A stretch of 64,000 nucleotides of DNA from a virus (IMGVR_UViG_3300019458_000005:1-64000), one strand, 5' to 3'; positions 1 to 64,000 are shown, counted from the stretch's first letter. Translations and numbers: made by a program. Notes: generated by a model from the letters alone, not told the origin.

Positions 1-59
1 AGGGCGTCGCGGTCTCCGGTCAGTGCCTGCCGTTCAAGCGTTCGGGTCCGTTCGTCCAC
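1..59 (-). CDS. hypothetical protein, N-terminal part only (gene runs off the left edge)
   Basis: GTG at 59..57 lies 1 nt after the TAG of the upstream ORF. The frame stays open to position 1 (VDERTRTLERQALTGDRDAL...). Confidence 0.25.
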   Translation of the reverse strand, partial: MDERTRTLERQALTGDRDA

Positions 60-60
60 G

Positions 61-243
61 CTAGGTTGCGCGGCCCAGGAGACCCTGCCGCTTCTTGAGC
101 AAGCGCTCAAGGATCGACTCGCGGCCCTCGCGTTCGGCCAGAAGCGTGGCGGCGATGTACTTCTTCGACTTCCCGGCCGGCGTCAGCCGGCCCTGCTTCC
201 GGCGCAGGCGACGAAGCCGGCGTACGTTGCGTTCGTGACCCAT
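61..243 (-). CDS. small basic hypothetical protein (60 aa)
   Basis: ORF track. ATG at 243 has GGAGG 5 nt upstream. N-terminus is Arg/Lys-rich. Confidence 0.45.
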   Translation of the reverse strand: MGHERNVRRLRRLRRKQGRLTPAGKSKKYIAATLLAEREGRESILERLLKKRQGLLGRAT

Positions 244-274
244 CGAAGCCTCCAGTGAGTCCGGAGCATATCAG

Positions 275-300
275 GTGGCTTCGAGTGCTGTCGAAGCCAC
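275..300. other. intergenic hairpin (possible terminator or 5'-UTR structure)
   Basis: Perfect 10-bp stem GTGGCTTCGA / TCGAAGCCAC with a 6-nt loop, between the 814-aa gene and the 60-aa gene. Confidence 0.35.
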
Positions 301-554
301 TGCATCCGAGGTCATCTTCATCAGTACTGGTACGTGTGGGAACGAATGTGAGTGCGTGCGCACGCGTGCGCGCCTGCACGCACTTCTTGAACAGGCGTCC
401 GAAGAACGGAATCGTTTGGCGCGCCCCTTCCGGGCTGGGCCCGTACGTGGAGCGAGCCGGCCTAGCTGGCCGGCACCTTGGAACCGAGAACCTCGCCGGG
501 AGCGCGCATCCTGGGCAGGCCGACGGGACCCTGGCCAGGCGACACGCGGTGGGC

Positions 555-2999
555 CTACGGGTCTGGCGGGGGCATTTGCGCTGCCTCGTTCTGGAAGTCA
601 GCGCGCTGGAACTGGCCGTTCTCCTTGAGGCGCTGGTAGCGCCACTCGCGCTGTGTGGGCCAGAGGACCAGGTTCGCGAGCATCTGGTTCCGGATCGACT
701 TCGAGGTGGGCGGGTGCTTCGAGGTGGAGATCCTGGAGTGACTGACCTGATCCCAGGTCTCCCACTCCACGAGCCCGGCCTTCTCGCACTCCTCGCCGCA
801 CTCCTCGCCGTGCTGGTGGTCGTCCTCGAGCGTGCCCTTCTGGAGGCGGTACTCGGCGGTCATCTGGCTGCGCGTGACCCAGGGCAGGCCTTGGCGGCCG
901 TGCTTGGGACGCGACGAGCCCGTACAGGGCTGGCGGAAGACCTGGTCCATGAAGGCGCAGAACTCGTCCCAGCTGGTATAGAACAGCCCGGCAGCTACGA
1001 CCCGAGGTGAGAGGTAGGCCACCCGCACGCGGTCCATGACCTCGTCGAGCGAGAGCATCCGCGCGTTCTGCCGGACGGTCTCGCTCATGTGCTCGAGGAG
1101 CGCCGTGCAGGTGTTGTCGTCGTCATGGGTGACCAGGTACATCACGAACCGATCAGGGCCGCGGGTCGCAGTCAGCCAGCGGAAGGCGAGCTTCTTGCTC
1201 ATCTGGTTCGCCTTCTTCCAGGCCCACAGCTCCTTCCGGGTCTTGAACTCCGGGCTCTCGATCCAGAGGAATCGCTTGTGTCCCTCCCACTTCTTCCGTA
1301 GGCAGGCGATCAGCATGTCTGAGTAGAAGACCGCGCATGGGATGCACGGGAGCCGGTCGCAGGGCCAGGAGCGGTACTTCCCCGGGCCGTGCGAGCTGCA
1401 GGTCCTGCGCGTGAACGTGCCACAGGGCTGCATCTCCTCGAGCGTCTTGCGGTACCTGTGGTCGACCGGACACTGCGGGTTGTCGCCGCGGCAGTACTGT
1501 TCGGATTGCCTCTGCATCGCCGAAGCCCCGTCGGAGGTCTTGGTGGGCAGGAGCTGACGGATGACATCCTTGAGGTCTAGTCCAGGGAGCTCCTTCTTGC
1601 GGTCCTGGTAGTAGGCCTGCGCGAGCTCGAGCAAGAACGAGCCCCCGTAGAAGAAATCGCGCAGGATCTTGCTCTTTCCACCCAGACGGACGCCGCTTCC
1701 TCCGCGCTTCAAGGCCTCGATGTCACGGGAGATCATGCTCCAGCTGTCGGCCGCCTTCAGGTCGAAGCTCTTGTAGACGACGTGCTGAACCTGGCGCGAC
1801 GATAGACGCAGTTGTCCGTGCAGGAGTCGGGCCGTACACATGCGTAGAAGGTGACGCTGGTCCGGAGACGAAGGCATGAAGCTGCGGTAGACCTCAGCGA
1901 CGTTCGTGAACTTGCACTTGTCGATGCCAGCGGCCAGTCGCTCCTCGACCTCGCTCTTGGGGCGAGCAATTCGGTTGCGCGCAGACTCCCGAGATCTCGC
2001 TTCGGCGATCAGTCCAGGCCTGCCGATCGCGGCCTGCTGGGTCTCGAACAGCCGCTCCCCGCGGGTCACGAGATCCTTTTGGATCGGGCTGCCCATGAGC
2101 GGCTCGCCTTCGAGGCGGGTCTTCCTGTGGACCTTCTCCTTATGGAGGCCTCCATCGGGCCGGAACATGCCGCCACGACCAGCGGCGCTCTTGTTCAGGT
2201 TCGAGAGGTCGACGGCTCCGAATTGTTGGCCGTGCGGATCGTCAGAGAAGACCCAGAACTCGTAGCTGGGCTTGGTGGAGACCCTTCTCTTCTTTGTTCC
2301 GGGTTTGTCGTCGTCGTCGTCCTTGTCCTTTTCGAGATCTGGCTGCGGAATGCGCGGCTGGAGTCCGATCTTCTGCATCACGTCGCGGCAGTAGCCCAGC
2401 ATGCAGCGCAGGAGTTCGGGCGTTTCTGCGCCTGGCTCGCATGGACCGAACTCTCCGTGGAAGCGTGGCGCTTCTGGCTTTCCGGATCTGCACCAACGCA
2501 GCCTGAATCCGTCGGCGCCCACAACGTCGTTGATCAACGACATCACGCGCTCCGCGCGCGGGAAGTCTTTCATGTCCAGATCGAATCCCGGCGCCGTCAA
2601 GCGCGGGATGTTGGTCATGAACTCCCTGTGCTCTTCTGATTCTGGAGTTCCTTTGTATAGTTTGTTGTCGTCAAGGAAGACGAACCTGGACAGTGACTTT
2701 TCGTCCGCGATGACTCCGTAGTCGTAGACTTGGCCTAGTACGTGGGCATCGCCCACGGACTCGCCCGTCTCCTCGATCACGATCTTGTTGCTGGAACAGT
2801 AATGGTCTGAGAGTACATCCACGTGATTGTCAGCGAACGTGGGGACCCAGCGCGCCCACTTAGAATCAGGGACCAATTGTGCGCGGACCCGCAGAGGGGC
2901 GTGGTCTCGGTTCTTGGCCTTGCGGTACTCAGCCCAGCGGGCCTTGAAGGCCTCGATGTCCTCTTGGGTCCAGAGCGCAGGCACGCGGGTGGTGTTCAT
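555..2999 (-). CDS. large Cys-rich hypothetical protein (814 aa); candidate replication-associated protein
   Basis: Long ORF. Start set at ATG 2999 (MNTTRVPALW), which forms an ATGA overlap with the stop of the upstream 90-aa ORF. Contains an acidic DKDDDDDK linker and a C-terminal Cys/His cluster (CRGDNPQCPVDH..CSSH..CDRLPCIPC). No family recognised. Confidence 0.6.
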   Translation of the reverse strand: MNTTRVPALWTQEDIEAFKARWAEYRKAKNRDHAPLRVRAQLVPDSKWARWVPTFADNHVDVLSDHYCSSNKIVIEETGESVGDAHVLGQVYDYGVIADEKSLSRFVFLDDNKLYKGTPESEEHREFMTNIPRLTAPGFDLDMKDFPRAERVMSLINDVVGADGFRLRWCRSGKPEAPRFHGEFGPCEPGAETPELLRCMLGYCRDVMQKIGLQPRIPQPDLEKDKDDDDDKPGTKKRRVSTKPSYEFWVFSDDPHGQQFGAVDLSNLNKSAAGRGGMFRPDGGLHKEKVHRKTRLEGEPLMGSPIQKDLVTRGERLFETQQAAIGRPGLIAEARSRESARNRIARPKSEVEERLAAGIDKCKFTNVAEVYRSFMPSSPDQRHLLRMCTARLLHGQLRLSSRQVQHVVYKSFDLKAADSWSMISRDIEALKRGGSGVRLGGKSKILRDFFYGGSFLLELAQAYYQDRKKELPGLDLKDVIRQLLPTKTSDGASAMQRQSEQYCRGDNPQCPVDHRYRKTLEEMQPCGTFTRRTCSSHGPGKYRSWPCDRLPCIPCAVFYSDMLIACLRKKWEGHKRFLWIESPEFKTRKELWAWKKANQMSKKLAFRWLTATRGPDRFVMYLVTHDDDNTCTALLEHMSETVRQNARMLSLDEVMDRVRVAYLSPRVVAAGLFYTSWDEFCAFMDQVFRQPCTGSSRPKHGRQGLPWVTRSQMTAEYRLQKGTLEDDHQHGEECGEECEKAGLVEWETWDQVSHSRISTSKHPPTSKSIRNQMLANLVLWPTQREWRYQRLKENGQFQRADFQNEAAQMPPPDP

Positions 3000-3268
3000 G
3001 CGTACCCTCCCCACGCGCCGTTGTCTCTCGCCCATTCCATCAGTTCTTCGTACGTGAACTCATCGAGTGCGTTGCCGTAGCAGGTCGCGAACGAAACTGG
3101 GTCCAGGTCCCAGGCCTCATCGATGGCCTGGATGTAGGTCTTTCTTTCTGACCTGTCTATGTAGGAGATGTAGGCCGCCACACAAGACAACTCTTGGATG
3201 GTGCGGTCTTTCTGAGGGATGCCTTTTGGTTTGAAGTTTGCGGCCTGGCGGGTAGCCCTCACGGGCAC
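2996..3268 (-). CDS. hypothetical protein (about 88-90 aa)
   Basis: ORF track. GGAGG lies immediately upstream, so the real start may be the second GTG at 3262. The stop overlaps the next start (ATGA). Confidence 0.5.
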   Translation of the reverse strand: MPVRATRQAANFKPKGIPQKDRTIQELSCVAAYISYIDRSERKTYIQAIDEAWDLDPVSFATCYGNALDEFTYEELMEWARDNGAWGGYA

Positions 3269-3357
3269 CTCCCCGTGAAACTATGGCTTGACAGGTTCTG
3301 ATCGGTTGGAATACGCTCTGGCACGTCAGCACCTCCGATGCTGGCGCCTTTGATCGA

Positions 3358-3382
3358 GGGCCACCGAGTTCAGGCGGTGGCC
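3358..3382. terminator. GC-rich hairpin downstream of the HTH gene
   Basis: GGGCCACCG-agttcag-CGGTGGCCC: 9-bp perfect stem, about 50 nt after the stop at 3432. No clear U-tract. Confidence 0.4.
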
Positions 3383-3431
3383 CTCAACCTGTACGCGCAG
3401 AACCATCGTTACCTGCTGGACCCACCGTTCG

Positions 3432-3746
3432 TCAACAGGCTTCGTTGGCTAGCTTCGCAAGTCCAGTAGCCAGCGTCGCGAGCGCTTCCTGGTGGATCAG
3501 ATTCGGGACGCTTCGTCCGTGGAACCAGTTCAGCACGGACGCGTCCGTGACGCCCAGCGCTCGAGCCACCGCGGCCGCTGAAGTCTGCCCCACCAGCCGC
3601 CACACGAGCTCCCTGGAGGCTCGCGTCCAGCGCTTCCGGTGACGCTTGGGCCGCGAGCAGCTGCGTGAGCATGCGAGTTGGGTCAGCTCCCAGGGCCGGA
3701 GTATGACCCCGCATGAGCACACGATCTCGCGCTTGAGCCGGGCCAT
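3432..3746 (-). CDS. helix-turn-helix DNA-binding protein (104 aa)
   Basis: Internal ATG of the 256-aa ORF at 3746 (MARLKREIVCSCG...) overlaps the DUF1643 stop (TGATG). HTH-like segment TSAAAVARALGVTDASVLNWFHGRS. The longer N-terminal extension is Arg/Gly/Pro junk overlapping the DUF1643 gene. Confidence 0.6.
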   Translation of the reverse strand: MARLKREIVCSCGVILRPWELTQLACSRSCSRPKRHRKRWTRASRELVWRLVGQTSAAAVARALGVTDASVLNWFHGRSVPNLIHQEALATLATGLAKLANEAC

Positions 3747-4735
3747 CAGTCCGGGTCCATGCCGCCTTCGTCGGCCGCTCGAGCCTCGTCGTCCTCGTCC
3801 GAACAGCCACGGCAGCCGCGGAACAGCGCTCCGGCCGTCTCCTTGACGTGGATGGCCGCCACCCGCTTCTCGTTGGTCTTCTTGTCCTTGCTTCCCCAGC
3901 AGCGCTCCCCCGGGGGCGGGTCGAGCTCGAGCGAGCGGCTCGAGCGAGTGAGCCGGATCTGGCTCTTGCCGACCTTCTTCAGGGTCACGACCTCGACTAC
4001 GTGACCGGCGCGGCCGTCGGCCCAGAGGCCTGAGACCCACTCCACCCGGACCTGCGCCCAGGGGTGCCAGGCCGCGTTGTTTCCGCCGTCGTTGAACTTG
4101 GTCCAGGCCAGGTCGCCGACCTCCCACACGTCCGGGCGCGGACGCTGCTCGGTGGGCTGCTTGGCCGGCCGCTCGGGAAACAGGTCCTTGGTCTGTTCCC
4201 AAAGGACCTCGGCGTTGGTCTTGGGCTTGGGCGGAGCTTTCCTGGGCTCGTACGGCTCCGGATTGGTGTCCTTGGCCAGATAGAGCGGGTGCTTGGGCGT
4301 GCCGTCCTTGTTGCGGCCCAAGCAGCGTACCCGAGCTCCAGCCTCCTCGAGGATCTTCTCGACCTGGTCTGAGCGGTTACGAACGGTAGCGATCGTGCCC
4401 CATGCCGCGAGGACGGCACGGCCTGCGCAGGCCTCGCGGAGGACCCGGTCGTTCTCAGGTCCGATGGCTCGCTCGAGCAGGTCGCACTTGAGCAGCTGGA
4501 GGAGCTCCTTGGGGTCGGTAGCCCGGTAAGCGAATGCGTTGACCTTGAGCAGTCCGCCGTAGCCCCACAGCTGCGCGAAGCCGATCTCGCGGGTCACGGT
4601 AGGGTCGTTTTTCTTCTCGTCGGCCGTGCTGGGATTCAGGCCGATCACCACCAGGACCGGCTTGCTCTCGTCCCAGATGCGCGTGAGCGAGTAGCGCCAG
4701 ATCCTACAGGGAGAAAACATCGCGTTGGAATACAC
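3746..4735 (-). CDS. DUF1643 domain protein with ~150-aa C-terminal extension
   Basis: RYSLTRIWDE..LVVIGLNPSTAD..DPTVTREIGFA..GYGGLLKVNAFAYRATDP..AAWG..GTPKHPLYL matches the DUF1643 signature as I remember it. GTG start directly follows the SNF2 stop. Confidence 0.8.
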   Translation of the reverse strand: MYSNAMFSPCRIWRYSLTRIWDESKPVLVVIGLNPSTADEKKNDPTVTREIGFAQLWGYGGLLKVNAFAYRATDPKELLQLLKCDLLERAIGPENDRVLREACAGRAVLAAWGTIATVRNRSDQVEKILEEAGARVRCLGRNKDGTPKHPLYLAKDTNPEPYEPRKAPPKPKTNAEVLWEQTKDLFPERPAKQPTEQRPRPDVWEVGDLAWTKFNDGGNNAAWHPWAQVRVEWVSGLWADGRAGHVVEVVTLKKVGKSQIRLTRSSRSLELDPPPGERCWGSKDKKTNEKRVAAIHVKETAGALFRGCRGCSDEDDEARAADEGGMDPD

Positions 4736-6484
4736 CTACCCCACCTCACCGTCAACCGCCGCGATCAGGCCGACCTTCTCGAGGTTGACCTCCTCGACGC
4801 GTTCGTCCAGCGCGTGGTCCGCGAACAGGTCGATGATCGTGACGTCCTGCAGCTGCCCGAACCGGTAGATGCGGTTCTCGCTCTGCTTGTTGACCCCAGG
4901 CGTCCACTCGCGGTCGACGCGGATCGCGTAGCGAGCGCGGTGGAGCGTGATCCCGACCCCGCCTGAATCGATGGTCAAGGCGATCCCGAGCAAGTCGCCG
5001 GCCTGGAAGCGGTCGATCGCCTTCTGTCGGGCCGCGTCCGAGGTCTTGCCCTGGATCGTGGCCCAGCGCCGCCGAGATCCCAGGATGTCGACCGGGGCGC
5101 GGTGGGCTGAGAACACGACCACGGGTTCCCCGTGCTCCTCGTAGCGCTCGACCAGCTCGAGGAGGCCGGGGATCTTGGCGGTGGCTAGGGCCTTTCGGAC
5201 CTCCATCAGCACGCGCTGGCCGGGCGAGAGCTTCTTCCACTTCAAGGCCAGGTCGATCGCCTTGCGAGCCTCGGCCGGGCTGGGCTCCTTGAGCTCCGAG
5301 AAGATGTGCTCCGCGTGGGCCTCGAGGTGCTCGTAGCGCTTGGCGCGCTGGTCCTCGTTGAGGCTTTTCTCCTCGGGGTTCTTGATCAGGCCGGACCGCA
5401 CGGCCTCCCAGGCCTTGGCGTGAGCCACGAGCTTCTTCGTAGCCAGCGTGAGCTGGCTGGCGTCCTCCTTGGTGATCTCGACCTCGACCTGCTGGTAGCG
5501 CTTCTCGGGCAGGTCCGGGATCACGTCCTGCAGGCGACGGATGCGGATCGCGGTTGGTCCTGGGTCCGGTCCTACATGTCCGATGCGGTCGAAGAGCTGC
5601 TTCAGCTTCGAGCCGGACGGCGGAGCTCTCTCGTCGCGCTCCTTCAGGTTGTACCAGTCCTCGAACATGGCGTCGAACTCGGCCCAGCCGGTCTGTGGGA
5701 AGGCTGCGAAGCCCAGGAGCGCGTTCTGCCACACCGACCACAGCTCCATGGGGTTGTTCTCCCATGGAGTGGCGGTCGAGAGCCACACGTAGCCGCCGGT
5801 CTCGAGGACCACGTCGCGGAGAACCCGGATCGCCTGACAGGTCTTCTTGTCCGGATTCTTGGCCTTTTGCGCCTCGTCGAGCACGAGCACGATCGGGCCC
5901 TTGGGTTTCACGATGCGCGTGAGGCCACGGATCCAGTCGTAGGTGCGGTAGGTCGCGAAGTTAGGCCCTCCTGGCGTCCACTTGTCGCGGTCGAGATCGA
6001 GCGTGAGCAGCTCCGGCCTCCACTCGCGGACCTCTTTCTGCCAGTTCCTCGTGAGTGACTTGGTGGCCACGAGGCACAGCCCGAAGCCTTCGGGGATTGC
6101 ACGCAGAAGCTGCGGCGTCTTGCCCACTCCGGTGGCGTCCTGAATGAGCGCGATTCGGCGCGAGGCCAGGAAACGCACCCCGTCCCGCTGGTAGTCGTAG
6201 AGCGTGCGCTTCGTGCCGTCGAGCACGCCTGAGCTGGGCCGCGTAGCGCGGTCCTCGACGTTGCCAGGGTTGACGCCCTTGAGCATGAAGCAGCGCCCGC
6301 ACACGTATTCGTGTCCGCTGGGGAGCTTGAGGGTCATGTCGGCCGGGATGCGCAGCCCGCAGGCCTCGCAGTCCCAGGTCTTCGTCCACTCGGGGAAGTC
6401 GACCAGCAAGCGGCTGCGGATTACGCCCTTCTTGCGGCGGGTGGCACGCGGCCCGGTCTCGTCGCCGACGATCTCGATGGCCAC
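4736..6484 (-). CDS. SNF2/DEAD-like helicase with N-terminal zinc ribbon
   Basis: YDYQRDGVRFL, DATGVGKT (Walker A), LVLDEAQKAKN (DEAQ box), and a C-terminal helicase lobe (VVFSAHRAP, QSENRIYRFGQ). CEACG..CGRC ribbon. Start set at GTG 6484, which overlaps the TAG of the upstream ORF. Confidence 0.85.
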   Translation of the reverse strand: MAIEIVGDETGPRATRRKKGVIRSRLLVDFPEWTKTWDCEACGLRIPADMTLKLPSGHEYVCGRCFMLKGVNPGNVEDRATRPSSGVLDGTKRTLYDYQRDGVRFLASRRIALIQDATGVGKTPQLLRAIPEGFGLCLVATKSLTRNWQKEVREWRPELLTLDLDRDKWTPGGPNFATYRTYDWIRGLTRIVKPKGPIVLVLDEAQKAKNPDKKTCQAIRVLRDVVLETGGYVWLSTATPWENNPMELWSVWQNALLGFAAFPQTGWAEFDAMFEDWYNLKERDERAPPSGSKLKQLFDRIGHVGPDPGPTAIRIRRLQDVIPDLPEKRYQQVEVEITKEDASQLTLATKKLVAHAKAWEAVRSGLIKNPEEKSLNEDQRAKRYEHLEAHAEHIFSELKEPSPAEARKAIDLALKWKKLSPGQRVLMEVRKALATAKIPGLLELVERYEEHGEPVVVFSAHRAPVDILGSRRRWATIQGKTSDAARQKAIDRFQAGDLLGIALTIDSGGVGITLHRARYAIRVDREWTPGVNKQSENRIYRFGQLQDVTIIDLFADHALDERVEEVNLEKVGLIAAVDGEVG

Positions 6485-6753
6485 TACTGACTCGCCGGAC
6501 GCCAGGTGAGCGGTTCGCGGCGCAAGAGGTCGATCAGTTCCCCGTACCCGAATCCGCCCCTTTGAGCGAGGCTCTCTGCGCTCTGGCTGCGGCTGCGGCC
6601 ATAGGCGGAGACGTAGTTGCCCCAGGCCTCGAGGTGCTCGGCCCACGAGACCGTGCCTAGGCCGCGCTTCAGGTGTCGGTCTTCCTGCACTGGAGCGCGT
6701 CGACCGCAGGTACAGGAAGCACAGTGCGGAGCGGCAGGGTCTGGTTCGGTCAT
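6484..6753 (-). CDS. hypothetical protein (89 aa)
   Basis: ATG 6753 (MTEPDPAAPHCASCTCG...) with AAGGAGGAG 8 nt upstream. The stop overlaps the SNF2 GTG. Confidence 0.55.
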   Translation of the reverse strand: MTEPDPAAPHCASCTCGRRAPVQEDRHLKRGLGTVSWAEHLEAWGNYVSAYGRSRSQSAESLAQRGGFGYGELIDLLRREPLTWRPASQ

Positions 6754-6881
6754 CAGTCCCGCTCCTCCTTGGTGTCGTGGAACAGGAGGATGACCTCCTC
6801 GCGCGGGTAGTTCTCGAGCGCCCAGCCCGCACACCAGGCCGACGTTACGCCACCCGAGAAGCCGACGATGACTCGCCTCAC
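6753..6881 (-). pseudogene. 42-codon ORF carrying only a PP-loop N-terminus (possible remnant of a PAPS-reductase / ATP-pyrophosphatase-like gene)
   Basis: VRRVIVGFSGGVTSAWCAGWALENYPREEVILLFHDTKEERD*. Contains an SGGxxS P-loop plus a DT..E motif, then a stop. GTGA overlap upstream and TGATG overlap downstream. Too short for the ORF track. Confidence 0.35.
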
Positions 6882-7099
6882 TTCTTCGCCTTCTTCTTGC
6901 GCTTCTCGCCGCCGCAGGCCTTCTCGACCATCCTCTTCGACAACTCCACCACCTCAGCATCGCACGGGCTGGAAGCGTCGATCTTGCCTGAGCTGTCGTA
7001 CCAGCTCAGGAGGCCGTGCCTCGAGCTGATGACCTGGAGCGTGAAGTCCTGTGCGTGTCCGGCCACGATGCGGATGAGGATCGTCTCGCCCGGCTTCAC
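6878..7099 (-). CDS. hypothetical protein (73 aa) with Lys-rich tail
   Basis: GTG 7099 forms a GTGA overlap with the DUF3310 gene stop. Ends GGEKRKKKAKK. Confidence 0.5.
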   Translation of the reverse strand: MKPGETILIRIVAGHAQDFTLQVISSRHGLLSWYDSSGKIDASSPCDAEVVELSKRMVEKACGGEKRKKKAKK

Positions 7100-7557
7100 G
7101 GCTTGGCCGTCTCCTTGGCCTCGAGCTCCGCGATCTCGCGCTGGAGGTACCACGCGGCCTTGCGCAGGTCGTCGAGCGTCGACTCGCCCGGCTTGAGGCC
7201 GGCGCGGCAGATGTACTTCAGCGCGGAGCCCAGGCAGAAGCCTAACTTCCAAGCCACGATGACCTTGATCGCTTCGTAGGGGTTGTCGGCTCCTCCGTAG
7301 TGGGCCGGATGGTCTACCTTTTCTGCTGTGTCACGCTTCTCGATGAACGACAGCAACTGAGCATGAATCAGCTCAGCGGGTTTGCGTTTCAGGCACTCCT
7401 GGCAGGTGACCGCTTCCCACACTTGAGTGAGGCTTTCTGCCAGAGAGGACCCGCAGATTGTGATGGGATAAGACGGAATCCCTATCTGCGGGATCTGGTG
7501 ATTTAGTTCCGGGTGCTGGTAGTGAGTTCCGGCTCCAGGTCCAGAGTATTGTGTCAC
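7096..7557 (-). CDS. DUF3310 domain protein
   Basis: HPAHYGGADNPYEAIKVI..LGSALKYICRAGLK..DLRKAAWYLQREI matches the DUF3310 signature from memory. GTG 7557 forms a GTGA overlap with the upstream stop. Confidence 0.75.
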   Translation of the reverse strand: MTQYSGPGAGTHYQHPELNHQIPQIGIPSYPITICGSSLAESLTQVWEAVTCQECLKRKPAELIHAQLLSFIEKRDTAEKVDHPAHYGGADNPYEAIKVIVAWKLGFCLGSALKYICRAGLKPGESTLDDLRKAAWYLQREIAELEAKETAKP

Positions 7558-8198
7558 GCGCCCTCCTCGACCTGATCCCAGATCCACAGCTCACGCGAGA
7601 GGCTCTTGCCGGACCGGTCGATCTTGACTGACCACCGGGTCAGCTCGCGCCACTCGCGGACTGATCCGGTCTCCTTGTTCTTCTTCTGATGTTTGTTCCA
7701 GCTCCACACCTCGAGCCGGTTGCCGCACCTGAGCCAGGCCATTACCTCCGAGTCCTGGAGCTCGAGCAGCTGGTCGATCTTTTTCCGCCGGGCCGCGGAG
7801 TCGCTTGAGCTGCTGGTCGCCTGGATGCCCAGCACACCCGCGTATCCCGGACAGATCTGGTTGCCGATCTGAACCGACTTGAGATTCGAGTCGTCGTCCT
7901 GCAGCACCACCAGGTCGATGCACCCGAACAGATCGATGGTCGTCTGGTCGCGCCAGTTGCCGTGAGCTTGTCGTCCTCCGAAGTGGATCCGGCGCTCGAC
8001 GATCCCGGCGTGCCAGCCGCGCTTCTTACACTCCGCGAGCGCGGCCTTGGTCGCCGAGAACTTGGTCTTTCGCGCCGGCTTGGCCGCCTTCTCGTGCGGG
8101 GCGTCGGTGTCGCTATGGAGGTAGAGCCCGGCGCACTGAGACTCGTGGTCTGTGCGCAGGCCTGCCGCAACCCCGCAGTTGCAGGCTGCGAGCTTCAC
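7554..8198 (-). CDS. hypothetical protein; possible PD-(D/E)xK-type nuclease/resolvase
   Basis: GW..GIVERR..TIDLFGCIDLVVL..LGIQATS resembles the E..D..D/E.K-like core of Hjc/VRR-NUC-type nucleases. The match is weak. GTGA-coupled start. Confidence 0.35.
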   Translation of the reverse strand: MKLAACNCGVAAGLRTDHESQCAGLYLHSDTDAPHEKAAKPARKTKFSATKAALAECKKRGWHAGIVERRIHFGGRQAHGNWRDQTTIDLFGCIDLVVLQDDDSNLKSVQIGNQICPGYAGVLGIQATSSSSDSAARRKKIDQLLELQDSEVMAWLRCGNRLEVWSWNKHQKKNKETGSVREWRELTRWSVKIDRSGKSLSRELWIWDQVEEGA

Positions 8199-8425
8199 TG
8201 GGTTGGTCTTTCGAGCTCGGACTCTATCGTGAGGGCGCAGGCCAACGCCTCGATGATCTGCGGGTCGTTTGCCTTATTCTTGCCCAGACGGATGCGCTCG
8301 TCGACCCAGTGGCGGATGGTCGACGGCGCAGCCGCGTCCCGGCCCAGGAGCACGAACAGCATCTCGTCCTCGCGGGCGCGGTTGAGGCAGCTGGTCGGAT
8401 AGGTTACTTCGTCGGTTTTGCGCAT
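8195..8425 (-). CDS. hypothetical protein (76 aa)
   Basis: ORF track. GGAG 7 nt upstream of ATG 8425. Confidence 0.55.
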   Translation of the reverse strand: MRKTDEVTYPTSCLNRAREDEMLFVLLGRDAAAPSTIRHWVDERIRLGKNKANDPQIIEALACALTIESELERPTQ

Positions 8426-8434
8426 GATGGTCTC

Positions 8435-9742
8435 CTACTTCTCGGTGATGTCTTGCGAGCCACGCCGGTCACTCCACGTGTCCGGCGACATGTCGTGATG
8501 CATGGCGATCCCAGGCACGGCCTGTTTGATCGCCTCGCCCATCTGCTGGGCGACCGCGCGGAGGGTCGGGTGGACGGTTTTCCCCGAGCGCAGCTCGGCG
8601 ATGTAGACCGCCGAGGGCAGCGTGCAGGACATGACGATTGGCACCTGGAGCCCCATAGGCAGGTAGTACTGTCGGGTCTTCGGGTCTTCGCGCTCGAGCC
8701 ACTTCGAGACGCTGTTCAGCGATTTCTGAGCGGAGGCTGTGATCGCCGGAGGCAATTGCTCCAGGTACCAGGGGTGGAAGCCCCACTCGGGCCGGAGGAG
8801 CGGCATTCCTTGCACGCTCGAGCGCTGCCGCTGCAGGTCGCGGTAGCTACCGAAGTCGAGCATGAACTCGAACACGAGGTGGCCGAACATTCGGAAGCGT
8901 TGGTGGAGCTCGGTTCTAGGAGGCCTGGTTTGGAGAAGGATGCGTCGCTTGGGGTCCTTGTCGAGCTCGGCGAGCAAGTTGACGCACTCGAACTCGTATG
9001 GCCTGTTTTTGAGGCAATCCGGCGTCCAGTAAGCGAACTGATCCATGCTGTCGAGCAGGTACTGGCACTGCTCGTCCGAGAGCGTCTGGCCGAAGCTCGA
9101 CGGGTAGCGCTCCATGAGCTCGCTGCGCATCTGAATAGCCAACTGCTCGACCTCGTGGAGTGGGTGGTGGCGGAGCTCCTCGAGGTGGTCGTGAGCCTGT
9201 CGGAGGTTCGTGGTCCAGGCCACGTTGGTGCTGGCTCCAGCCGGCAGGAGCGCACGACAGATGTCGAACGTGCGCGCGTTGATGGCCTTCTGGTGGACTT
9301 CCGGCTTGATGTCGTCCGGGCAGGGGTGCTTGAGCTTTAGGACCTCTCGCACGCGCTCTTGGGCCTCCGTGTAGAGCTCGCGCCAGGTGTCCTGGATCTG
9401 CGTTCCGCGCTCCGTGCCTAGCGGGTTCAGGAACTCTACGGTGCTCATGTCCATGTAGCGGGTCGAGGCCTCCTGACCGCTGTAGAGCGGCGTATCCTGG
9501 ATGGCCTTGGCGGCGAGCATGGAGACACCCTCGAAGAACATCGCGATGTGCCCGCAGTCGCCGATGCTCTTATGTCCGTAGCCGATATAAAACCGCTCGT
9601 GGAATGCAGCTGAGCCCCTTTTCTTGACCTGTTCTATATGCTCCGTAACGGTTCTAGGGCTACGTGAATAGAGGGCCATGAGCATGGCCAAGTCTTGCGG
9701 GTTGGGAACGTCACGTCCGTCTAGAACGACGATCTTGGGCAC
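8435..9742 (-). CDS. thyX: ThyX-like (Thy1-domain) flavin-dependent thymidylate synthase homologue, long tandem-domain form
   Basis: GYGHKSIGDCGHIAMFFEGVS..QEASTRY resembles the ThyX core, followed by a second Thy1-like half with YRDLQRQRS where ThyX has RHR. GTG start. The first ~60 codons use A/T-ending codons, unlike the rest. Confidence 0.55.
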   Translation of the reverse strand: MPKIVVLDGRDVPNPQDLAMLMALYSRSPRTVTEHIEQVKKRGSAAFHERFYIGYGHKSIGDCGHIAMFFEGVSMLAAKAIQDTPLYSGQEASTRYMDMSTVEFLNPLGTERGTQIQDTWRELYTEAQERVREVLKLKHPCPDDIKPEVHQKAINARTFDICRALLPAGASTNVAWTTNLRQAHDHLEELRHHPLHEVEQLAIQMRSELMERYPSSFGQTLSDEQCQYLLDSMDQFAYWTPDCLKNRPYEFECVNLLAELDKDPKRRILLQTRPPRTELHQRFRMFGHLVFEFMLDFGSYRDLQRQRSSVQGMPLLRPEWGFHPWYLEQLPPAITASAQKSLNSVSKWLEREDPKTRQYYLPMGLQVPIVMSCTLPSAVYIAELRSGKTVHPTLRAVAQQMGEAIKQAVPGIAMHHDMSPDTWSDRRGSQDITEK

Positions 9743-10736
9743 GCGCTAGCCTCCTGAGTTTACGTGTCATGGTTTTCCAAGAGAGTCGATACCAGTCAGG
9801 TAGGTCGATGTTTTGGCCGCGGTGAATGACCATCAGGCGGAGTCCGTAGCCAGCCGCGACCACGGCTCGACCTTTCGCTCGAACCTGAGCGAAGATGGCT
9901 TGGTCGTAGAAGCCAAGCGTCACGAAACTCTTGACCTCTACTACCTGTGCTGTTGACAGAATGAAGATATCCGGGATGTAGCGACGCGTTCTATTGCGGA
10001 ATCGGTAGCGGAAAGTGGGCTTCCCTTCGGACGCAGTGAAGGCCAGATCATTGGGTTTTGCGCCTTTGGCGAGCAGGAACGCCACGGCCTTTCCTTCGGC
10101 GCCCTGAACCAAGACAGTGCGAGACCCGACCTTGATCGGGCGCCGACGGTACTGGGACGTGTCACACAGCGGACAGCCGTTACCGGATAGCAGCTGATTT
10201 GGTGATGTGCTCCAGATGTGACCTTTCGAGCAGCGATGACGTAGAGGCACGAGCGCGGTGATGTAATGGTCGAGAACGCAAGCGCCAAGGGAACGAGCTT
10301 CGGCGATGTAAGTCTCGTGCGTCTTCCGGCTTCGCGGGCCAATGGTCTCCTCGTAGCATCTACGACAGCCGGACCGCCGGTGAATCACGTTTGCTGGTTT
10401 TGTCTCGAACTCGCCGTGCTTGAAGCAGGTATAGACGAGCTTGATGTTGGCGCCGCGGTAGGTGCCGACGACGCGGAGACGATCGCCGTGGATCTGTCGA
10501 ACTGCCGAGACGTGGTCGTCGTGTTTGGTGCGGTGTCTGTCGTGAGCGCATAGAGCGCAACCATGACCGACCTCGATGTTTGACGCCAGCGCCTTGAAGC
10601 GACCGTGTATTGGGCACTCGTAGGTGACGCGACGGAGCGAGTGCTTGTAGATACTGACTACTGCCAGCGCAGAGCCGTGCCGAAGCTGGACCCTGCGGAG
10701 GTGTTCATTGTGGGTTTTGGTCATGTCATTACCAGC
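9550..10736 (-). mobile_element. free-standing homing-endonuclease cassette including a foreign-looking 5' tract of thyX
   Basis: Visibly lower G+C and A/T-ending codons from about 9550 to 10736. The tract contains the endonuclease ORF and the first ~60 codons of the ThyX-like gene. A displaced native 5' copy lies just upstream (10737-10868). Confidence 0.5.
9711..10724 (-). CDS. homing-endonuclease-like protein (three zinc-ribbon repeats plus PD-(D/E)xK core)
   Basis: Three repeats of Y/H.C..HG.F......G.GC..C (YECPIHGRF..GHGCALC, YTCFKHGEF..RSGCRRC, HRCSKGHIW..GNGCPLC). C-terminal YIPDIF..VVEVKS. Low-GC codon usage. The 3' end overlaps the thyX start by 32 nt. Confidence 0.55.
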   Translation of the reverse strand: MTKTHNEHLRRVQLRHGSALAVVSIYKHSLRRVTYECPIHGRFKALASNIEVGHGCALCAHDRHRTKHDDHVSAVRQIHGDRLRVVGTYRGANIKLVYTCFKHGEFETKPANVIHRRSGCRRCYEETIGPRSRKTHETYIAEARSLGACVLDHYITALVPLRHRCSKGHIWSTSPNQLLSGNGCPLCDTSQYRRRPIKVGSRTVLVQGAEGKAVAFLLAKGAKPNDLAFTASEGKPTFRYRFRNRTRRYIPDIFILSTAQVVEVKSFVTLGFYDQAIFAQVRAKGRAVVAAGYGLRLMVIHRGQNIDLPDWYRLSWKTMTRKLRRLARAQDRRSRRT

Positions 10737-10868
10737 TTAGCCAACGCAAGCACTGACCTTCTCGAGGTGCTCGGTCACCGACTTCGGACTGCGCGAGTAA
10801 AGCGCCTGGAGCATCGCCAGATCCTCGGGGCTAGGCACGTCGCGACCATCGAGCACGATGAGCTTCAC
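10737..10868 (-). pseudogene. displaced 5' fragment of the ThyX-like gene (43 codons then stop)
   Basis: VKLIVLDGRDVPSPEDLAMLQALYSRSPKSVTEHLEKVSACVG*. 28 of 37 aligned residues are identical to residues 3-39 of the intact gene (PKIVVLDGRDVPNPQDLAMLMALYSRSPRTVTEHIEQV). It is written in GC-rich codons. GTGA-coupled to the upstream gene. Confidence 0.7.
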
Positions 10869-11098
10869 GCGTCGTCGTCCTTCACGTAGTTGCTTCCCGA
10901 GTCGCAACCCGAGTTACAGAGAGCCCCTGACCGGATCGCGTCGGTCAGCCGGCCGAGAGCGATCAGTAATGCGTCCTCCTCGTTGTGGTTGTGCGTAGAA
11001 GTCACTCCGGCTACGAGCTCTCCGTCGATCCTCAGGCTGAGGTCAGCGCGCTTGAGTTTCGTGTCCTTGTAGGTCGCTCCCGAGATCTCGACCTTCAC
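10865..11098 (-). CDS. hypothetical protein (77 aa)
   Basis: GTG 11098 forms a GTGA overlap with the nuclease stop (VKVEISGATYKDTKLKRADLSLRIDG...). Confidence 0.5.
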   Translation of the reverse strand: MKVEISGATYKDTKLKRADLSLRIDGELVAGVTSTHNHNEEDALLIALGRLTDAIRSGALCNSGCDSGSNYVKDDDA

Positions 11099-12441
11099 GC
11101 GTCCCCTCCGTCCTTCTCGCGCACCTCGACCCAGGTGGCCGTGTCGAGCGACTCGTGCCTCTTGAGCTCGTTGAGCGCGAACTGGTTGTTCTTGCAGTAG
11201 GCCAGCGTGGCCTTGCGCTCGAGGCCGTTGGTTCGGACCACGAACTCGTACACGTCTACGCCCATGAGCGTGGGCGTCTTTTCGAGCGCGGTCCAGTGGA
11301 ACCCCGTCAGCGGCCGCCGGCCGATCTTGGCCTTCCACGCTCCCCAGTTGCGCTGGCCGTTGCCCAGCCGCTTCCGGATCTCGCTCGCGACCGCGCTCTT
11401 GATCGAGCCAGCGCTGTCCTGGAGGGTCTTGGCGCGGTGGAACCAGGCGGCCAGTTCCTCGTTGGTCTTGTCCTCGGCCAGCGCGTCGGCGACGGCCAGC
11501 TCGAACGGACTGGCGCCTTCTCTGGGCGTGGGACCCAGGAGGCTCTGCGCGACCCAGCGCGAGCCTTCCTTGCAGCGGAGCACGTAGGGGCACCCCGCGC
11601 AGTGGTCCCCGGTGGTGGCCTTGAGCGCCAGGTCCGGGTTCTGCATGTCCCGCACGATGCGGCGCACCTCCATGATCCCGTAGCCCATGAGCTCGTCGTC
11701 GTAGGGGATCTCGACCACCGCCCGCTCGAGCAGGAAGTAGTAGCGCATCTTGAGCGCGCGCCCCGGCCACATTTCGCGTCCGATCGCGAAGTAGATGAAG
11801 GTCTGAGGGGCGAGCTCGAGCTCGAACTTGCGACGCAGCACGCCGCTCTTGTAGTCGCCGATCACGGTGAACTGATCCTCGATGTCGACGCGGTCCAGGA
11901 CTGCCGCCACCACGACCGGGTTGTCCTTGCTCCCGAGGTTCACGGTGGCCTCGAGCTCGGCCGCCTTGACGTGGGTCATGTCGATCGGAGCCACCAACTT
12001 GATCGCCTCGAGCACGGCGTCGTAGAGGAGCTTGTGCCAGCCCATCGCGTCCGTGAGGTGAGCCAGGTACTTGGTAAGCTCGCGCTTCCCGGCCTTGGGT
12101 GAGTCGAGCACGTGACCGTCGATCCGCACGCGCGCAGCGGCCTCGAGGACCGCGTGGAGCGCGATCCCGATCTCGGACTTGGAGGCCTGCGGTGGGTGCT
12201 TGGGGTCTGCGTCCGCGGGGAGCTCCTGCGGCTCCTGGAGGTGCGACCTCCAGCGGAATGCCCAGCGACGCGGACAATCGCGCCACACGTTGATCTGACT
12301 GACCGAGACCCCGCGCGGCGGCACGAAAGCCTGCGCGTCCCGAGCCAGCTGGCTGGCCAGCTCGGACGTGACTCCGGCTGGTATGGGTGGATCTTCGGCG
12401 GCCTTGAACTCGGTCGAGTCCGCCGGTTTATGAACGCGCAT
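11095..12441 (-). CDS. Cas4/RecB-like PD-(D/E)xK exonuclease
   Basis: C.RRW near the N-terminus, VLDRVDI..VIGDYKSG (D..DYK core), and a C-terminal Cys triad GDHCAGCPYVLRC typical of the Cas4/AddB Fe-S cluster. The alternative 473-aa frame is Arg/Gly-rich junk. Confidence 0.7.
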   Translation of the reverse strand: MRVHKPADSTEFKAAEDPPIPAGVTSELASQLARDAQAFVPPRGVSVSQINVWRDCPRRWAFRWRSHLQEPQELPADADPKHPPQASKSEIGIALHAVLEAAARVRIDGHVLDSPKAGKRELTKYLAHLTDAMGWHKLLYDAVLEAIKLVAPIDMTHVKAAELEATVNLGSKDNPVVVAAVLDRVDIEDQFTVIGDYKSGVLRRKFELELAPQTFIYFAIGREMWPGRALKMRYYFLLERAVVEIPYDDELMGYGIMEVRRIVRDMQNPDLALKATTGDHCAGCPYVLRCKEGSRWVAQSLLGPTPREGASPFELAVADALAEDKTNEELAAWFHRAKTLQDSAGSIKSAVASEIRKRLGNGQRNWGAWKAKIGRRPLTGFHWTALEKTPTLMGVDVYEFVVRTNGLERKATLAYCKNNQFALNELKRHESLDTATWVEVREKDGGDA

Positions 12442-12462
12442 GGTTTGACCTGGAGTGGAAGC

Positions 12463-12530
12463 GCGACCCGCCGCCCGTAGGGCGCAGTCTTGGAAAGTGG
12501 GGACGGAACCCCAACCGAGCGGCGGGTCGC
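12463..12530. other. 12-bp inverted repeat flanking a 44-nt spacer (terminator or regulatory structure)
   Basis: GCGACCCGCCGC (12463-12474) and GCGGCGGGTCGC (12519-12530), between the SSB-like stop and the nuclease start. Confidence 0.3.
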
Positions 12531-12536
12531 TATGTA

Positions 12537-13229
12537 CTAGAACGGAATGTCGTCGTCAGCCGGCGGCGGGTCGTCGTTGTCCTGCGACGGAGCCGGCTGC
12601 GGAGCCGTGCCGGCCTTGGACGGCTTACCGGAGCCCTGCGGAGTGGCCTGCGGCTTCCCGTTGGTCGCTTGCGGCTTGCCGCTGGGCTTGTTGTTGCCAG
12701 GGTCGGTCTTCTGGCTCGGGCCGGCCTTGACCCAGCTGGCCGACGGGGCTACGAACTGCGTGATCTTCGGCCGCCACTCGTTGGAGCCCTTGGGGTACTC
12801 CTCGTTCACGATCACGGCCTTGATCAGCCGGCCGGTCGCGAGCGCCTCGCGCACGTTGTAGCCCTCGGTGTCGTCGTCCGGGAGAGCCAGGATCTTCGCG
12901 AACTCGTCCGGGAGGACGAACTCGACGAAGTTCCACCACCACCCACCGTCGGCCACGGCGTAGTAGTCGACCTGCACGTAGCCACCCTGGTCGGTGTCTC
13001 CTCGGAACCCGACCACGACCCGGATCATGGGTTCGTGGTTCCTGGAGAGCAGCGGCTTCTTGTCCTTGTCCTTGAACACCACGCTCAGGATGATCCCGTG
13101 GTGTTCGTCGTCGCTCAGTCCGTAGCGGCTGTAGTCCTTGAACTCCATCGGGAATCCGAACCGCATCTGCGTGCGGTCGATCTGTCCCACTACCGGTGGG
13201 CTCTTGGCTCCTTGCTTCGTCGCTCTCAT
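12537..13229 (-). CDS. single-stranded-DNA-binding-like protein with bacterial SSB C-terminal tip
   Basis: ATG 13229 with AAGGAG 9 nt upstream. Gly/Pro/Gln-rich linker, then PPADDDIPF*, identical to the conserved SSB tail tip. The N-terminal body is not a canonical SSB OB sequence. Confidence 0.6.
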   Translation of the reverse strand: MRATKQGAKSPPVVGQIDRTQMRFGFPMEFKDYSRYGLSDDEHHGIILSVVFKDKDKKPLLSRNHEPMIRVVVGFRGDTDQGGYVQVDYYAVADGGWWWNFVEFVLPDEFAKILALPDDDTEGYNVREALATGRLIKAVIVNEEYPKGSNEWRPKITQFVAPSASWVKAGPSQKTDPGNNKPSGKPQATNGKPQATPQGSGKPSKAGTAPQPAPSQDNDDPPPADDDIPF

Positions 13230-13270
13230 GTCGTCGATCTCCTTCTGCTGGTTGATGGTGACGGCCAGTC

Positions 13271-14287
13271 CTACGTGGGCTGCGCCTGCTGTTCGCTCTC
13301 GACCCGCGCGGCCTTGCTGGCCGCGTAGAGGATCTTCCGGTACGTGTAACCGGTCACGTTGTCCCCGACCTTGACGTCCACACCCAGGCGGGCGCAGCAC
13401 TGCGCGAGCTGATCCGTGCCCAGGTTTGGCCCGAGCGCGGTCATGGCCTTGAGGAACCGGTCCTGCGGGACCAGTTGCGTGGACGGGTAGCCCATGAGCC
13501 GCTCGAGCATGTCGCCTTCGAAGCCGACCTCGATCAGGGCCGCGCGAGACTTCTCGAGGTCTTCCGTCCCCTCGGAGACGCGAGCTGGCGTCGGAAGCTC
13601 GGCGCGCTTGGGCGGTCCTGAGGAAGCTGCCGGTGACTGGCCGTTCGCCTTGGTCGGCCGTCCGGAGGCCTGAGGCGACGTGCTGGGCTCGTTGTCGTTC
13701 TCGGGCACGGTCTCGTCTTCGTCCTCGTGGGGCTGTTGTGCGCGCCGCTCGGCTGGACTCTCGGACTGCGGTTGTTCGCCGCCCTGCTCGAGGCCCAGGC
13801 CCAGGTTCACGCCGAACGTGAGCCCGATGCGCTTCCAGGCGTCGCTCTCGGCCGCCTTGAGCGCCTTCTCATAGGCGCTGCCCTGGTCGCGGTCGTAGCT
13901 GGTGTGAGCGCCGAAGGCCTGCCGCTTGGTGACGGAGAACAAGAACGGCATGTCTGGTCTCTTGTCGGCGTCGTCGTAGCGCGCCCGGAGTTCGAGCTTC
14001 AGCTTCACGGTGACCGTGCAGTACCAGCTCCGGCCGTTCTCGGAGCGACCCTCCTTGGTGGCGAGCTGCTCGACCTCGCAGTCGAAGTCGAGCCCGAACA
14101 GCGAGGCGAAGCGGCCCCGCACGTAGGTGTGCTCGACGTACTCGTAGAACTGCGTCTCGAGCTCCCCGGTCTTCTTGTTCTTGACCTTGGCTCCCTCGCG
14201 GGCCTGGATCGTGCCGTCGGGAAGAGGCACCTCCAGCGCAATCTCGATCTCGCGCTTGGAGAGCTTCTTGGTGGTTTCGGTGCTCAT
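13271..14287 (-). CDS. Rad52/Sak-like single-strand annealing protein
   Basis: YVRGRFASLFGLDFDCEV.. and SAYEKALKAAESDAWKRIGLTFGVNLGL resemble the Rad52-family core. GGAG upstream of ATG 14287. Confidence 0.6.
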   Translation of the reverse strand: MSTETTKKLSKREIEIALEVPLPDGTIQAREGAKVKNKKTGELETQFYEYVEHTYVRGRFASLFGLDFDCEVEQLATKEGRSENGRSWYCTVTVKLKLELRARYDDADKRPDMPFLFSVTKRQAFGAHTSYDRDQGSAYEKALKAAESDAWKRIGLTFGVNLGLGLEQGGEQPQSESPAERRAQQPHEDEDETVPENDNEPSTSPQASGRPTKANGQSPAASSGPPKRAELPTPARVSEGTEDLEKSRAALIEVGFEGDMLERLMGYPSTQLVPQDRFLKAMTALGPNLGTDQLAQCCARLGVDVKVGDNVTGYTYRKILYAASKAARVESEQQAQPT

Positions 14288-14372
14288 GTAAGGCGTCACT
14301 CCTTCGTTGCTTGCGTATTGGCAGGGATGCTCGTATCCTGACCGGGTCCTCTGATTGCTTCTGCTGCGTTGT

Positions 14373-14402
14373 CCGGCCCCGGGAGCGTCACCCCGGGGCC
14401 GG
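14373..14402. terminator. GC-rich hairpin between helicase and annealase genes
   Basis: CCGGCCCCGGG-agcgtcac-CCCGGGGCCGG: 11-bp stem. The T-run (GCTGTTTTCT) follows on the plus strand only. Confidence 0.35.
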
Positions 14403-14425
14403 GCTGTTTTCTGATGCGCAGCCGG

Positions 14426-15862
14426 TCACACGCACCCTTCCATGAGCCCGCCCATGCCCTCGTTCTTGAGACACCAGGCGCGAACCTTGGGATGCATCGA
14501 GACCTTCCGTCGGCCGGGCCAGCCAGTCAGGTAGAGCCCGTCCAGCGATCGCACGCGAGAGAGCGCCACGTAGGCCTGCCCTGGCGCGAACGTGCGCGAG
14601 AGGTCGAGCGAGACTTGGTCGAGGGTCATGCCCTGGGTACGGTGGACAGTCAGCGCGTAGCTGAGCTTCAGGGGGAACTGTTCCATCTCGGCCAGGACCT
14701 TCTTGTTCCCGTAGGCGTCTCGCTCGGTGAGCTTCCAGGTGTGCTTGCTGACCCGGATCGGGTTCTCGGTGATCGGCCGGTCGAGGAGGACCAGAATGTG
14801 GAACTCCTCCAGCTCGACCACGGTCCCCAGGCTGCCGTTCACGTAGCGGTCGGAGTTGTTGTGGGTGCAGATCACACGCGCGCCGATCCGCAGGCGCAGG
14901 AACTCCGGAGACGGGCAGTCGCGCACGACTTGGTCCACGAGCCCGTCGTGCTCCGTGTAGATGTCGGCCTCGTAGACTCGCTCCGTAAGCGGGTCGCAGC
15001 TTTCTAGCCCGCGCTCATTGGCTTCTGCGGCTTGCGCGTTGGTGGTGACCACGAACACCGGGGGCCGGGTCGGGTCGTGAGGGATCCTGCGAGCCAACAA
15101 CGTGCGCTCGTCGTCGACTGAGAGCACGCCCAGGCGAGCGCGGTTGAGGAGCCCGATGAATTGCGCGTCGTGCTGACGCTGCGGCTCGAGGAGTCGGCAG
15201 ACCGTCAGGCCGGCTGCTTCGAGGGCTTTCCAGGCGCCACTTTCGAATGGGAAGAGAGGCTCCTGACTCTGCCCTTTCCGGTGGCGGTCGGCCTTATCTA
15301 CGGGCGGCAGTTGGCCCAGGTCGCCCACGAGCACGACCTGGAGGCCTCCGAACGGGAGGTGAGACGATCCTAGGCGCGCCTCGCGGCATACGCCGTCGAT
15401 CAGGTCGAGGATCTTGGCCGAGGCCATCGAGATCTCGTCCACGATCAGGGTGGTGGCCCGCCAGATCCTGGTCGCCACGTAGTCGCGCCAGCCTGGGCGG
15501 ATCACGATCTCCTCGAGCGTGTTCTCACCGATGCCGACTCCGGCCCAGCGATGCACGGTGCAGCCGTCGATCGCCAGCGCCGCGATCCCGGTGGTCGCAC
15601 ACACCGCGACCACCTTCTCGCCGCGAACGGGGTGCTTGCCAGGCTCCTCGATGAATCGCCGCAGGACGAAACTCTTTCCGGTGCCCGCGACGCCGGTCAG
15701 GAACACGTTCTTGCCGGCCTGGAGGGCTGCAAGCGCGCGAGCTTGAGAAGGAGACAGAGGCGCCGGAAGCACGACTTCCTGCGCCTTCTCCTGTTGGGCC
15801 GCAAGGAGCTCCTCCCAGCCTTTCCCCTGGCTATCTGCCTGGATGTCCGCTTGGCTGGTCAC
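14426..15862 (-). CDS. PIF1/RecD-like (Dda-type) DNA helicase
   Basis: FLTGVAGTGKS (Walker A), LIVDEISMAS (Walker B), LVGDLGQLPPV, YALTVHRTQGMT, YVALSRVRS. GTG 15862 forms a GTGA overlap with the upstream stop. Confidence 0.85.
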   Translation of the reverse strand: MTSQADIQADSQGKGWEELLAAQQEKAQEVVLPAPLSPSQARALAALQAGKNVFLTGVAGTGKSFVLRRFIEEPGKHPVRGEKVVAVCATTGIAALAIDGCTVHRWAGVGIGENTLEEIVIRPGWRDYVATRIWRATTLIVDEISMASAKILDLIDGVCREARLGSSHLPFGGLQVVLVGDLGQLPPVDKADRHRKGQSQEPLFPFESGAWKALEAAGLTVCRLLEPQRQHDAQFIGLLNRARLGVLSVDDERTLLARRIPHDPTRPPVFVVTTNAQAAEANERGLESCDPLTERVYEADIYTEHDGLVDQVVRDCPSPEFLRLRIGARVICTHNNSDRYVNGSLGTVVELEEFHILVLLDRPITENPIRVSKHTWKLTERDAYGNKKVLAEMEQFPLKLSYALTVHRTQGMTLDQVSLDLSRTFAPGQAYVALSRVRSLDGLYLTGWPGRRKVSMHPKVRAWCLKNEGMGGLMEGCV

Positions 15863-16161
15863 GGAACCCGCTTGGCGCGCTTCTGGAGGAGCTCCAGGAA
15901 CAGCGCCGGGTAGTAGTCGATTGGCCGCTTGGTATCGCTGACGAGGTCGGCCTTGACCCGGAGCATGAGCAGCTTTCGGGAGTGGTCCCAGGCCTGCTGG
16001 TTCACCTGGATGATGATCCCGGCTGGACGTCCGCCCTTCTTGCTGGGCTTGGCGCCCAGTCGCAGCCTGATCCAGCGCCCCTGCTGGCTGACGATCTGCT
16101 CGCGCACCGACTCCTCGGCCGAGCGCACGAAGAGCTCGTGCGTATGGAGGACAGCTGACAT
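15859..16161 (-). CDS. hypothetical protein (100 aa)
   Basis: ATG 16161 (MSAVLHTHELF...) with GAGG 7 nt upstream. Confidence 0.5.
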   Translation of the reverse strand: MSAVLHTHELFVRSAEESVREQIVSQQGRWIRLRLGAKPSKKGGRPAGIIIQVNQQAWDHSRKLLMLRVKADLVSDTKRPIDYYPALFLELLQKRAKRVP

Positions 16162-16222
16162 GGGAGGACCTCGCTTGTAACCGATCAGGCTCGCTGGTCG
16201 CAAGAGGCACACGGTAGAGGAG

Positions 16223-16238
16223 GCAGTGAGTTTTTCAG
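16223..16238 (-). promoter_or_regulatory. promoter-like box CTGAAAAACT-N3-TGC (copy 1)
   Basis: Minus-strand CTGAAAAACTCACTGC, about 60-70 nt upstream of the operon start at 16161. The same 16-nt pattern recurs at 18225 and 24951. Confidence 0.45.
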
Positions 16239-16247
16239 GCAAACCAC

Positions 16248-16493
16248 TTATGCGCGGCGCTCGATGTGTCCGCCTGGATCTTGCTGAATCGGTTGACCGT
16301 CAGCGAACCACGCGCGCTTGCATGTCCGACAGTCGCACAGGCACACGAGCGGTAGCTTGGCGTTCATGTTCGCAAGCGCAGGGCCTACTGCGCTGCTGTC
16401 TCTGTGCTCGAGCACGACTCCGCAGTCCATGTGGACGTATGCTCCGGGCGTGATGTCTCCCCAGAACGGACACCAGGTGTCTGGGTCGCTCAC
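16248..16493 (-). CDS. Cys-rich hypothetical protein (81 aa)
   Basis: GTG 16493 forms a GTGA overlap with the methyltransferase stop (VSDPDTWCPFWG..CLCDCRTC). Confidence 0.5.
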   Translation of the reverse strand: MSDPDTWCPFWGDITPGAYVHMDCGVVLEHRDSSAVGPALANMNAKLPLVCLCDCRTCKRAWFADGQPIQQDPGGHIERRA

Positions 16494-18175
16494 GCCCGCA
16501 TCCTTCTGAACTCCGGCCGGAGCATGTCCGCGTCGTGCGTCGCGCACATGGCCGGGTCTCCGCCCAGCTTCACGCAGCCGCAGCCCACGTAGCGCTCGCG
16601 CTTGTCCTGCTCCGCGAACAGCTGGTGAACGAGCGCGGTGGCCGTACGCACCGCGACTGCGTTTCCGATCTGCCGGGTTACCTCGGTCTTGTTGCCGGCG
16701 AACTCGTAGGTGGTCTCGTCGTCCGAGAACCCCATCGCCTTGGCCAGCTCGTGGGGTTGGAGCATCCGGAACAGGATGTCCCACTGTGCCTCGAGGTCGC
16801 CCTCGACGAGAGGCACGCGGCCCTGTGCGCAGATCGCCGGGACGGGCTGGCTGAGGTCATGAGTCCTGGGCGTCTGGCCTGGCCGTTCGCCGAAGGCCGC
16901 GATCGCGAAGGCCAGCTCGCCCCGGTTCGCGCCCGTGATCATGTGGAGTGGCTCGTGGCTCGAGCGGACGCGCCGGCCGTCCTTGTCGGTGTGAGTCACC
17001 GGAACCACGAGCGAGAGGCGGTCTTTGGCCGTGATCGTTGCCACCGGCTCGTCGGCGGTCCGGTTGCCGCCGTTCCCGTAGTAGGTCGAGACCAGCGCGT
17101 GCGCCCCGCGGCCTGGGATCGTGGGCATGGGGTTGGTGGTGGGTCGCGCGCGTCCGCCCTGGCCCTGAGCCAGGATCACCGGCTCGGTCACGCCCATGCC
17201 GTTGCTCGTGGTGATGGTCGCGAGCGGGGACACGGCCGGGTCGCGCACGCACATCGCGTTCGAGAGGTGCATATCGGTCCTGGCGATGAGCGGGATCCCG
17301 GCCATCCCGTCCGGCTTCAGCCCGCGCCCCTTGAAGTCCTTCAGGATCGCCGTGTAGGCCTCGCCCGTGATGTAGCGCTCGAGCAACTCCACGAACGGTG
17401 CCGGCCAGCCGAACTTGACCGCTCCGGCGAGGATCCTGGCCAGCGTCTTGGTCGAGAGCCGCTTCTCCTTGCCCTTCTTGGTGACGCCGCGCCGGAAGAT
17501 CGAGTTGCCCTTGAGCGACCAGTCGATCACTTCGCGCGCAGCTCGCCAGCGGGGGAGGCCGCTGCCTCCGTCCTGGTCGTGCGAGGCCAGGGGCCAGGTG
17601 ACGAGCTCCCCGTCGCTGCGCCCGACCAGGAAGAACCGCTCACGGGTGGTCGCGTCGCCGTAGTCGGCGGCGTTGAGCACGCGGTACTCGAGCTGGAACC
17701 CGAGCCCTTCGATGGCGCGGACCCAGGCCTTGAAATACTCCCCGCGCCGGCTCTTGAGCGCCTTGCCAGTCTTCGGGTCCACCGGGCCCCACTGCTGAAA
17801 CTCGGGCACGTTCTCGACGATCAGCGATTTTACCCGCAGCTCGGTGAGCCAGTTGATGATCACCCAGGGACTCATGCGCTGCTGATCAGAGGTCGGCTTG
17901 CCTCCACGAGCCCGAGAGAAGTGGATGCAGCTGGGCGAGGCCATAAGCAGGTCGAGCTTGCCGGACGGGACGAGCTCGGACGGACGGGCATGCTCTAGGT
18001 CCACGCAGAAGTGCTGGGCATCCGGATGCATCTTCGAGTGCGTCTTGATCGCGGTCGGCCAGTGATTGACCGCGATCAGCTTCATCCGGATGCCCAGCCG
18101 CTCGAGCGCGCGGCGGGTTCCCGTGCTCGAGCCGCCGGCCCCACAGAATAGATCAGCCACAGTCACAGTGCGCAT
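16490..18175 (-). CDS. DNA (cytosine-5) methyltransferase
   Basis: Motif I DLFCGAGGSS, catalytic SPSCIHFS (PC motif variant), ENVPEF (motif VI), QIGNAVAV (motif X), and a long variable region. Confidence 0.85.
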   Translation of the reverse strand: MRTVTVADLFCGAGGSSTGTRRALERLGIRMKLIAVNHWPTAIKTHSKMHPDAQHFCVDLEHARPSELVPSGKLDLLMASPSCIHFSRARGGKPTSDQQRMSPWVIINWLTELRVKSLIVENVPEFQQWGPVDPKTGKALKSRRGEYFKAWVRAIEGLGFQLEYRVLNAADYGDATTRERFFLVGRSDGELVTWPLASHDQDGGSGLPRWRAAREVIDWSLKGNSIFRRGVTKKGKEKRLSTKTLARILAGAVKFGWPAPFVELLERYITGEAYTAILKDFKGRGLKPDGMAGIPLIARTDMHLSNAMCVRDPAVSPLATITTSNGMGVTEPVILAQGQGGRARPTTNPMPTIPGRGAHALVSTYYGNGGNRTADEPVATITAKDRLSLVVPVTHTDKDGRRVRSSHEPLHMITGANRGELAFAIAAFGERPGQTPRTHDLSQPVPAICAQGRVPLVEGDLEAQWDILFRMLQPHELAKAMGFSDDETTYEFAGNKTEVTRQIGNAVAVRTATALVHQLFAEQDKRERYVGCGCVKLGGDPAMCATHDADMLRPEFRRMRA

Positions 18176-18224
18176 GCAGTCCCCTTTCGTGAGGCTAAAC
18201 TGTAGCAGCGCCGGCAGGTGCGCT

Positions 18225-18240
18225 GCAAACAGTTTTTCAG
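18225..18240 (-). promoter_or_regulatory. promoter-like box CTGAAAAACT-N3-TGC (copy 2)
   Basis: Minus-strand CTGAAAAACTGTTTGC, about 50-60 nt upstream of the methyltransferase ATG at 18175 and directly downstream of the repeat array. Confidence 0.45.
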
Positions 18241-18292
18241 GAGAACCTCACCAGCCGCGTCATCCTGGCAGGACCTCGCCACGTCTTGAGTT

Positions 18293-19576
18293 GCCTGCCC
18301 GTCCACGTCAAGCCTGATCTCGCCCAACCTTACCTTGCCAGCCCCGCCATCCACACCCTGCCTCGTCACGCCATCCGATCAGGTCCATGCCTGCCCCGCC
18401 CGGTACTGACCGGACGTGCCCGTCCAAGCCCTGCCTGCCGTGTCATGCCCTCGCTGTCCCGCCTATCGAGCCCCGCCTGCCATGCCGGAACGCTCACCAC
18501 CTGGTCGCGCATTTACAAGCCGTGCTTGCTTGCCGCGTCACGTCGGGCCGCCAGCGCCTCAAACTTGCCACTCCATCCCCGCCTGCCGAGCCGGGCCCCG
18601 CTTGTCCAGGACGGACCCATCCCCGCCTTGCCTGCCGTGTCATGCAGCGCCTATCCGAGCCTCGACGAACCGGTCCTGCCATGCCCTACCATCCGCCAGC
18701 TCCGGGCGTTGACGGTCCTGGCCTGCCTGTTCCTGCCTGTCCGTGCCCATCCCCGTCTTGCCTGCCGTGCCACCTGATGCCCACCCATGCCTCGCCACGC
18801 CGGCCGTGCGCAGAGTTCCGGTCCCTGTCACTCCCTGGATCGTCGGCCGTGACGTACCACTCGATGCCCAACCACTTCCAGCCCCGCCGGCCATGCCACT
18901 TCTGGCCTGTCCGTAAGCGCCGAAGGAGGCCTGCCCAGCCTGGCCGGTCGCGGCCCCGCCTTCGCAAGCCTGCCGTGATCTCTTCCGCGAGCTCCGCCCT
19001 GTCTCACGCCCCGTCCGGCCCGTCCATGAACTGCCTGCCGTGTCCTGACAGTCCCGGCCCTGTCTGGCCTTCCTAGCCTGCCGTGTCTCACCCAACCGTG
19101 TTCGGCCGTCTACGTCTTGCCTGTCCGAGCCTGCCCCGCCTCTCCGTTGCCTGTCCTACCTATCCCAGCCTGCCATGCCTCTCGATTGCTTGCCTTGCCT
19201 CGCCCTTCACGCCTGCCAGACCTCGTCACTTCGGTCCGGTCCCAAACACTCCATGCCTGCCGCTACATACCTGTCCCGACCCTGTCGCACCAAGCCTGCC
19301 GTTCAGCTCCGCCCACGTCGTCCATGCCCCGTCGTGCCTGCCGAGCCTTGCCGGTCCGAGATCGTGACTGTCGTGCCTTGCAATGACGAGCCGGGCCTGC
19401 CTGTCCAGGCCATGTCATGCCCAACCTTGCGATGTCTAGCCTGCCCAGCCATTCCCTGCCGTTCCTGGTTGGTCCGCGAGCGCCTTGCCTGCCGACCCAC
19501 GTTGGTCCATTCCACTTCCAGACTGGCCTTGCCTGCCTTTCCGTGGCCATCCCGACCTGGCACGGCCACGCCTGCC
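18293..19576 (+). repeat. non-coding array of 23 same-orientation GCCTGCC(GTG) boxes, mostly 39-49 bp apart
   Basis: Exact heptamers start at 18293, 18389, 18433, 18475, 18581, 18630, 18721, 18760, 18929, 18968, 19033, 19076, 19129, 19168, 19211, 19255, 19294, 19336, 19395, 19439, 19487, 19531 and 19570. The spacers are unrelated. The plus strand is C/T-rich. No frame is open across the region. Confidence 0.85.
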
Positions 19577-19668
19577 GTGTCTCGTTCTGTTCTGCCTGGC
19601 CAAGACAGGCCGTGTTCTAGAGCCAGCTCGAGGACCTCGAGCGATCCCCGAGCTGGCTCGTGAAGTCT

Positions 19669-20496
19669 CTACCCGAGGATCTCGAACAATCCCCAGCCCT
19701 GGCCGCCCGAAGGGCTGTCAGGTCGGCCCTCGCCCACCCCGACCTGCATGCCGGCGCGGAGGAGGAGGTTCGCCACGTCCTCGGTCGAGAAGATGTCCGC
19801 GTCGTGGCGGACCTTCACCGTGGCCTCCCAGCCCGGCTCCCAGAACGGCCGGACGCGGATGTCGGTCGACGACATCTGCAGCCGCACGAGCGTCTCGAAG
19901 CGCGCGGGCGTGCCTTTGGTGATCCGGATCAGCCCAGACTTGTCGTGCGGGTCGGCCGACCAGCCGTCCGGCAGGACGAACAGGCCCAGCCGAGCCACGG
20001 TCATCTTGAAGTCGACCATCCGGCAGCTCGAGACCATCGCCTTGTAAAACGCGACCGCCGGGATGCCGTGCCAGCCGTTTACGCTGCGGTGCATGGCCGC
20101 TTCGTAGGCCGCGTTGAAGTCCTTGGGTTCCTTTACGCGGCCCTTCTTCTTGGCGAGCGAGCCGGCCTCCTGCGCGGCCTTCATCATGTTCAGCGCCTTC
20201 TCCGAGAACTTGTTCTGGACGTAGGGCGCGGTCCCGCGGATCTGGAACTGCGCGATCTGGAGGTTCGGCCGCGGGATGCGCACGTTCTTGGTGCTCTCCT
20301 GCGCCTTCTTGAGGTCCTTGGCGCTCTTCGGGTCCTGGAGGTGCGACCCGAGCTCCATGTCGTCGACCCCGGTGCCATCGTCGTCCAGCTCCTCGGTGGG
20401 CTTGACCTTGGGTGGACGCCCGCGCCTCTTCTTGGGCGGGTCCTCGACCGCCGTGGCTGTGGGACCGTTGCCGTTGCCGTTCTTCAGCCTGTTCAT
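19669..20496 (-). CDS. hypothetical protein with N-terminal AT-hook-like basic segment
   Basis: ORF track. KKRRGRPPKVKP near the N-terminus. ATGA-coupled to the upstream gene. Confidence 0.6.
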   Translation of the reverse strand: MNRLKNGNGNGPTATAVEDPPKKRRGRPPKVKPTEELDDDGTGVDDMELGSHLQDPKSAKDLKKAQESTKNVRIPRPNLQIAQFQIRGTAPYVQNKFSEKALNMMKAAQEAGSLAKKKGRVKEPKDFNAAYEAAMHRSVNGWHGIPAVAFYKAMVSSCRMVDFKMTVARLGLFVLPDGWSADPHDKSGLIRITKGTPARFETLVRLQMSSTDIRVRPFWEPGWEATVKVRHDADIFSTEDVANLLLRAGMQVGVGEGRPDSPSGGQGWGLFEILG

Positions 20497-20975
20497 CGCT
20501 TGCTCCTCTGCTTCTGCTTCTTCGTCACTGCTGCGTTGGCCGCAACGGTCATCGCGTCGAACACCAACGCGAGCTCGCTGAGGCGTGCGTACTTGTTCTG
20601 AAAGGCGCGCATCTCGCGCTGGGCGTCCGCCAGCAGGATCGCGCGCAGTTGTTCGTCGGACATTACCTCGGCCGTGGCCCGGTATCCGCCGCCCCCGGTG
20701 ATCTGGCCCTTCACGCCCTGTGGCCGGTCCTCCGAGAGACTTACGTAGGCGCGCACCTCCTGGTCCGTGCCCGGGATCAGCGTGACCGTGACCCGTATCA
20801 GCTGTCTCGCCTCCTCGAGGCGGTGCCTCCTGGCAGCCTCCGTGTCGTCCCAGGTGAACAGCTCGTGGAGCGGGCTCCTAGGCGACTGCGCGGCCCTGAC
20901 TACCTCCTCAGGGATGAGGAGCTCCTCTGGGTGGAGGTGACGGATGCGCTCGAGCTCAGCGTGGACGGCGTTCAT
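20493..20975 (-). CDS. hypothetical protein (160 aa)
   Basis: ORF track. GAGG 7 nt upstream of ATG 20975. Lys/Arg tail. Confidence 0.6.
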   Translation of the reverse strand: MNAVHAELERIRHLHPEELLIPEEVVRAAQSPRSPLHELFTWDDTEAARRHRLEEARQLIRVTVTLIPGTDQEVRAYVSLSEDRPQGVKGQITGGGGYRATAEVMSDEQLRAILLADAQREMRAFQNKYARLSELALVFDAMTVAANAAVTKKQKQRSKR

Positions 20976-20984
20976 GGTGGGACC

Positions 20985-21821
20985 TCAGTTGTCGAAGAAG
21001 AAGCACAACCGCGCTCCGTCGAGACCGAACCGGTCAGAGAGCTGCTGACACATCAGCCTGAACTTGGCCGCGAAGGCGCTCTTGTGGACCTTCCAGGAGG
21101 CCTCCACGAGCGGGCCGCTGCCACCGAACGGAGGCTGGTTCTCGACCTCCAGGATCTTGGCCTTGGACATCTTCGCGAGTCGCTCGAGCGCCTGTGACTC
21201 GCTCAGGATCTGTGGCCCGAAGGCACCCCTGGACCACGAATCAGGAATCGTGCCGCGCTGGAGCTTGCTAAATGCGCCCAGCGACACGAGGCCACTGCGC
21301 GTGAACTCGCCCGAGAGATCTGCTTCGAGGACCTGGCGTATGGTCAGCCAGCGATGTGAGTGGGCGTCGTCGTCCCAGTCATCCACTTCCTGTTTGTAGG
21401 CCTCGGTGGCGTTTCCTGGGACTCCGCTCTGAGTGAGCACGAAACCACCAGTGGTTTGTTGTACTGCGGTGGACAGGATGGGCTGGATCCCGTCGTAGTT
21501 CCGGACGTTCGCCAGCCACGCGAAGAGCGCGTAGTGGCGGCTGTCGTAGAGCACGATCTCAGGCTCTAGCAGCTGTCCGTCTGGACCGCGCAGCAGTTCG
21601 TCGAGATCGGTGAGCGGACCTTCCGTAGCTCGCGGTCCGCCGCGTCTCTTGGTCCTGAGCATCTGCCACGGACCCCATGGGGTCAGCCTGTCGATGTTCG
21701 CTACGGCTTCCTGGTCCTCTGGATGGGCGCGGACACGCCGGTAAGCCTCTTGAAGCTGGGCGTCTCCGCAGGCCACACCGCGCTCGCGGACCTCGACGTA
21801 GAGGTGGATGTCGCAGCCCAC
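20985..21821 (-). CDS. hypothetical protein (278 aa)
   Basis: Start set at GTG 21821 (VGCDIHLYVEV...), 2 nt after the upstream TAG. Confidence 0.55.
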   Translation of the reverse strand: MGCDIHLYVEVRERGVACGDAQLQEAYRRVRAHPEDQEAVANIDRLTPWGPWQMLRTKRRGGPRATEGPLTDLDELLRGPDGQLLEPEIVLYDSRHYALFAWLANVRNYDGIQPILSTAVQQTTGGFVLTQSGVPGNATEAYKQEVDDWDDDAHSHRWLTIRQVLEADLSGEFTRSGLVSLGAFSKLQRGTIPDSWSRGAFGPQILSESQALERLAKMSKAKILEVENQPPFGGSGPLVEASWKVHKSAFAAKFRLMCQQLSDRFGLDGARLCFFFDN

Positions 21822-21823
21822 AG

Positions 21824-22423
21824 CTAGGCCTTCACGCGCAAGAACAGCCGCTGGAGGCGCAGGACCTCCGACCACAGGTCAAACAGCGCGCGGTGGACCT
21901 CGGCCTTGGGCGGCATCTGCTCGCGCTGCTCCTTGGCCATGAGCAGGTCAAGGCCAGTGACATCGAAGTGGCGATGCGAAAACCGGTACGCGCACTTGAT
22001 CCCGCCGCGCTCCTCGATCCAGCGCCGATCGAAGCGGGCCACGTTGCGCCCAGCCAGGATCACGTCGCCAGTCCTGCCCATCGTCTCTTTCCAGTGCCGT
22101 TCGAGCAGTGGCTCGATGAGCCCGTCCAGGTTGTCCCAGGGGGATCCCAGACACTCTTCCATGAGGCCGGAGCGCTCGTGCGAACTGGCCACGCTAGGGC
22201 TTTCCTTGTGGAACTCGTCCCAGCGGACCCTGGCCACCTTGAGGATCCGCGAGGCCTGGTCGACCACGTTGAGCTGCTGATCGGTGACCAGGAAGGCCGC
22301 CTCGAGGAGCATGTCGGCCGACGGGTCCAGGCCAGAGGTCTCCACGTCGCACCAGAGTAGTTTGGGCGGACACACAGCCATCGACAGGTGCAGGGGGGCA
22401 GCTTCGATCTTCTCGTTGATCAT
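21824..22423 (-). CDS. oligoribonuclease-like DEDDh 3'-5' exonuclease
   Basis: LWCDVETSGLDPSADMLLEAAFLVTD, LAGRNVARFDRRWI, SHRHFDVTGL and VHRALFD align by eye with E. coli Orn ([54 protein letters not shown]). ATG 22423 forms an ATGA overlap. Confidence 0.75.
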   Translation of the reverse strand: MINEKIEAAPLHLSMAVCPPKLLWCDVETSGLDPSADMLLEAAFLVTDQQLNVVDQASRILKVARVRWDEFHKESPSVASSHERSGLMEECLGSPWDNLDGLIEPLLERHWKETMGRTGDVILAGRNVARFDRRWIEERGGIKCAYRFSHRHFDVTGLDLLMAKEQREQMPPKAEVHRALFDLWSEVLRLQRLFLRVKA

Positions 22424-22824
22424 AGGCACTTCTCCAGGTTTTTGATCAGTGGTCCGATTCCGCCGCAGCTGTCGGCGTGGATCTCGTTGCTCAGGCGTCC
22501 GCACTTCGGACAGCGCTGCTTGATTAGGCCGATGATCTGTCTGAGATCGCTGGAGGAGACGATCACGCCGCGATGCTTGAGGCGGGAGTGGCGTTGCGCG
22601 CGGTCGAGCGCCAGCTGCGCCAAGCCGACCGGGATGTTCACGACCAAGCTGCCCTTGGTAGCGGTGGCCATCACGCTCTGGCTGCGCGGCTCGGTAGCGA
22701 TGACCAGGTTCCACTCGAGTGCTTTGGCTCTCCACATCACGATCTCGCCGTCGGTCTGCTCGGCGAGCGTCCAGTCGTCGGCGGCCACGATGGCGTCGAT
22801 CAGGGAAGCAACGACTGGGCTCAC
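22420..22824 (-). CDS. hypothetical protein (134 aa) with C-terminal CxxC..C motif
   Basis: GTG 22824 with GAGG 7 nt upstream. Forms a GTGA overlap with the preceding micro-ORF. Confidence 0.5.
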   Translation of the reverse strand: MSPVVASLIDAIVAADDWTLAEQTDGEIVMWRAKALEWNLVIATEPRSQSVMATATKGSLVVNIPVGLAQLALDRAQRHSRLKHRGVIVSSSDLRQIIGLIKQRCPKCGRLSNEIHADSCGGIGPLIKNLEKCL

Positions 22825-22925
22825 GTGGTCACCTCGTAGGGCTCTGGAGGAGGCGGAGGCACCCAATAGGGGTCCTTGACGCTGCCGATGTAGACGCTCT
22901 TCCAACCTGGGGTGGCGTCTCCCAT
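22821..22925 (-). CDS. micro-ORF (34 aa, Pro-rich)
   Basis: ATG 22925 directly follows the upstream TGA. MGDATPGWKSVYIGSVKDPYWVPPPPPEPYEVTT*. The stop overlaps the next GTG. Below the ORF-track length cutoff. Confidence 0.3.
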   Translation of the reverse strand: MGDATPGWKSVYIGSVKDPYWVPPPPPEPYEVTT

Positions 22926-23081
22926 TCAGCTGTGCATCCAGATCTTGCGCCCGCGCTTGTTGCTGTCAGGACCAGAGATCTGGTCGACGAACGTGGCCAG
23001 GAAGCTCCGATCGTTCTGGTCTTCGGCCGAGATCGTGAAGGCCACGAAGCCGGCTGAGTCGAGGCCTACGGAGAGCTTCAC
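22926..23081 (-). CDS. micro-ORF (51 aa)
   Basis: GTG 23081 forms a GTGA overlap with the upstream stop. VKLSVGLDSAGFVAFTISAEDQNDRSFLATFVDQISGPDSNKRGRKIWMHS*. Confidence 0.35.
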   Translation of the reverse strand: MKLSVGLDSAGFVAFTISAEDQNDRSFLATFVDQISGPDSNKRGRKIWMHS

Positions 23082-23332
23082 AGTTCGTCCGTGAGCCCGA
23101 GTGTCTCGAGCGCACTGAGGCTCTTGAGGACCGCGTTGCTGTGCGGGATACCCTCGTCATAGCACTCGCGGTACCACCGCAGATGTCCGTTCTCGTGCGA
23201 CTCTTTCCAGCCGATCAAGCGCAAGAAGCGCACTTCGCTTTGAACGAGCTCGTCGTTCAGGGCTGCCATGCGCCGCTTGATGTCGGCCCAGGACCTGGAC
23301 TCCTTGAGCGCCTCTTGGAGGTTCTCGTTCAT
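23078..23332 (-). CDS. hypothetical protein (84 aa)
   Basis: ORF track. ATGA-coupled start. Confidence 0.55.
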   Translation of the reverse strand: MNENLQEALKESRSWADIKRRMAALNDELVQSEVRFLRLIGWKESHENGHLRWYRECYDEGIPHSNAVLKSLSALETLGLTDEL

Positions 23333-23748
23333 GCGTCTCCCTGCTCCAGTTCTCCGTTCAGAAGCGTGCGGATCTCTACTTCAGCGACCTTGGCGCGGCG
23401 CGCTTCCTCGTTGCGGTCGATTACGTCCCCGCAGCGCTCGCACACGTCGTGGACGTAGGTCTTCTGGGGCTCGAGTCTGTCGACCATGAACTTGAACCAG
23501 TGGTCGCGGTGACTCGTGATGTAGAGCTTGGTCTGCCCGCTCGGGTGAATTTCCGTGGTAGCCATGGCCTCGGCCTGCCTGTTGACGGTCTGCAGTTGCT
23601 CGAGCGTGAGCTTGGCCTCGTCGTAGCGCGGCCGGTAGCGGTGCCGGCACGTTCTGGGGTCTGGAGCCCTCAAGAGCCCGCGCGCCCACCAACCCAGCGT
23701 GTAAGCGAACACGAGCATGGCGCCCACGCAGACCATGATCCCGATCAC
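23329..23748 (-). CDS. membrane-anchored hypothetical protein (139 aa)
   Basis: N-terminal hydrophobic helix IGIMVCVGAMLVFAYTLGWW. GTGA-coupled start. Confidence 0.55.
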   Translation of the reverse strand: MIGIMVCVGAMLVFAYTLGWWARGLLRAPDPRTCRHRYRPRYDEAKLTLEQLQTVNRQAEAMATTEIHPSGQTKLYITSHRDHWFKFMVDRLEPQKTYVHDVCERCGDVIDRNEEARRAKVAEVEIRTLLNGELEQGDA

Positions 23749-24593
23749 TGAGCGCTCCTCTTTGGTGGCCTCTGCCCGAGCTCCCGCAGCGCTCGCCTGG
23801 CTCGCTTGCTCCGGGCGAACGACCAGGCGTACTTGTGGTTGCCGGGGTGGGCCTGAGGCCTGGTGACGGTGGCCAGCGCGAGCCGCAGCCAGGCCGCGCG
23901 GTCCTGGCCCGCCTCGAGCTGAGGAGCTCCCCAGCTGACCAGGCGCTCGTAGGGCTCCCTGCTCGAGCGCTCGTCCGCGCGGACCTTGCTCATGGATCGG
24001 CGGTCGAAGCTGGTCCCGTCAGGGAGGAGACGCAGCGTGTTCCGTGCCCCACGGCCCAGGTAGATGCCGTTGTGGGCCTGGTAGATCCCGCCTGTGTGGC
24101 CCGGGAACACCACCGACCCGTCGGCGCGCTTGCGCGGTTGGTCGTCAGAGAACGAGACCACGCCGTTGTATCCTTCTTTGCGCAGGACCTCGAAGCAGCG
24201 GGCCAGGAACCAGGTCTCGGCGTTCTTCTCGAGCTCGTCCAGGAGCACGAACCGTCCGAGCTCGAGCGAGTCGGCGGCCTGTCCGCCGAACACGTTGGTC
24301 ACGGTCTTCGGGTTCGTGCCCGGCCCGAACACGGCCACACCCGCAAGCAGCCCGTCGCGCAAGATCGCGAACCGGCGCGACGCCGCACAGTAGCTGCCGC
24401 TGTAGTGGTGCTGCTGGACGAACTTCTTGGCGGTCGTGTTGTCGAACAGCTCGGCGACCTCGTGCCTAGCCGGGTCGAAGTAGACCTCGTCCTCGGGGCG
24501 GAAGCTGCTGTCCTTGTCGAGCCAGCGCTGGGTCACTTGGGCGCTTCTTTCTTGGCCTTCTGTGATCGGTGTGCTTGCGATCTTCTTCTTCAT
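23745..24593 (-). CDS. Mom-like GNAT-fold acyltransferase (candidate DNA base-modification enzyme)
   Basis: QQHHYSGS..LAGVAVFGPGTNP..LELGRFVLLD..NAETWFLARC..VVSFSDD..GHTGGIYQAHNGIYLG matches the pattern I remember for the Mom (adenine methylcarbamoylation) family. Confidence 0.5.
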   Translation of the reverse strand: MKKKIASTPITEGQERSAQVTQRWLDKDSSFRPEDEVYFDPARHEVAELFDNTTAKKFVQQHHYSGSYCAASRRFAILRDGLLAGVAVFGPGTNPKTVTNVFGGQAADSLELGRFVLLDELEKNAETWFLARCFEVLRKEGYNGVVSFSDDQPRKRADGSVVFPGHTGGIYQAHNGIYLGRGARNTLRLLPDGTSFDRRSMSKVRADERSSREPYERLVSWGAPQLEAGQDRAAWLRLALATVTRPQAHPGNHKYAWSFARSKRARRALRELGQRPPKRSAQ

Positions 24594-24907
24594 TCGTCGA
24601 GCCCCTGCTCGCTGGCCGAGGTTGCGCAGCGGTTCTTGATCTTGTCCGGCACACCCGACAGCTCACAGAACCCGCTGAGCGAGTAGCCGTGGAGCTGCGT
24701 GAACTGCGCGTATTCCTCCGCCGTGAACATGCCGCGGTCGAGCATGCACGCGAGCATGTTCAAGTCGAACGCGCGAGGCTGCTGGTTTTGGAGCAGGTTC
24801 AGCATGTAGGCCACGATCCGATTGGGCGTGAACCGCAGTACGCCGTCTGGGTCGACGCGCATGGGCTGATCAGGCAGTTGGTTGTAAGCAGCTCGCTTCG
24901 TGCCCAC
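24590..24907 (-). CDS. hypothetical protein (105 aa)
   Basis: ORF track. GTG start with TGGAGG upstream. First gene after the promoter-like box at 24951. Confidence 0.55.
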   Translation of the reverse strand: MGTKRAAYNQLPDQPMRVDPDGVLRFTPNRIVAYMLNLLQNQQPRAFDLNMLACMLDRGMFTAEEYAQFTQLHGYSLSGFCELSGVPDKIKNRCATSASEQGLDE

Positions 24908-24950
24908 AGTCCACCTCCAGGTGGCGGACTGTATCAGATCTCCACGTCTC

Positions 24951-24966
24951 GCAGCAAGTTTTTCAG
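24951..24966 (-). promoter_or_regulatory. promoter-like box CTGAAAAACT-N3-TGC (copy 3)
   Basis: Minus-strand CTGAAAAACTTGCTGC, about 45-55 nt upstream of the GTG at 24907. Confidence 0.45.
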
Positions 24967-24987
24967 TAGATCTATCTGATTCTCGCG

Positions 24988-25395
24988 TTAGCGCCCGTCG
25001 CCAATTGGCTTTGCGTCCGTCTCAGGCCGTCCCCCGAGGAGCTCCTCGAGCGCCTCCGCGTAGGTGATCCAGTCACGCAGCGCGCGGAGGAGCGCCTGAT
25101 CGTCTCCGGGCTGCAGAATCACACAACCGCGTTGGACCATCGAGCGCCGCTCGAGCGGCTGGCCGTCGAGCAGACCTTGCTCGAGCAGCTCGGCCGAGCG
25201 CCACTCGACGGCCTGACCGTTCTCGAGCCAGCGTCTGGGGACGTCGCGCCAGAGCGTGATCTTGTGCAGCAGCTCAGCTCGGGGGTCCTCCGGCCTCCAC
25301 GCCGGGAGCTGCGCCTCCGCTCGCGTCTCCGAGCAGCAGCCGCCGAGCGTCGGCAGCAGCATCAGGATCCCCGCCCACAGCCCGCGCTTGCGCAT
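24988..25395 (-). CDS. lipoprotein; o-spanin-like
   Basis: MRKRGLWAGILMLLPTLGGC has a signal peptide plus a lipobox (L-G-G-C). The start lies inside the 3' part of the preceding TM/coiled-coil gene in another frame (overlapped Rz/Rz1-type layout). It is longer than typical o-spanins. Confidence 0.45.
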   Translation of the reverse strand: MRKRGLWAGILMLLPTLGGCCSETRAEAQLPAWRPEDPRAELLHKITLWRDVPRRWLENGQAVEWRSAELLEQGLLDGQPLERRSMVQRGCVILQPGDDQALLRALRDWITYAEALEELLGGRPETDAKPIGDGR

Positions 25396-25618
25396 CGGCC
25401 ACCTTCTTGTCGTTTTCGAGCAGTTCCGCGACCTTGCCTCCGGCGCTCCGCTCACGTTCGAGCGTGCGTTCTAGTAGCGCGACTCGGTCGCGCGCGTCCG
25501 TCAGCTGCGAGACCAGGAGCGTGACCTCTGCCGCTCGCAGTCCCCAGCCTATGGCGCAGCCGATGCCCAGCAGCACAAGCACGACTGCGGCTCCGACTGC
25601 GAGCGACGTGAGGTCCAT
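25274..25618 (-). CDS. N-terminal TM plus coiled-coil protein; i-spanin-like
   Basis: SLAVGAAVVLVLLGIGCAIGW transmembrane helix followed by a coiled coil (LVSQLTDARDRVALLERTLERE..). Confidence 0.45.
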   Translation of the reverse strand: MDLTSLAVGAAVVLVLLGIGCAIGWGLRAAEVTLLVSQLTDARDRVALLERTLERERSAGGKVAELLENDKKVADAQARAVGGDPDAAADARRLLLGDASGGAAPGVEAGGPPS

Positions 25619-25839
25619 CAGTCAGCCTCCATCTCATCATCGATCCAGGTCAGTCTGAGTGCGCCTTCGACCGTGGACGGGGGTCGCACGTAGCCCGGCA
25701 GCGTCTCGGTCTTGAGCTGGGCCTCGGCGCGCTTGAACACGTGTTCCTTGGCGGCTCGACGAGCCTCCATGTAGTCCATGGGGCCGTCGAGCTCGATCTC
25801 GCCGCCCAGGACGATGTCGAACGACCAGCGCCGCTTCAC
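25618..25839 (-). CDS. hypothetical protein (73 aa)
   Basis: ORF track. GTGA-coupled start and TGATG-coupled stop. Confidence 0.5.
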   Translation of the reverse strand: MKRRWSFDIVLGGEIELDGPMDYMEARRAAKEHVFKRAEAQLKTETLPGYVRPPSTVEGALRLTWIDDEMEAD

Positions 25840-26213
25840 TTGGGCGTGCCCTTGGCCAGCCCGGCGTCGGTCACGATCTTGTGCAGGCCTTCCTCAGCAC
25901 CGGCGCGCACGGCCGCGACCTGGATCTCGGCCTTGTCGTTCTTGGTGGCCCAGGTCTCGATCCAGGTCGCGATGAACTTCGCGCCCTTCTCGATGAGCAC
26001 GTTCTGTGCGGTGGCTTCGCGCTTGGCGCGGTTCTCAAGGAACGCGACTACGAAGGCCAGGACGGCCAACCCGATCGGCACGAGCTGGATTTTCCAGTCG
26101 AGCTCGGCGGCCTGTCCGGAAGCGGACATGGTGGTCACCGCAGACACATCCTGCGCGACCGCCTGTATGACCAGAATCAGGAACAGAGCGATCAGGAACC
26201 CGAACAGGCGCAT
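25836..26213 (-). CDS. two-helix membrane protein; holin candidate
   Basis: Hydrophobic segments FGFLIALFLILVIQAVA and LVPIGLAVLAFVVAFL. AAGGAGGAG upstream of ATG 26213. First gene of the leftward arm. Confidence 0.4.
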   Translation of the reverse strand: MRLFGFLIALFLILVIQAVAQDVSAVTTMSASGQAAELDWKIQLVPIGLAVLAFVVAFLENRAKREATAQNVLIEKGAKFIATWIETWATKNDKAEIQVAAVRAGAEEGLHKIVTDAGLAKGTPK

Positions 26214-26282
26214 GTCTCCTCCTTAGATAGACACGCGAGCCGCAGCGCCTCTCCAGGCGGCCGCTACCTCTCGGTGACCTAA

Positions 26283-26296
26283 CGTGGTATACCACG
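26283..26296. promoter_or_regulatory. perfect 14-bp palindrome CGTGGTATACCACG (operator-like) in the divergent switch region
   Basis: Read directly from the sequence. It ends 3 nt before the GTG of the first rightward gene (26300). Confidence 0.5.
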
Positions 26297-26299
26297 CAG

Positions 26300-26815
26300 G
26301 TGCCCCCCAAGCGCATCGAGCTCGACCTCAGGCCTGGCGTCGTCGGGGCCGGGCGCTATGTGATCTGTCCCGCGAGCGAGCATCTGCACGAAGAGGCGCT
26401 CGCGTGCGAGGTCTACCCCAGCTCGAACAAGCAGGTCCCGACCGCTCAGTGCGACTGCGAGACCCGGATCTGGGTCTCGCGCCGCGCGAGCATCGATCAG
26501 CTGCTGAAGTTCGAGGACCTGGCCGGGAGCTTCGACCTGGTCCAGCGCCGCCCTAAGCTCGAGCCGCTCGTGGCCGAGAACAAGGACGAAGCGCGCTATG
26601 TGATCTGCCCCCACTCGGGGCGGATGCACCCCACGGTTCACGCGCTCCTGGTCAAGGAGACAGTGGCCAAGCAGCGGAACGGCAAGACCAGGCCGTGCTT
26701 CTACGCCTACTGCGCCAGCTGTTCGAGCCGCTCATTCCTGGGCCCGCGTTGGAAGCGCGGCTTCGGTTTCTCACTCGAGATGGCGATCGCTCGCAACATG
26801 AGCGTCGCCGGTTAG
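26300..26815 (+). CDS. hypothetical Cys-rich protein (171 aa)
   Basis: ORF track. Internal repeat (G)RYVICP(A/H)S. First gene of the rightward arm. Confidence 0.55.
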   Translation: MPPKRIELDLRPGVVGAGRYVICPASEHLHEEALACEVYPSSNKQVPTAQCDCETRIWVSRRASIDQLLKFEDLAGSFDLVQRRPKLEPLVAENKDEARYVICPHSGRMHPTVHALLVKETVAKQRNGKTRPCFYAYCASCSSRSFLGPRWKRGFGFSLEMAIARNMSVAG

Positions 26816-26823
26816 GAGACCAC

Positions 26824-28407
26824 ATGACCGCCCCTGTCCCGGAGAACGGCAAGTCCGCCACCCACACCGACGAGGAGCTCCCGCGCGCAGAGGTCGCCGT
26901 CGAGGTCCAGGCCCCCAAGAAGATCGGCGGCAAGAAGCGGCGCGCGGCTCCCACGCCCGGAGAGGACGCCCCAGAGCTCGCCGCGGCCGCCGGGGGCTCC
27001 AACTCGCTCGACCTCCTCGCGGCCGAGGAGTCGAACACGATCAAGGTCGAGCGCATGAAGCCCTCCAAGGAGGGCGGCTCGACCCAGACCGGCTCCTGCG
27101 GAGAGATCGACGCCCAGGGCGAGGACCTCTCCAGGGCCATCGAGCGCGAGTGGGGCGGCGGCGAGTACCGCGTGACCGGGTTCCTCTCCGACGGGCGCCC
27201 GGCCACGAAGACGCTGCGCATTCCTGGTCCGTCGCGCTCGCTCACGGAGGACGACCCGTCGATGGACGAGTACGAGGTGCCTACCCAGCGCTACTCGCGC
27301 AGCGCGCCCTACGAGCACTCGCCCTACGGGCCTCCGGGCTACCAGGCGCCTCCGGGGCCGTACATGCCCCCGCAGGCAGGACCTCCGTCCAGGCCCGACT
27401 GGTACAACACCGCTTTCAACCCGAACAGCCGGGTCGAGTTGGACGCGCTCAAGGACCGCCTCACGCAGCTTCAGCGCGACTACGACCAGGAGAAGATGGC
27501 TCACGCTGCGACCCGGGGGCAGCTCGAGGCGGCCCGCGAGCAAGCGCGCAGCGAGGCCACCAAGCGCGAGATGGAGGCGCGGTTCGGGCCGATCACCGCG
27601 CAGCTCGAGGCGCTCCGCTCCGGCCTCGGACGTTCGGGCGGCAACGAGGCCCAACAGATGTTCATGCAGCTCATCCAGCACGCGCAGACTCAGAGCTCGG
27701 CCCAGGCCGAGCGCGAGAACGCGGCTCGTCGTGCGGAGGCCGAGAACTTCCGGGCCATGATGCAGCAACAGGTCTCCCTGCTCTCGAAGGGTCACATCGA
27801 CCCGACCCAGATGATGGCCAACATGATGACGGCCATGCAGCCGATCATCGCGGCCACCCGCGCCCCCACAGCCGACCCGATGGAGATGCTCGAGCGGCTC
27901 GACCGCATGCGCTCCGGTCGCTCGGACGAGGACGACGACCCGGAGGAGCCGCCCCACCCGGCCGTGGCCTTCGCGCAGGCCGCGCTCGAGGCCGTCCAGA
28001 CCTGGAGGGCGCAGAACCAGCTTCCGGCCGCCAACCCACCGCAGGCCTTGCCGGGTCCCGCCCCGCAGGCCCAGTCCCAGGGGGACGACATGACCGACGA
28101 GCTCAAGTGGCTCGCGCTGATCAAGGAGGTCAGCACCTACATCACGGCCGGCGATTCGCCGCACACGGCCGCTCACAAGCTGGCGGCCTGGGCCAACGGC
28201 ACCCAGAGCGTGGGCCACGTCCAGAAGGTGATGGTCATGCCCATCGCCGACCTGGCGCAGCTGCTCGAGAGCAAGGCCGGCGAGGTCAAGATGTCCTTCC
28301 TGCCCGAGATCAAGAAGGAGCTCGAGACCTTCGCGCGGATCCTCCGCGACCCGGGCGGTGCGCAGTGGGTCCAGCAGATGGTCTCCACGCTCAAGACCGG
28401 CAAGTAG
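26824..28407 (+). CDS. hypothetical protein (527 aa), Pro-rich linker plus coiled coil
   Basis: ATG 26824 with AGGAGA 4 nt upstream. PYGPPGYQAPPGPYMPPQAGPP segment, then long helical Gln/Ala/Arg-rich regions. Confidence 0.65.
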   Translation: MTAPVPENGKSATHTDEELPRAEVAVEVQAPKKIGGKKRRAAPTPGEDAPELAAAAGGSNSLDLLAAEESNTIKVERMKPSKEGGSTQTGSCGEIDAQGEDLSRAIEREWGGGEYRVTGFLSDGRPATKTLRIPGPSRSLTEDDPSMDEYEVPTQRYSRSAPYEHSPYGPPGYQAPPGPYMPPQAGPPSRPDWYNTAFNPNSRVELDALKDRLTQLQRDYDQEKMAHAATRGQLEAAREQARSEATKREMEARFGPITAQLEALRSGLGRSGGNEAQQMFMQLIQHAQTQSSAQAERENAARRAEAENFRAMMQQQVSLLSKGHIDPTQMMANMMTAMQPIIAATRAPTADPMEMLERLDRMRSGRSDEDDDPEEPPHPAVAFAQAALEAVQTWRAQNQLPAANPPQALPGPAPQAQSQGDDMTDELKWLALIKEVSTYITAGDSPHTAAHKLAAWANGTQSVGHVQKVMVMPIADLAQLLESKAGEVKMSFLPEIKKELETFARILRDPGGAQWVQQMVSTLKTGK

Positions 28408-28413
28408 GCCAGC

Positions 28414-28689
28414 GTGCCAGCCCGCCACATGCCGGAGGAGGAGTTCGCGAAGCTGTCCGACGGACAGAAGCTCGAGCTCCTGCTCCGCAGCTACGCGGGC
28501 GCGTTCGCGCGGATCATCCAGCTGCTCGAGCAACAGAACGAGCTGCTCGAGCAGCTGGCGGTCGACAAGAATGGCCGGGCGCCCGTGCGGCGACGCAGGG
28601 CGTCCGAGCAGCCTGAGCTGTCTCCACAAGAAGAGATGGCTGAGCGCGCGTTTCGGACCATCTTTCATGGATTCTTCCCAGGCAGGTAG
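28414..28689 (+). CDS. hypothetical protein (91 aa)
   Basis: ORF track, GTG start. Confidence 0.5.
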   Translation: MPARHMPEEEFAKLSDGQKLELLLRSYAGAFARIIQLLEQQNELLEQLAVDKNGRAPVRRRRASEQPELSPQEEMAERAFRTIFHGFFPGR

Positions 28690-28694
28690 GTCCT

Positions 28695-28877
28695 GTGCCC
28701 GAGCACTACGAGTTCCCGGCCGATATCTTGGACACGCGTCCGACCATCACCGAGATCCTCTACAACGCCGGTCGGAAGACGGTCACGTTACTCTCGTGCG
28801 GCCACCGCGCCGTGCTCGAGCGTGCAGACACCAGGACCGGAGACCGGGTGCGTTGCGCCAAGTGCGAGCACCTGTGA
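28695..28877 (+). CDS. hypothetical protein (60 aa), zinc-ribbon-like
   Basis: ORF track. SCGH..CAKCEH. Confidence 0.45.
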   Translation: MPEHYEFPADILDTRPTITEILYNAGRKTVTLLSCGHRAVLERADTRTGDRVRCAKCEHL

Positions 28878-29086
28878 CCAAGGCCAAGCGTCGAGCCATC
28901 GCGAGCAAGCGCGCTCTCAACGCTGACCTGCATGTCACCAGCGAGCGTGTAGGACTCAGCAGGAGCTGGACCACGCGCGGAGGGTGGTGGTTCAAGTCCG
29001 GGCTCATGAAGTCTGGGCGTGTCTACTACAGAAGGCACGGAGCCAGCTGGGCAACCGGGATCTGGAGAGGATTCAGGAACCTGTGA
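28874..29086 (+). CDS. basic hypothetical protein (70 aa)
   Basis: GTG 28874 forms a GTGA overlap with the upstream stop. Confidence 0.4.
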   Translation: MTKAKRRAIASKRALNADLHVTSERVGLSRSWTTRGGWWFKSGLMKSGRVYYRRHGASWATGIWRGFRNL

Positions 29087-29253
29087 GCTGCCGCATCAAG
29101 GACTGGGTTCGCCAAGAGCTCGACGAACCCACTGAGCTCGAGTGCCCTGAGAAGCCCGACGAGTCGGTAGACGGCCACGAGCTCTGCAAGACCCACGCGT
29201 TCGCGGTCCGCGCCTTCGCCCGGAGCTGGGAGCCTGCTACGCTGCCGGCATGA
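29083..29253 (+). CDS. hypothetical protein (56 aa)
   Basis: GTG 29083 forms a GTGA overlap. The stop overlaps the next ATG (ATGA). Confidence 0.4.
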   Translation: MSCRIKDWVRQELDEPTELECPEKPDESVDGHELCKTHAFAVRAFARSWEPATLPA

Positions 29254-30890
29254 CCCAGCCTCGCCCAGTCGTCGCAGCGGCCATGCGTTCGATCTACGCG
29301 CCTCCAGCCACAGCTCACAGCATGGGAGACTTCTTTGACCCGCCGCTCGAGGGGTTGCCCTCGCACCGCCGCAAGGGCGGAGGCGAGGCCGCGCCAGGGT
29401 TCGACTACCGCTGGATCGGCGACAAGGACGTCGGCACCGCCGCCACGATCGACGTGATGAAGAAACTGGCGGTCGACGGGAGCACGCACCCAGGGATCAT
29501 CGCGGCCGCGCAGCGAGTCACGCGTCGCCTCCCTAGCAAGGACTACGAGGCCGAGCTGCGCGCGCTGTTCGAGCTCGTGCGGGAGAACGTGCGCTACAAC
29601 CTCGACCCGCGCGCGATGGAGATGGTCCAACATCCGGCTTACACGATGTTCGTGAGCGGAGTCGGGGACTGCTTCGTGGCCGGGACGCAGGTCCTGCTCA
29701 AGGACGGATACCGCACGATCCCGATCGAGGAGGTGCGAGCTGGGGATCAGATCTGGGGAAAGGACCGCTGGTCTCGCGTCGAGAGGTCCTGGTCCAAGGG
29801 ACGCCTGAGGACCTGGCTCGTTCGGCTGAACAACGGGTCGACCATGCGCCTGACTCCAGACCACAAGGTCTACGTGCTCGATCCTGATTCCGGAGAGGAG
29901 TCGAGGATCACGCTTCGTGAGCTCAGGCCTGGCATGCTGCTCACTCAGCCGGAATCTGTGGCTACCGGGACCGGCGAACAGGACCCGGACATGGCCTACC
30001 TGGACGGGGTCTACCTGTCGGATGGATGGGCCGAGCAGAGCCGGTTCGCGATCTCAGGCAAGGACGGGCACCCGAAAGAGGAACAGAAGCGTAGGGTGCA
30101 GGGGATCTGCTCCCACCGTGGGATCCGTACCAGGTGGGCCAAGAAGTACATCTCGATCCTAGATCGTGATCTCGCCCAGCGCATGCTGAGTATGGGCAGT
30201 AGGGCCTTCAACAAGAAGGCGCTCACAATTGACCTCGAACCGCTCGCCTCCACGCAGCTCCTGTCCGGGATCATGGCCGACTCTGGGCGGAACACTTCCA
30301 GAAAGGAGGCTGAGCTACTAGCTTCGGATCAAAACCTCACAGGCAGGACGTTCACGACCACGTCCTACGCTTTGGCTCTCCAGGTGAGAATTCTCCTCAA
30401 ACAGCAGGGAATCAGCTGCGGAGAGAGCTACGTGCCTGACCATGGAGGCGAGGGTACGCATCCGATCTGGCGACTCCAAACGAGACTTCGTGAGCATGAG
30501 ACCAAAACGCATGTCAAGCGGCTCAAGGTGGTCGAGATCATTCGCGACAACGACCCGCGCGAGTGTTTCGACATCTCCACGGACGACCACTACGTGTGGT
30601 TGCCGCAGGCCGACTGGACGGTCTCGAACTGCGACGATAGCGCGGTCCTCCTGGCCGCCCTCTCGATGGCCGCCGGACACGGCGCGCTCTACCGCACGAT
30701 CCGCACCGACCCGCGTCGCATGGACGAGTTCAGTCACGTCTACCCGCTCCTGGGCTACCGCAACAAGGACGGCGCGTTCTGGTTCTCAAGCGACGTAACC
30801 CACCCGCGCCCCGAAGACGCGCGCTGGGGCTGGGAGGCCCCGCAGGAGGTCCGCTACGGCACGGCCGACTGGATGGTCGCGGGGGTCTAG
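29250..30890 (+). CDS. transglutaminase-like cysteine protease interrupted by an intein
   Basis: The extein reads ..YTMFVSGVGD|CDDSAVLLAALSMAAGHG..FSHVYP..FWFSSDVTHP (Cys-His-Asp transglutaminase-core pattern) once residues 141-460 are removed. Confidence 0.7.
   Translation: MTQPRPVVAAAMRSIYAPPATAHSMGDFFDPPLEGLPSHRRKGGGEAAPGFDYRWIGDKDVGTAATIDVMKKLAVDGSTHPGIIAAAQRVTRRLPSKDYEAELRALFELVRENVRYNLDPRAMEMVQHPAYTMFVSGVGDCFVAGTQVLLKDGYRTIPIEEVRAGDQIWGKDRWSRVERSWSKGRLRTWLVRLNNGSTMRLTPDHKVYVLDPDSGEESRITLRELRPGMLLTQPESVATGTGEQDPDMAYLDGVYLSDGWAEQSRFAISGKDGHPKEEQKRRVQGICSHRGIRTRWAKKYISILDRDLAQRMLSMGSRAFNKKALTIDLEPLASTQLLSGIMADSGRNTSRKEAELLASDQNLTGRTFTTTSYALALQVRILLKQQGISCGESYVPDHGGEGTHPIWRLQTRLREHETKTHVKRLKVVEIIRDNDPRECFDISTDDHYVWLPQADWTVSNCDDSAVLLAALSMAAGHGALYRTIRTDPRRMDEFSHVYPLLGYRNKDGAFWFSSDVTHPRPEDARWGWEAPQEVRYGTADWMVAGV
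29670..30629 (+). mobile_element. intein (320 aa) with LAGLIDADG homing-endonuclease domain
   Basis: Starts CFVAGTQVLLKDG. Block B is LTPDHKV. LAGLIDADG-like motifs YLDGVYLSDGW and LLSGIMADSG. Ends DHYVWLPQADWTVSN followed by the +1 Cys. The central part has lower G+C. Confidence 0.75.
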
Positions 30891-31078
30891 GACTGGTTCT
30901 GCGTAAAAACCACTCAACTCCCGCTCGTCAAGCCTCTTCTGGTTCGTCTTGAGCTGCAGCGCACCCGCTGGTAACTTGCACCGCACTGTCCGGTAACCGC
31001 ACTGCGCGCTTTGCCGCGCTCGCGTTGCCGGGTACGTGACGCAGACTCGCAGCAGCAGCAACAGCAGAGAGGACACCG

Positions 31079-31660
31079 GTGCAAGACGTCATCCAAGTGG
31101 TCGTCGTCAGGAACGCGTGGACGGGCGCCAAGGTCAAGGTCGAGCGGCAGGAGCTGTCCGACACTCCGACTTGGATGGACGGCGGAAGCGAGGGTCAGCG
31201 GCAGCCTCCGGCCGGCTTCTCGCTCCCACCCAAGGTGCAGAACACCGTCGAGGTGCTCGAGAACCTCGATCAGGTGCGCGCTTGGCTCAATTCCAGCGCG
31301 TTCGACATGTCCGAGCCAGACACCGTGAGCCGCTCTCCATCTCTGGTCGAGGTGGAAATGCGCACCTACCCCGGCGCCGAAGCAGTACTGCAGGTGCGGC
31401 GCATGAACGGCTCCTCGGCGTACGTGGTCACCGTGCAGCGACTGCGGGTCACGCTCAAGCCGTCGAAGGACCAGCCGCCAGCGAACATCGTGACCCTCAT
31501 TGCCGGGGCGCTTCACGACCGAGGGATTGTGGATCCTACGGCGATGGCTCCTGAGAGCTACGCCTTCAGCTCGCACAAGGCGATGCTCGAGTTCTGCGTC
31601 GACTGGCTGAAGCAGTGCATGCCAGCCATCCACCAGCACTCCAACCGGGCGGAGGACTAG
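31079..31660 (+). CDS. hypothetical protein (193 aa)
   Basis: ORF track. GTG start with AGAGGA upstream. Confidence 0.55.
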   Translation: MQDVIQVVVVRNAWTGAKVKVERQELSDTPTWMDGGSEGQRQPPAGFSLPPKVQNTVEVLENLDQVRAWLNSSAFDMSEPDTVSRSPSLVEVEMRTYPGAEAVLQVRRMNGSSAYVVTVQRLRVTLKPSKDQPPANIVTLIAGALHDRGIVDPTAMAPESYAFSSHKAMLEFCVDWLKQCMPAIHQHSNRAED

Positions 31661-31662
31661 CC

Positions 31663-34600
31663 ATGAGCGCTGTTGCCGCCGCCCAGGGCCGCATTCAGAT
31701 CAAGCGCTGGTTCACCGCGGCCGCGCGAGACGTGTACGCGGACCTCGAGTGGAAGAAGGTCGACGTCAAAGTCGGTCCGTTCGAACAGAAGGACGTCGAG
31801 GCGCCCACCTTCTGGAGCGAGAGCGCGGTGGGAATTGCCGCCTCCAAGTTCTTCCGCAAGGCCGGCGTGCCTGATGCCGGCACCGAGACCAGCGTGAAGC
31901 AGCTGGTCGAGCGTGTGGTCCAAGCGATCAGGTTGGCCGGAGAGCGCAATGGATACTTCGGAACAAACGCAGGCAGCGCAGACGACTTCATGCGCTCGAA
32001 AATCTTCGAGGACGAGCTCCGCTACCTGCTCATCACCCAGCGCGCGGCCTTCAACAGCCCGGTGTGGTTCAACGTCGGCCTGAAGGAGGCCTACGGGATC
32101 GCCGGAGAACCCGCCGGTAACTGGCGCTACGACGTCAACACCCAGTGCGTTTTACCGACCAAGGACTCCTACACGAACCCCCAGTCGTCGGCCTGCTTCA
32201 TCCAGTCCATCAAGGACGACCTGATGGACATCGCCGAGCACGTTCAGCGTGAGATGCGGATCTTCAAGTACGGCTCGGGCTCCGGGACCAATTACTCGAG
32301 CTTGCGCGCCAAGAACGAAAAGCTCAGCAACGGCGGCTCGAGCTCGGGCGTGCTCTCGTTCCTCGAGGTGTTCGACAAGTCGGCCGGCGCGATCAAGTCC
32401 GGCGGCACCACCCGGCGTGCGGCCAAGATCTGCATCCTCGACGTCGACCACCCGGACATCGAGGAGTTCGTGACCTGGAAGGCGCGCGAGGAGAAGAAGG
32501 CCAAGGCTCTGATCGCCGCCGGCTACGAGAGCGACTTCAACGGCGAGGCCTACCGCACGATCTCGGGCCAGAACGCCAACAACTCGGTTCGCGTGACCGA
32601 CGCCTTCATGAAGGCCGTCGAGACCGACGGCGAGCACGCGCTGCGCTGGAGGACCTCCGGCGACATCGCGAACCGCGTCTCGGCCAAGGCCCTGTTCCGC
32701 ACGATCGCCCAGGCCGCGTGGGAGTGCGCGGATCCGGGCCTCCACTTCGCGGACACGACCAACCGCTGGCATACGTGCCAGGACACGAGCGAGATCCGCG
32801 CGGCCAATCCGTGCGTACCTGGTCACACGCTGATCCTGACCCGGGACGGGGACAGGCGGATCGACAGCCTCGTGGGTCAGCTGGTGGACGTCTGGAACGG
32901 ACTGCAGTGGTCGGCGGTCAGTCCGCGCGTGACCGGCACCAACCAGCCGCTCGTGCGGGTGACCCTGAACGACGGCGCCTTCCTTGACTGCACGCCCACG
33001 CATCAGTTCATCCTCGCGGACGGATCTCGCAGGCCTGCCGGAGAGCTCGCGAAGGGCGAGGAGTTGGGCAAGTTCGAGATGCCACAGGTGGAACCAGGAC
33101 AGCCTCGCTCCCAGTCGCGGACCGTCGAGTCTGTCGAGAGCATCGGCACCGCCGAGAAGGTCTACTGCTTCACGGAGCCGCTGAACCACTCTGGCACGTT
33201 CAACGGCATCGTGACGGGGCAGTGCCAGGAGTACCTCTTCATCGACAACTCGGCCTGCAACCTCGCGAGCCTGAACCTGGTCAGGTTCCAGAAGGACGAC
33301 CTGAGCTTCGACCACGAGGGCTTCGCGCACGCCTGCAGGGTGATGTTCCTCGCGCAGGAGATCCTGGTCGACTACGCCAGCTACCCCACGGCCGAGATCT
33401 GCGAGAACTCGCATCTGTACAGGCCACTGGGCCTGGGCTACGCGAACCTGGGCGCGCTGATCATGCGCTGCGGGCTGCCATACGACTCGGACGACGCGCG
33501 GCAGCTCGCGGCCGAGATCACCTCGCTCATGACCGCGACCGCCTACGAGACCAGCTGCGACATGGCGGCCGCGATGGGTCCGTTCGAGCGCTGGAAGGCC
33601 AACCGGAAGGGCGCGCTCTCGGTTCTGGAGGCGCACTACCTGGCCTTCCGCGATCTGGACCACGACTACTCGCCGATCGGTAGGCGCGCGGTCGACACCT
33701 GGAGTCGGGTCGTGGGCAAGGCGCAGCTCACCGGAATCCGGAACGCCCAGGCGACCCTGATCGCGCCCACCGGCACGATCTCGTTCCTCATGGACTGCGA
33801 CACCACCGGCCTCGAGCCAGAATTCCAGCTGGTCAAGGAGAAGCTCCTGGCTGGGGGCGGCACGCTCTACATCGAGAACCGCTCGATCCGAACCACGCTC
33901 GAGAGCCTTGGCTACATGAACGGCGCCGTGGACCAGATCGTGGACCACATCCGCATGGGCGAGGGGCTCGAGACCTGCAAGCAGCTCGACAAGGCGCACG
34001 TGCCCGTGTTCGACTGCGCGGTCAAGCCGCCCAAGGGCACGCGCGCAATCGACCCCATGGGTCACATCCGGATGCTCGAGGCGATCGCGCCGTTCATCTC
34101 GGGCTCGGCCTCGAAGACGGTCAACTGCCCCCACGAGACCACCGTCGAGGAGATCGAGAAGCTCTACCTCGAAGCCTGGCGACGCGGTCTCAAGGCGATC
34201 GCGGTCTACCGCGAGTCGTCGAAGGGCTGCCAGGTCCTGACCGGAGGCAAGTCGGCACTTCTGCCGGAGACAAAGAGCGCGCAGACCCTGCCACATCCTG
34301 TCGAGACCAAGCGGATGCGCCTCCCCAAGAAGCGCACCGGCTTCACGCAGGAGGCGCGGGTCGCCGGGCAGAAGATCTATGTGCGCACGGGCGAGTATCC
34401 CGACGGGCGCCTGGGCGAGATCTTCATCGACATGGCCAAGGAGGGCGCGACCATGCGGAGCATGGTCAACACCCTGGCTATTGCGGTCTCGCTGGGTCTC
34501 CAGCACGGCGTGCCCCTCGAGGAATACGTGGACGTGTTCACGTACACCAACTTCGCCCCCAACGGAGTCGTGACCGACCACCCGAACATCAAGCTCTGCA

Positions 34601-34857
34601 CGAGCCCGGTCGACTACATCTTCAGGATGCTCGCGCTGGAGTACCTCGGGCGCGAGGACCTCGTACAGCTCCCGCCTAGCGAGATCGACAGCGAGGGCGA
34701 CACGAAGCTCGACCTGCCGCTGCTCAAGCCAGTACAGCCCAGCGCTACCCGCTTCTCGGACGGCAAGCTGTGCCTGAACTGCGGGAACATTGCGACCCGC
34801 CGGGCCGGCAGCTGCTACGTGTGCGAGGTGTGCTTCTCGCAGACCGGCTGCGCCTGA
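31663..34857 (+). CDS. nrdJ: class II (B12-dependent) ribonucleotide reductase interrupted by a mini-intein
   Basis: GGAGGA upstream of ATG 31663. Typical class II blocks include FNSPVWFN, ACFI, GSGSGTNYSSLR, GGTTRRAA, the active-site NPC..SACNLASLNL (once the intein is removed), APTGTIS and SKTVN. C-terminal CLNCG..CYVCEVC ribbon. Confidence 0.85.
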   Translation: MSAVAAAQGRIQIKRWFTAAARDVYADLEWKKVDVKVGPFEQKDVEAPTFWSESAVGIAASKFFRKAGVPDAGTETSVKQLVERVVQAIRLAGERNGYFGTNAGSADDFMRSKIFEDELRYLLITQRAAFNSPVWFNVGLKEAYGIAGEPAGNWRYDVNTQCVLPTKDSYTNPQSSACFIQSIKDDLMDIAEHVQREMRIFKYGSGSGTNYSSLRAKNEKLSNGGSSSGVLSFLEVFDKSAGAIKSGGTTRRAAKICILDVDHPDIEEFVTWKAREEKKAKALIAAGYESDFNGEAYRTISGQNANNSVRVTDAFMKAVETDGEHALRWRTSGDIANRVSAKALFRTIAQAAWECADPGLHFADTTNRWHTCQDTSEIRAANPCVPGHTLILTRDGDRRIDSLVGQLVDVWNGLQWSAVSPRVTGTNQPLVRVTLNDGAFLDCTPTHQFILADGSRRPAGELAKGEELGKFEMPQVEPGQPRSQSRTVESVESIGTAEKVYCFTEPLNHSGTFNGIVTGQCQEYLFIDNSACNLASLNLVRFQKDDLSFDHEGFAHACRVMFLAQEILVDYASYPTAEICENSHLYRPLGLGYANLGALIMRCGLPYDSDDARQLAAEITSLMTATAYETSCDMAAAMGPFERWKANRKGALSVLEAHYLAFRDLDHDYSPIGRRAVDTWSRVVGKAQLTGIRNAQATLIAPTGTISFLMDCDTTGLEPEFQLVKEKLLAGGGTLYIENRSIRTTLESLGYMNGAVDQIVDHIRMGEGLETCKQLDKAHVPVFDCAVKPPKGTRAIDPMGHIRMLEAIAPFISGSASKTVNCPHETTVEEIEKLYLEAWRRGLKAIAVYRESSKGCQVLTGGKSALLPETKSAQTLPHPVETKRMRLPKKRTGFTQEARVAGQKIYVRTGEYPDGRLGEIFIDMAKEGATMRSMVNTLAIAVSLGLQHGVPLEEYVDVFTYTNFAPNGVVTDHPNIKLCTSPVDYIFRMLALEYLGREDLVQLPPSEIDSEGDTKLDLPLLKPVQPSATRFSDGKLCLNCGNIATRRAGSCYVCEVCFSQTGCA
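32812..33222 (+). mobile_element. mini-intein (137 aa, no endonuclease domain) in the NPC active-site motif of nrdJ
   Basis: ..EIRAANP|CVPGHTLILTRDGD..CTPTHQFIL..VYCFTEPLNHSGTFNGIVTGQ|CQEYLFIDNSACNL. The C-terminal residue is Gln and the +1 residue is Cys. Confidence 0.7.
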
Positions 34858-35264
34858 TGCGGCGCACGTTCTACCTGGCAGGCTCGAGCGAGCGCGCCAC
34901 CGGTCTCAAGCGGAAGGCGCAGGAGCTCGAGCAGCGCATGTTGCGCTGCTTGTGCATGTGGATGAACGACGTGCCCAAGTTCGGAGCCTCGGGGTTCGAA
35001 GGGAGCTCACCGGCCGAGCAGAGCGCGATGGTTTACGAGGACATCCTCGCCTGTCAGGCCGCCGACCTGTTCGTAGCCGTGATCGGAAACGAGACGCACA
35101 GCCGCGGGACCTACATGGAGATCGGCGCACGCCTGGGCGTCAACAAGCCCGTCCACATCGTACTCGACTGTCCGGAGGCGCCGATCCACCTGTTCTTCAA
35201 GCATCCTCTAGTCACGGTTCACGAGGGCTGGTTCGCCTTCCTGAACCGCGAAGTAGCTTCATGA
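34857..35264 (+). CDS. nucleoside 2-deoxyribosyltransferase-like protein
   Basis: FYLAGS..DLFVAVIG..SRGTYMEIGARLGVNKPV pattern. TGATG overlap with the nrdJ stop. Confidence 0.5.
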   Translation: MRRTFYLAGSSERATGLKRKAQELEQRMLRCLCMWMNDVPKFGASGFEGSSPAEQSAMVYEDILACQAADLFVAVIGNETHSRGTYMEIGARLGVNKPVHIVLDCPEAPIHLFFKHPLVTVHEGWFAFLNREVAS

Positions 35265-35554
35265 GAACGCTCGAAGAGATCGCGAACGCGCCGTGCTCGG
35301 GTGACGTGATCGTGCTGCGCAGCGGACACGTGACCTACGAGGTGCTCGAGGCCTCCTTGAGCATGCAGCCGCTTCTTCGGTTGAGCGACGCGGTCCTGGC
35401 CCGCCGCACCTCGGTCCGAAACGACGTCTACGAGGGCGTCGGGCAGGTCTTGCTCTCGAAGGCGGCCTGGCGCGACCTGGTCCTGTTCGGGGCGTGCGCC
35501 GCGGTTCAGGTCAGCAACTCGGCGACGGTCGAGAACGTCGAGTCGCTTCAGTAG
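35261..35554 (+). CDS. hypothetical protein (97 aa)
   Basis: ATG 35261 forms an ATGA overlap. Confidence 0.5.
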   Translation: MRTLEEIANAPCSGDVIVLRSGHVTYEVLEASLSMQPLLRLSDAVLARRTSVRNDVYEGVGQVLLSKAAWRDLVLFGACAAVQVSNSATVENVESLQ

Positions 35555-35684
35555 CGTTCCCCCCTTGTAACCCCTGTCACCTCTCGGCTACGCTTCTCCC
35601 CACGCAGCCGAGGCCGAGCCCGAGACGCAACCCGAGCGCTGGCAACGTCAGTGCTCTTGTTGAACACGGGCAAGGCGGGTTACC

Positions 35685-36212
35685 TTGGGTCCGGAGACCA
35701 CGCCGTCCACCGTCGCGAAGCTAGGGAGAGTCGTTCCGCCGTCCACACGTCTACGAGAAGATGGCCGCGAGTTCCGTCCGACCTACAAGACCTCTCGCTG
35801 CTTTCAGCTCATCGACGCTTGCTCTGCGGAAGCTGACCCGGCCCGTCGCGCGCTCCTTCTCGCCGAGCTCGAGCTGGAGCTGGGAAACCTGGAGGTGCGC
35901 CAAGGCGTGGCTGCGGCCCGCTACGCGGTCGAGGCGCTCGAGGCCTTGGTCGACTACACGGTCAGCAACGGTGGGGTCAAGGTGGGTCGGCGCGGACAAA
36001 AGCCGGCTCCCGAGTACCTGACCAGGCTGCTCGAGCAAGTCGACCTGGCAGAGAGCACCCTCGATCAGATCTCGGAGGCCCTGCGCTCCTACCTCCAGCT
36101 GAAACCTCACCAGGATCGGTTGGAGATGTGGCGCTTGGCTCGGACGGCCCGGAACCTGCTCCGGGCAGCCGCCAAGAGATTCCAGCGTCTGCGGAACCCG
36201 TCAGCCAGCTAG
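35685..36212 (+). CDS. hypothetical helical protein (start uncertain, TTG)
   Basis: ORF track. Ends ..FQRLRNPSAS. Confidence 0.4.
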   Translation: MGPETTPSTVAKLGRVVPPSTRLREDGREFRPTYKTSRCFQLIDACSAEADPARRALLLAELELELGNLEVRQGVAAARYAVEALEALVDYTVSNGGVKVGRRGQKPAPEYLTRLLEQVDLAESTLDQISEALRSYLQLKPHQDRLEMWRLARTARNLLRAAAKRFQRLRNPSAS

Positions 36213-36240
36213 GCGCCCCTCGAGGCCCCTGGAGGCTCGC

Positions 36241-37803
36241 GTGGCCAACGGGATCCTGGTCAATAACCTGATCGCCGCCGGGCTCGTCCGTCCGCCGGCC
36301 TGGCAGTCGGCCGCGATGCGCGGCTTCGGGATGGGGGGCCTGGGGAAGGGTCCGGCCGGACCCAGCCAGGAGGCCGTGTCCGCCTCCCAGCGGACCTACG
36401 AGACTACCTACCAGGCGATCGTGTCCCTGATCAACCAGATCCAAGGCGCAGCGCGCGAGGTCGATCAGGCCAGCGGCGGCCTCGACGAGCCGGCGGTGCG
36501 CTCGCTGGTCGACGACGCGATGCTGATCTCGCAGGACGCGCAAGACCGCCTCTCGGAGGCGCGCTCGATCTACGAGCTCGAGCAGGGCTGGGTCGAGTCG
36601 GCCGTTGCCGAGCAGGCGCACGGCGGGTGGGCCTTCGGGCGCGAGTTCGTGCTCACCGCGGCCGGCGCGAGCGCGCAGGGCAACCGCTCAGGCGTGCCGC
36701 TCATGGCCTGGAACAAGGACCAGATCCTGGGCGCGGCCGCCAAGGCCCTGACCTCGATCCAGCGCGGCCTGGCCACGAACCTGGGCCAGCTGCGCGGGCT
36801 GCGCGAGGCCGTCCTGACCAAGGTCAAGCTCACCAAGCAGGCTGCGGCGCAGCAGGCCACGATCGACCTGCGTCAGCAGCAGGAGCAGGCCAAGGTCGAT
36901 CAGCTGGCCGCGATCCGCCAGAAGATCGAGGAGGACAAGCTTCGCCGTGAGGAGGAGGCCGCGACCCGAGCGCAGCTGTTCGCCGAACAGCAGGCGCAGC
37001 GCGCGCAGGAGCTCGAGGAGCGCCGGCAGCAGGCCGCGATCGACAGCGAGAACCGCCGCATCGCGATGCAGGAGCAGCTCGAGCAGTCCCGCATCCGCGC
37101 CGAAGAGCAGCGCCTCAACGCGCAGCTCCAGGCCGAGGCGCAGTCGGCCGCGCTCGAGCAGGCCCGCCTTCAGCAGGAGGTCCAGACCTCGCAGGCTGCC
37201 TCGCAGTTCCAGCTCCAGCTGGAGCAGCAGCGGCAGGCCGCGCTCGTCCAGGCCGAGCTCTCGAAGCTCATGCCTCCTCCGCCACCACTCTATGGGGCGG
37301 GCGCGCTCGCAGTACCCGGCTACGGGATGCCCCAGGGCGCGATCCCGCAGCCCATGATCCCGCCGGGCTGGGACGCCTACTCGGCCGCGGCACAGGCCGG
37401 GGCCACGGCGGCGTTCCCGCAGGTGTGGTCGCCGATCGGCCCGCAGGAGCTCCCCACCATGGCCATGCCGGCCCCTCAGGGCGGCTGGTCGCCCGGAGGC
37501 GAGATGTTCGGCATGGGCGCCATGGCTCCCGGGACGTTCTCTCCCGCCTCGGCGGGTCGGATCCAGCCGACCGGCCTCGAGTCGGTAGCCAACTTCCTGA
37601 GCACGTTGGCGGCTCCGGCCGCGAATGTGATCGACGCGGTCCGCGGGACTCCGCGAGCGCCGGCCATGTCGTCCTCGAGCTCGGGTCCGGACCTCGGGAA
37701 CCTGCTCCTGGCCGGCGTCGCGATCGCTGGCGCGATCTACGTGGGCAAGAAGGTCCTGGGCGGCAAGAAGACGAGCCGCTCCCGCAGCCGGCGGCGCCGG
37801 TAG
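36241..37803 (+). CDS. Gln-rich coiled-coil protein with C-terminal membrane anchor and Arg tail
   Basis: GGAGG 5 nt upstream of the GTG. About 170 aa of Q/E/R/A coiled coil. Ends LGNLLLAGVAIAGAIYVGKKVLGGKKTSRSRSRRRR. Confidence 0.7.
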   Translation: MANGILVNNLIAAGLVRPPAWQSAAMRGFGMGGLGKGPAGPSQEAVSASQRTYETTYQAIVSLINQIQGAAREVDQASGGLDEPAVRSLVDDAMLISQDAQDRLSEARSIYELEQGWVESAVAEQAHGGWAFGREFVLTAAGASAQGNRSGVPLMAWNKDQILGAAAKALTSIQRGLATNLGQLRGLREAVLTKVKLTKQAAAQQATIDLRQQQEQAKVDQLAAIRQKIEEDKLRREEEAATRAQLFAEQQAQRAQELEERRQQAAIDSENRRIAMQEQLEQSRIRAEEQRLNAQLQAEAQSAALEQARLQQEVQTSQAASQFQLQLEQQRQAALVQAELSKLMPPPPPLYGAGALAVPGYGMPQGAIPQPMIPPGWDAYSAAAQAGATAAFPQVWSPIGPQELPTMAMPAPQGGWSPGGEMFGMGAMAPGTFSPASAGRIQPTGLESVANFLSTLAAPAANVIDAVRGTPRAPAMSSSSSGPDLGNLLLAGVAIAGAIYVGKKVLGGKKTSRSRSRRRR

Positions 37804-37818
37804 AAGCGAGCGCGCTCC

Positions 37819-38700
37819 ATGCTTCTCACGCTCGATCAGCTGGAGCGGCTCGAGTCGCTCAAGCAGCTCGCCAAGCGAGATCCGCGCTGGGCCATGGCGC
37901 TCGGGCACCGGAACGCCGGCTACACCGGCATGGGTGCCTGGCACGCCAACCACGGGGCGATCTTGCCCGCGCCCATGAATCCTCTGGAGACCAGCGGCGT
38001 AGGCCTGCTTGACCCGCAGGCCTACGCCGTGTTGCCAGCGGCCGCGAACCTGGTGATCAACCCGCCTCGAGCGGTGAACCAGATCAGCGGCATGGGCGCG
38101 CTTCCGGCTATGCGCACGGGCGCGCTCTCCCCGGCAGCCAAGGGAGCCGCGCCAACCAAGCCGAAATCGAACTCGGACTTCGACAGGCCGGTGCCGGACT
38201 CTACCAAGGCCAGCTACACGAGCGCGGTCAAGCAGCTCGATGGCATGGACCCAGGCCCCGAGAAGGTCGCGATGGCCAACTCGCTTCGGAGGCAGCTCGA
38301 CGGGCTGCCGGACTGGGGTCCGGACACGAACAGCTACTTCTTCAAGGACTACGACAGCTGGCTCGAGCTCAGTCAGCGCGTGGACGCGGCCCGGATGTCC
38401 TACGTCCCCTCGGGCGCACAGAGCCCGCTCGGACCCGGCGCAGGAGACGGGGGCGGTGGTGGCGGAGGGTTCGGCTCGGCGCTCGACTCGATCGGGAGCT
38501 TCCTCTCCACGATCTCGGGCCCGGCGGCCGACATCATTCGCTTCTCGCGGAACCAGCCGTCACAGCCCAGCTTCGTGGCTCCTCCGCCTGATCCAGGCTT
38601 CCCGTGGGGGAAGTTCGCGATCGGGGTTGGAGTGGCCGCCGGGGTCACGCTGGCTCTTCAGGCCACGAAGAAGCCCGCACACAAGGGAAGGAGCCGCTAG
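37819..38700 (+). CDS. tail-anchored membrane protein (293 aa)
   Basis: Ends FAIGVGVAAGVTLALQATKKPAHKGRSR. Shares the module L(E/D)S(V/I).(N/S)FLST...PAA(N/D)(V/I)I with the preceding protein. Confidence 0.65.
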   Translation: MLLTLDQLERLESLKQLAKRDPRWAMALGHRNAGYTGMGAWHANHGAILPAPMNPLETSGVGLLDPQAYAVLPAAANLVINPPRAVNQISGMGALPAMRTGALSPAAKGAAPTKPKSNSDFDRPVPDSTKASYTSAVKQLDGMDPGPEKVAMANSLRRQLDGLPDWGPDTNSYFFKDYDSWLELSQRVDAARMSYVPSGAQSPLGPGAGDGGGGGGGFGSALDSIGSFLSTISGPAADIIRFSRNQPSQPSFVAPPPDPGFPWGKFAIGVGVAAGVTLALQATKKPAHKGRSR

Positions 38701-39029
38701 TGCCATCGCTCACCGAGACCATCGGCCTGGCGCGCATGGAGCAGGAGAAGGTCAAGATGATGCTCTCGGCCGCCTCGGCCGCGAGCGCCATCGGCCGCCC
38801 TGCCCAGGCCGCCGCTATCGGCTCCCAGGCCGCGCAGCAAGCCTCAGTCGGCGAGAAGCTGATCATGAAGGTGGCCAGCGCTGGCCAGGCTGCGTTCGCC
38901 GACGAGGCTGCCGAGATCATGCGGCCAAAGCGGTCGCCGCTGCCTTGGCTGATCGGCGGTGTCGTCGGACTCGTGGGCCTGGGGATCCTGTGGAGAAGGA
39001 GCCGGAGCTCCAAGAAGCGCAAGAAGTAG
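38700..39029 (+). CDS. tail-anchored membrane protein (109 aa)
   Basis: GTG 38700 overlaps the upstream TAG. Ends LPWLIGGVVGLVGLGILWRRSRSSKKRKK. Confidence 0.6.
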   Translation: MPSLTETIGLARMEQEKVKMMLSAASAASAIGRPAQAAAIGSQAAQQASVGEKLIMKVASAGQAAFADEAAEIMRPKRSPLPWLIGGVVGLVGLGILWRRSRSSKKRKK

Positions 39030-39033
39030 CTCC

Positions 39034-39390
39034 ATGCTCGCCGACCTGACCTACCGCATGCTCCAGTCGAAGCAGGTCCAGCCGGCCCTCCAGGGAGTCG
39101 GCCTGGGGATCCTGCCCGCGATCCTGGGCGTGCTGGGGGCGGTCGGGCAGGTCGGGACCTCGCTGGCGAGCCCGTTTCTTGAGGAGGCCTCGAAGGGCGA
39201 ACAGCGTGTGGTCGACGCGGCCGCCAGGACATCGATCGCGCAGGAGCTGCAGGTCAGAGCTCAACAGAAGGCGCTCCGAAACCAGCAGCTGGCGCTCGTG
39301 GGCGCCGGACTCCTGGTGATCGGAGGCGTGGGGTACTTCTTCTACCGGCGGCGGAGCCGCTCAACGACCAAGAAGCGGGGGCGCAAGTGA
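39034..39390 (+). CDS. membrane protein with C-terminal anchor (118 aa)
   Basis: Hydrophobic GVGLGILPAILGVLGAVG, plus a C-terminal LALVGAGLLVIGGVGYFFYRRRSRSTTKKRGRK. Confidence 0.6.
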   Translation: MLADLTYRMLQSKQVQPALQGVGLGILPAILGVLGAVGQVGTSLASPFLEEASKGEQRVVDAAARTSIAQELQVRAQQKALRNQQLALVGAGLLVIGGVGYFFYRRRSRSTTKKRGRK

Positions 39391-39701
39391 GCGGCATGGG
39401 CTACATCTCGGCGGGCTACCTGGCTGGCGCCGCCCCCTCGGGCTTCGGCTACCTGGGACAGGATCAGCGGCAACCGCAGTTCATGCAGTCGCAATCGCAG
39501 CAGACCAGCCAGTCCACGTCCGTGAACGCCTCGGCGACCGGCGGGTCGGTGACCGGCTCAGCCAACGTGGGCAGCCGTGTTGGTCCCACCACCTACTACG
39601 GCGGGGGAGGCGGGGGAGGCCAGATCAACTGGGTCCCGATCGCGCTGGGTGTAGCGGTGGGCGTGGCGCTCATGATCTACCTGAGGAGCCGAGGCAAGTA
39701 G
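39387..39701 (+). CDS. tail-anchored membrane protein (104 aa)
   Basis: GTGA-coupled start. Ends INWVPIALGVAVGVALMIYLRSRGK. Paralogue of the next gene. Confidence 0.6.
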   Translation: MSGMGYISAGYLAGAAPSGFGYLGQDQRQPQFMQSQSQQTSQSTSVNASATGGSVTGSANVGSRVGPTTYYGGGGGGGQINWVPIALGVAVGVALMIYLRSRGK

Positions 39702-39703
39702 CC

Positions 39704-39991
39704 ATGCCGCTCTCGGTCGAGGCCATGCAGAAGCTGCAGCACATGTCTGGCTTGCGCCAGATGGGGCGGTTCTCTGGCCTCGGTCAGAGCGCCGCTCAGC
39801 AGTCCTCGCAGCAGACGAACCAGGCCACGACCGTCAACGTCTACGCAGGCGGCGGCAACATCAGCGACTCGGCCAACGTGGGCAGCTCGGTCGGGAAGGT
39901 GATCCAGGCCGCGCAGCTGAACTACGTCCCGATCATGCTCGGTCTCGCGGGAGCCGCCGCGCTGTGGCTCCTGACCGGGAGGCGGCAGTGA
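39704..39991 (+). CDS. tail-anchored membrane protein (95 aa)
   Basis: Ends LNYVPIMLGLAGAAALWLLTGRRQ. Shares QQ.SQ.T...T.VN..A.GG....SANVGS.VG with the preceding protein. Confidence 0.6.
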   Translation: MPLSVEAMQKLQHMSGLRQMGRFSGLGQSAAQQSSQQTNQATTVNVYAGGGNISDSANVGSSVGKVIQAAQLNYVPIMLGLAGAAALWLLTGRRQ

Positions 39992-40308
39992 GGCTCAACG
40001 CTCCAGCGACCAACCGCGGCATGTTCGTGATCGCGATGCCAAGTCGCGGATCCAGCGGTCTGGGAGCTTCCGCGATCCAGGAGATGTTCGACAAGCTCTT
40101 CAACAAGAAGAAGTCGAAGGCGCGCGAGGAGAAGCGCGATCTCGCGGTCAAGAACTACGGCGAGACCGAGCAGGTCGCGCAAGCCGCCACCTTCCAGATC
40201 CAGCAGGCCTCACAGAAGAACGTCATGACCTACCTGGTGGCCGGAGCAGCCGCAGCCGGAGCGCTGGTTCTCCTGGCTGAGCTGCTCTCGCCCCCGAGGG
40301 GACGCTAG
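39988..40308 (+). CDS. tail-anchored membrane protein (106 aa)
   Basis: GTG 39988 forms a GTGA overlap. Ends MTYLVAGAAAAGALVLLAELLSPPRGR. Confidence 0.55.
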   Translation: MRLNAPATNRGMFVIAMPSRGSSGLGASAIQEMFDKLFNKKKSKAREEKRDLAVKNYGETEQVAQAATFQIQQASQKNVMTYLVAGAAAAGALVLLAELLSPPRGR

Positions 40309-40309
40309 C

Positions 40310-41317
40310 GTGCAGGCCGAACAGGAGCTCTCTGACGCCGAGTGGCTGCGGAGGATCCGGCTCAAGAATCGCCAGGAGCTCGGGCTCGAGGGCCCGCAGG
40401 GAGTCGCGACGATGGACGGCAACGTGAACGGCATCGGCGACTTCATGTACATGAACGCAGCCGCGGGGGGCGTGCCCAGCCCCGAGCAGGACCTGCTCGC
40501 GTACTACGCCGGTCGCCAGGGCGGGAACGCGGACGGCTGGCAGCCGTCCATGATCGACCCCAGGCAGGGCACCTACCACCAGATGCAGATGCCCACCCAC
40601 GCCAACTACGTCGGCCAGGAGGTCGCCGGACAGGCCGTCTCAGGCCTGGGCTACATGGGCGCGGTGGGCGTCTCGGCTGATCAGAAGGCTCAAGCCACCC
40701 TGGCGGTCGAGGGCGCGATCCGCGAGTCCGACCTGCTGTCTCAGCAGACGAACAACGTCTCGGCGGCGCGCCTGATCCTCGAGGCGCAGCGCTCGAGGCT
40801 CTCGAGCCTGAACTGGACCGACAGCTCGTGGGGCGTCGTCGGGCCGCGCTACTCCAGCCGCGCCGACCTGCTCAAGAAGCTCACCGAGGCACAAGCGCGC
40901 GTGATCGCCCGCTCGGGCGCGGTCCGTGAGGACGGCAAGGCGATCTTCGACCCTCGCTCCGTCAACCCGACCACCGGCAAGGCGCGCGTGGACAGCCAGA
41001 TCGGCGCAGCCGCTGGGTCGCTGGTCCAGTCCGGCAAGGAGACTGCGGCCGAGGTCGGTGGCCTCCTGGGAAGCCTCTCCAAGGTCACACAGTTCTTCCT
41101 GGGCTCTCCAACCAGAATCCTGGTCACGACCAGCATCGGACTCGGGGTCTACGGCCTGGTCTACACCGACCTAGGCAAGAAGATCAGCCGGAAGGTCTTC
41201 GGTAGCAAGAAGAAGAACCCTCCGGCTCGTAACCGCCACAAGAAGGCCGCGGTCCGCAAGAACCCCAGCCGCAAGCGGCGCAAGCGCTACCACGAGAACG
41301 ACTCGAGCGACGAGTAG
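40310..41317 (+). CDS. membrane-anchored protein with long Lys/Arg tail (335 aa)
   Basis: ILVTTSIGLGVYGLVYTDLG followed by KKISRKVFGSKKKNPPARNRHKKAAVRKNPSRKRRKRYHENDSSDE. Confidence 0.65.
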   Translation: MQAEQELSDAEWLRRIRLKNRQELGLEGPQGVATMDGNVNGIGDFMYMNAAAGGVPSPEQDLLAYYAGRQGGNADGWQPSMIDPRQGTYHQMQMPTHANYVGQEVAGQAVSGLGYMGAVGVSADQKAQATLAVEGAIRESDLLSQQTNNVSAARLILEAQRSRLSSLNWTDSSWGVVGPRYSSRADLLKKLTEAQARVIARSGAVREDGKAIFDPRSVNPTTGKARVDSQIGAAAGSLVQSGKETAAEVGGLLGSLSKVTQFFLGSPTRILVTTSIGLGVYGLVYTDLGKKISRKVFGSKKKNPPARNRHKKAAVRKNPSRKRRKRYHENDSSDE

Positions 41318-41362
41318 GCGGCTCGCAACCCCGCATGTTCTTCAGTAGAATGCGAGCTCGTC

Positions 41363-42277
41363 ATGCGGAATGCTTCATCGGATCATAGGGCTCGCCGCGC
41401 CAGTCGTGACTCGGATCGCGTGCAGGAGGCCCAGGAGGCCGTCCGACGCGGGGACATCCAGCGCTACATCGAGCTCCGCGCCGGCTACGACAAGCCGTTC
41501 GGGGTATGGGCGCGTTGGGCGGCCAACTTCGGCGATCCGGTGTGTCGTGCGGCGCTGCCGGTTGAGCACGAGTGGCTGGAGTGGGCTCACGAAGAGAGCT
41601 TCAACAACGTCGGAGACGGCAGGGCGCGCTGGCCTGAGCGCGGACACAGGCCCAAGCGTGGGCGCAACCCATCTTGGCCTTTGACTCTGTACCAGATCCG
41701 CAGTCGTGCTGGGACCTGGAAGAAGCCAGAAGGTTGGAGCCTGTTCGAGTCCGGCGAACACGGCCTCGAGATCGAGCGAGACGACGACGATACAGACTTC
41801 AAGTACGACGACGACGCGCAGCAGTTCGTGTTCGATCGCGCTTGCGAGGGAAGCGTCTTGCACCTCTCGGCGCTCCTGTGGGTGCGGCTCTACCACTACC
41901 TGTTCTCGGTGGACAGTATTCAGACGCTTAGGGTTCTGTATTCGGACGTAGCGACCGCTGAAACTCTGCAGAGTCTATATCCGGACGGAGGTCCAGCTGA
42001 GCACGCACGACTCGCTGAACAAGCTGAGCTCCTGAGGCCTAGTCCGGTGATTTACTACGACGAGATCTACTCATCTCGGTTCGGCAGAACGTTTCAGCCG
42101 GCACTAACGTCCTACGGTCTTATGCTCGAACACCTCAAGAACGACAAGATTGGCACCGGAGTCGCTCCAGAAGCCTACCTGGTCGAGCGTTTCTTCTGGA
42201 ACGCGGTCCTCGAGTCCGCGCCGCCCTACACAGCAGCTCAAGCCGGCGCGCTGCGCCGCGAGAACGGATGGTGGTAA
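41363..42277 (+). CDS. hypothetical protein, member of the RN(A/P)..D.R.RRA.R-leader family
   Basis: Starts MRNASSDHRARRASRDSDRVQEAQEAVRRGDIQRYIELRAG. Confidence 0.65.
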   Translation: MRNASSDHRARRASRDSDRVQEAQEAVRRGDIQRYIELRAGYDKPFGVWARWAANFGDPVCRAALPVEHEWLEWAHEESFNNVGDGRARWPERGHRPKRGRNPSWPLTLYQIRSRAGTWKKPEGWSLFESGEHGLEIERDDDDTDFKYDDDAQQFVFDRACEGSVLHLSALLWVRLYHYLFSVDSIQTLRVLYSDVATAETLQSLYPDGGPAEHARLAEQAELLRPSPVIYYDEIYSSRFGRTFQPALTSYGLMLEHLKNDKIGTGVAPEAYLVERFFWNAVLESAPPYTAAQAGALRRENGWW

Positions 42278-44326
42278 GTGAAGTCTCGCGTGCAGGTCTC
42301 GCAGCTCACGGGTCGTTCGCACTTAGACCACTGGGCGGTGTGCCAGGTGCCGATCATCAAGGGTGGCTACATGCCGAACCCGCCCCGCCAGCTGCCGGTC
42401 GCTCCCGGGGGGCTCGTGCCTCTCGAACAGGTGCCTCTCGCGCCCAAGACGAAGTTCCGGCGCCCTCCCTGGAATGGCTGCGTGATCTACGAGGGGCCCA
42501 GCCTGATCACCGGCAAGCCGATCGTGGCTATCGCGATCGGCTTCCAGGACGGGAGCGAGAACCGGAAGACCGGACCCATGATCCAAACGTTCATCCTCTG
42601 CGCTGATATGCCTCCACAGGAGGCGATCGACACCGGCGCAGACGACGCGATCTGCGGGGAGTGCCCGGCTCGCGGGGTCGGAATCGCGCCTCTCGAGCGA
42701 CCGCGTCCGCGCGCCTACCGGAAGCGCGGCTCGGGCTGGGAGCACGGAGAGGGCGTCGGTCAGGCCTGGCAAGCGCCTGAGGGGCGGTTCTGCTACGTGG
42801 TCGTGGCGCAGTCGCCCACGAACGTGTGGTGGAAGTACTGGAACGGCGGCTACCCGCGCGTGAGCCTCCAGGAGCTCGCCTACTACACCTGGGGACGTAA
42901 CGTGCGCTTCGGGACCTACGGAGACCCGGCCGCCGTACCCACCGAGGTGTGGGCGACGATGGCCGAGTCCGCCAACTACGTGCTCGCCTACACCCATCAG
43001 TGGCGGCTGCCCAGCGCGCAGCCGCTGCGGCAGTGGGCCATGGCCTCCACCAACAGCGAGGAGGATCTGCGCGAGGCCACCGCCATGGGCTGGCGCTCGT
43101 TCCGGATGCTCAAGGCCGGCGAGCAGCTGGTTCCTGGGATCGAGATCACCTGCCCGGCCAGCGACGAGCACGAGGAGAAGAAGGGCAAGAAGGCGAAGTG
43201 CATCGAGTGCCGCAGCTGTCAGGGTCTCGCTTCGAAGTCGCGCCGAAGCGTCGCGATTCGCGAGCACGGCTACCTGGTCGATCCAGGAGGCCGGAAGAAG
43301 CGCACACGGAGGGAGAAGGAGAACCCCGACGAGGACCTGCGCGCGCTCGAGCGCCGCGTTCAGCTCGGTGATCAGGAGGCCTTGGCGCGCCTCCAGGCTG
43401 CGCAGCTCCGCAGCGGCGTTCGGCAGCCCCAGCGCAAGTATCTGATAGACCTGGCTGGCGAAGTCCTGGGTGAGATCGGCGGCGCGGGGCTGGCCTCGCG
43501 CTCGGACTACCTGGACCGGAAGATCCACGCGGCCGCCATCAAGGCCGTGCTCAAGCAGATCGGAGTCAAGGCGAGCGTGACCACGCCCAATTACGCCTGG
43601 GCGAGCTCGGTAGAGATCAAGTCGGCGCGCAAGGTTCCTGGTTGGCTCGGAGAACCGACCCACGACCACCTGAACTTCGACGAGTCGCGCACGATCTGGG
43701 ACGCCTTCGGACTCGAGTCGTGGGAAGAGCCCAAGGAAGAGCGACGCGCGAATTGGCGCGGAATGCAGAACTTCTCGCTCTACCCCAACGCGCGCGAGGA
43801 CCGCTCGGACCCGCGCACAGACTACTTCAGTCCCGGCGGTCCGCGTCTCCGAGAGGACCTGTGGGATGTCTACAAGGCCGCTTTGCGAAAGGAGCTGGCC
43901 AAGCCGCCCCGAGCCAAGAAGCCCAAGAAGCAGAACCCGTGGGTCAGCGGCTCGGACGGGATCCCGGAGAACGTTCGGGCTCACGTCGAGCTCACCGACG
44001 CGGACGGGATCCCCTACTGGCGCTACGCGATCGGAGAGGGTCAGCTGGCGGAGCTCGACGACGAGGACCCGCTCATGCAGAACTACGAGGAGATCGAGGG
44101 CGTGCTCCGCTCCCACCTCGAGGCCGCCGTGGCGTTCGGAGCTTCTCACCCGCACGACGGGAGCGTGCCTCACCCACGAACCGGAGACATGGCTCACTTC
44201 GCGATCGGCAACAGGCGCTGGGCCACGATGGTCACGATGTACGAGCCGGGAGTGATCAAGCTGGGCACGTTCCCAGAACGAGGGAACCCGCGCCGCCCGA
44301 GCCGCAGGAAGCGCGGCCGTCGGTGA
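42278..44326 (+). CDS. mosaic protein: N-terminal Cys-rich conserved phage domain plus internal leader-type module plus C-terminal domain
   Basis: ICGECPARG..CYVVV..FGTYGDPAAVP..YTHQW..MAS..CPAS..CIECRSCQG block. Internal ENPDEDLRALERRVQLGDQEALARLQAAQLRSG at 43319-43417. Ends RGNPRRPSRRKRGRR. Confidence 0.7.
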   Translation: MKSRVQVSQLTGRSHLDHWAVCQVPIIKGGYMPNPPRQLPVAPGGLVPLEQVPLAPKTKFRRPPWNGCVIYEGPSLITGKPIVAIAIGFQDGSENRKTGPMIQTFILCADMPPQEAIDTGADDAICGECPARGVGIAPLERPRPRAYRKRGSGWEHGEGVGQAWQAPEGRFCYVVVAQSPTNVWWKYWNGGYPRVSLQELAYYTWGRNVRFGTYGDPAAVPTEVWATMAESANYVLAYTHQWRLPSAQPLRQWAMASTNSEEDLREATAMGWRSFRMLKAGEQLVPGIEITCPASDEHEEKKGKKAKCIECRSCQGLASKSRRSVAIREHGYLVDPGGRKKRTRREKENPDEDLRALERRVQLGDQEALARLQAAQLRSGVRQPQRKYLIDLAGEVLGEIGGAGLASRSDYLDRKIHAAAIKAVLKQIGVKASVTTPNYAWASSVEIKSARKVPGWLGEPTHDHLNFDESRTIWDAFGLESWEEPKEERRANWRGMQNFSLYPNAREDRSDPRTDYFSPGGPRLREDLWDVYKAALRKELAKPPRAKKPKKQNPWVSGSDGIPENVRAHVELTDADGIPYWRYAIGEGQLAELDDEDPLMQNYEEIEGVLRSHLEAAVAFGASHPHDGSVPHPRTGDMAHFAIGNRRWATMVTMYEPGVIKLGTFPERGNPRRPSRRKRGRR

Positions 44327-45927
44327 AGCTAAGGAACGCAGACGCACGCGGTCGGCGCGCGGAGCGAGACGGAGATCGCGAACGCGCCTGGCGTGAGGCC
44401 GTGCGCGCTGGGCATGTGTTGACGCCGATCAGATCAGGCAGCTTCGCTGGAGGCCTCGAGGCGAGGTTCTTTGGCCTGATGTTCCGCGACGGCGGGCCCG
44501 GTCCAGGCATTGCCGTTGACTACTTCGAGGAGTATGCGCTGATCCAGATCCTCTTCTGGCAGAGGCACGGAGAGGTAGCTCAGCCCGACGGCTGGACGAT
44601 CGGCGAAAGCTCGCGAGACACAGGTCCGGATGCGGGCTGGACCGTCTGGGTCCGCAGGAACCATCGCCCGGACGTGGTGCCATGGTGGGCGGACCGAGAG
44701 ATCCAGATGGCCGTCCGCGAAGCCATGCAGCGCCGTCTGGTGCAGGACGATTCGGCGCAGGAGAACCCAGTGAGGCGGAACGGACCCGACGAACGAGCAC
44801 GGCGCGCAGAGCGTTCGGTGTCCGGCTCACTCTCGCTCGAGGAGCGCCAAGCCGCAGAGGCTCAGATCCTCCGGGCTCACGGCATGGAGTGGCGGGGTCG
44901 CGTGCCCAGCCCCAAGTTCGTGTGGCGTGGGGGAGCTCGCGGGGTTCTCTATCAGCCAGGCGAGGGCGACGACGGGCACTGGACGTGGCACAGCTGCTTC
45001 GACCCGCTCACCACCCTGGACAACGACTACCAGGCCGTACTGGTCTCCAGGCAGATCGAGCGCTGGCTGTTGAATCGCCTGATCCTGGGCGACTTCGACG
45101 AGGACGATGCACTCGCCCTCTGGCACAAGTGGGCCGTGAACAGTAAGGACCTCCTGGGGTTCACAGGGACCTACGGCTCTCGCAAGCAGGTCCTAGAGGC
45201 CGCCGAACTCCAACAGAACGCACGCTTCCTGGACATGTCCCGAGGCGGCTGGACCGAAGTGGAGGTCGGCCTCATGCTGCAGCGACCGCTCGAGAAGCCA
45301 GACGGGCGTCCGTATACGAACCCTCCCAGCGGAGACCAGCGTATGCGCGCTCTCGAGCGCCGCGCCCAGCTCGGTGACCAGGAGGCGCAGGCACAACTCC
45401 ACGCCGCTCAGAAGCGCAGCGCTACCGTGCCCACGGTTCGTGCTCCGGTGAGCTACGAGAACCTCATGCAGTTGGGCATGGGGCCGTGGCATCACAGCAC
45501 GCCATGGCTCGGTCCGTGGCCCAAGGAGACCGCTCACGTCGTCATGTGGGCCGCTCAGCAGGCCCAGTCTGGTCACGCGGCCGTCGCCAACGAAGACAAC
45601 AGCGGCCGCCTGGTACAGAACCTCGGTTACCTGATGAAGAACAACCGCAGCGTCACGGCCATGGAGTTCGTGCGCGGAGACCCATCTCAGGACAATCTCC
45701 TGTTCGTCTACCTGGACCGCGACTGCCGCAGCCAGGGAATCTACGTGACCCGCTACGCGAGCGAGGCCTTGTTCCGGCGCTGGGTCTCGCGGCGGATTTT
45801 CTCGGGCGTGCTGGTCTCGTTCCGCGACCCGGACTGGGTCGTCACCGAGCACGGCCGCGTCGAGAAGAACGGCACGCGCTGGTGGCCGGCTGACACCGAA
45901 TGGACCCACCGCGGGGAGCTCCGATGA
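44323..45927 (+). CDS. mosaic hypothetical protein (534 aa) with three leader-type modules
   Basis: GTGA-coupled start, VKLRNADARGRRAERDGDRE.. Internal copies at 44761-44817 (ENPVRRNGPDERARRAERS) and 45319-45420 (NPPSGDQRMRALERRAQLGDQEAQAQLHAAQKRS). Confidence 0.7.
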   Translation: MKLRNADARGRRAERDGDRERAWREAVRAGHVLTPIRSGSFAGGLEARFFGLMFRDGGPGPGIAVDYFEEYALIQILFWQRHGEVAQPDGWTIGESSRDTGPDAGWTVWVRRNHRPDVVPWWADREIQMAVREAMQRRLVQDDSAQENPVRRNGPDERARRAERSVSGSLSLEERQAAEAQILRAHGMEWRGRVPSPKFVWRGGARGVLYQPGEGDDGHWTWHSCFDPLTTLDNDYQAVLVSRQIERWLLNRLILGDFDEDDALALWHKWAVNSKDLLGFTGTYGSRKQVLEAAELQQNARFLDMSRGGWTEVEVGLMLQRPLEKPDGRPYTNPPSGDQRMRALERRAQLGDQEAQAQLHAAQKRSATVPTVRAPVSYENLMQLGMGPWHHSTPWLGPWPKETAHVVMWAAQQAQSGHAAVANEDNSGRLVQNLGYLMKNNRSVTAMEFVRGDPSQDNLLFVYLDRDCRSQGIYVTRYASEALFRRWVSRRIFSGVLVSFRDPDWVVTEHGRVEKNGTRWWPADTEWTHRGELR

Positions 45928-46163
45928 GACGACCGATCGCGCCTAACAGCCCGCTCTCGCGGCTCAAGATCGCCGGCTACGTGGTCTCGGCGGTGCCGTT
46001 CCGCTGCGGGACCTGCCAGTACGCCGGGCCGGCCGTGCCAGGCCTCCTGACTCTTGACGACCGGCCCATGCACCACTGCAAAAAGCTCGACGCAGGCGTC
46101 GACCCGGACAAGGGCTGCTGCGACCTGTGGAGCAATCCGAACGAGGAGCTAGCTCGCGCATGA
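45924..46163 (+). CDS. Cys-rich hypothetical protein (79 aa)
   Basis: ATG 45924 forms an ATGA overlap. CGTC..HHC..CC motif. Confidence 0.5.
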   Translation: MRRPIAPNSPLSRLKIAGYVVSAVPFRCGTCQYAGPAVPGLLTLDDRPMHHCKKLDAGVDPDKGCCDLWSNPNEELARA

Positions 46164-48127
46164 GCACCGACGAGCGCATGAGGCGCGCAGAACGCGACCG
46201 AGACCGTCACCGCTCCGAGCTCGAGGCGCGCCGTCGGGGAGTCGTGCCCAACTTCCGGCTGTTCTTGAAGTCGCTGGGGGGCCTGCGCGACTACGGTCCC
46301 AACTTCGCGCGCATGGAGTTCAGCGACGGTTGGTCGCTCTCCATCCAGCCGTCTCGGATCTACCTGAACTCGTGGGAGCTGATGTGGATCCCGCCGCCAT
46401 TCGCTTCATCGCTCAGACCTTCCCAGTGGAAGTCTCCTCCTACGCGCAAGCGTCCCGAGGGAGACGACGAGATCACGCCCAGCACTGCGCTCTCTGATCA
46501 GGAAGTTCAGGAGATCTTCGAGATGGTCGTGCAGAGACACGGTCTGCCGATCTACCCGCTCGAGCAGCGCCAGAACCCGCCCTACTCCCCGGAGGAACTC
46601 GAGCGCCGCCGGCAGGAGTTGCTCGACGACGGCCACAGCACAGGGCTCGCGGACATGCTGCTGCGTCGCGAGGTACGGCCGGTCGCGCGTACGGACCTGC
46701 GCGGACACCAGCGCTCTGGTCAACCCTACCGCGGCCAGGGACGCGGTCAGGCCGAGCCGCAGCGCCAGCATGAGGGCTGGATCACGAACCCGTCAGACGA
46801 GCGCATGCGGCGCGCCCAAAGAGACGGAGACCGTCTCCGTTTTTCCCGCGAGTCGAAACGGGCTGGAGATCCGATGCCGATGGAGCGCCTGCACTGCCCG
46901 TGGTGCGGCGGAAGCCCTCCGCCGCCAGAGCTCTTGCAGCGCGGAAGGCTCGGCCAGCGCTACCGTCGCCACCTATCTCGTCACGGAGATCCAGACGTGA
47001 AGCCGAACCCCGACGAGCGCATGCGCGAGCTCGAACGCCGAGCCCGACTGGGTGATGCCGAAGCGCTCTCTCAGCTCCAGGCGCTTTCGCGTCGCACGCA
47101 GGACTGGAAGGCTCCCAAGACCGTGCGGCCATACATTGGTCATCGTCCTGGTGGACCAGTCTTCGAGGGCGAGATCGTGTGGGGCGACGAGATCAAGGTC
47201 CTGAAGACGCTCGGGCCAGGCCTCGTGCTCACGCGCTCGCTGGAGGGCGATTTCGAGTCTGAGCGCCTGAAGATCCAGAACCGCGAGCGCCGTTTAAGGC
47301 TGGGTAAATTCACGATCATGGCTCCTGCGTCCGGAATGGCGCTCGTAAGCTGCGTTTCGCGCCCGTTCGCGGAGATGTTCGCCCCGCAGGTCGCTACGGC
47401 CTGCAGCTGGCTGAACGAGAACGTAACCGAGATCCTGGCCGACAAGCCGTGCGTCGATCGCATCTACGAGCTGTTCGCGCAGTACGGGATCCGGGTCGGC
47501 CTTCGCAGTAACCCCGACGCCGGTGACGCCGACTGGGATCCGACCGAGTGGCTTACCGGGCGCATGAAGAAGGCGCGCAAGGAGCGCCTCTCGAGAGACA
47601 CCGCCTGGTGGGACACGCCCGAGCGTCGCGCAGCTCATGCTCGCGAGGAACAGGAGCACCGCATCAGGTCCGCCCAGCAGCACGCCGCCTGGGAACAGAT
47701 GCCGCCGATCCGGGTGTGCCTGGTCCAGTGTTCTGACTCGAAGTTGCCGCACCCAGCTCCGGCGCGAGACCTCTACATGGCCAGCCAGCTGTTCCAGCAG
47801 GCGCGCGGCTTCGCGGAGCGTCGCTGTCAGGACTGGGTAGTGCTCTCCGCCCTACACGGGATGGTCACGCCGGACCAGGTGATCGCGCCCTACAACCTCG
47901 AGCTCAAGAAGCTCTCCAAGGAGGAACGCGCTCGCTGGGGCCACCGGGTCAGCTATGCGCTCCGGCAGCGCTTCGGCCCGCGCGCGACATACGTCGGTCT
48001 GGCCAGCGCGCTCTACCTCGAGCAGCTCGACCCCGACATCCAAGCCGTGCTCGAGAAGCCGCTCACAGGCATGGGAATCGGCACGCACAAAGGCTGGCTA
48101 AAGCGGAACCCGCGGAGGAACTCGTGA
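46160..48127 (+). CDS. mosaic protein (655 aa) with three leader-type modules and a C-terminal DUF6884-like domain
   Basis: MSTDERMRRAERDRDR at the start. Internal NPSDERMRRAQRDGDR (46787-46834) and NPDERMRELERRARLGDAEALSQLQALSRR (47006-47095). The C-terminal CSDSK..ARDLY..VLSALHGMV..APYN..GMGIG pattern is recalled as DUF6884-like. Ends KRNPRRNS. Confidence 0.7.
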   Translation: MSTDERMRRAERDRDRHRSELEARRRGVVPNFRLFLKSLGGLRDYGPNFARMEFSDGWSLSIQPSRIYLNSWELMWIPPPFASSLRPSQWKSPPTRKRPEGDDEITPSTALSDQEVQEIFEMVVQRHGLPIYPLEQRQNPPYSPEELERRRQELLDDGHSTGLADMLLRREVRPVARTDLRGHQRSGQPYRGQGRGQAEPQRQHEGWITNPSDERMRRAQRDGDRLRFSRESKRAGDPMPMERLHCPWCGGSPPPPELLQRGRLGQRYRRHLSRHGDPDVKPNPDERMRELERRARLGDAEALSQLQALSRRTQDWKAPKTVRPYIGHRPGGPVFEGEIVWGDEIKVLKTLGPGLVLTRSLEGDFESERLKIQNRERRLRLGKFTIMAPASGMALVSCVSRPFAEMFAPQVATACSWLNENVTEILADKPCVDRIYELFAQYGIRVGLRSNPDAGDADWDPTEWLTGRMKKARKERLSRDTAWWDTPERRAAHAREEQEHRIRSAQQHAAWEQMPPIRVCLVQCSDSKLPHPAPARDLYMASQLFQQARGFAERRCQDWVVLSALHGMVTPDQVIAPYNLELKKLSKEERARWGHRVSYALRQRFGPRATYVGLASALYLEQLDPDIQAVLEKPLTGMGIGTHKGWLKRNPRRNS

Positions 48128-48918
48128 TCCGCACCCGGCGGAACGCTGACGACCGAGCGCGTCGTGCCCAGCGCGATCTCGCGCTCGATCCGCACAGCGT
48201 CGAGGCGCGCGTCCGCTCGCTCCAGGAGCTCCTTCGGCAGGGCCTCGTGTCAGCCACGATCCTGAGGAAGTGCGCCAAGATCGACTGGGCGCCGGCCGTG
48301 GCTCTGTTCCCCAAGGAGGCGCACAAGGGCAGCAACCTGCGTCAGAGCCCGCGCTGGATCCTCGATCACCCCTGGTGGAGGAACGCCAACCAGAAGGTCC
48401 AGGTGTGGTGGGCGGCCGCGCAGGTAGCCCTGCCGTGGATCACGTCGGAGTGGGTCAAGAACGACCTGACGTTGGGCTACCAGCAGGAGTTGGGCTCCAG
48501 CCTCTCATCGCAGGACGTCTACGACATGCTCGTGGCCGGCCTGCAGGCCTCGGCGATGTACGCCGAGAGGCAGCTCACGCGGAGCAAAATCATCCCTCTG
48601 GCTGACCAGATCGGAGCTTGGCAGGAGATGACCCAAGTCTGGGAAGTTGGAGACGCGCTAGCGAACGCGATTGACATCGTGGACATGATCATCTTCTCGG
48701 CGGTTTACGGACCACAGACAGGCAGTCTCGACAGCTTTCGCGAAGTGACATTCATCGACCGCGCGGTGTGGCGCCTGTTCGACTGGCACTGGGCCGACGA
48801 GCGCTTCGAGCTTCGTGAGCGCGTCGAGCGAGTCAACGGCCTGCGCGACCAGCTGTGTGAGGCGATGGTTCGGTTCGACGTCGAATCGAGACAGAAGAAG
48901 TTGAGCGGTGGTCGGTGA
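48124..48918 (+). CDS. hypothetical protein, leader-family member
   Basis: GTGA-coupled start. IRTRRNADDRARRAQRDLALDPHSVEARVRSLQELLRQG. Confidence 0.65.
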   Translation: MIRTRRNADDRARRAQRDLALDPHSVEARVRSLQELLRQGLVSATILRKCAKIDWAPAVALFPKEAHKGSNLRQSPRWILDHPWWRNANQKVQVWWAAAQVALPWITSEWVKNDLTLGYQQELGSSLSSQDVYDMLVAGLQASAMYAERQLTRSKIIPLADQIGAWQEMTQVWEVGDALANAIDIVDMIIFSAVYGPQTGSLDSFREVTFIDRAVWRLFDWHWADERFELRERVERVNGLRDQLCEAMVRFDVESRQKKLSGGR

Positions 48919-49892
48919 GAAAGCTGAGTCACAGGAACCCGCGCTCGAGTGATCAGCGCTACCGAGAGCTGCTTCGCGCTGGAGCTTCAGGAGACGTGGA
49001 GGCCGCCCTCCAGGCGATCGTCGAAGCGGTGCGGCACGGCATGTATCTGTCGCCGACAACCGAACGCGACTGGCACAGCGTGGCCCAGCAGAACGGATTC
49101 AGGGTCGCGCAGTTGCGCTTGCTGGCCTGGGCCGGCTGGAAGCCGGCGCTAGGGCTCTTGAAGTCTCTGCCTACTGACATGGACTTCATGGTGATGGGAC
49201 GCACGGGACGACAACGAGAACGGCCGCCAGCAAGTAAGCGTATAGACGACCCACAACCACCGTATCCCTACTACACCCACAAAAAGGACGACCCAGACGC
49301 CGTCAAGGCCTACGAGGACTGGGGTCGCCGTCACGCGTTCGCGTGGCGCGACAAGATTCCGCTCGACGCCTTCAAGAAGATCGGGCCCAAGATCGCCGAG
49401 GAGGTCGGCGCGCGGGTAATGCGCGCGGTTGCTTGGGCTGTGCTCGGGCTCACGCGAGACACGATGAAGAGTCTCTATGGCTTCGATCCTGTTGAGATCG
49501 TGCGCGTGCCATACAAGGACAATCCGGAAGGATCCGAGGCGCTGCGGCGCGCGTCTTATCCACCAGAGCACAACTGGACTACTTCGAGCACGTATGCCAA
49601 CGACATGGCCCGGATGGCTCGCGGTTGGCATGAGGCATACTTCTGGCAGGTGATCCCACACCAAGAACACCGTCAGTGCCACGAAGCCGCAAACATCCTC
49701 GAGTGGGTCCTGGACGGCCTGGCAGCTGAACAGATGCATCTACTTGGGATCAAGTCTGCGCGCCCGCCGATCACGGTCGTGCGACCAATCGCCAAGCAGA
49801 TCAAGGACGTGGCAAGCAAGGCTGCCGCGATCGCGATCGCACAAGAACTGGCAGGCGTTCCTGACGAGCTCGAACAGTACCGCAGCCGATGA
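48915..49892 (+). CDS. hypothetical protein, leader-family member
   Basis: GTGA-coupled start. RKLSHRNPRSSDQRYRELLRAGASGDVEAALQAIVEAVRHG. Confidence 0.65.
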   Translation: MRKLSHRNPRSSDQRYRELLRAGASGDVEAALQAIVEAVRHGMYLSPTTERDWHSVAQQNGFRVAQLRLLAWAGWKPALGLLKSLPTDMDFMVMGRTGRQRERPPASKRIDDPQPPYPYYTHKKDDPDAVKAYEDWGRRHAFAWRDKIPLDAFKKIGPKIAEEVGARVMRAVAWAVLGLTRDTMKSLYGFDPVEIVRVPYKDNPEGSEALRRASYPPEHNWTTSSTYANDMARMARGWHEAYFWQVIPHQEHRQCHEAANILEWVLDGLAAEQMHLLGIKSARPPITVVRPIAKQIKDVASKAAAIAIAQELAGVPDELEQYRSR

Positions 49893-50875
49893 CCAAACAG
49901 AGAGACGTTCGTCCGGAGCTGCTCGAGCTCGAGCGGCACGTATCTTCGCGTTGGCCCGAACAGGTCCTGCTCGCAAGGCGCGGCCTGTGGGTGGTTCACA
50001 TCTACCCCCAGCAGTGGCTGGCCCTGATCGAGTCCGGCTCCCAGAACGCCGCCTCCAAAAAGAAGGCCTGGGAGCGCTGGAAGCGCCGCGTGCGCGATCT
50101 GGGTCTCGAGGCCAAGCCGCACGAGAGCCTCCAGCCCCCCGTGTTCGCGTTCTTGGTCGAGGCGCTGGGTCAGCCAGCTCAACACGAAGATATCGAGACC
50201 AGGTTCGAGAGGGTCGCCGACCGGTCCTACAAGCCCAAGGGAATCTCCAGACGCAAGGCTGGCCTGGCTGGCATGTCCGGCCACCCGATCCCAGCCTTCC
50301 AGGCGGCCATCAGACTCGAGGAGATCCGCGACTACCTGGGCCTGACCCAAGCGCGCATGGCCGAGCTCCTGGGGCTGACCACCAACGCCTACGCCAAGAT
50401 GATCTGCAACGGCCGGCTTGGACGAAACAAGACCGCCGACTCTGATCTACTGGAGCGCGCCGAGGAGCTCCTCGACGAGGTGGTGATCCAGCCCAAGTGG
50501 TCATCGACGCGCCTTCAGCGCATCACCCCCGAGATCCTTCACGCGGCTCTCGTGGCGTGCGACTGGAAGGTCCAACCAGCCACGGCTCTACTTGGCTACA
50601 AGAGCGACGATCCGATCAAGAAGCTGGCCATCGAGTACGGATTCGGTCCCATGCTGCGGAAGAAGTCACACGTGGCCTCTCGGATCTCCAAGGACGAGAT
50701 CCGCGCAGCCATGCGAGACGCCTCCTGGAGCATCACCAGGTGCGCCAAGCGCATGGGTATCTCGGCCAGCACGCTCCGGCGCGCGATCGTAGCTCACGGG
50801 ATGCAGGCCGAGCTCAAGCCGCACATGCGCTACTACAGCGGAAAGAAGCGCAGCTCGAGCTGGCTCGACGGCTAG
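49889..50875 (+). CDS. multi-HTH DNA-binding protein
   Basis: ATGA-coupled start. XRE-like IRDYLGLTQARMAELLGLTTNAYAKM, plus further HTH-like segments (QPATALLGYKSDDPIKKLA; ITRCAKRMGISASTLRRAI). Confidence 0.6.
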   Translation: MTKQRDVRPELLELERHVSSRWPEQVLLARRGLWVVHIYPQQWLALIESGSQNAASKKKAWERWKRRVRDLGLEAKPHESLQPPVFAFLVEALGQPAQHEDIETRFERVADRSYKPKGISRRKAGLAGMSGHPIPAFQAAIRLEEIRDYLGLTQARMAELLGLTTNAYAKMICNGRLGRNKTADSDLLERAEELLDEVVIQPKWSSTRLQRITPEILHAALVACDWKVQPATALLGYKSDDPIKKLAIEYGFGPMLRKKSHVASRISKDEIRAAMRDASWSITRCAKRMGISASTLRRAIVAHGMQAELKPHMRYYSGKKRSSSWLDG

Positions 50876-50902
50876 AGACCAAAACAGCTAGTATGCCCAG
50901 GC

Positions 50903-51148
50903 ATGCACCACCTGAAAAACGGCCTCCACGTGGAGCGCATCGAGACCCCCGAGGGTCCGAAGATCAGGTTCGTGCTCAAGGCGCTGTTCGAGACGGGCAC
51001 GGTCTTGTGCGAGATCTCGCTCAGAGAGTGGGCCACGGCCGTCGCCAATACCGCAGCTCGCGGCGAGTCGTTGACCTACCAGACGATCCTCGACGCGCTC
51101 ACCGAGCCGCTCCTTCCCAAGTGGCGACCAGGCGACGCAGGAGCGTGA
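50903..51148 (+). CDS. hypothetical protein (81 aa)
   Basis: ORF track. Contains a fourth CTGAAAAAC 9-mer (plus strand, 50912-50920). Confidence 0.45.
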   Translation: MHHLKNGLHVERIETPEGPKIRFVLKALFETGTVLCEISLREWATAVANTAARGESLTYQTILDALTEPLLPKWRPGDAGA

Positions 51149-51150
51149 AC

Positions 51151-52503
51151 ATGGCCAGACGACATCCCAAGAAGAACCCCCAGCTCCTGGCCGTGGTCGG
51201 CGCGGCCGGCCTGCTGGGGATTCCGAACCCGCCCCGCAAGCACCATCCGGCCTCCATGTGGCCGACACTTCGAGAGTCGATTGGCGCCCTGCACGCCAAG
51301 TGGAGCGGAGTTCCTGGCGCAGAGCCACAGCTCTCGCAGGCCCAGATGGAGAGCCTGATGCAGCACTTGGCGAGCTGCCGGTCCTGCGCCAAGAAGGCGG
51401 TCGCCAGCGGCATCCCTGAATACTCGATCCAGGCCTACCAGCGTCCCGCCTGGAAGACGAACCCATCCAGCGCTCGAGCTTGCGACCCCTGCAGGACCGG
51501 CAACCACGCGGCCTGTCACTCGGACATGGCCCCCGGGGCGTGCGGTTGTTGGTGCTGCGCGACCGGCACCCAGCGCTACGAGGGATCGGCGCCGGTGGTG
51601 CCCAGGAAGCAGCGCGTGTGGCTGCAGGGGAAGCGGAACCCGCTCAAGACCTGCGATCCGCACGCACGGCCCATCCAGCCGTCGGTCGCGCAGAAACTCC
51701 TGGGCAAGAAGGTGCGCGTCCACTTGAACCTCCACAACGGCTGCTACGTGATCAGCCTCCAGGGGAAGGTTGTCGGCTACACGCGCGCGCTGGGGCTCGC
51801 GAACGTGAGGAGCAAGGTCAGCAAGGCCGGACACCGTCGCTGTCGGGACGAGATGACCCGTAACGTCCACGCCCACCTCGAGGGCCATCTGATCGACGTG
51901 GGTGATCACCTGCTGAGCGAGTCACCTCCGCCGGGGTCTCGCGCGATCACCTACAACTGCCTCACCCATCCGCCGTGCTTCTTCTACCGCGACAGCGGCG
52001 AGTGCTTCGAAAGCGCGGCCGTGGCGTTCTTCGGTCCACGCGGGGTGGTCGTGGGCGGCGGTCGTGCGGAATCCAGGAGCAAGCGCCGAAACGCCCCCAC
52101 GAAGCCCTCGAAGCGCAACCTGGGCCCCATGCCCAAGGTGGTCGGCGAGGTCGACATCTCCGAGTTCGAGCGCATGTTCCCAGGTAGCGAGCTCCGCCAG
52201 GGCCAGGACCGCTACGGCCTCTGGCACGGCGAGGAGGCCGACGCCGGGATTGTGATCCGCCAGGACGACGGAAAGCCGGGCACGACCCGGAAGCTAGTCG
52301 TAGGCCTGGGCGCGACGCCCAAGACCACCTACCAGGTCCCATGGGACGGCACGACCAAGGAGGACCACGTGTGGGAGCACGAGCACCCACCCGGCAAGGA
52401 GCCACTCTTGGTTCTCGACCCGACCACCAACGTCGTCAGCCAGCTGCCTCGGAATCCCCGAGCGCGGATCGACGACTTCTTCCGCGATCCGGGGCACGAC
52501 TGA
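51151..52503 (+). CDS. Cys-rich hypothetical protein (450 aa)
   Basis: ATG 51151. MARRHPKKNPQ.., CRSC..CDPC..HAAC..CGCWCC cluster. Several (K/R)NP motifs. Confidence 0.6.
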   Translation: MARRHPKKNPQLLAVVGAAGLLGIPNPPRKHHPASMWPTLRESIGALHAKWSGVPGAEPQLSQAQMESLMQHLASCRSCAKKAVASGIPEYSIQAYQRPAWKTNPSSARACDPCRTGNHAACHSDMAPGACGCWCCATGTQRYEGSAPVVPRKQRVWLQGKRNPLKTCDPHARPIQPSVAQKLLGKKVRVHLNLHNGCYVISLQGKVVGYTRALGLANVRSKVSKAGHRRCRDEMTRNVHAHLEGHLIDVGDHLLSESPPPGSRAITYNCLTHPPCFFYRDSGECFESAAVAFFGPRGVVVGGGRAESRSKRRNAPTKPSKRNLGPMPKVVGEVDISEFERMFPGSELRQGQDRYGLWHGEEADAGIVIRQDDGKPGTTRKLVVGLGATPKTTYQVPWDGTTKEDHVWEHEHPPGKEPLLVLDPTTNVVSQLPRNPRARIDDFFRDPGHD

Positions 52504-52940
52504 TGAACCGCCGCAACGCCGAAAGCTCCGACGCTCGAAGACGGCGCGCTTCACGCGGCCGCCGTCAGACCGGTTCGCGCGAGGACGCGGAGCGCGAGTA
52601 CCTCGAGCTACTGAGGCAAGGCAGGCCTCCGGACTTCACAGAGCGCGCACGGCAGGTCATCGAGGAAGGCTGGAACGGCCAAGACTGGCGCTCAGCAAAC
52701 TGGCAAGAAAACAGTGGAGATATCCCATCTGAGAGATTCCTGGTAATCACCAGCGCAGTCGACTACGACGCCGAACACTGGTTCAACGGCGCGAACACCC
52801 TCGCTGAAGCAGCGCACTTCTTGATTGACGCTCTTCACTCCGAGTACCCTGACATGGTGAGTTACGTCATCGACCTGATGTTCATGGAAGAGGTGCCGGC
52901 CCGCTACCGCGCCGAGGTCGGCGGGATCCTGTCTCCGTGA
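52503..52940 (+). CDS. hypothetical protein, leader-family member (145 aa)
   Basis: TGATG-coupled start. MNRRNAESSDARRRRASRG..EREYLELLRQGRPP. Tandem paralogue of the next gene. Confidence 0.6.
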   Translation: MNRRNAESSDARRRRASRGRRQTGSREDAEREYLELLRQGRPPDFTERARQVIEEGWNGQDWRSANWQENSGDIPSERFLVITSAVDYDAEHWFNGANTLAEAAHFLIDALHSEYPDMVSYVIDLMFMEEVPARYRAEVGGILSP

Positions 52941-53434
52941 GACATCGAAACGCCAGCTCGGATGACCGTGCGCGCCGAGCTGAGCGCTACGCTCGAGGAG
53001 GGGACCGCGCCCAGTTCGAGGTGCATTACCAGGAACTTCTCCGGCAGGGTCGGGCGCCGTACTACAACGCCCAGGTGGCCGAGCTCCTGAACTCGGAGTT
53101 CAATCTGCCGTTCGTGCCGGAGTGGATCCGAGATCTAGACCTGTCTGAGTTCATTCAGGCCGAGGTGGTTGGGCCAGGAGAGCTGGGCGGCGTATGGTTC
53201 CGCTACCTGGTGGTCGTGTGCGGCGTAGTCCACAGCTCGGCTGATGCGTGGCTGACCAGCGGCAAGACGCTCAAGGAAGCCGCAGAGCAGTGCCTGATCC
53301 AGCTGCGCGGCGACATCGATCTTCCTTGGCAACCGGTCCTGGTGATCGACCTGGCGTTCATGGAGCCAGTCCCGTTCGACATCGGGATCAGCGTAGGAGG
53401 CGAACAGGCCTGGCAGAGCGAATGGGATCGCTGA
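52937..53434 (+). CDS. hypothetical protein, leader-family member (165 aa)
   Basis: GTGA-coupled start. MRHRNASSDDRARRAERY..VHYQELLRQGRAP. The C-terminal ..LKEAAEQCLIQL..VLVIDLAFMEPVP parallels ..LAEAAHFLIDAL..SYVIDLMFMEEVP in the previous protein. Confidence 0.6.
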   Translation: MRHRNASSDDRARRAERYARGGDRAQFEVHYQELLRQGRAPYYNAQVAELLNSEFNLPFVPEWIRDLDLSEFIQAEVVGPGELGGVWFRYLVVVCGVVHSSADAWLTSGKTLKEAAEQCLIQLRGDIDLPWQPVLVIDLAFMEPVPFDIGISVGGEQAWQSEWDR

Positions 53435-53595
53435 CCACGATCCCCCTTGCCAACTCGCCACCTGAAAGGCTAGCCTAATCCTTCGTCGATAGCCCTTGCG
53501 CCCGCAGGCCAGTCATCCGGCCCCACGCGCTCCGAGGCTCAGCTAGATCCGGCCGTCTCCTAGACCGCCTGTGATCGCGAGCTCGGAGACGCAAC

Positions 53596-54888
53596 ATGAT
53601 CGAGTGGTGGGCGCTCGCGAACCCCCCGCGCCGGAGTCGGCGCCGTCGTCGCCGCTCGAATCCGCTCCCCGCAGGCTGGGGCGGAACCAAGAAGCCCAAG
53701 AAGGCCAAGAAGCGCTCCGGCAAGTCGGCCGCCAAGGCCCGCGCTGCTCAGCAGCAGCGCGACCGCGAGTCGCGCGCCAAGAACCTGCTCTCGGCCTGGA
53801 ATCGCGCTTCGAAGAAGAAGAAGCGCAAGAAGAGCAAGGCGACCAAGAAGTCCAAGAAGAAGTCGGCGCGTAAGGTCGCGCCGAAGCGCAAGAAGAAGGC
53901 CGCGCGTTCGCGCCGCGGCGCTCAAGGAGGGCCCGTGGCCAAGAAGAAGCGGAAGAAGTCCGGCAAGAGGAAGAGCTCCAAGCGCTCGGCCGCCGCCCGC
54001 AAGGGCGCGCGTACCAAGGCGCGCAACAAGGCTAAGCGGAAGGCCGCCGCCAAGAAGGCCGCCCGCAGCCGCGGGAAGAGCGGCGGGGGAGTGCGCAAGG
54101 CCGCGCGTCGTCGCGGCCGGAAGCGCCCGGCTCGCGCCAAGGTCCGGAAGACCCGAGGCGGGAAGGGCCGCATCGTCTACGCCAAGGGCAAGCGCCTGCG
54201 CTGGCGCCGCACCGGCCGCCACTCAGGTCGTCTCGTGATCCGCGGAAATCCGGGCGGGTCAGGCGGGATCCAGGGGAACCTCAAGGCCCTCCTCAAGCCC
54301 GAGCTGTACATCGACGCGGCCCAGGTCGCGCTCGGGCTCGGTGGAGCGCTGGCGCTCCCGGCGCTCCTCGCCCAGAAGATGGGCAAGCCGATGCTCAACC
54401 GCGGCCTCGTGGGCGTGGCGGCGACCGCCGTCTCGTCCGCGGTTCTCGCGGCGGCCGCGGCCGCGGCCGGACAGCGCGCGCTCTCCGGTCGCCTGTTCGC
54501 CGGTGGCGTGCTCGCGGCGGTTGTCAAGCTCGCCGTGCAGGTCATCCCGCCGTCGCTCCTCCAGAAGATCCTCCCGCTCAACGAGCTCAACCGCGGCGCG
54601 ATCGCTGCGGCTCCGGCCGCGAGCGGTGCGGTCAACGGGATGGGCTACTACGGGAGCGGCGTGGGCAACCTCGTGCCCTACTCCGCGATCAACGGCATGG
54701 CCGACCTGCTCACGCCCGAGCAGATGATCGCAGGCGAGGCGTTCTACGGGCGCATGAACGGCATGGGTCGCACCGGCGACTACCTGCAGCTGGGCATGGG
54801 GGACTACCTCCAGTTCGGCCAGGCGGCCAACGTGCCCCAGTTCACGTCCGTGCTCGACAGCTTCAACCCCGGGGGTGAGGCCTTCTAG
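53596..54888 (+). CDS. H1/protamine-like Lys/Arg-rich domain fused to a multi-helix hydrophobic domain
   Basis: GGAGA upstream of ATG. About 200 aa of KKPKKAKKRSGKSAAKARAA..KKKKRKKSKATKKSKKKSARK..RRRGRKRPARAKVRK. Then hydrophobic helices (AQVALGLGGALALPALLA; GLVGVAATAVSSAVLAAAAAAAG; LFAGGVLAAVVKLAVQVI). Confidence 0.7.
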   Translation: MIEWWALANPPRRSRRRRRRSNPLPAGWGGTKKPKKAKKRSGKSAAKARAAQQQRDRESRAKNLLSAWNRASKKKKRKKSKATKKSKKKSARKVAPKRKKKAARSRRGAQGGPVAKKKRKKSGKRKSSKRSAAARKGARTKARNKAKRKAAAKKAARSRGKSGGGVRKAARRRGRKRPARAKVRKTRGGKGRIVYAKGKRLRWRRTGRHSGRLVIRGNPGGSGGIQGNLKALLKPELYIDAAQVALGLGGALALPALLAQKMGKPMLNRGLVGVAATAVSSAVLAAAAAAAGQRALSGRLFAGGVLAAVVKLAVQVIPPSLLQKILPLNELNRGAIAAAPAASGAVNGMGYYGSGVGNLVPYSAINGMADLLTPEQMIAGEAFYGRMNGMGRTGDYLQLGMGDYLQFGQAANVPQFTSVLDSFNPGGEAF

Positions 54889-54971
54889 CTCGAGAGGGCC
54901 GGCCCGAGTGCGTTCCGGCCCGCATCCAACCAGCGCTGATCTCGGTCAGAGCTGGGTGGTCTCCAGAGCCT

Positions 54972-55006
54972 CCCCCGAGGACACGGATGGTCCGGGTCCT
55001 CGGGGG
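54972..55006 (+). terminator. hairpin downstream of the Lys-rich protein gene
   Basis: CCCCCGAGGAC-13 nt-GTCCTCGGGGG: 11-bp perfect stem. Confidence 0.4.
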
Positions 55007-55135
55007 GCAAAGGCTCCGGCGACATGACAGCGCGAGAGGGATCTGGCAGCGAGGCGCTCCGCCCCTGACCGGAACAGCGACCCGGCGCAATCCACAGTGG
55101 CTCACCCGATGAGGGAAGCCCAAGGAAAGAACAGC

Positions 55136-55801
55136 ATGGGTCCTCAAGGCATGCCGGTCGTCGCGCTGCCCACTCCCGGAGTGGTCGGCGGGCGTCCTCG
55201 CAAGCAGCCTCTCGTCGACACCGAGGTGATCGGTGGGACGGCGGCTGTCCCGGCGGAGATCAACATCTACGCCAACTTCAGCCAGTTCCGCATCGCGCCC
55301 ATCGTCAACACGAACATCACCCAGACGAAGCAGTACGGGCGCGATACGAACCTGAAGAGCTCCGGCGGCGGCACCTTGCCGCAGTCGTCGTTCTTCTACT
55401 GGTACAAGAGCCGGATCGTCCTCAAGACGTACCTCACCGCGCTCAACACCAGCGGGAACTGCGTCGCGTACGAGGAGATCCAGCGCCTCAGGTTCCTGGG
55501 CGCCTGGTTCTTCAACTTCCAGCAGACCGAGCTGGTCGTGATGCCGCTCGACGAGCTCCCCTCGGGCGTCGGCTCGGCCGCCGGCTCGACCAGCTCGATC
55601 AACAACATCAACGCCCCGAGCCTCACCTGGGGCCCGTGGGACGGTCGTGACATGACCGTCTCGGGTCGCCCGGTTGGCATCGAGGCGCTGCAGCAGTTCA
55701 ACGTGAACATCAAGTGGCCGCAGACCACCGGCTTCACGCCGACCCTCGACTACTTCATCTCGTCGCGTCTCGACGGCCTGCTGCTCCTGGGCATCAGCTA
55801 G
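55136..55801 (+). CDS. beta-rich structural protein (221 aa); candidate single jelly-roll capsid/penton protein
   Basis: AAGGAAAG upstream of ATG 55136. No helix-rich or low-complexity regions. Followed by the strongest hairpin in the window. Confidence 0.5.
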   Translation: MGPQGMPVVALPTPGVVGGRPRKQPLVDTEVIGGTAAVPAEINIYANFSQFRIAPIVNTNITQTKQYGRDTNLKSSGGGTLPQSSFFYWYKSRIVLKTYLTALNTSGNCVAYEEIQRLRFLGAWFFNFQQTELVVMPLDELPSGVGSAAGSTSSINNINAPSLTWGPWDGRDMTVSGRPVGIEALQQFNVNIKWPQTTGFTPTLDYFISSRLDGLLLLGIS

Positions 55802-55838
55802 TCGACCTACCCGACCGCGTAGTTCCGCTCGTTCCTCT

Positions 55839-55868
55839 CAGCGGCCCTGGATCACTCCAGGGCCGCTG
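55839..55868 (+). terminator. strong hairpin terminator after the 221-aa structural gene
   Basis: CAGCGGCCCTGGA-tcac-TCCAGGGCCGCTG: 13-bp perfect stem, 4-nt loop. Confidence 0.6.
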
Positions 55869-56022
55869 GTCTGTACGCGCTTCCCCGCCCGCGCTCGACC
55901 TGCTAGGCTGTTCCGTAGCCCGAAGCGCCCCAAGGCTTACCAGCCCACACGCGCTTCCTCGAGGCCTCACCCGCAGCCGGAGCTCCACAGGACCTCTCGC
56001 TCGAGCGCGGAGAGGTCTTCCC

Positions 56023-57084
56023 GTGCAGGCTCAGCTCCACGTCGGCGAAAACGCCTGGAACCCCTACGCGAACGTGCCCTTGCTTATGCGCGGGCCCGAT
56101 CCGCGCACCGGCAAACAGAAGACCTACGTCAACCGCGGCAAGTACTCGCAGAAGTTCTGCGAGTTCACCACGCAGACCTACCCGATCACGGTGCCCGCCA
56201 ACGCGCGGAACCGGACCTCGATCGTGCCTCAGGCAGACCAGGGCGGCGCGGGCGACGTCGAGTTCTACCAGTGGTGGTCGGCCTCGACCGGGCAGTACGC
56301 GGTGATGCTCACGAACCTGGCCATGGGCGGGATCAAGCTCATGAACCAGCCGGTCGAGAGCTCGCTGATCTTCGGCAACGGCCCCCAGCTCCCCGGAAAG
56401 CTCCTCCAGCCGGTGTTCGTGGCCGCGACCGACGCGCTCGACGTCGAGCTCACCGACCTCTCGGGCCTCTCGAACGACGTGCGCCTGGTCGCGCATGGCT
56501 GCCAGATCGTCGACCCCATGAACACCCTGGGCGTCACCCAGCAGCAGGTTCGGGCCGCGATGTACAACCCGAACGTCGTCCCCTACTGGCTCACGTTCGA
56601 CTCGGGCTCGCAGGTGACCGTGGCCGGTAGCGCCTCGGGCACCGAGTTCACGATGACCATCCCCTCGAACGGCGACTTCAACAGCTGGTCGCTCGTGGGC
56701 CGAACCACCGCGCCCACCGCTCTCACGGTCGAGATCTTCGAGGGAAACCGCCGCAGGTTGATGAACGGCCCGATCCGCTTCGACCAGTGCATGTCGACCA
56801 CCGGCCAGACGGCCTCGCTGAACGCGGCCTCGATCCCGTTCGTGTGGAACTTCTCGCACACGTTCGAGCGAAAGACCCAGCTCGTGTTCCGCTTCACCGA
56901 CACCAGCGCCTCGCCCCAGGTGATCTCCTGCGCGCTATGGGGACAGATCGTCTACTACGATCAGAGCCCGCCCTCGCTCACTGCGATCAACAGCCTGCGC
57001 GGAGTAGCACAGGCCATGGCGCCGGCTTACGCGGCGCCGTCCGGCCAGATGGTCGGCATGCGCGGCCTCCGGGGCCGGCGGTAA
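56023..57084 (+). CDS. beta-rich structural protein (353 aa) with internal tandem duplication; candidate double jelly-roll major capsid protein
   Basis: GAGAGG 7 nt upstream of GTG 56023. The two halves share IKLMNQPV..(L)TDLSG..GCQIV and RRLMNGPI..(F)TDTSA..GQIVY at similar spacing. Confidence 0.45.
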   Translation: MQAQLHVGENAWNPYANVPLLMRGPDPRTGKQKTYVNRGKYSQKFCEFTTQTYPITVPANARNRTSIVPQADQGGAGDVEFYQWWSASTGQYAVMLTNLAMGGIKLMNQPVESSLIFGNGPQLPGKLLQPVFVAATDALDVELTDLSGLSNDVRLVAHGCQIVDPMNTLGVTQQQVRAAMYNPNVVPYWLTFDSGSQVTVAGSASGTEFTMTIPSNGDFNSWSLVGRTTAPTALTVEIFEGNRRRLMNGPIRFDQCMSTTGQTASLNAASIPFVWNFSHTFERKTQLVFRFTDTSASPQVISCALWGQIVYYDQSPPSLTAINSLRGVAQAMAPAYAAPSGQMVGMRGLRGRR

Positions 57085-57093
57085 GAGGCCACC

Positions 57094-58317
57094 GTGCTCA
57101 ACCACCGCGTCTCGCCGCCAGTGCCGTTCCACCTGCTTCCGCCCCACATCCAGGCGGCGATCGCGGCTCGCGCTCAGCGCGTGAACGGTCCGTCCGGTCC
57201 TCCCGGCGGAGGCACAGCTCCGGGAGGTATGGCTGGCCTGGGGAACTTCGGCATCGCTGGCTCGCCTGAGCCATGGTCCCTGCCTCCCTACGCTCAGCGC
57301 CTTCCGCTGGTCGCTCGAGCCGGCCAGCTGGGACAGGCCGGCGCGGCCCCGGAGCTCCTTCCGGCCGGCCCGGACGCGGCCAACCTCCAGGCCGCCGATC
57401 CGGTTGGCCCCGCGAACCCTTGGGCCGGGACGCCGCTCGAGGACCTGCCGCTCCTTGAGGCGCTGAAGCTCGCGTCGCGTCAACTGGTGTGGATCCAGCA
57501 CCCGTCGCCGATCGACAGCAAGCCGCTCCTGGGCACGCGCGAGCAGTACACCGAGACGGCCGTGATCGCCCCGCCCACCGACATCGCTTCCGCTGGCGCG
57601 ACCGCTGGAGCTCAGGCCTTGGCCGATGGCTACAGCTCGAGCTCGGGAGAGGTGACCGCGGTTCTCACGCCAGCCAACGCCGCCGACTTCGAGACGATAT
57701 TCCAGTTCACTGTCCCTCCGGGGCGCGCGTTCCTGGTGTGGTCGGTGGCCGGCGAGTGCCACGACTACCTGGGCATGGCGAACGTGATCAAGTTCCGGGT
57801 CCGGGTGGGCACGACCCTGATCGTCCCCGAGACGCAGCTGGGCTTGATCGGCGCGCCCTCGAACCAGCTCGTCGTGCAGGAGATGGCCTACGAGAACCAG
57901 ACGGTGTTCTTCGAGGGCCGAAACCTCGACGGCGAGTCCGGCACGCTCGTGACCGCTTACCTCCTGGGCTGGAGCTTCCCACTCAAGGGCACCGGCCTCG
58001 ACTGGGGCGACCTCTCGAGCAGCGGCAGCTCGACCTGGGGCGAGCGCGAGGGACCCGAGGCCATGGACCCCGGCGAGCCGGTTCGGATCCCGCTCTCGCA
58101 GGCTGCGCCAGGGAACCCACGCTACGGCGGCCTCCCGGTGTGGACTCACCCGCTCAACGGCGAGGCCGTATGGGCGCCGGTCCAAGGCATCCCTGGCCTC
58201 TCCGACCCGCGTTGGGCGGGTTACCGCATGACCTGGACCGGGACCATGTTCGTGGTCGATCAGCACAGCCAGCCGCTGCCTGGGTTCGACCTGGCCACGA
58301 TGACGATCTACGGGTAG
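57094..58317 (+). CDS. structural protein (407 aa): Gly/Pro/Ala-rich N-terminus plus beta-sandwich-like C-terminal domain
   Basis: AAGAGG upstream of the GTG. FQFTVPPGRAFLVWSVAG..VIKFRVRVG..NQTVFFEGRNLDGESGTLVTAYLLGWSFP. Confidence 0.55.
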   Translation: MLNHRVSPPVPFHLLPPHIQAAIAARAQRVNGPSGPPGGGTAPGGMAGLGNFGIAGSPEPWSLPPYAQRLPLVARAGQLGQAGAAPELLPAGPDAANLQAADPVGPANPWAGTPLEDLPLLEALKLASRQLVWIQHPSPIDSKPLLGTREQYTETAVIAPPTDIASAGATAGAQALADGYSSSSGEVTAVLTPANAADFETIFQFTVPPGRAFLVWSVAGECHDYLGMANVIKFRVRVGTTLIVPETQLGLIGAPSNQLVVQEMAYENQTVFFEGRNLDGESGTLVTAYLLGWSFPLKGTGLDWGDLSSSGSSTWGEREGPEAMDPGEPVRIPLSQAAPGNPRYGGLPVWTHPLNGEAVWAPVQGIPGLSDPRWAGYRMTWTGTMFVVDQHSQPLPGFDLATMTIYG

Positions 58318-58320
58318 CTC

Positions 58321-58686
58321 ATGAGCGTCTCGATCGGACACTTCTGGCTGCGAGTCAAGGACGTGAGCGCCTCCGAGCGCTTCTACGTACTCCTGGGGCT
58401 CGAGCTGGTCGAGCGCCTGCGAAATGTGACGGTGCTCGGGGCACGCGGCCACTCGCATGTGTGCCTCCAGAAGAGCCTGACCACCCAGCCGCGTCGGCTT
58501 CCGATCGACTTCATGGTCGACAACCTGGAGGAGACGCTGTCCGTATTCAAGCAGGCCGGGTTTGCTCCTTCACAGATCGAGCGCGACCGCGAGTCCGACC
58601 ACCGCTCGTTCGTGGTCAAGGACCCCGACGGACACGAGGTCGAGGTGATCTCCAGCCATATCCCGATCCCACAGGCAGTGGAGTAG
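58321..58686 (+). CDS. VOC (glyoxalase/bleomycin-resistance/dioxygenase) family protein
   Basis: IGHFWLRVKDVSASERFYVLLGLELV.. ..SFVVKDPDGHEVEVI, the classic VOC pattern. Confidence 0.65.
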   Translation: MSVSIGHFWLRVKDVSASERFYVLLGLELVERLRNVTVLGARGHSHVCLQKSLTTQPRRLPIDFMVDNLEETLSVFKQAGFAPSQIERDRESDHRSFVVKDPDGHEVEVISSHIPIPQAVE

Positions 58687-58689
58687 CCC

Positions 58690-59466
58690 ATGCCCATTCA
58701 GATCATGGAGGGGCCAAGCCTCTCGGTGGTGTTGGCTGGCGACGGCGCGGCCAACACACCTCCATCTCTGCGCTGGCGAGTGGTGGGGTGCGCGCGCCTG
58801 GTCGGACTCCTCGAGGTCACGGCTCCAGAGCTCACTCCGGCGCTGGTGATCTCGGACAAGGACTACACGCAAACCGAGATCATCGAGCTCCAGCAGGACG
58901 ACGAAGGGAACTACGTCATCGGGGCCGAGCTCACGATGCCATACGTGGAGCTCTTCCCCGGCGGAGTCACGCTGGTCAAAGGCACGCCAGATCCCGGCGA
59001 CTACACCGACATGTCCTTCACCGCGCAGATCCTGCCTGGATCTGGCGCAGGGTCAGGAGGCGGAGGTGGCGGAGGTGGCGGTGGCGTCGCCTACGAGGTC
59101 GAGAACGACTTCTCGGGCGCGATCGCGCAGAACGCACAGACCGTAGCCGAGCTGGCCCTCCAGGCCCGCAAGGTCACGATCGAGCTCATCTCGCTCACGG
59201 CTTCCGACCTGCTCGACTACGAAGTTCTGATCTACGACGCAGCTGGCGGATCAGCCAGCGACTTCGTGGGCAAGGTGAGTATGTCTTCTGCGAACGCTGT
59301 GCTAGTCGTGGGCGACTCGCTCTACATGTACGAGGCCACATGCTCGATCTCGTACATCGCGCCCCCGCTGGGAGATCAGAGCCTGTGGGTCGGGCTCTCG
59401 CCCAGGAGCGGAGGGAAGAACGCCAAGACCTGCCTCACCAAGGTCACCTACCGGACAGGGGCCTAA
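58690..59466 (+). CDS. structural-block hypothetical protein (258 aa) with poly-Gly linker
   Basis: ORF track. GSGAGSGGGGGGGGGG separates two beta-rich halves. Confidence 0.6.
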   Translation: MPIQIMEGPSLSVVLAGDGAANTPPSLRWRVVGCARLVGLLEVTAPELTPALVISDKDYTQTEIIELQQDDEGNYVIGAELTMPYVELFPGGVTLVKGTPDPGDYTDMSFTAQILPGSGAGSGGGGGGGGGGVAYEVENDFSGAIAQNAQTVAELALQARKVTIELISLTASDLLDYEVLIYDAAGGSASDFVGKVSMSSANAVLVVGDSLYMYEATCSISYIAPPLGDQSLWVGLSPRSGGKNAKTCLTKVTYRTGA

Positions 59467-59469
59467 GCC

Positions 59470-59901
59470 ATGGCCGCACTCACCCAAGCTGTCGAGGCCT
59501 ACGCGCGCGGCTGCCAGAACGGATCGAACTCGGTCACCACGACTCCGTACCGCACCGGACTCACAACCGCCGACTCGTTCAACCTCACCTCGCCTCTCTC
59601 GGGCGGAGCGTTGCTCAAGAAGGTCGGCGGGCGAACCACCGCCTACGTGGCCGGGTCGTTTTCGGCGGCCAGCGCCACGGTGGTCCTGGTCGTCGTGTTC
59701 TACGGCCAGTCCGGGAGCTCCACGGGCGCGATGATCGGTCACGCCAAGATCACGCTCACGGCCGACGCGAATCTCTTGCGCGACGGCACGCGCTTCGACG
59801 CGCCGCCAATCCCGGTGGATTGCCTCTCGGAGAACTACGAGGTCCGCGTGTACAGCGCACCCAGCTCGGGCAACGTGCAGCTGTTCACCTGGGTCGAGTA
59901 A
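59470..59901 (+). CDS. structural-block hypothetical protein (143 aa)
   Basis: ORF track. Tightly packed after the previous gene. Confidence 0.55.
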   Translation: MAALTQAVEAYARGCQNGSNSVTTTPYRTGLTTADSFNLTSPLSGGALLKKVGGRTTAYVAGSFSAASATVVLVVVFYGQSGSSTGAMIGHAKITLTADANLLRDGTRFDAPPIPVDCLSENYEVRVYSAPSSGNVQLFTWVE

Positions 59902-59941
59902 CGCAAAAAACAGCGCAGGTCAGCGCGAGGAGTAGTCAGCC

Positions 59942-62089
59942 ATGGGTGTCGGCAAGATCCTCGCAGTGATGGGCGGCGCCAATATCGCCCCTGTGTTGGG
60001 CGGACCGCTCACGCTGGGCGACGGCACGGTCTCGAAGGGCCTCAAGCTGGGCCAGGCCGCGGCGGACCCGCTCCATATCAAGGGCTCTGCCGACCCTAAC
60101 GGGAGCGTGACCGCCCCAGCTGGCTCGCTCTACCAGCGAACCAACGGCAGCGCGTACATCAACACCAACAGCGCGACCACGTGGGCTCAGGTCCAGGCCG
60201 GGGCGGTGGCCACATGGGCGGCCACGCTGGCTTCAGGAAACGTGACCGGGGGCACCTCGCCAGTCCTCTCGAGCGGCGACACGTTCCGGGGGGTGGACGC
60301 AGCGACCGGGACGCCCATGGCGATCCGGGGCGGAAACTCGAGCGGGGCTGCCACGGCGGGCGGCGCGGTCACCGTCACCGGCGGCAACTCGACCACCTCG
60401 GGGGCCGGGGGCGCGGTCACGATCAGAGGCGGCACGCCGACCTCTGGGATAGGCGGAGCGATCACGCTGTCTATCCCAACCTCCACTTCTGGTGCTGGCG
60501 GCGCGGTCTCGATCTCTGCTGGCGACGCTGACGGGTCCAATGCCGGAGGAGCGGTCACGATCGAGGGCGGCGCGCGCGGGAACGTCGGAAACGCGGACGG
60601 CGGGCGACTCACGCTCGCTGGCGGCGTGTCTGGTACTGGAGGTGACGCAACCCTTGCCGGAGGCGCTCAGGGCCCAGGCGGTTCGGGCTCGACCAACGGA
60701 GGCGCCGTAATCGTCACAGGAGGGACGCCCAGTACCACCGGAAGCGGCGGAAACGCGACGCTGCAGGGCTCTGCTGGCGGCTCCTCCGGCAACCGCAACG
60801 GCGGCAACGTCACGGTCACGGCCGGCAACGCCGGTACGGGTGGCACGGGGGCCGCCGGCACGGTCACGATCACCGCGGGCCAGGGCGGGACGACCTCGGT
60901 CGGCGGAACGGCCTCGCTCGTGGCTGGCCAAGGCGGCTCTGGCAACTCGGCTGGCGGTGCGGCCTCGGTGACCGGCGGGCAAGGTGGCGCGACCGGCGGC
61001 AACGGGGGAAACGTCACGATCTCTGGCGGCCTGGGCGTGGCTACCGGGGCGCCGGGCGGGAACGTCACTATCCAGGGCGGGGCAGGAACGGACGGCCCTG
61101 GCTCTCAGCTGACCCTCCAAGGCCGCCCTGGCGTGGGCACAAACCGCGCGGGTGGTGCGGTCACCGTGTCCGCGGGTGCCTCGACTGGGAATGCGACCGG
61201 CGGCAGCGTCAACATTACCGCGGGCGCAGGCGGCGCGACCGGAACCGCGGGAACTGCCTCGCTCACGGCCGGAGCAGGCGGCACGGGTGCGGCGACCGGC
61301 GGCCCGATCACGATCACCTCAGGGGCAGGCGGGGGGACCTCTGGCGCGTCCGGGACGGTGACGCTCGCCTCGGGAACGACCACCTCGGGCAACTCGGGCG
61401 CGATCACGGTCCAGCCTGGCGCGCCAACCGCAGGTAACGGTGGAGCGATCAACGTCACCGGGGCCGCGGGCAACGGCTCCAACAACGTCGGCAGCACGAT
61501 CACGATCCTGGCCGGGGCTTCGGTGGGCACCGGGACGGGCGGCGCGGTAGCAGCCACGGCCGGAGCGGGCGGCGGGGGAGCGGCCACCGGCGGAGCCGTC
61601 ACGCTCACCTCCGGCGCGGGCGGCGGCACCTCCGGCAACTCCGGCGCGATCTCGCTGGTCACCGGCACGACCACCTCGGGCAACACGGGCGATATCAACC
61701 TCACTTGCGGAGCCCCGACCGGTGGCACGCGCGGGCGGATCGTCCACACCGGGAACGTGATCCCCGCGGCCGACAACACCTACTCGCTGGGGATTGCGGG
61801 CACGGCCTGGTCGGACCTGTTCCTCGAGGCCGTGATCGACACGACCGCGGGCGATGCCGCCACGATCGACGCGCCAGCGGGCAGGTTCCGGAAGGACACC
61901 AGCGGGACCACGTTCACGTTGACGAACAACCGGATTAGCGCGAGCTCAATCATTCTGCTCACGTTCGTGGACGTGGACGTGACGGCCTTCAATATGGCAG
62001 TGGCCGCTGGAGCCGGGAGCGCGGTGATCACGTTCAACGCGGCGCCTACCGCGAATTGCAACGTGAACTTCCTGGTGATCAACGCGTGA
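59942..62089 (+). CDS. Gly-rich repeat fibre/spike protein (715 aa)
   Basis: GAGGAG upstream. N-terminal GSLYQRTNGSAYINTNSATTW. About 30 degenerate repeats of GG(A/N)(V/I)T(V/I).(G/A)G...(T/S)G. Distinct C-terminal domain. Confidence 0.7.
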   Translation: MGVGKILAVMGGANIAPVLGGPLTLGDGTVSKGLKLGQAAADPLHIKGSADPNGSVTAPAGSLYQRTNGSAYINTNSATTWAQVQAGAVATWAATLASGNVTGGTSPVLSSGDTFRGVDAATGTPMAIRGGNSSGAATAGGAVTVTGGNSTTSGAGGAVTIRGGTPTSGIGGAITLSIPTSTSGAGGAVSISAGDADGSNAGGAVTIEGGARGNVGNADGGRLTLAGGVSGTGGDATLAGGAQGPGGSGSTNGGAVIVTGGTPSTTGSGGNATLQGSAGGSSGNRNGGNVTVTAGNAGTGGTGAAGTVTITAGQGGTTSVGGTASLVAGQGGSGNSAGGAASVTGGQGGATGGNGGNVTISGGLGVATGAPGGNVTIQGGAGTDGPGSQLTLQGRPGVGTNRAGGAVTVSAGASTGNATGGSVNITAGAGGATGTAGTASLTAGAGGTGAATGGPITITSGAGGGTSGASGTVTLASGTTTSGNSGAITVQPGAPTAGNGGAINVTGAAGNGSNNVGSTITILAGASVGTGTGGAVAATAGAGGGGAATGGAVTLTSGAGGGTSGNSGAISLVTGTTTSGNTGDINLTCGAPTGGTRGRIVHTGNVIPAADNTYSLGIAGTAWSDLFLEAVIDTTAGDAATIDAPAGRFRKDTSGTTFTLTNNRISASSIILLTFVDVDVTAFNMAVAAGAGSAVITFNAAPTANCNVNFLVINA

Positions 62090-62346
62090 GCGAGCGCGAC
62101 GATCCTATGAAGGTCGGCCACTGGGCCATGGTCGCGATCGCCGTTGTGCTGGGGATCGGCTGGGTCCTGATCTGCAGCATGGTCCTCATGGGCTGCGCCA
62201 CCAAAGAGGCCTCACAAGAGCGGTGCCCGGCCCCATATCCCTGCAACCATCCGCACAAGCGGATCACCTTCCGCACCGAGTGCCGAGACTGCGACACCTG
62301 CCTGATAGAGCTCCAAGAGGTCGTCCACGACCAGCGCGTCAGGTAA
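62086..62346 (+). CDS. small lipoprotein/membrane protein
   Basis: GTG 62086 forms a GTGA overlap with the fibre stop (alternative ATG at 62107). AMVAIAVVLGIGWVLICSMVLMGC has a lipobox-like LMGC. Cys-rich tail. Confidence 0.5.
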   Translation: MSERDDPMKVGHWAMVAIAVVLGIGWVLICSMVLMGCATKEASQERCPAPYPCNHPHKRITFRTECRDCDTCLIELQEVVHDQRVR

Positions 62347-62355
62347 CATGCCCGC

Positions 62356-62778
62356 ATGAGCAAGAACGGCAAGCCGCTGAAGTTCCCGGACACGAAGCAG
62401 CCCGAGCGCCGCCAGGCCAGCTCCGAGCAGTTCCTGGCCACTCGCCTCATCAACGCGCTCTCGGCCAACCAGGCCAAGAACGAGCGCATCTCGCAGCTAG
62501 AGCGCGAGCTCGCGCAGGCCGCCGAGAAGATCGCCAACCTCGAGGCGCAGGTCTCGGCCCAACTGAACCGCGGCGAGCAGGACGTGATCGACGAGCTCCG
62601 GAAGACCTACAGCCTCCCTATCGAGCCCTACCAGATCACCGCTCCGGACCGCAACGGAGCGCGCTTCTTCCTGAAGCTGGGCGAGGAACTCGCTGTGGCT
62701 GCCCCTGCAGTTCCTCCGCTCGAGCCGGATCCGACCAGCGATCCGCCGACCAACCGCATTGACAACCAGGAGAGCTGA
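62356..62778 (+). CDS. hypothetical coiled-coil protein (140 aa)
   Basis: ORF track. Confidence 0.55.
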   Translation: MSKNGKPLKFPDTKQPERRQASSEQFLATRLINALSANQAKNERISQLERELAQAAEKIANLEAQVSAQLNRGEQDVIDELRKTYSLPIEPYQITAPDRNGARFFLKLGEELAVAAPAVPPLEPDPTSDPPTNRIDNQES

Positions 62779-62839
62779 CCCAAGGGTTTATCTCAGAGGA
62801 GGTTGCCGCCTGGTCACCTTGCCGGATACCCTGTAGGTC

Positions 62840-63373
62840 ATGCCCACAACGTCCGATCAGGGACAGGTCCAGGCCGTTGCCAACGGCGCGCAAAACGCCG
62901 GGGTCGTGACCAAACTACTCACCGCAGCTGGTGCCGTCTCGGGGTCAGCTTCGGCGGTCGGGATCCTGGGCGGGGGACGCGAGTGGGCCGCGCTAGCCCG
63001 AGATCTCGGGCTCAAGACGACAGCCGTGATTTTCGGAATGCTCGCAGTCACGATGTTTTTGCGTTGGTGCGCGACCCACCTGGTCGTGCCGCTTGTCACC
63101 ACGCACGTGCGCTACGTGAACAAGTCAGAACAGCAGGGCGAACGCCTGACCCTGGCCAACGAGCGGCAAGCTGGTTCGATCGAGCGCCTCGAGACCACCG
63201 TCACAGGCCTGGCGCGCGGACAGAGCGAGATCAAGCAGGAGCTCCTTACGCAGGCGCGCGCGCAGACTGAGCTGCGCGCGGACTTCGTCAACCACACCGC
63301 GCGAATCGAGAACGCGGTCGAGCGCCTGATCAGCGGCGCCACACCCAATCCGCCTCCCAAGAAGAACACCTAG
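62840..63373 (+). CDS. membrane protein with coiled-coil C-terminus (177 aa)
   Basis: Hydrophobic VVTKLLTAAGAVSGSASAVGILG and TAVIFGMLAVTMFLRW. Confidence 0.55.
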   Translation: MPTTSDQGQVQAVANGAQNAGVVTKLLTAAGAVSGSASAVGILGGGREWAALARDLGLKTTAVIFGMLAVTMFLRWCATHLVVPLVTTHVRYVNKSEQQGERLTLANERQAGSIERLETTVTGLARGQSEIKQELLTQARAQTELRADFVNHTARIENAVERLISGATPNPPPKKNT

Positions 63374-63382
63374 GAGACCACC

Positions 63383-63715
63383 ATGCAGCCGTGCCCAGGC
63401 GTTCGGTATCCGAACGGACAAGTCCAGCCCTGCGGATCGCAGAACTTCACGCCCGTACAGGGAGAATCGACCACGATCGCTGGGTTCGTCCACGCGATCG
63501 CGCTGTGCGAAAACGGCCACCGCGTGGCCGTGCCGGTCCTCGGCCCGCGCTGCAGCAACTGCGGCCATCAGGAGGCGATCCGGGCCGGAGGCGACCAGCA
63601 TGTCCCTACGGGCGCGCTGAATCCGCTCGCGGTCCAGCGCTTCGAGCAGGGCGGCTCGCAGCGCCAGACGATGCAGAACGCAGCTCGAGCCGCCGGCATC
63701 GGCGGCGTGATCTAG
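63383..63715 (+). CDS. Cys-rich hypothetical protein (110 aa)
   Basis: AGGAGA upstream of ATG 63383. C..C...C..C zinc-ribbon-like spacing. Confidence 0.5.
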   Translation: MQPCPGVRYPNGQVQPCGSQNFTPVQGESTTIAGFVHAIALCENGHRVAVPVLGPRCSNCGHQEAIRAGGDQHVPTGALNPLAVQRFEQGGSQRQTMQNAARAAGIGGVI

Positions 63716-63716
63716 C

Positions 63717-64000
63717 TCACCAGCCGAGCGTATCGTATAGAGGCTCGCGACGCGGGCGACCTATGACCATGCCAGGCTGCGGCAACTGAACGATCCTGAC
63801 GCGACGACCGTTCACGTACACGTCCCTTCCCAAGAACGTGAGTAGGCGCGACGGCAGCCACGGCCCGTCGGCCGTGCGCCGGAGCTCTGCGTCAAGCGCC
63901 GCGAGGTCACTCGGGTCGACCGGCCCGCGCACGTCCTGGAACGCGTCGAGGTGAGCCTGGGCGATCAGCGAGCGCCGGCCGATCGTACGCTGCCAAAGGC
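63717..64000 (-). CDS. hypothetical protein, C-terminal part (gene enters from the right edge)
   Basis: The minus-strand frame is open from position 63998 down to the TGA at 63719..63717. It converges on the last rightward gene with a 1-nt gap. Confidence 0.4.
   Translation of the reverse strand, partial: LWQRTIGRRSLIAQAHLDAFQDVRGPVDPSDLAALDAELRRTADGPWLPSRLLTFLGRDVYVNGRRVRIVQLPQPGMVIGRPRREPLYDTLGW

Follow-up and report, generated by a model that had tools for sequence, protein, structure and literature searches.

Which kind of particle, if any, is built from the products of three consecutive genes (here G1, G2 and G3) of a circular, integrase-bearing genome of 81,667 bp? The window analysed is a 64,000-nucleotide stretch of this genome (IMGVR_UViG_3300019458_000005:1-64000). 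The first-pass annotation placed the genes at 55136-58317, and these coordinates are borne out; independent public assemblies carry identical gene calls. Third-position GC is high in all three (0.83-0.90). On balance, the genes probably form the capsid-shell module of a large tailless bacterial virus, one likely to have an internal membrane. The element most likely represents a lineage of large tailless phages, similar to SSIP-1, that has not been described before. Bacterial viruses of such build were thought to span only 7-44 kb genomes. The features discussed are collected in Table 1.

Table 1. Position and character of the module genes and of other features of the element
Feature	Position	Strand	Description
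Transglutaminase-like (cysteine-protease fold) protein	29250-30890	+	Intein at catalytic Cys; Pfam intein/Hint matches; SSIP-1 gp34 homologue
Tail-anchored membrane-protein cluster	36241-41317	+	Eight consecutive genes; products mostly end in one transmembrane helix and a short Lys/Arg tail
Lys-rich membrane protein	53596-54888	+	430 aa, directly upstream of G1; Lys/Arg-rich N-terminal half of ~220 aa, then three predicted transmembrane helices
G1	55136-55801	+	221 aa; beta-sandwich (jelly-roll-like) core; conserved basic N-terminal arm (LPTPGVVGGRPRKQPLVDTE)
GC-rich hairpin	55839-55868	+	37 nt past G1 stop; 13 Watson-Crick pairs and one G-U; 4-nt loop
G2	56023-57084	+	353 aa; GTG start, GGAGAGG upstream; tandem double jelly-roll, proposed capsid shell protein
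G2 first roll	56149-56508 (residues ~43-162)	+	Predicted jelly-roll
G2 second roll	56575-56952 (residues ~185-310)	+	Predicted jelly-roll
G3	57094-58317	+	407 aa; N-terminal third Pro/Gly/Ala-rich, C-terminal part unique
Candidate fibre or spike	59942-62089	+	715 aa; Gly/Ala/Thr-rich, repetitive; function suggested by composition only

G1, its hairpin and the flanking genes

G1 is the most conserved protein of the module. Its family of 80 proteins shares 35-50% identity, whereas identity across the lineage is 20-30% for G2. A G1 homologue lies directly upstream of a G2 homologue in the related elements L005, L007, L012/13, L016 and L018. The beta-rich character ascribed to the products is supported for G1 and G2 by AlphaFold models. 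The G1 model (pLDDT 79, pTM 0.75) has eight strands and one helix. Its best Foldseek match in the PDB is not significant (E 0.18), and most of the weak matches are to jelly-roll coat or penton proteins of viruses. There is no significant similarity between G1 and G2.

A 13-bp stem had been reported after the 221-aa gene, and it is present. It forms the longest perfect stem-loop among the intergenic regions, with a fold energy z-score of -4.5 relative to shuffles; a longer stem (14 bp, at 37995-38029) is intragenic. A consensus terminator scan does not call the hairpin because no T-run follows it. In L005, L007 and L012 a hairpin of 14-16 bp follows the G1 homologue at the equivalent site. Its sequence differs in each; in L012, which has a lower GC content, a U-rich tract follows. 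The G1-hairpin-G2 order is kept across elements at 33-50% identity. The hairpin is probably a terminator, an attenuator or an mRNA-stabilising element which sets G1 expression above that of G2. We propose that G1 is an abundant small capsid protein. As G1 is strongly conserved and the hairpin probably keeps it above G2, it is more likely to be a second abundant shell protein, comparable to the small partner in the small and large coat pairs of P23-77 and SSIP-1, than a penton present in 60 copies.

G3 has no match in Pfam, PHROG, NCBIfam or the PDB, and no relative in phage records, IMG/VR or JGI metagenome contigs. At its position, related elements have a shorter gene (176-189 aa) which is barely alignable. 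G3 is variable and lineage-specific, its position being conserved; it possibly encodes a vertex, spike or surface protein, and a vertex or host-recognition role would fit this pattern.

One membrane-protein gene lies directly upstream of G1, and a cluster of others at some distance. Both the cluster of such genes and the single Lys-rich membrane protein described in the first-pass annotation were recovered in a hydrophobicity scan. The Lys-rich protein is kept upstream of G1 in L007 (E 3.9e-35), and is proposed to be a membrane-anchored DNA-binding protein of an inner vesicle. The first product of the cluster (520 aa) has a long Gln-rich coiled coil; partial homologues of the cluster are found at the equivalent position in L005 and L007.

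Duplication and predicted fold of G2

G2 had been described as an internal tandem duplication. This is true at the family level but not of the single sequence, where the two halves align no better than shuffles (z 0.63). When profiles of the N- and C-halves are built from a 10-member family and compared by hhalign, they align over 125 columns (E 1.3e-8, 95.6% probability), with the three motifs named in the first-pass annotation in register. The G2 family comprises 523 clusters at 50% identity; in an exhaustive search, the C-half of many distant members matches the N-half profile.

The AlphaFold model of G2 is of moderate confidence (pLDDT 69.5, pTM 0.67) and has two sandwiches of about eight strands each. 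Short helices at residues 113-117 and 253-256 occupy equivalent spots between the presumed F and G strands, which were lettered from the secondary-structure string and not from coordinates. A combined AlphaFold and Foldseek check had been suggested for the three proteins; for G2 it returned two predicted jelly rolls and matches to double jelly-roll (DJR) fold proteins. In the PDB, the best E-values are to PHM (4.8e-6, TM ~0.4), which is itself classed as a DJR fold (PMC8812541). The best match among solved capsid proteins is P2 of PM2 (2vvf_A; E 2.9e-3, probability 1.0, TM 0.38/0.47); the list further contains STIV (3j31_P; E 1e-3, TM 0.22) and the capsid protein of faustovirus. TM values against solved DJR capsid proteins are low (0.38-0.47), and non-viral PHM has the better E-values. 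G2 is a tandem duplication with a predicted two-jelly-roll fold.

The DJR capsid proteins of the Bamfordvirae (PM2 P2, PRD1 P3, STIV B345) likewise have two successive jelly rolls in a chain of ~270-400 aa, and an alpha-helix following strands F and F' is one of their features (PMC8812541); each roll of G2 has such a helix behind its presumed F strand. They differ from G2 in that there is no sequence similarity and structural TM is modest.

Relation to SSIP-1 and to other virus groups

SSIP-1 is a tailless phage with an internal membrane, T=49 and a genome of 44 kb (PMC6260650, PMC6356626); reviews describe two major capsid protein types in it (PMC6356626, PMC4958249). In a Foldseek search of predicted viral structures, G2 matches a 256-aa protein best (entry I1ZBI0; E 9.8e-10, TM 0.67). 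The same set of matches includes many tail-fibre or tail proteins with low TM. The only 256-aa protein of SSIP-1 is gp47, annotated as structural, and judging from its length the entry is probably gp47. An HMM of the G2 family (86 sequences) ranks gp47 first among 57 SSIP-1 proteins (E 1.8e-6; second best 0.049). This match scores 18.9 bits over just 38 residues, and the maximum in 2000 shuffles was 9.0; by hhalign, the G2 family matches gp47 with E 7e-4. For the transglutaminase-like protein, phmmer finds a match in gp34, a structural protein of SSIP-1 (E 1.5e-9). gp34 matches Pfam Transglut_core, and this core is common to both proteins. Sequence comparison thus shows G2 and the transglutaminase-like protein to be homologous to the virion proteins gp47 and gp34; similarity to SSIP-1 was found for two of the ~30 proteins compared.

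Other features are shared with SSIP-1. The strand motif (F/V)(T/S)(D/N)(T/S)S...V...G is repeated in both gp47 and G2, and the gene of a ~210-220-aa protein lies immediately upstream of the double jelly-roll gene (gp45/gp46 there, G1 here). gp45 is a paralogue of gp46 (E 1e-12). By hhalign, the profile of G1 is collinear with the pair over 158 columns, but the match is not significant (E 0.11) and G1 is not detectably similar to either. Many C-terminally anchored membrane proteins are found in both, those of SSIP-1 including the structural gp34 and gp41. Neither has tailed-phage genes. There are also clear differences. The SSIP-1 genome (43.8 kb) is about half the size of this one (81.7 kb), its replication and nucleotide-metabolism genes are unrelated to those here, and gp47 is shorter than G2 (256 against 353 aa). 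The structural P-loop ATPase gp40 (Pfam AAA_25) has no phmmer match from any protein of the window, and no counterpart of the giant gp43 was found.

Among known viruses, the element is most closely related, via gp47 and gp34, to the unclassified phage SSIP-1, and not to PRD1, PM2, STIV or P23-77. The PRD1/PM2/STIV- or P23-77-like architecture put forward in the first-pass annotation stands only in part: G2 is duplicated and a predicted DJR protein, but the nearest relative is SSIP-1 and no packaging ATPase was recognised. The PRD1/PM2/STIV and P23-77 groups are characterised by an FtsK/HerA-type packaging ATPase. Here, no called gene of the 81.7-kb circle has a Pfam or PHROG match to such an enzyme. 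The sole canonical Walker A motif of the genome is that of a PIF1 helicase, and no other candidate packaging ATPase was recognised in it. Some DJR groups (Odin, FLiP) are also without the FtsK/HerA ATPase (PMC5894146).

Bacterial and archaeal Bamfordvirae resemble the element in having membrane-protein genes in their genomic context. They differ in that no FtsK/HerA packaging ATPase was found here and in that the small, more conserved G1 appears to be co-major. They also differ in size. The element had been called far larger than known bacterial members, and it is: prokaryotic DJR viruses have genomes of 7-18 kb (PMC5894146), 5-10 times smaller than this one, and that of SSIP-1 is 44 kb.

SSIP-1 has been grouped with two-capsid-protein 'vertical single beta-barrel' viruses (PMC4958249, PMC5332951). 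In the Helvetiavirae (P23-77 VP16/VP17, HHIV-2, SH1) the coat genes are adjacent, small then large, and the virion has an internal membrane, as proposed here. However, the P23-77, HHIV-2 and SH1 coat proteins are absent from the top 50 PDB matches of the G1 and G2 models. The barrels of G2 are homologous duplicates which match side-by-side DJR folds, whereas those of VP17 are stacked (PMC4958249). The Helvetiavirae gene block consists of an ATPase gene followed by small and large capsid genes encoding coats with a single vertical beta-barrel; of this, the small-large order is present and the conserved upstream ATPase gene is absent.

Alternative readings and the proposed shell

Pfam tables and scans with Pfam, PHROG and NCBIfam detect neither terminase nor portal, HK97 capsid or tail families in the complete 81.7-kb circle; Pfam coverage extends to nearly all called genes except a 2-kb stretch within a glycosyltransferase/methyltransferase gene, and very divergent versions of these proteins could escape a Pfam or PHROG family search. 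The features expected of Caudoviricetes (HK97-fold capsid, portal, large terminase and tail genes) were thus not found in the genome. An abundant HK97-type capsid protein encoded elsewhere, named in the first-pass annotation as an observation that would speak against its reading, is among those not detectable. It had also been stated that none of the three proteins is HK97-like; this can be upheld for G1 and G2, as no HK97 capsid protein is among the listed Foldseek matches of either. A highly divergent tailed phage would have to carry undetectably divergent HK97, portal and terminase proteins, with G1-G3 as accessory beta-sandwich virion proteins (decoration or cement, baseplate, fibre). The weak, non-significant G1 matches do include cement proteins from two tailed phages, KHP40 and Pam1, and the low-TM tail and tail-fibre proteins matched by G2 point the same way. 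Many genes elsewhere in the genome have tailed-phage homologues (Mom, an L5 gp82-like domain, phrog_2554), and there is a weak tape-measure-like coiled-coil match (E 0.006) at 26695-28407. Large terminase subunits are normally easily detected, however, and none was detected in the complete circle; the same holds for portal, tail-tube, tape-measure-sized and HK97-like proteins. The two proteins that link the element by sequence to a cultured virus both do so through virion proteins of a tailless phage. Of the readings considered, a tailed phage is the least probable. Only slightly less improbable is a reading in which G2 has no capsid role and is instead a double jelly-roll protein of cellular type, related to PHM, PNGase F or DUF2961 and with, for example, a carbohydrate-binding or enzymatic function, on an integrative plasmid-like element, with G1-G3 as surface or secreted proteins. 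PHM gives the best PDB matches by E-value, the element encodes an integrase but no recognised packaging ATPase, and two contigs with G1 homologues have been binned into metagenome-assembled genomes of bacteria, one of these contigs also having two G2 paralogues. Against this, G2 has no Pfam match to the PHM, PNGase F or DUF2961 families, and its 86 family members have no PHROG match. Glycines alone are near-invariant in these 86 members, and with neither His nor Met nor any other catalytic or metal-binding residue conserved, a catalytic signature is lacking. No transmembrane segment is predicted in G1 or in G2. A homologue of G2 is present in SSIP-1 virions, and G2 lies near membrane-protein genes in a genome whose remainder is virus-like.

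A classical PRD1/PM2 arrangement is unlikely too, if less so. Here G2 would be the sole major capsid protein (as trimers), G1 a single jelly-roll penton base in 60 copies and G3 the vertex spike. The order of a small jelly-roll-like, a DJR and a variable protein fits a penton-capsid-spike module, PM2 P2 is the best match of G2 among solved capsid proteins, and among the weak matches of G1 are jelly-roll coat proteins, the penton protein of FLiP being one. These G1 matches are not significant, however. The hairpin between G1 and G2, found in four lineages, would depress expression of the 60(T-1)-copy protein relative to the 60-copy one. It is also unusual for a penton protein to be more conserved than the major capsid protein, and SSIP-1 is described with two major capsid protein types.

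We favour a shell of the SSIP-1 kind, in which the capsid role of G1, G2 and G3 is suggested by homology and context. We infer its capsomer composition, the relative abundance of G1 and G2, the inner membrane and the role of G3 as follows. Tandem duplication of a jelly-roll domain would have produced the double jelly-roll of G2, which would build the pseudo-hexagonal capsomers. G1 would be the more abundant partner and G3 may be placed at the vertices. The Lys-rich three-helix membrane protein and the tail-anchored cluster would be proteins of an inner lipid vesicle enclosing the DNA.

A broader proposal, whose chances we put a little below even, is that G1 and G2 mark out a large and diverse lineage, not described before, of bacterial viruses that are tailless and contain a membrane; SSIP-1 would be its sole cultured member, and a distant one. 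Genome size would start at ~44 kb and reach at least 82-94 kb, perhaps even 190-245 kb. The capsids would consist of an abundant small jelly-roll-like protein and one or two double jelly-roll proteins, and packaging would proceed without a recognisable terminase or FtsK/HerA ATPase. If true, the lineage would be a bacterial counterpart of the genome-size expansion in eukaryotic giant DJR viruses, and could be intermediate between two-coat-protein and DJR capsid architectures.

Two further genes of the element may be mentioned. The candidate fibre or spike protein has no family matches. In the transglutaminase-like protein the extein reads GVGDC/DDSAVLLAALSMAAG, and the homologues in L005 and L007 are free of the intein.

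A tandem jelly-roll duplication in the G2 family

G2 is the middle one of three consecutive genes, G1, G2 and G3, proposed as a capsid module. The calls for these genes are identical in three independent public assemblies, and all three genes have the high third-position GC expected of real genes in a sequence of 65% GC. Searches of Pfam, PHROG, NCBIfam and PDB sequences with G1, G2, G3 and 86 members of the G2 family found nothing, and a set of 50,697 phage records gave no tblastn match to the three proteins or to a remote G1 homologue. No Pfam, PHROG or NCBIfam family covers either G1 or G2. The features discussed below are listed in the table.

Features of the window by position
Feature	Coordinates	Strand	Description
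Left-arm genes		-	SNF2 helicase, ThyX, PD-(D/E)XK nuclease, Rad52, PIF1 helicase, C5 methylase, Mom
814-aa protein	555-2999	-	contains GVRLGGKS
Transglutaminase-like protein	29250-30890	+	right arm; split by an intein
Class II ribonucleotide reductase	31663-34857	+	right arm
Membrane-protein cluster	36241-41317	+	eight consecutive tail-anchored membrane-protein genes, Lys/Arg tails
293-aa membrane protein	37819-38700		contains the 14-bp stem-loop
14-bp stem-loop	37995-38029		perfect, GC-rich, 7-nt loop
682-aa protein	42278-44326		phrog_2554 domain
430-aa protein	53596-54888	+	upstream of G1; hyper-basic N-terminal half, three transmembrane helices
G1	55136-55801	+	221 aa
Post-G1 hairpin	55839-55868		perfect 13-bp stem
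G2	56023-57084	+	353 aa; GTG start, GGAGAGG upstream
G3	57094-58317	+	407 aa
VOC family gene	58321-58686		glyoxalase/bleomycin-resistance; between G3 and downstream putative structural genes
Genes 3' of G3, in order			right arm; the glyoxalase-family (VOC) gene listed above, two small genes, 715-aa Gly-rich repetitive protein
101-aa ORF	63717 to beyond 64000	-	L001 10878-11183 in the DNA completing the genome

As a single query, G2 has 10 relatives in an index of 5.8 billion proteins. An exhaustive profile search enlarges the family to 523 clusters (50% identity), of which 230 reach E<=1e-10; most are 280-500 aa long. The first-pass annotation had noted a signature (LMNxP, TDxS, GxQIV) repeated in the two halves of G2. 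In the single sequence this repeat is weak, and Smith-Waterman alignment of the halves scores no better than shuffles. It is real at the level of family profiles; the N-half and C-half profiles align over 125 columns (E 1.3e-8) with all three motifs in register, and in distant members the C-half often matches the N-half profile. The G2 family shows a tandem jelly-roll duplication.

An AlphaFold2 model of G2 (10 sequences; pLDDT 69.5, pTM 0.67) has two sandwiches of about eight strands, in each of which the presumed F strand is followed by a short helix (residues 113-117 and 253-256). Such a helix is a feature of double jelly-roll (DJR) capsid proteins and DUF2961, and is absent in PNGase F (PMC8812541). 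In a Foldseek search against the PDB, the model matched the cellular, non-viral protein PHM (E 4.8e-6, TM about 0.4), which is explicitly classed as a DJR fold (PMC8812541), the STIV capsid protein (E 1e-3, TM 0.22), the PM2 capsid protein P2 (E 2.9e-3, probability 1.0, TM 0.38/0.47) and, more weakly, the faustovirus capsid protein. TM scores are low; HK97 proteins and the coat proteins of P23-77, HHIV-2 and SH1 are all missing from the top 50 PDB matches. The best match among predicted viral structures is an unnamed 256-aa protein, I1ZBI0 (E 9.8e-10, TM 0.51/0.67).

G1, G3 and the conserved hairpin

The G1 family comprises 80 proteins after one profile iteration. It is strikingly conserved (35-50% identity), with a nearly invariant N-terminal arm (PTPGVVGGRPRKEPLYDTE), and its contigs are 31-94 kb long, plus two longer. 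The AlphaFold2 model of G1 (69 sequences; pLDDT 79, pTM 0.75) is an eight-stranded sandwich with one helix. It has no significant Foldseek match in the PDB (best E 0.18). The weak list consists mostly of jelly-roll coat proteins (SPV1, bromoviruses, sobemoviruses, circoviruses, picornaviruses, FLiP penton, vaccinia D13) and includes some phage cement proteins. A profile comparison with G2, made to see if G1 could be the single jelly-roll ancestor or partner, found no similarity. G2-family genes always lie downstream of G1, directly or beyond a gap of 2-3 kb, which in the related loci L012 and L013 contains a Mom/LAGLIDADG gene. One such gene follows G1 in close relatives and in L016; two paralogues follow it in L012/L013 and L018.

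The arm also occurs elsewhere. The 101-aa ORF ends in LPQPGMVIGRPRREPLYDTLGW, a copy of it (G1-family HMM E 8e-8), and a metagenome-assembled genome encodes a divergent G1 homologue of 351 aa with two copies; the arm may serve as a portable motif for interactions.

The spacer between G1 and G2 is 221 nt and contains a hairpin that was earlier taken for the strongest terminator in the window. Its position and 13-bp stem were confirmed exactly. It folds much better than shuffles (z -4.5) and is the longest perfect hairpin among the non-coding regions of the window. The hairpin has no T-run and is for this reason not called by a consensus terminator scan. A GC hairpin of 14-16 bp lies just 3' of the G1 stop in four lineages, conserved in position and not in sequence, and is followed by a U-tract in a lower-GC relative. 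We infer that this conserved element acts as a terminator or attenuator or stabilises the mRNA, and keeps G1 expression above that of G2. The longest perfect stem-loop of the whole window is the 14-bp one inside the 293-aa membrane-protein gene.

For G3, no match was found among families, PDB sequences or phages, and IMG/VR and JGI metagenome contigs yielded no relative. Every member of its 90%-identity cluster is a copy from the same genome. Its position in related elements is taken by a shorter gene (176-189 aa) that resembles G3 weakly at best, in the Pro/Gly-rich N-terminal part. Variable content at a constant site would fit a vertex or host-recognition protein, though this assignment is a guess. 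The VOC family gene next to G3 is missing at the corresponding position in the relatives L005 and L007.

Kinship with SSIP-1 and the capsid interpretation

SSIP-1 is an unclassified tailless phage of 44 kb with an internal membrane and a T=49 capsid (PMC6260650, PMC6356626). Reviews place it with the two-coat-protein viruses, with the coat fold uncertain (PMC6260650, PMC6356626, PMC4958249, PMC5332951), and its capsid-protein fold has been listed as 'single jelly roll?' (PMC6260650). Of the proteins encoded by its genome (JN880423), only gp47, annotated 'structural protein', is 256 aa long; from this length, I1ZBI0 is presumably gp47. Independently of the structure match, gp47 scores best of the 57 SSIP-1 proteins against the G2-family HMM (E 1.8e-6; the runner-up has 0.049). 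Its score of 18.9 bits compares with at most 9.0 among 2000 shuffles and with 0.3 when the sequence is reversed. The match covers 38 residues in the G-H-I strand region carrying the TDxS motif. Agreement by hhalign is weak (E 7e-4), and pairwise phmmer of gp47 against G2-family members is not significant, being no better than control proteins; the profile test alone is significant. Among cultured phages, gp47 has no relatives besides itself.

Other SSIP-1 proteins offer both likenesses and differences. The transglutaminase-like protein matches gp34 (E 1.5e-9), a structural protein of SSIP-1 that hits Pfam Transglut_core. The SSIP-1 paralogues gp45 and gp46 are G1-sized and lie upstream of gp47 as G1 lies upstream of G2; the G1 profile has no significant similarity to them. 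SSIP-1 also has a structural AAA_25 ATPase, gp40, whereas no counterpart was found in this genome.

The best-supported reading is that G1-G3 are the capsid module of a large SSIP-1-like tailless virus, known here from its genes and predicted folds. G2 would be the DJR shell protein, G1 a second abundant, small, jelly-roll-like shell protein (a penton is less likely) and G3 a variable peripheral protein. The basic three-helix protein encoded upstream of G1 and the tail-anchored membrane proteins would belong to an inner vesicle. The main weaknesses of this reading are the G2 model, with its moderate confidence and low TM scores, the G1 fold, which has no significant match, and the failure to find a packaging ATPase.

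Three rivals were weighed against this reading. In a classical penton, capsid and spike module G1 would be the penton, a type of protein present in its weak Foldseek list; if the hairpin keeps G1 above G2, an abundant shell protein fits better than a 60-copy penton. That PHM is the strongest PDB match of G2 would agree with another rival, a plasmid-like element that carries a non-capsid DJR protein. Capsid proteins follow PHM in that list, and in an alignment of 86 members the only near-invariant positions are glycines, which argues for a structural rather than a catalytic protein.

The remaining rival, a very divergent tailed phage, touches on gene content. Precomputed Pfam tables and Pfam, PHROG and NCBIfam scans covered nearly every called gene of the 81,667-bp circle, the single complete genome analysed for tailed-phage hallmarks, except a 2-kb stretch inside a glycosyltransferase/methyltransferase gene. 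They found no terminase, portal, HK97 capsid, tail or tape-measure family, and no FtsK/HerA-type packaging ATPase. No other plausible packaging ATPase or recognisable DNA polymerase was detected in the genome. The sole canonical Walker A motif is that of the PIF1 helicase; strict and relaxed scans gave helicases only, besides the 814-aa protein, which has no match in Pfam, PHROG, NCBIfam or PDB sequences. A packaging ATPase is lacking in some DJR groups too (PMC5894146).

The SSIP-1-like reading places the lineage with DJR-type tailless phages, with genomes about 2-10 times as large as those of the known bacterial members. Bacterial and archaeal DJR-capsid viruses are considered to have among the smallest dsDNA virus genomes, 7-18 kb (PMC5894146). 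SSIP-1, an isolated case since 2012, is now tied through gp47 to a family of >500 sequence clusters. If particles confirm the reading, large non-tailed phages would form a major group that has so far gone unnoticed and that viral-contig catalogues mostly miss. It would offer a testable case for the scale-up of jelly-roll capsids and for DNA packaging without a known motor, and would bear on the debate over the origin of DJR capsid proteins.

Relatives and genome organisation

No description of the G1/G2 lineage was found in the literature. The G2 family occurs in complete or near-complete elements of 63-94 kb, and contigs reach 245 kb. A related-locus scan with the close G2 alignment had no match in either IMG/VR or the GTDB genomes; in IMG/VR, close G2 relatives are absent and G1-bearing contigs number only two. 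Among GTDB genomes, one G1-bearing contig lies in a Deltaproteobacteria metagenome-assembled genome, and a second such genome has a divergent G1 fusion. G1 homologues followed by two G2-family paralogues (about 480-570 aa) occur in the 245,276-bp contigs L013/L015 (IMG/VR UViG 3300017971_000001) and in L018, a 190,544-bp contig (JAJDAN010000066.1, 'Deltaproteobacteria bacterium OFTM107'); a 94,429-bp UViG (L016) has a G1 homologue and one G2-family gene. Contigs of exactly 245,276 bp with differing start points in two samples suggest a circular replicon. These large contigs may be jumbo viruses or host replicons with prophages.

The window belongs to a circular genome, represented by contigs of 81,695, 81,790 and 81,808 bp from different assemblies with differing start points, and spans the ends of two of them. 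The unit length is consistent once assembler overlaps are removed (81,808-141 = 81,695-28 = 81,667 bp). The left arm, to about 25.5 kb, carries genes for replication, recombination and nucleotide metabolism. A tyrosine integrase and glycosyltransferase/methyltransferase genes are encoded on the same circle outside the window. At about 25,500-26,300 the coding strand and AT skew change sign (negative to 26 kb, positive beyond); the flip marks a divergent transcription point between the two arms and is possibly a replication origin.

Two proteins were considered for packaging or virion roles and set aside. The 546-aa intein-bearing protein was ruled out as a split packaging ATPase, its extein being transglutaminase-like. 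Its intein sits exactly at the catalytic cysteine (GDC|DD); L005 and L007 are without it. The 682-aa protein was rejected as a virion protein because its conserved domain lies in non-structural regions of many tailed phages. Residues 66-331 match phrog_2554 (E 6e-62), a domain that 151 tailed phages carry (Mycobacterium, Gordonia, Klebsiella, Microcystis, Roseobacter), labelled hypothetical throughout, and also conserved close to the putative capsid genes in L018.

The membrane-protein cluster begins with a 520-aa Gln-rich coiled coil. Its tail-anchored proteins mostly have one C-terminal transmembrane helix, then a Lys/Arg tail of 5-14 residues (e.g. ...GGKKTSRSRSRRRR), an unusual design in which positive charge would sit on one membrane face. 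A peptide motif, NP(D/S)ERMRRAER...LGDxEA...L, recurs N-terminally or internally in at least 8 otherwise unrelated proteins, whose genes start at 41363, 42278, 44479, 46160, 48124, 52341 and 52937 (41363-53434) and lie at L001 11180-11485; it occurs three times in a 655-aa DUF6884 protein. The motif matches no known family and may act as a common tag for targeting, interaction or processing. In the ribonucleotide reductase, an insertion of about 150 aa following an NPC motif looks, from its sequence, like a mini-intein.
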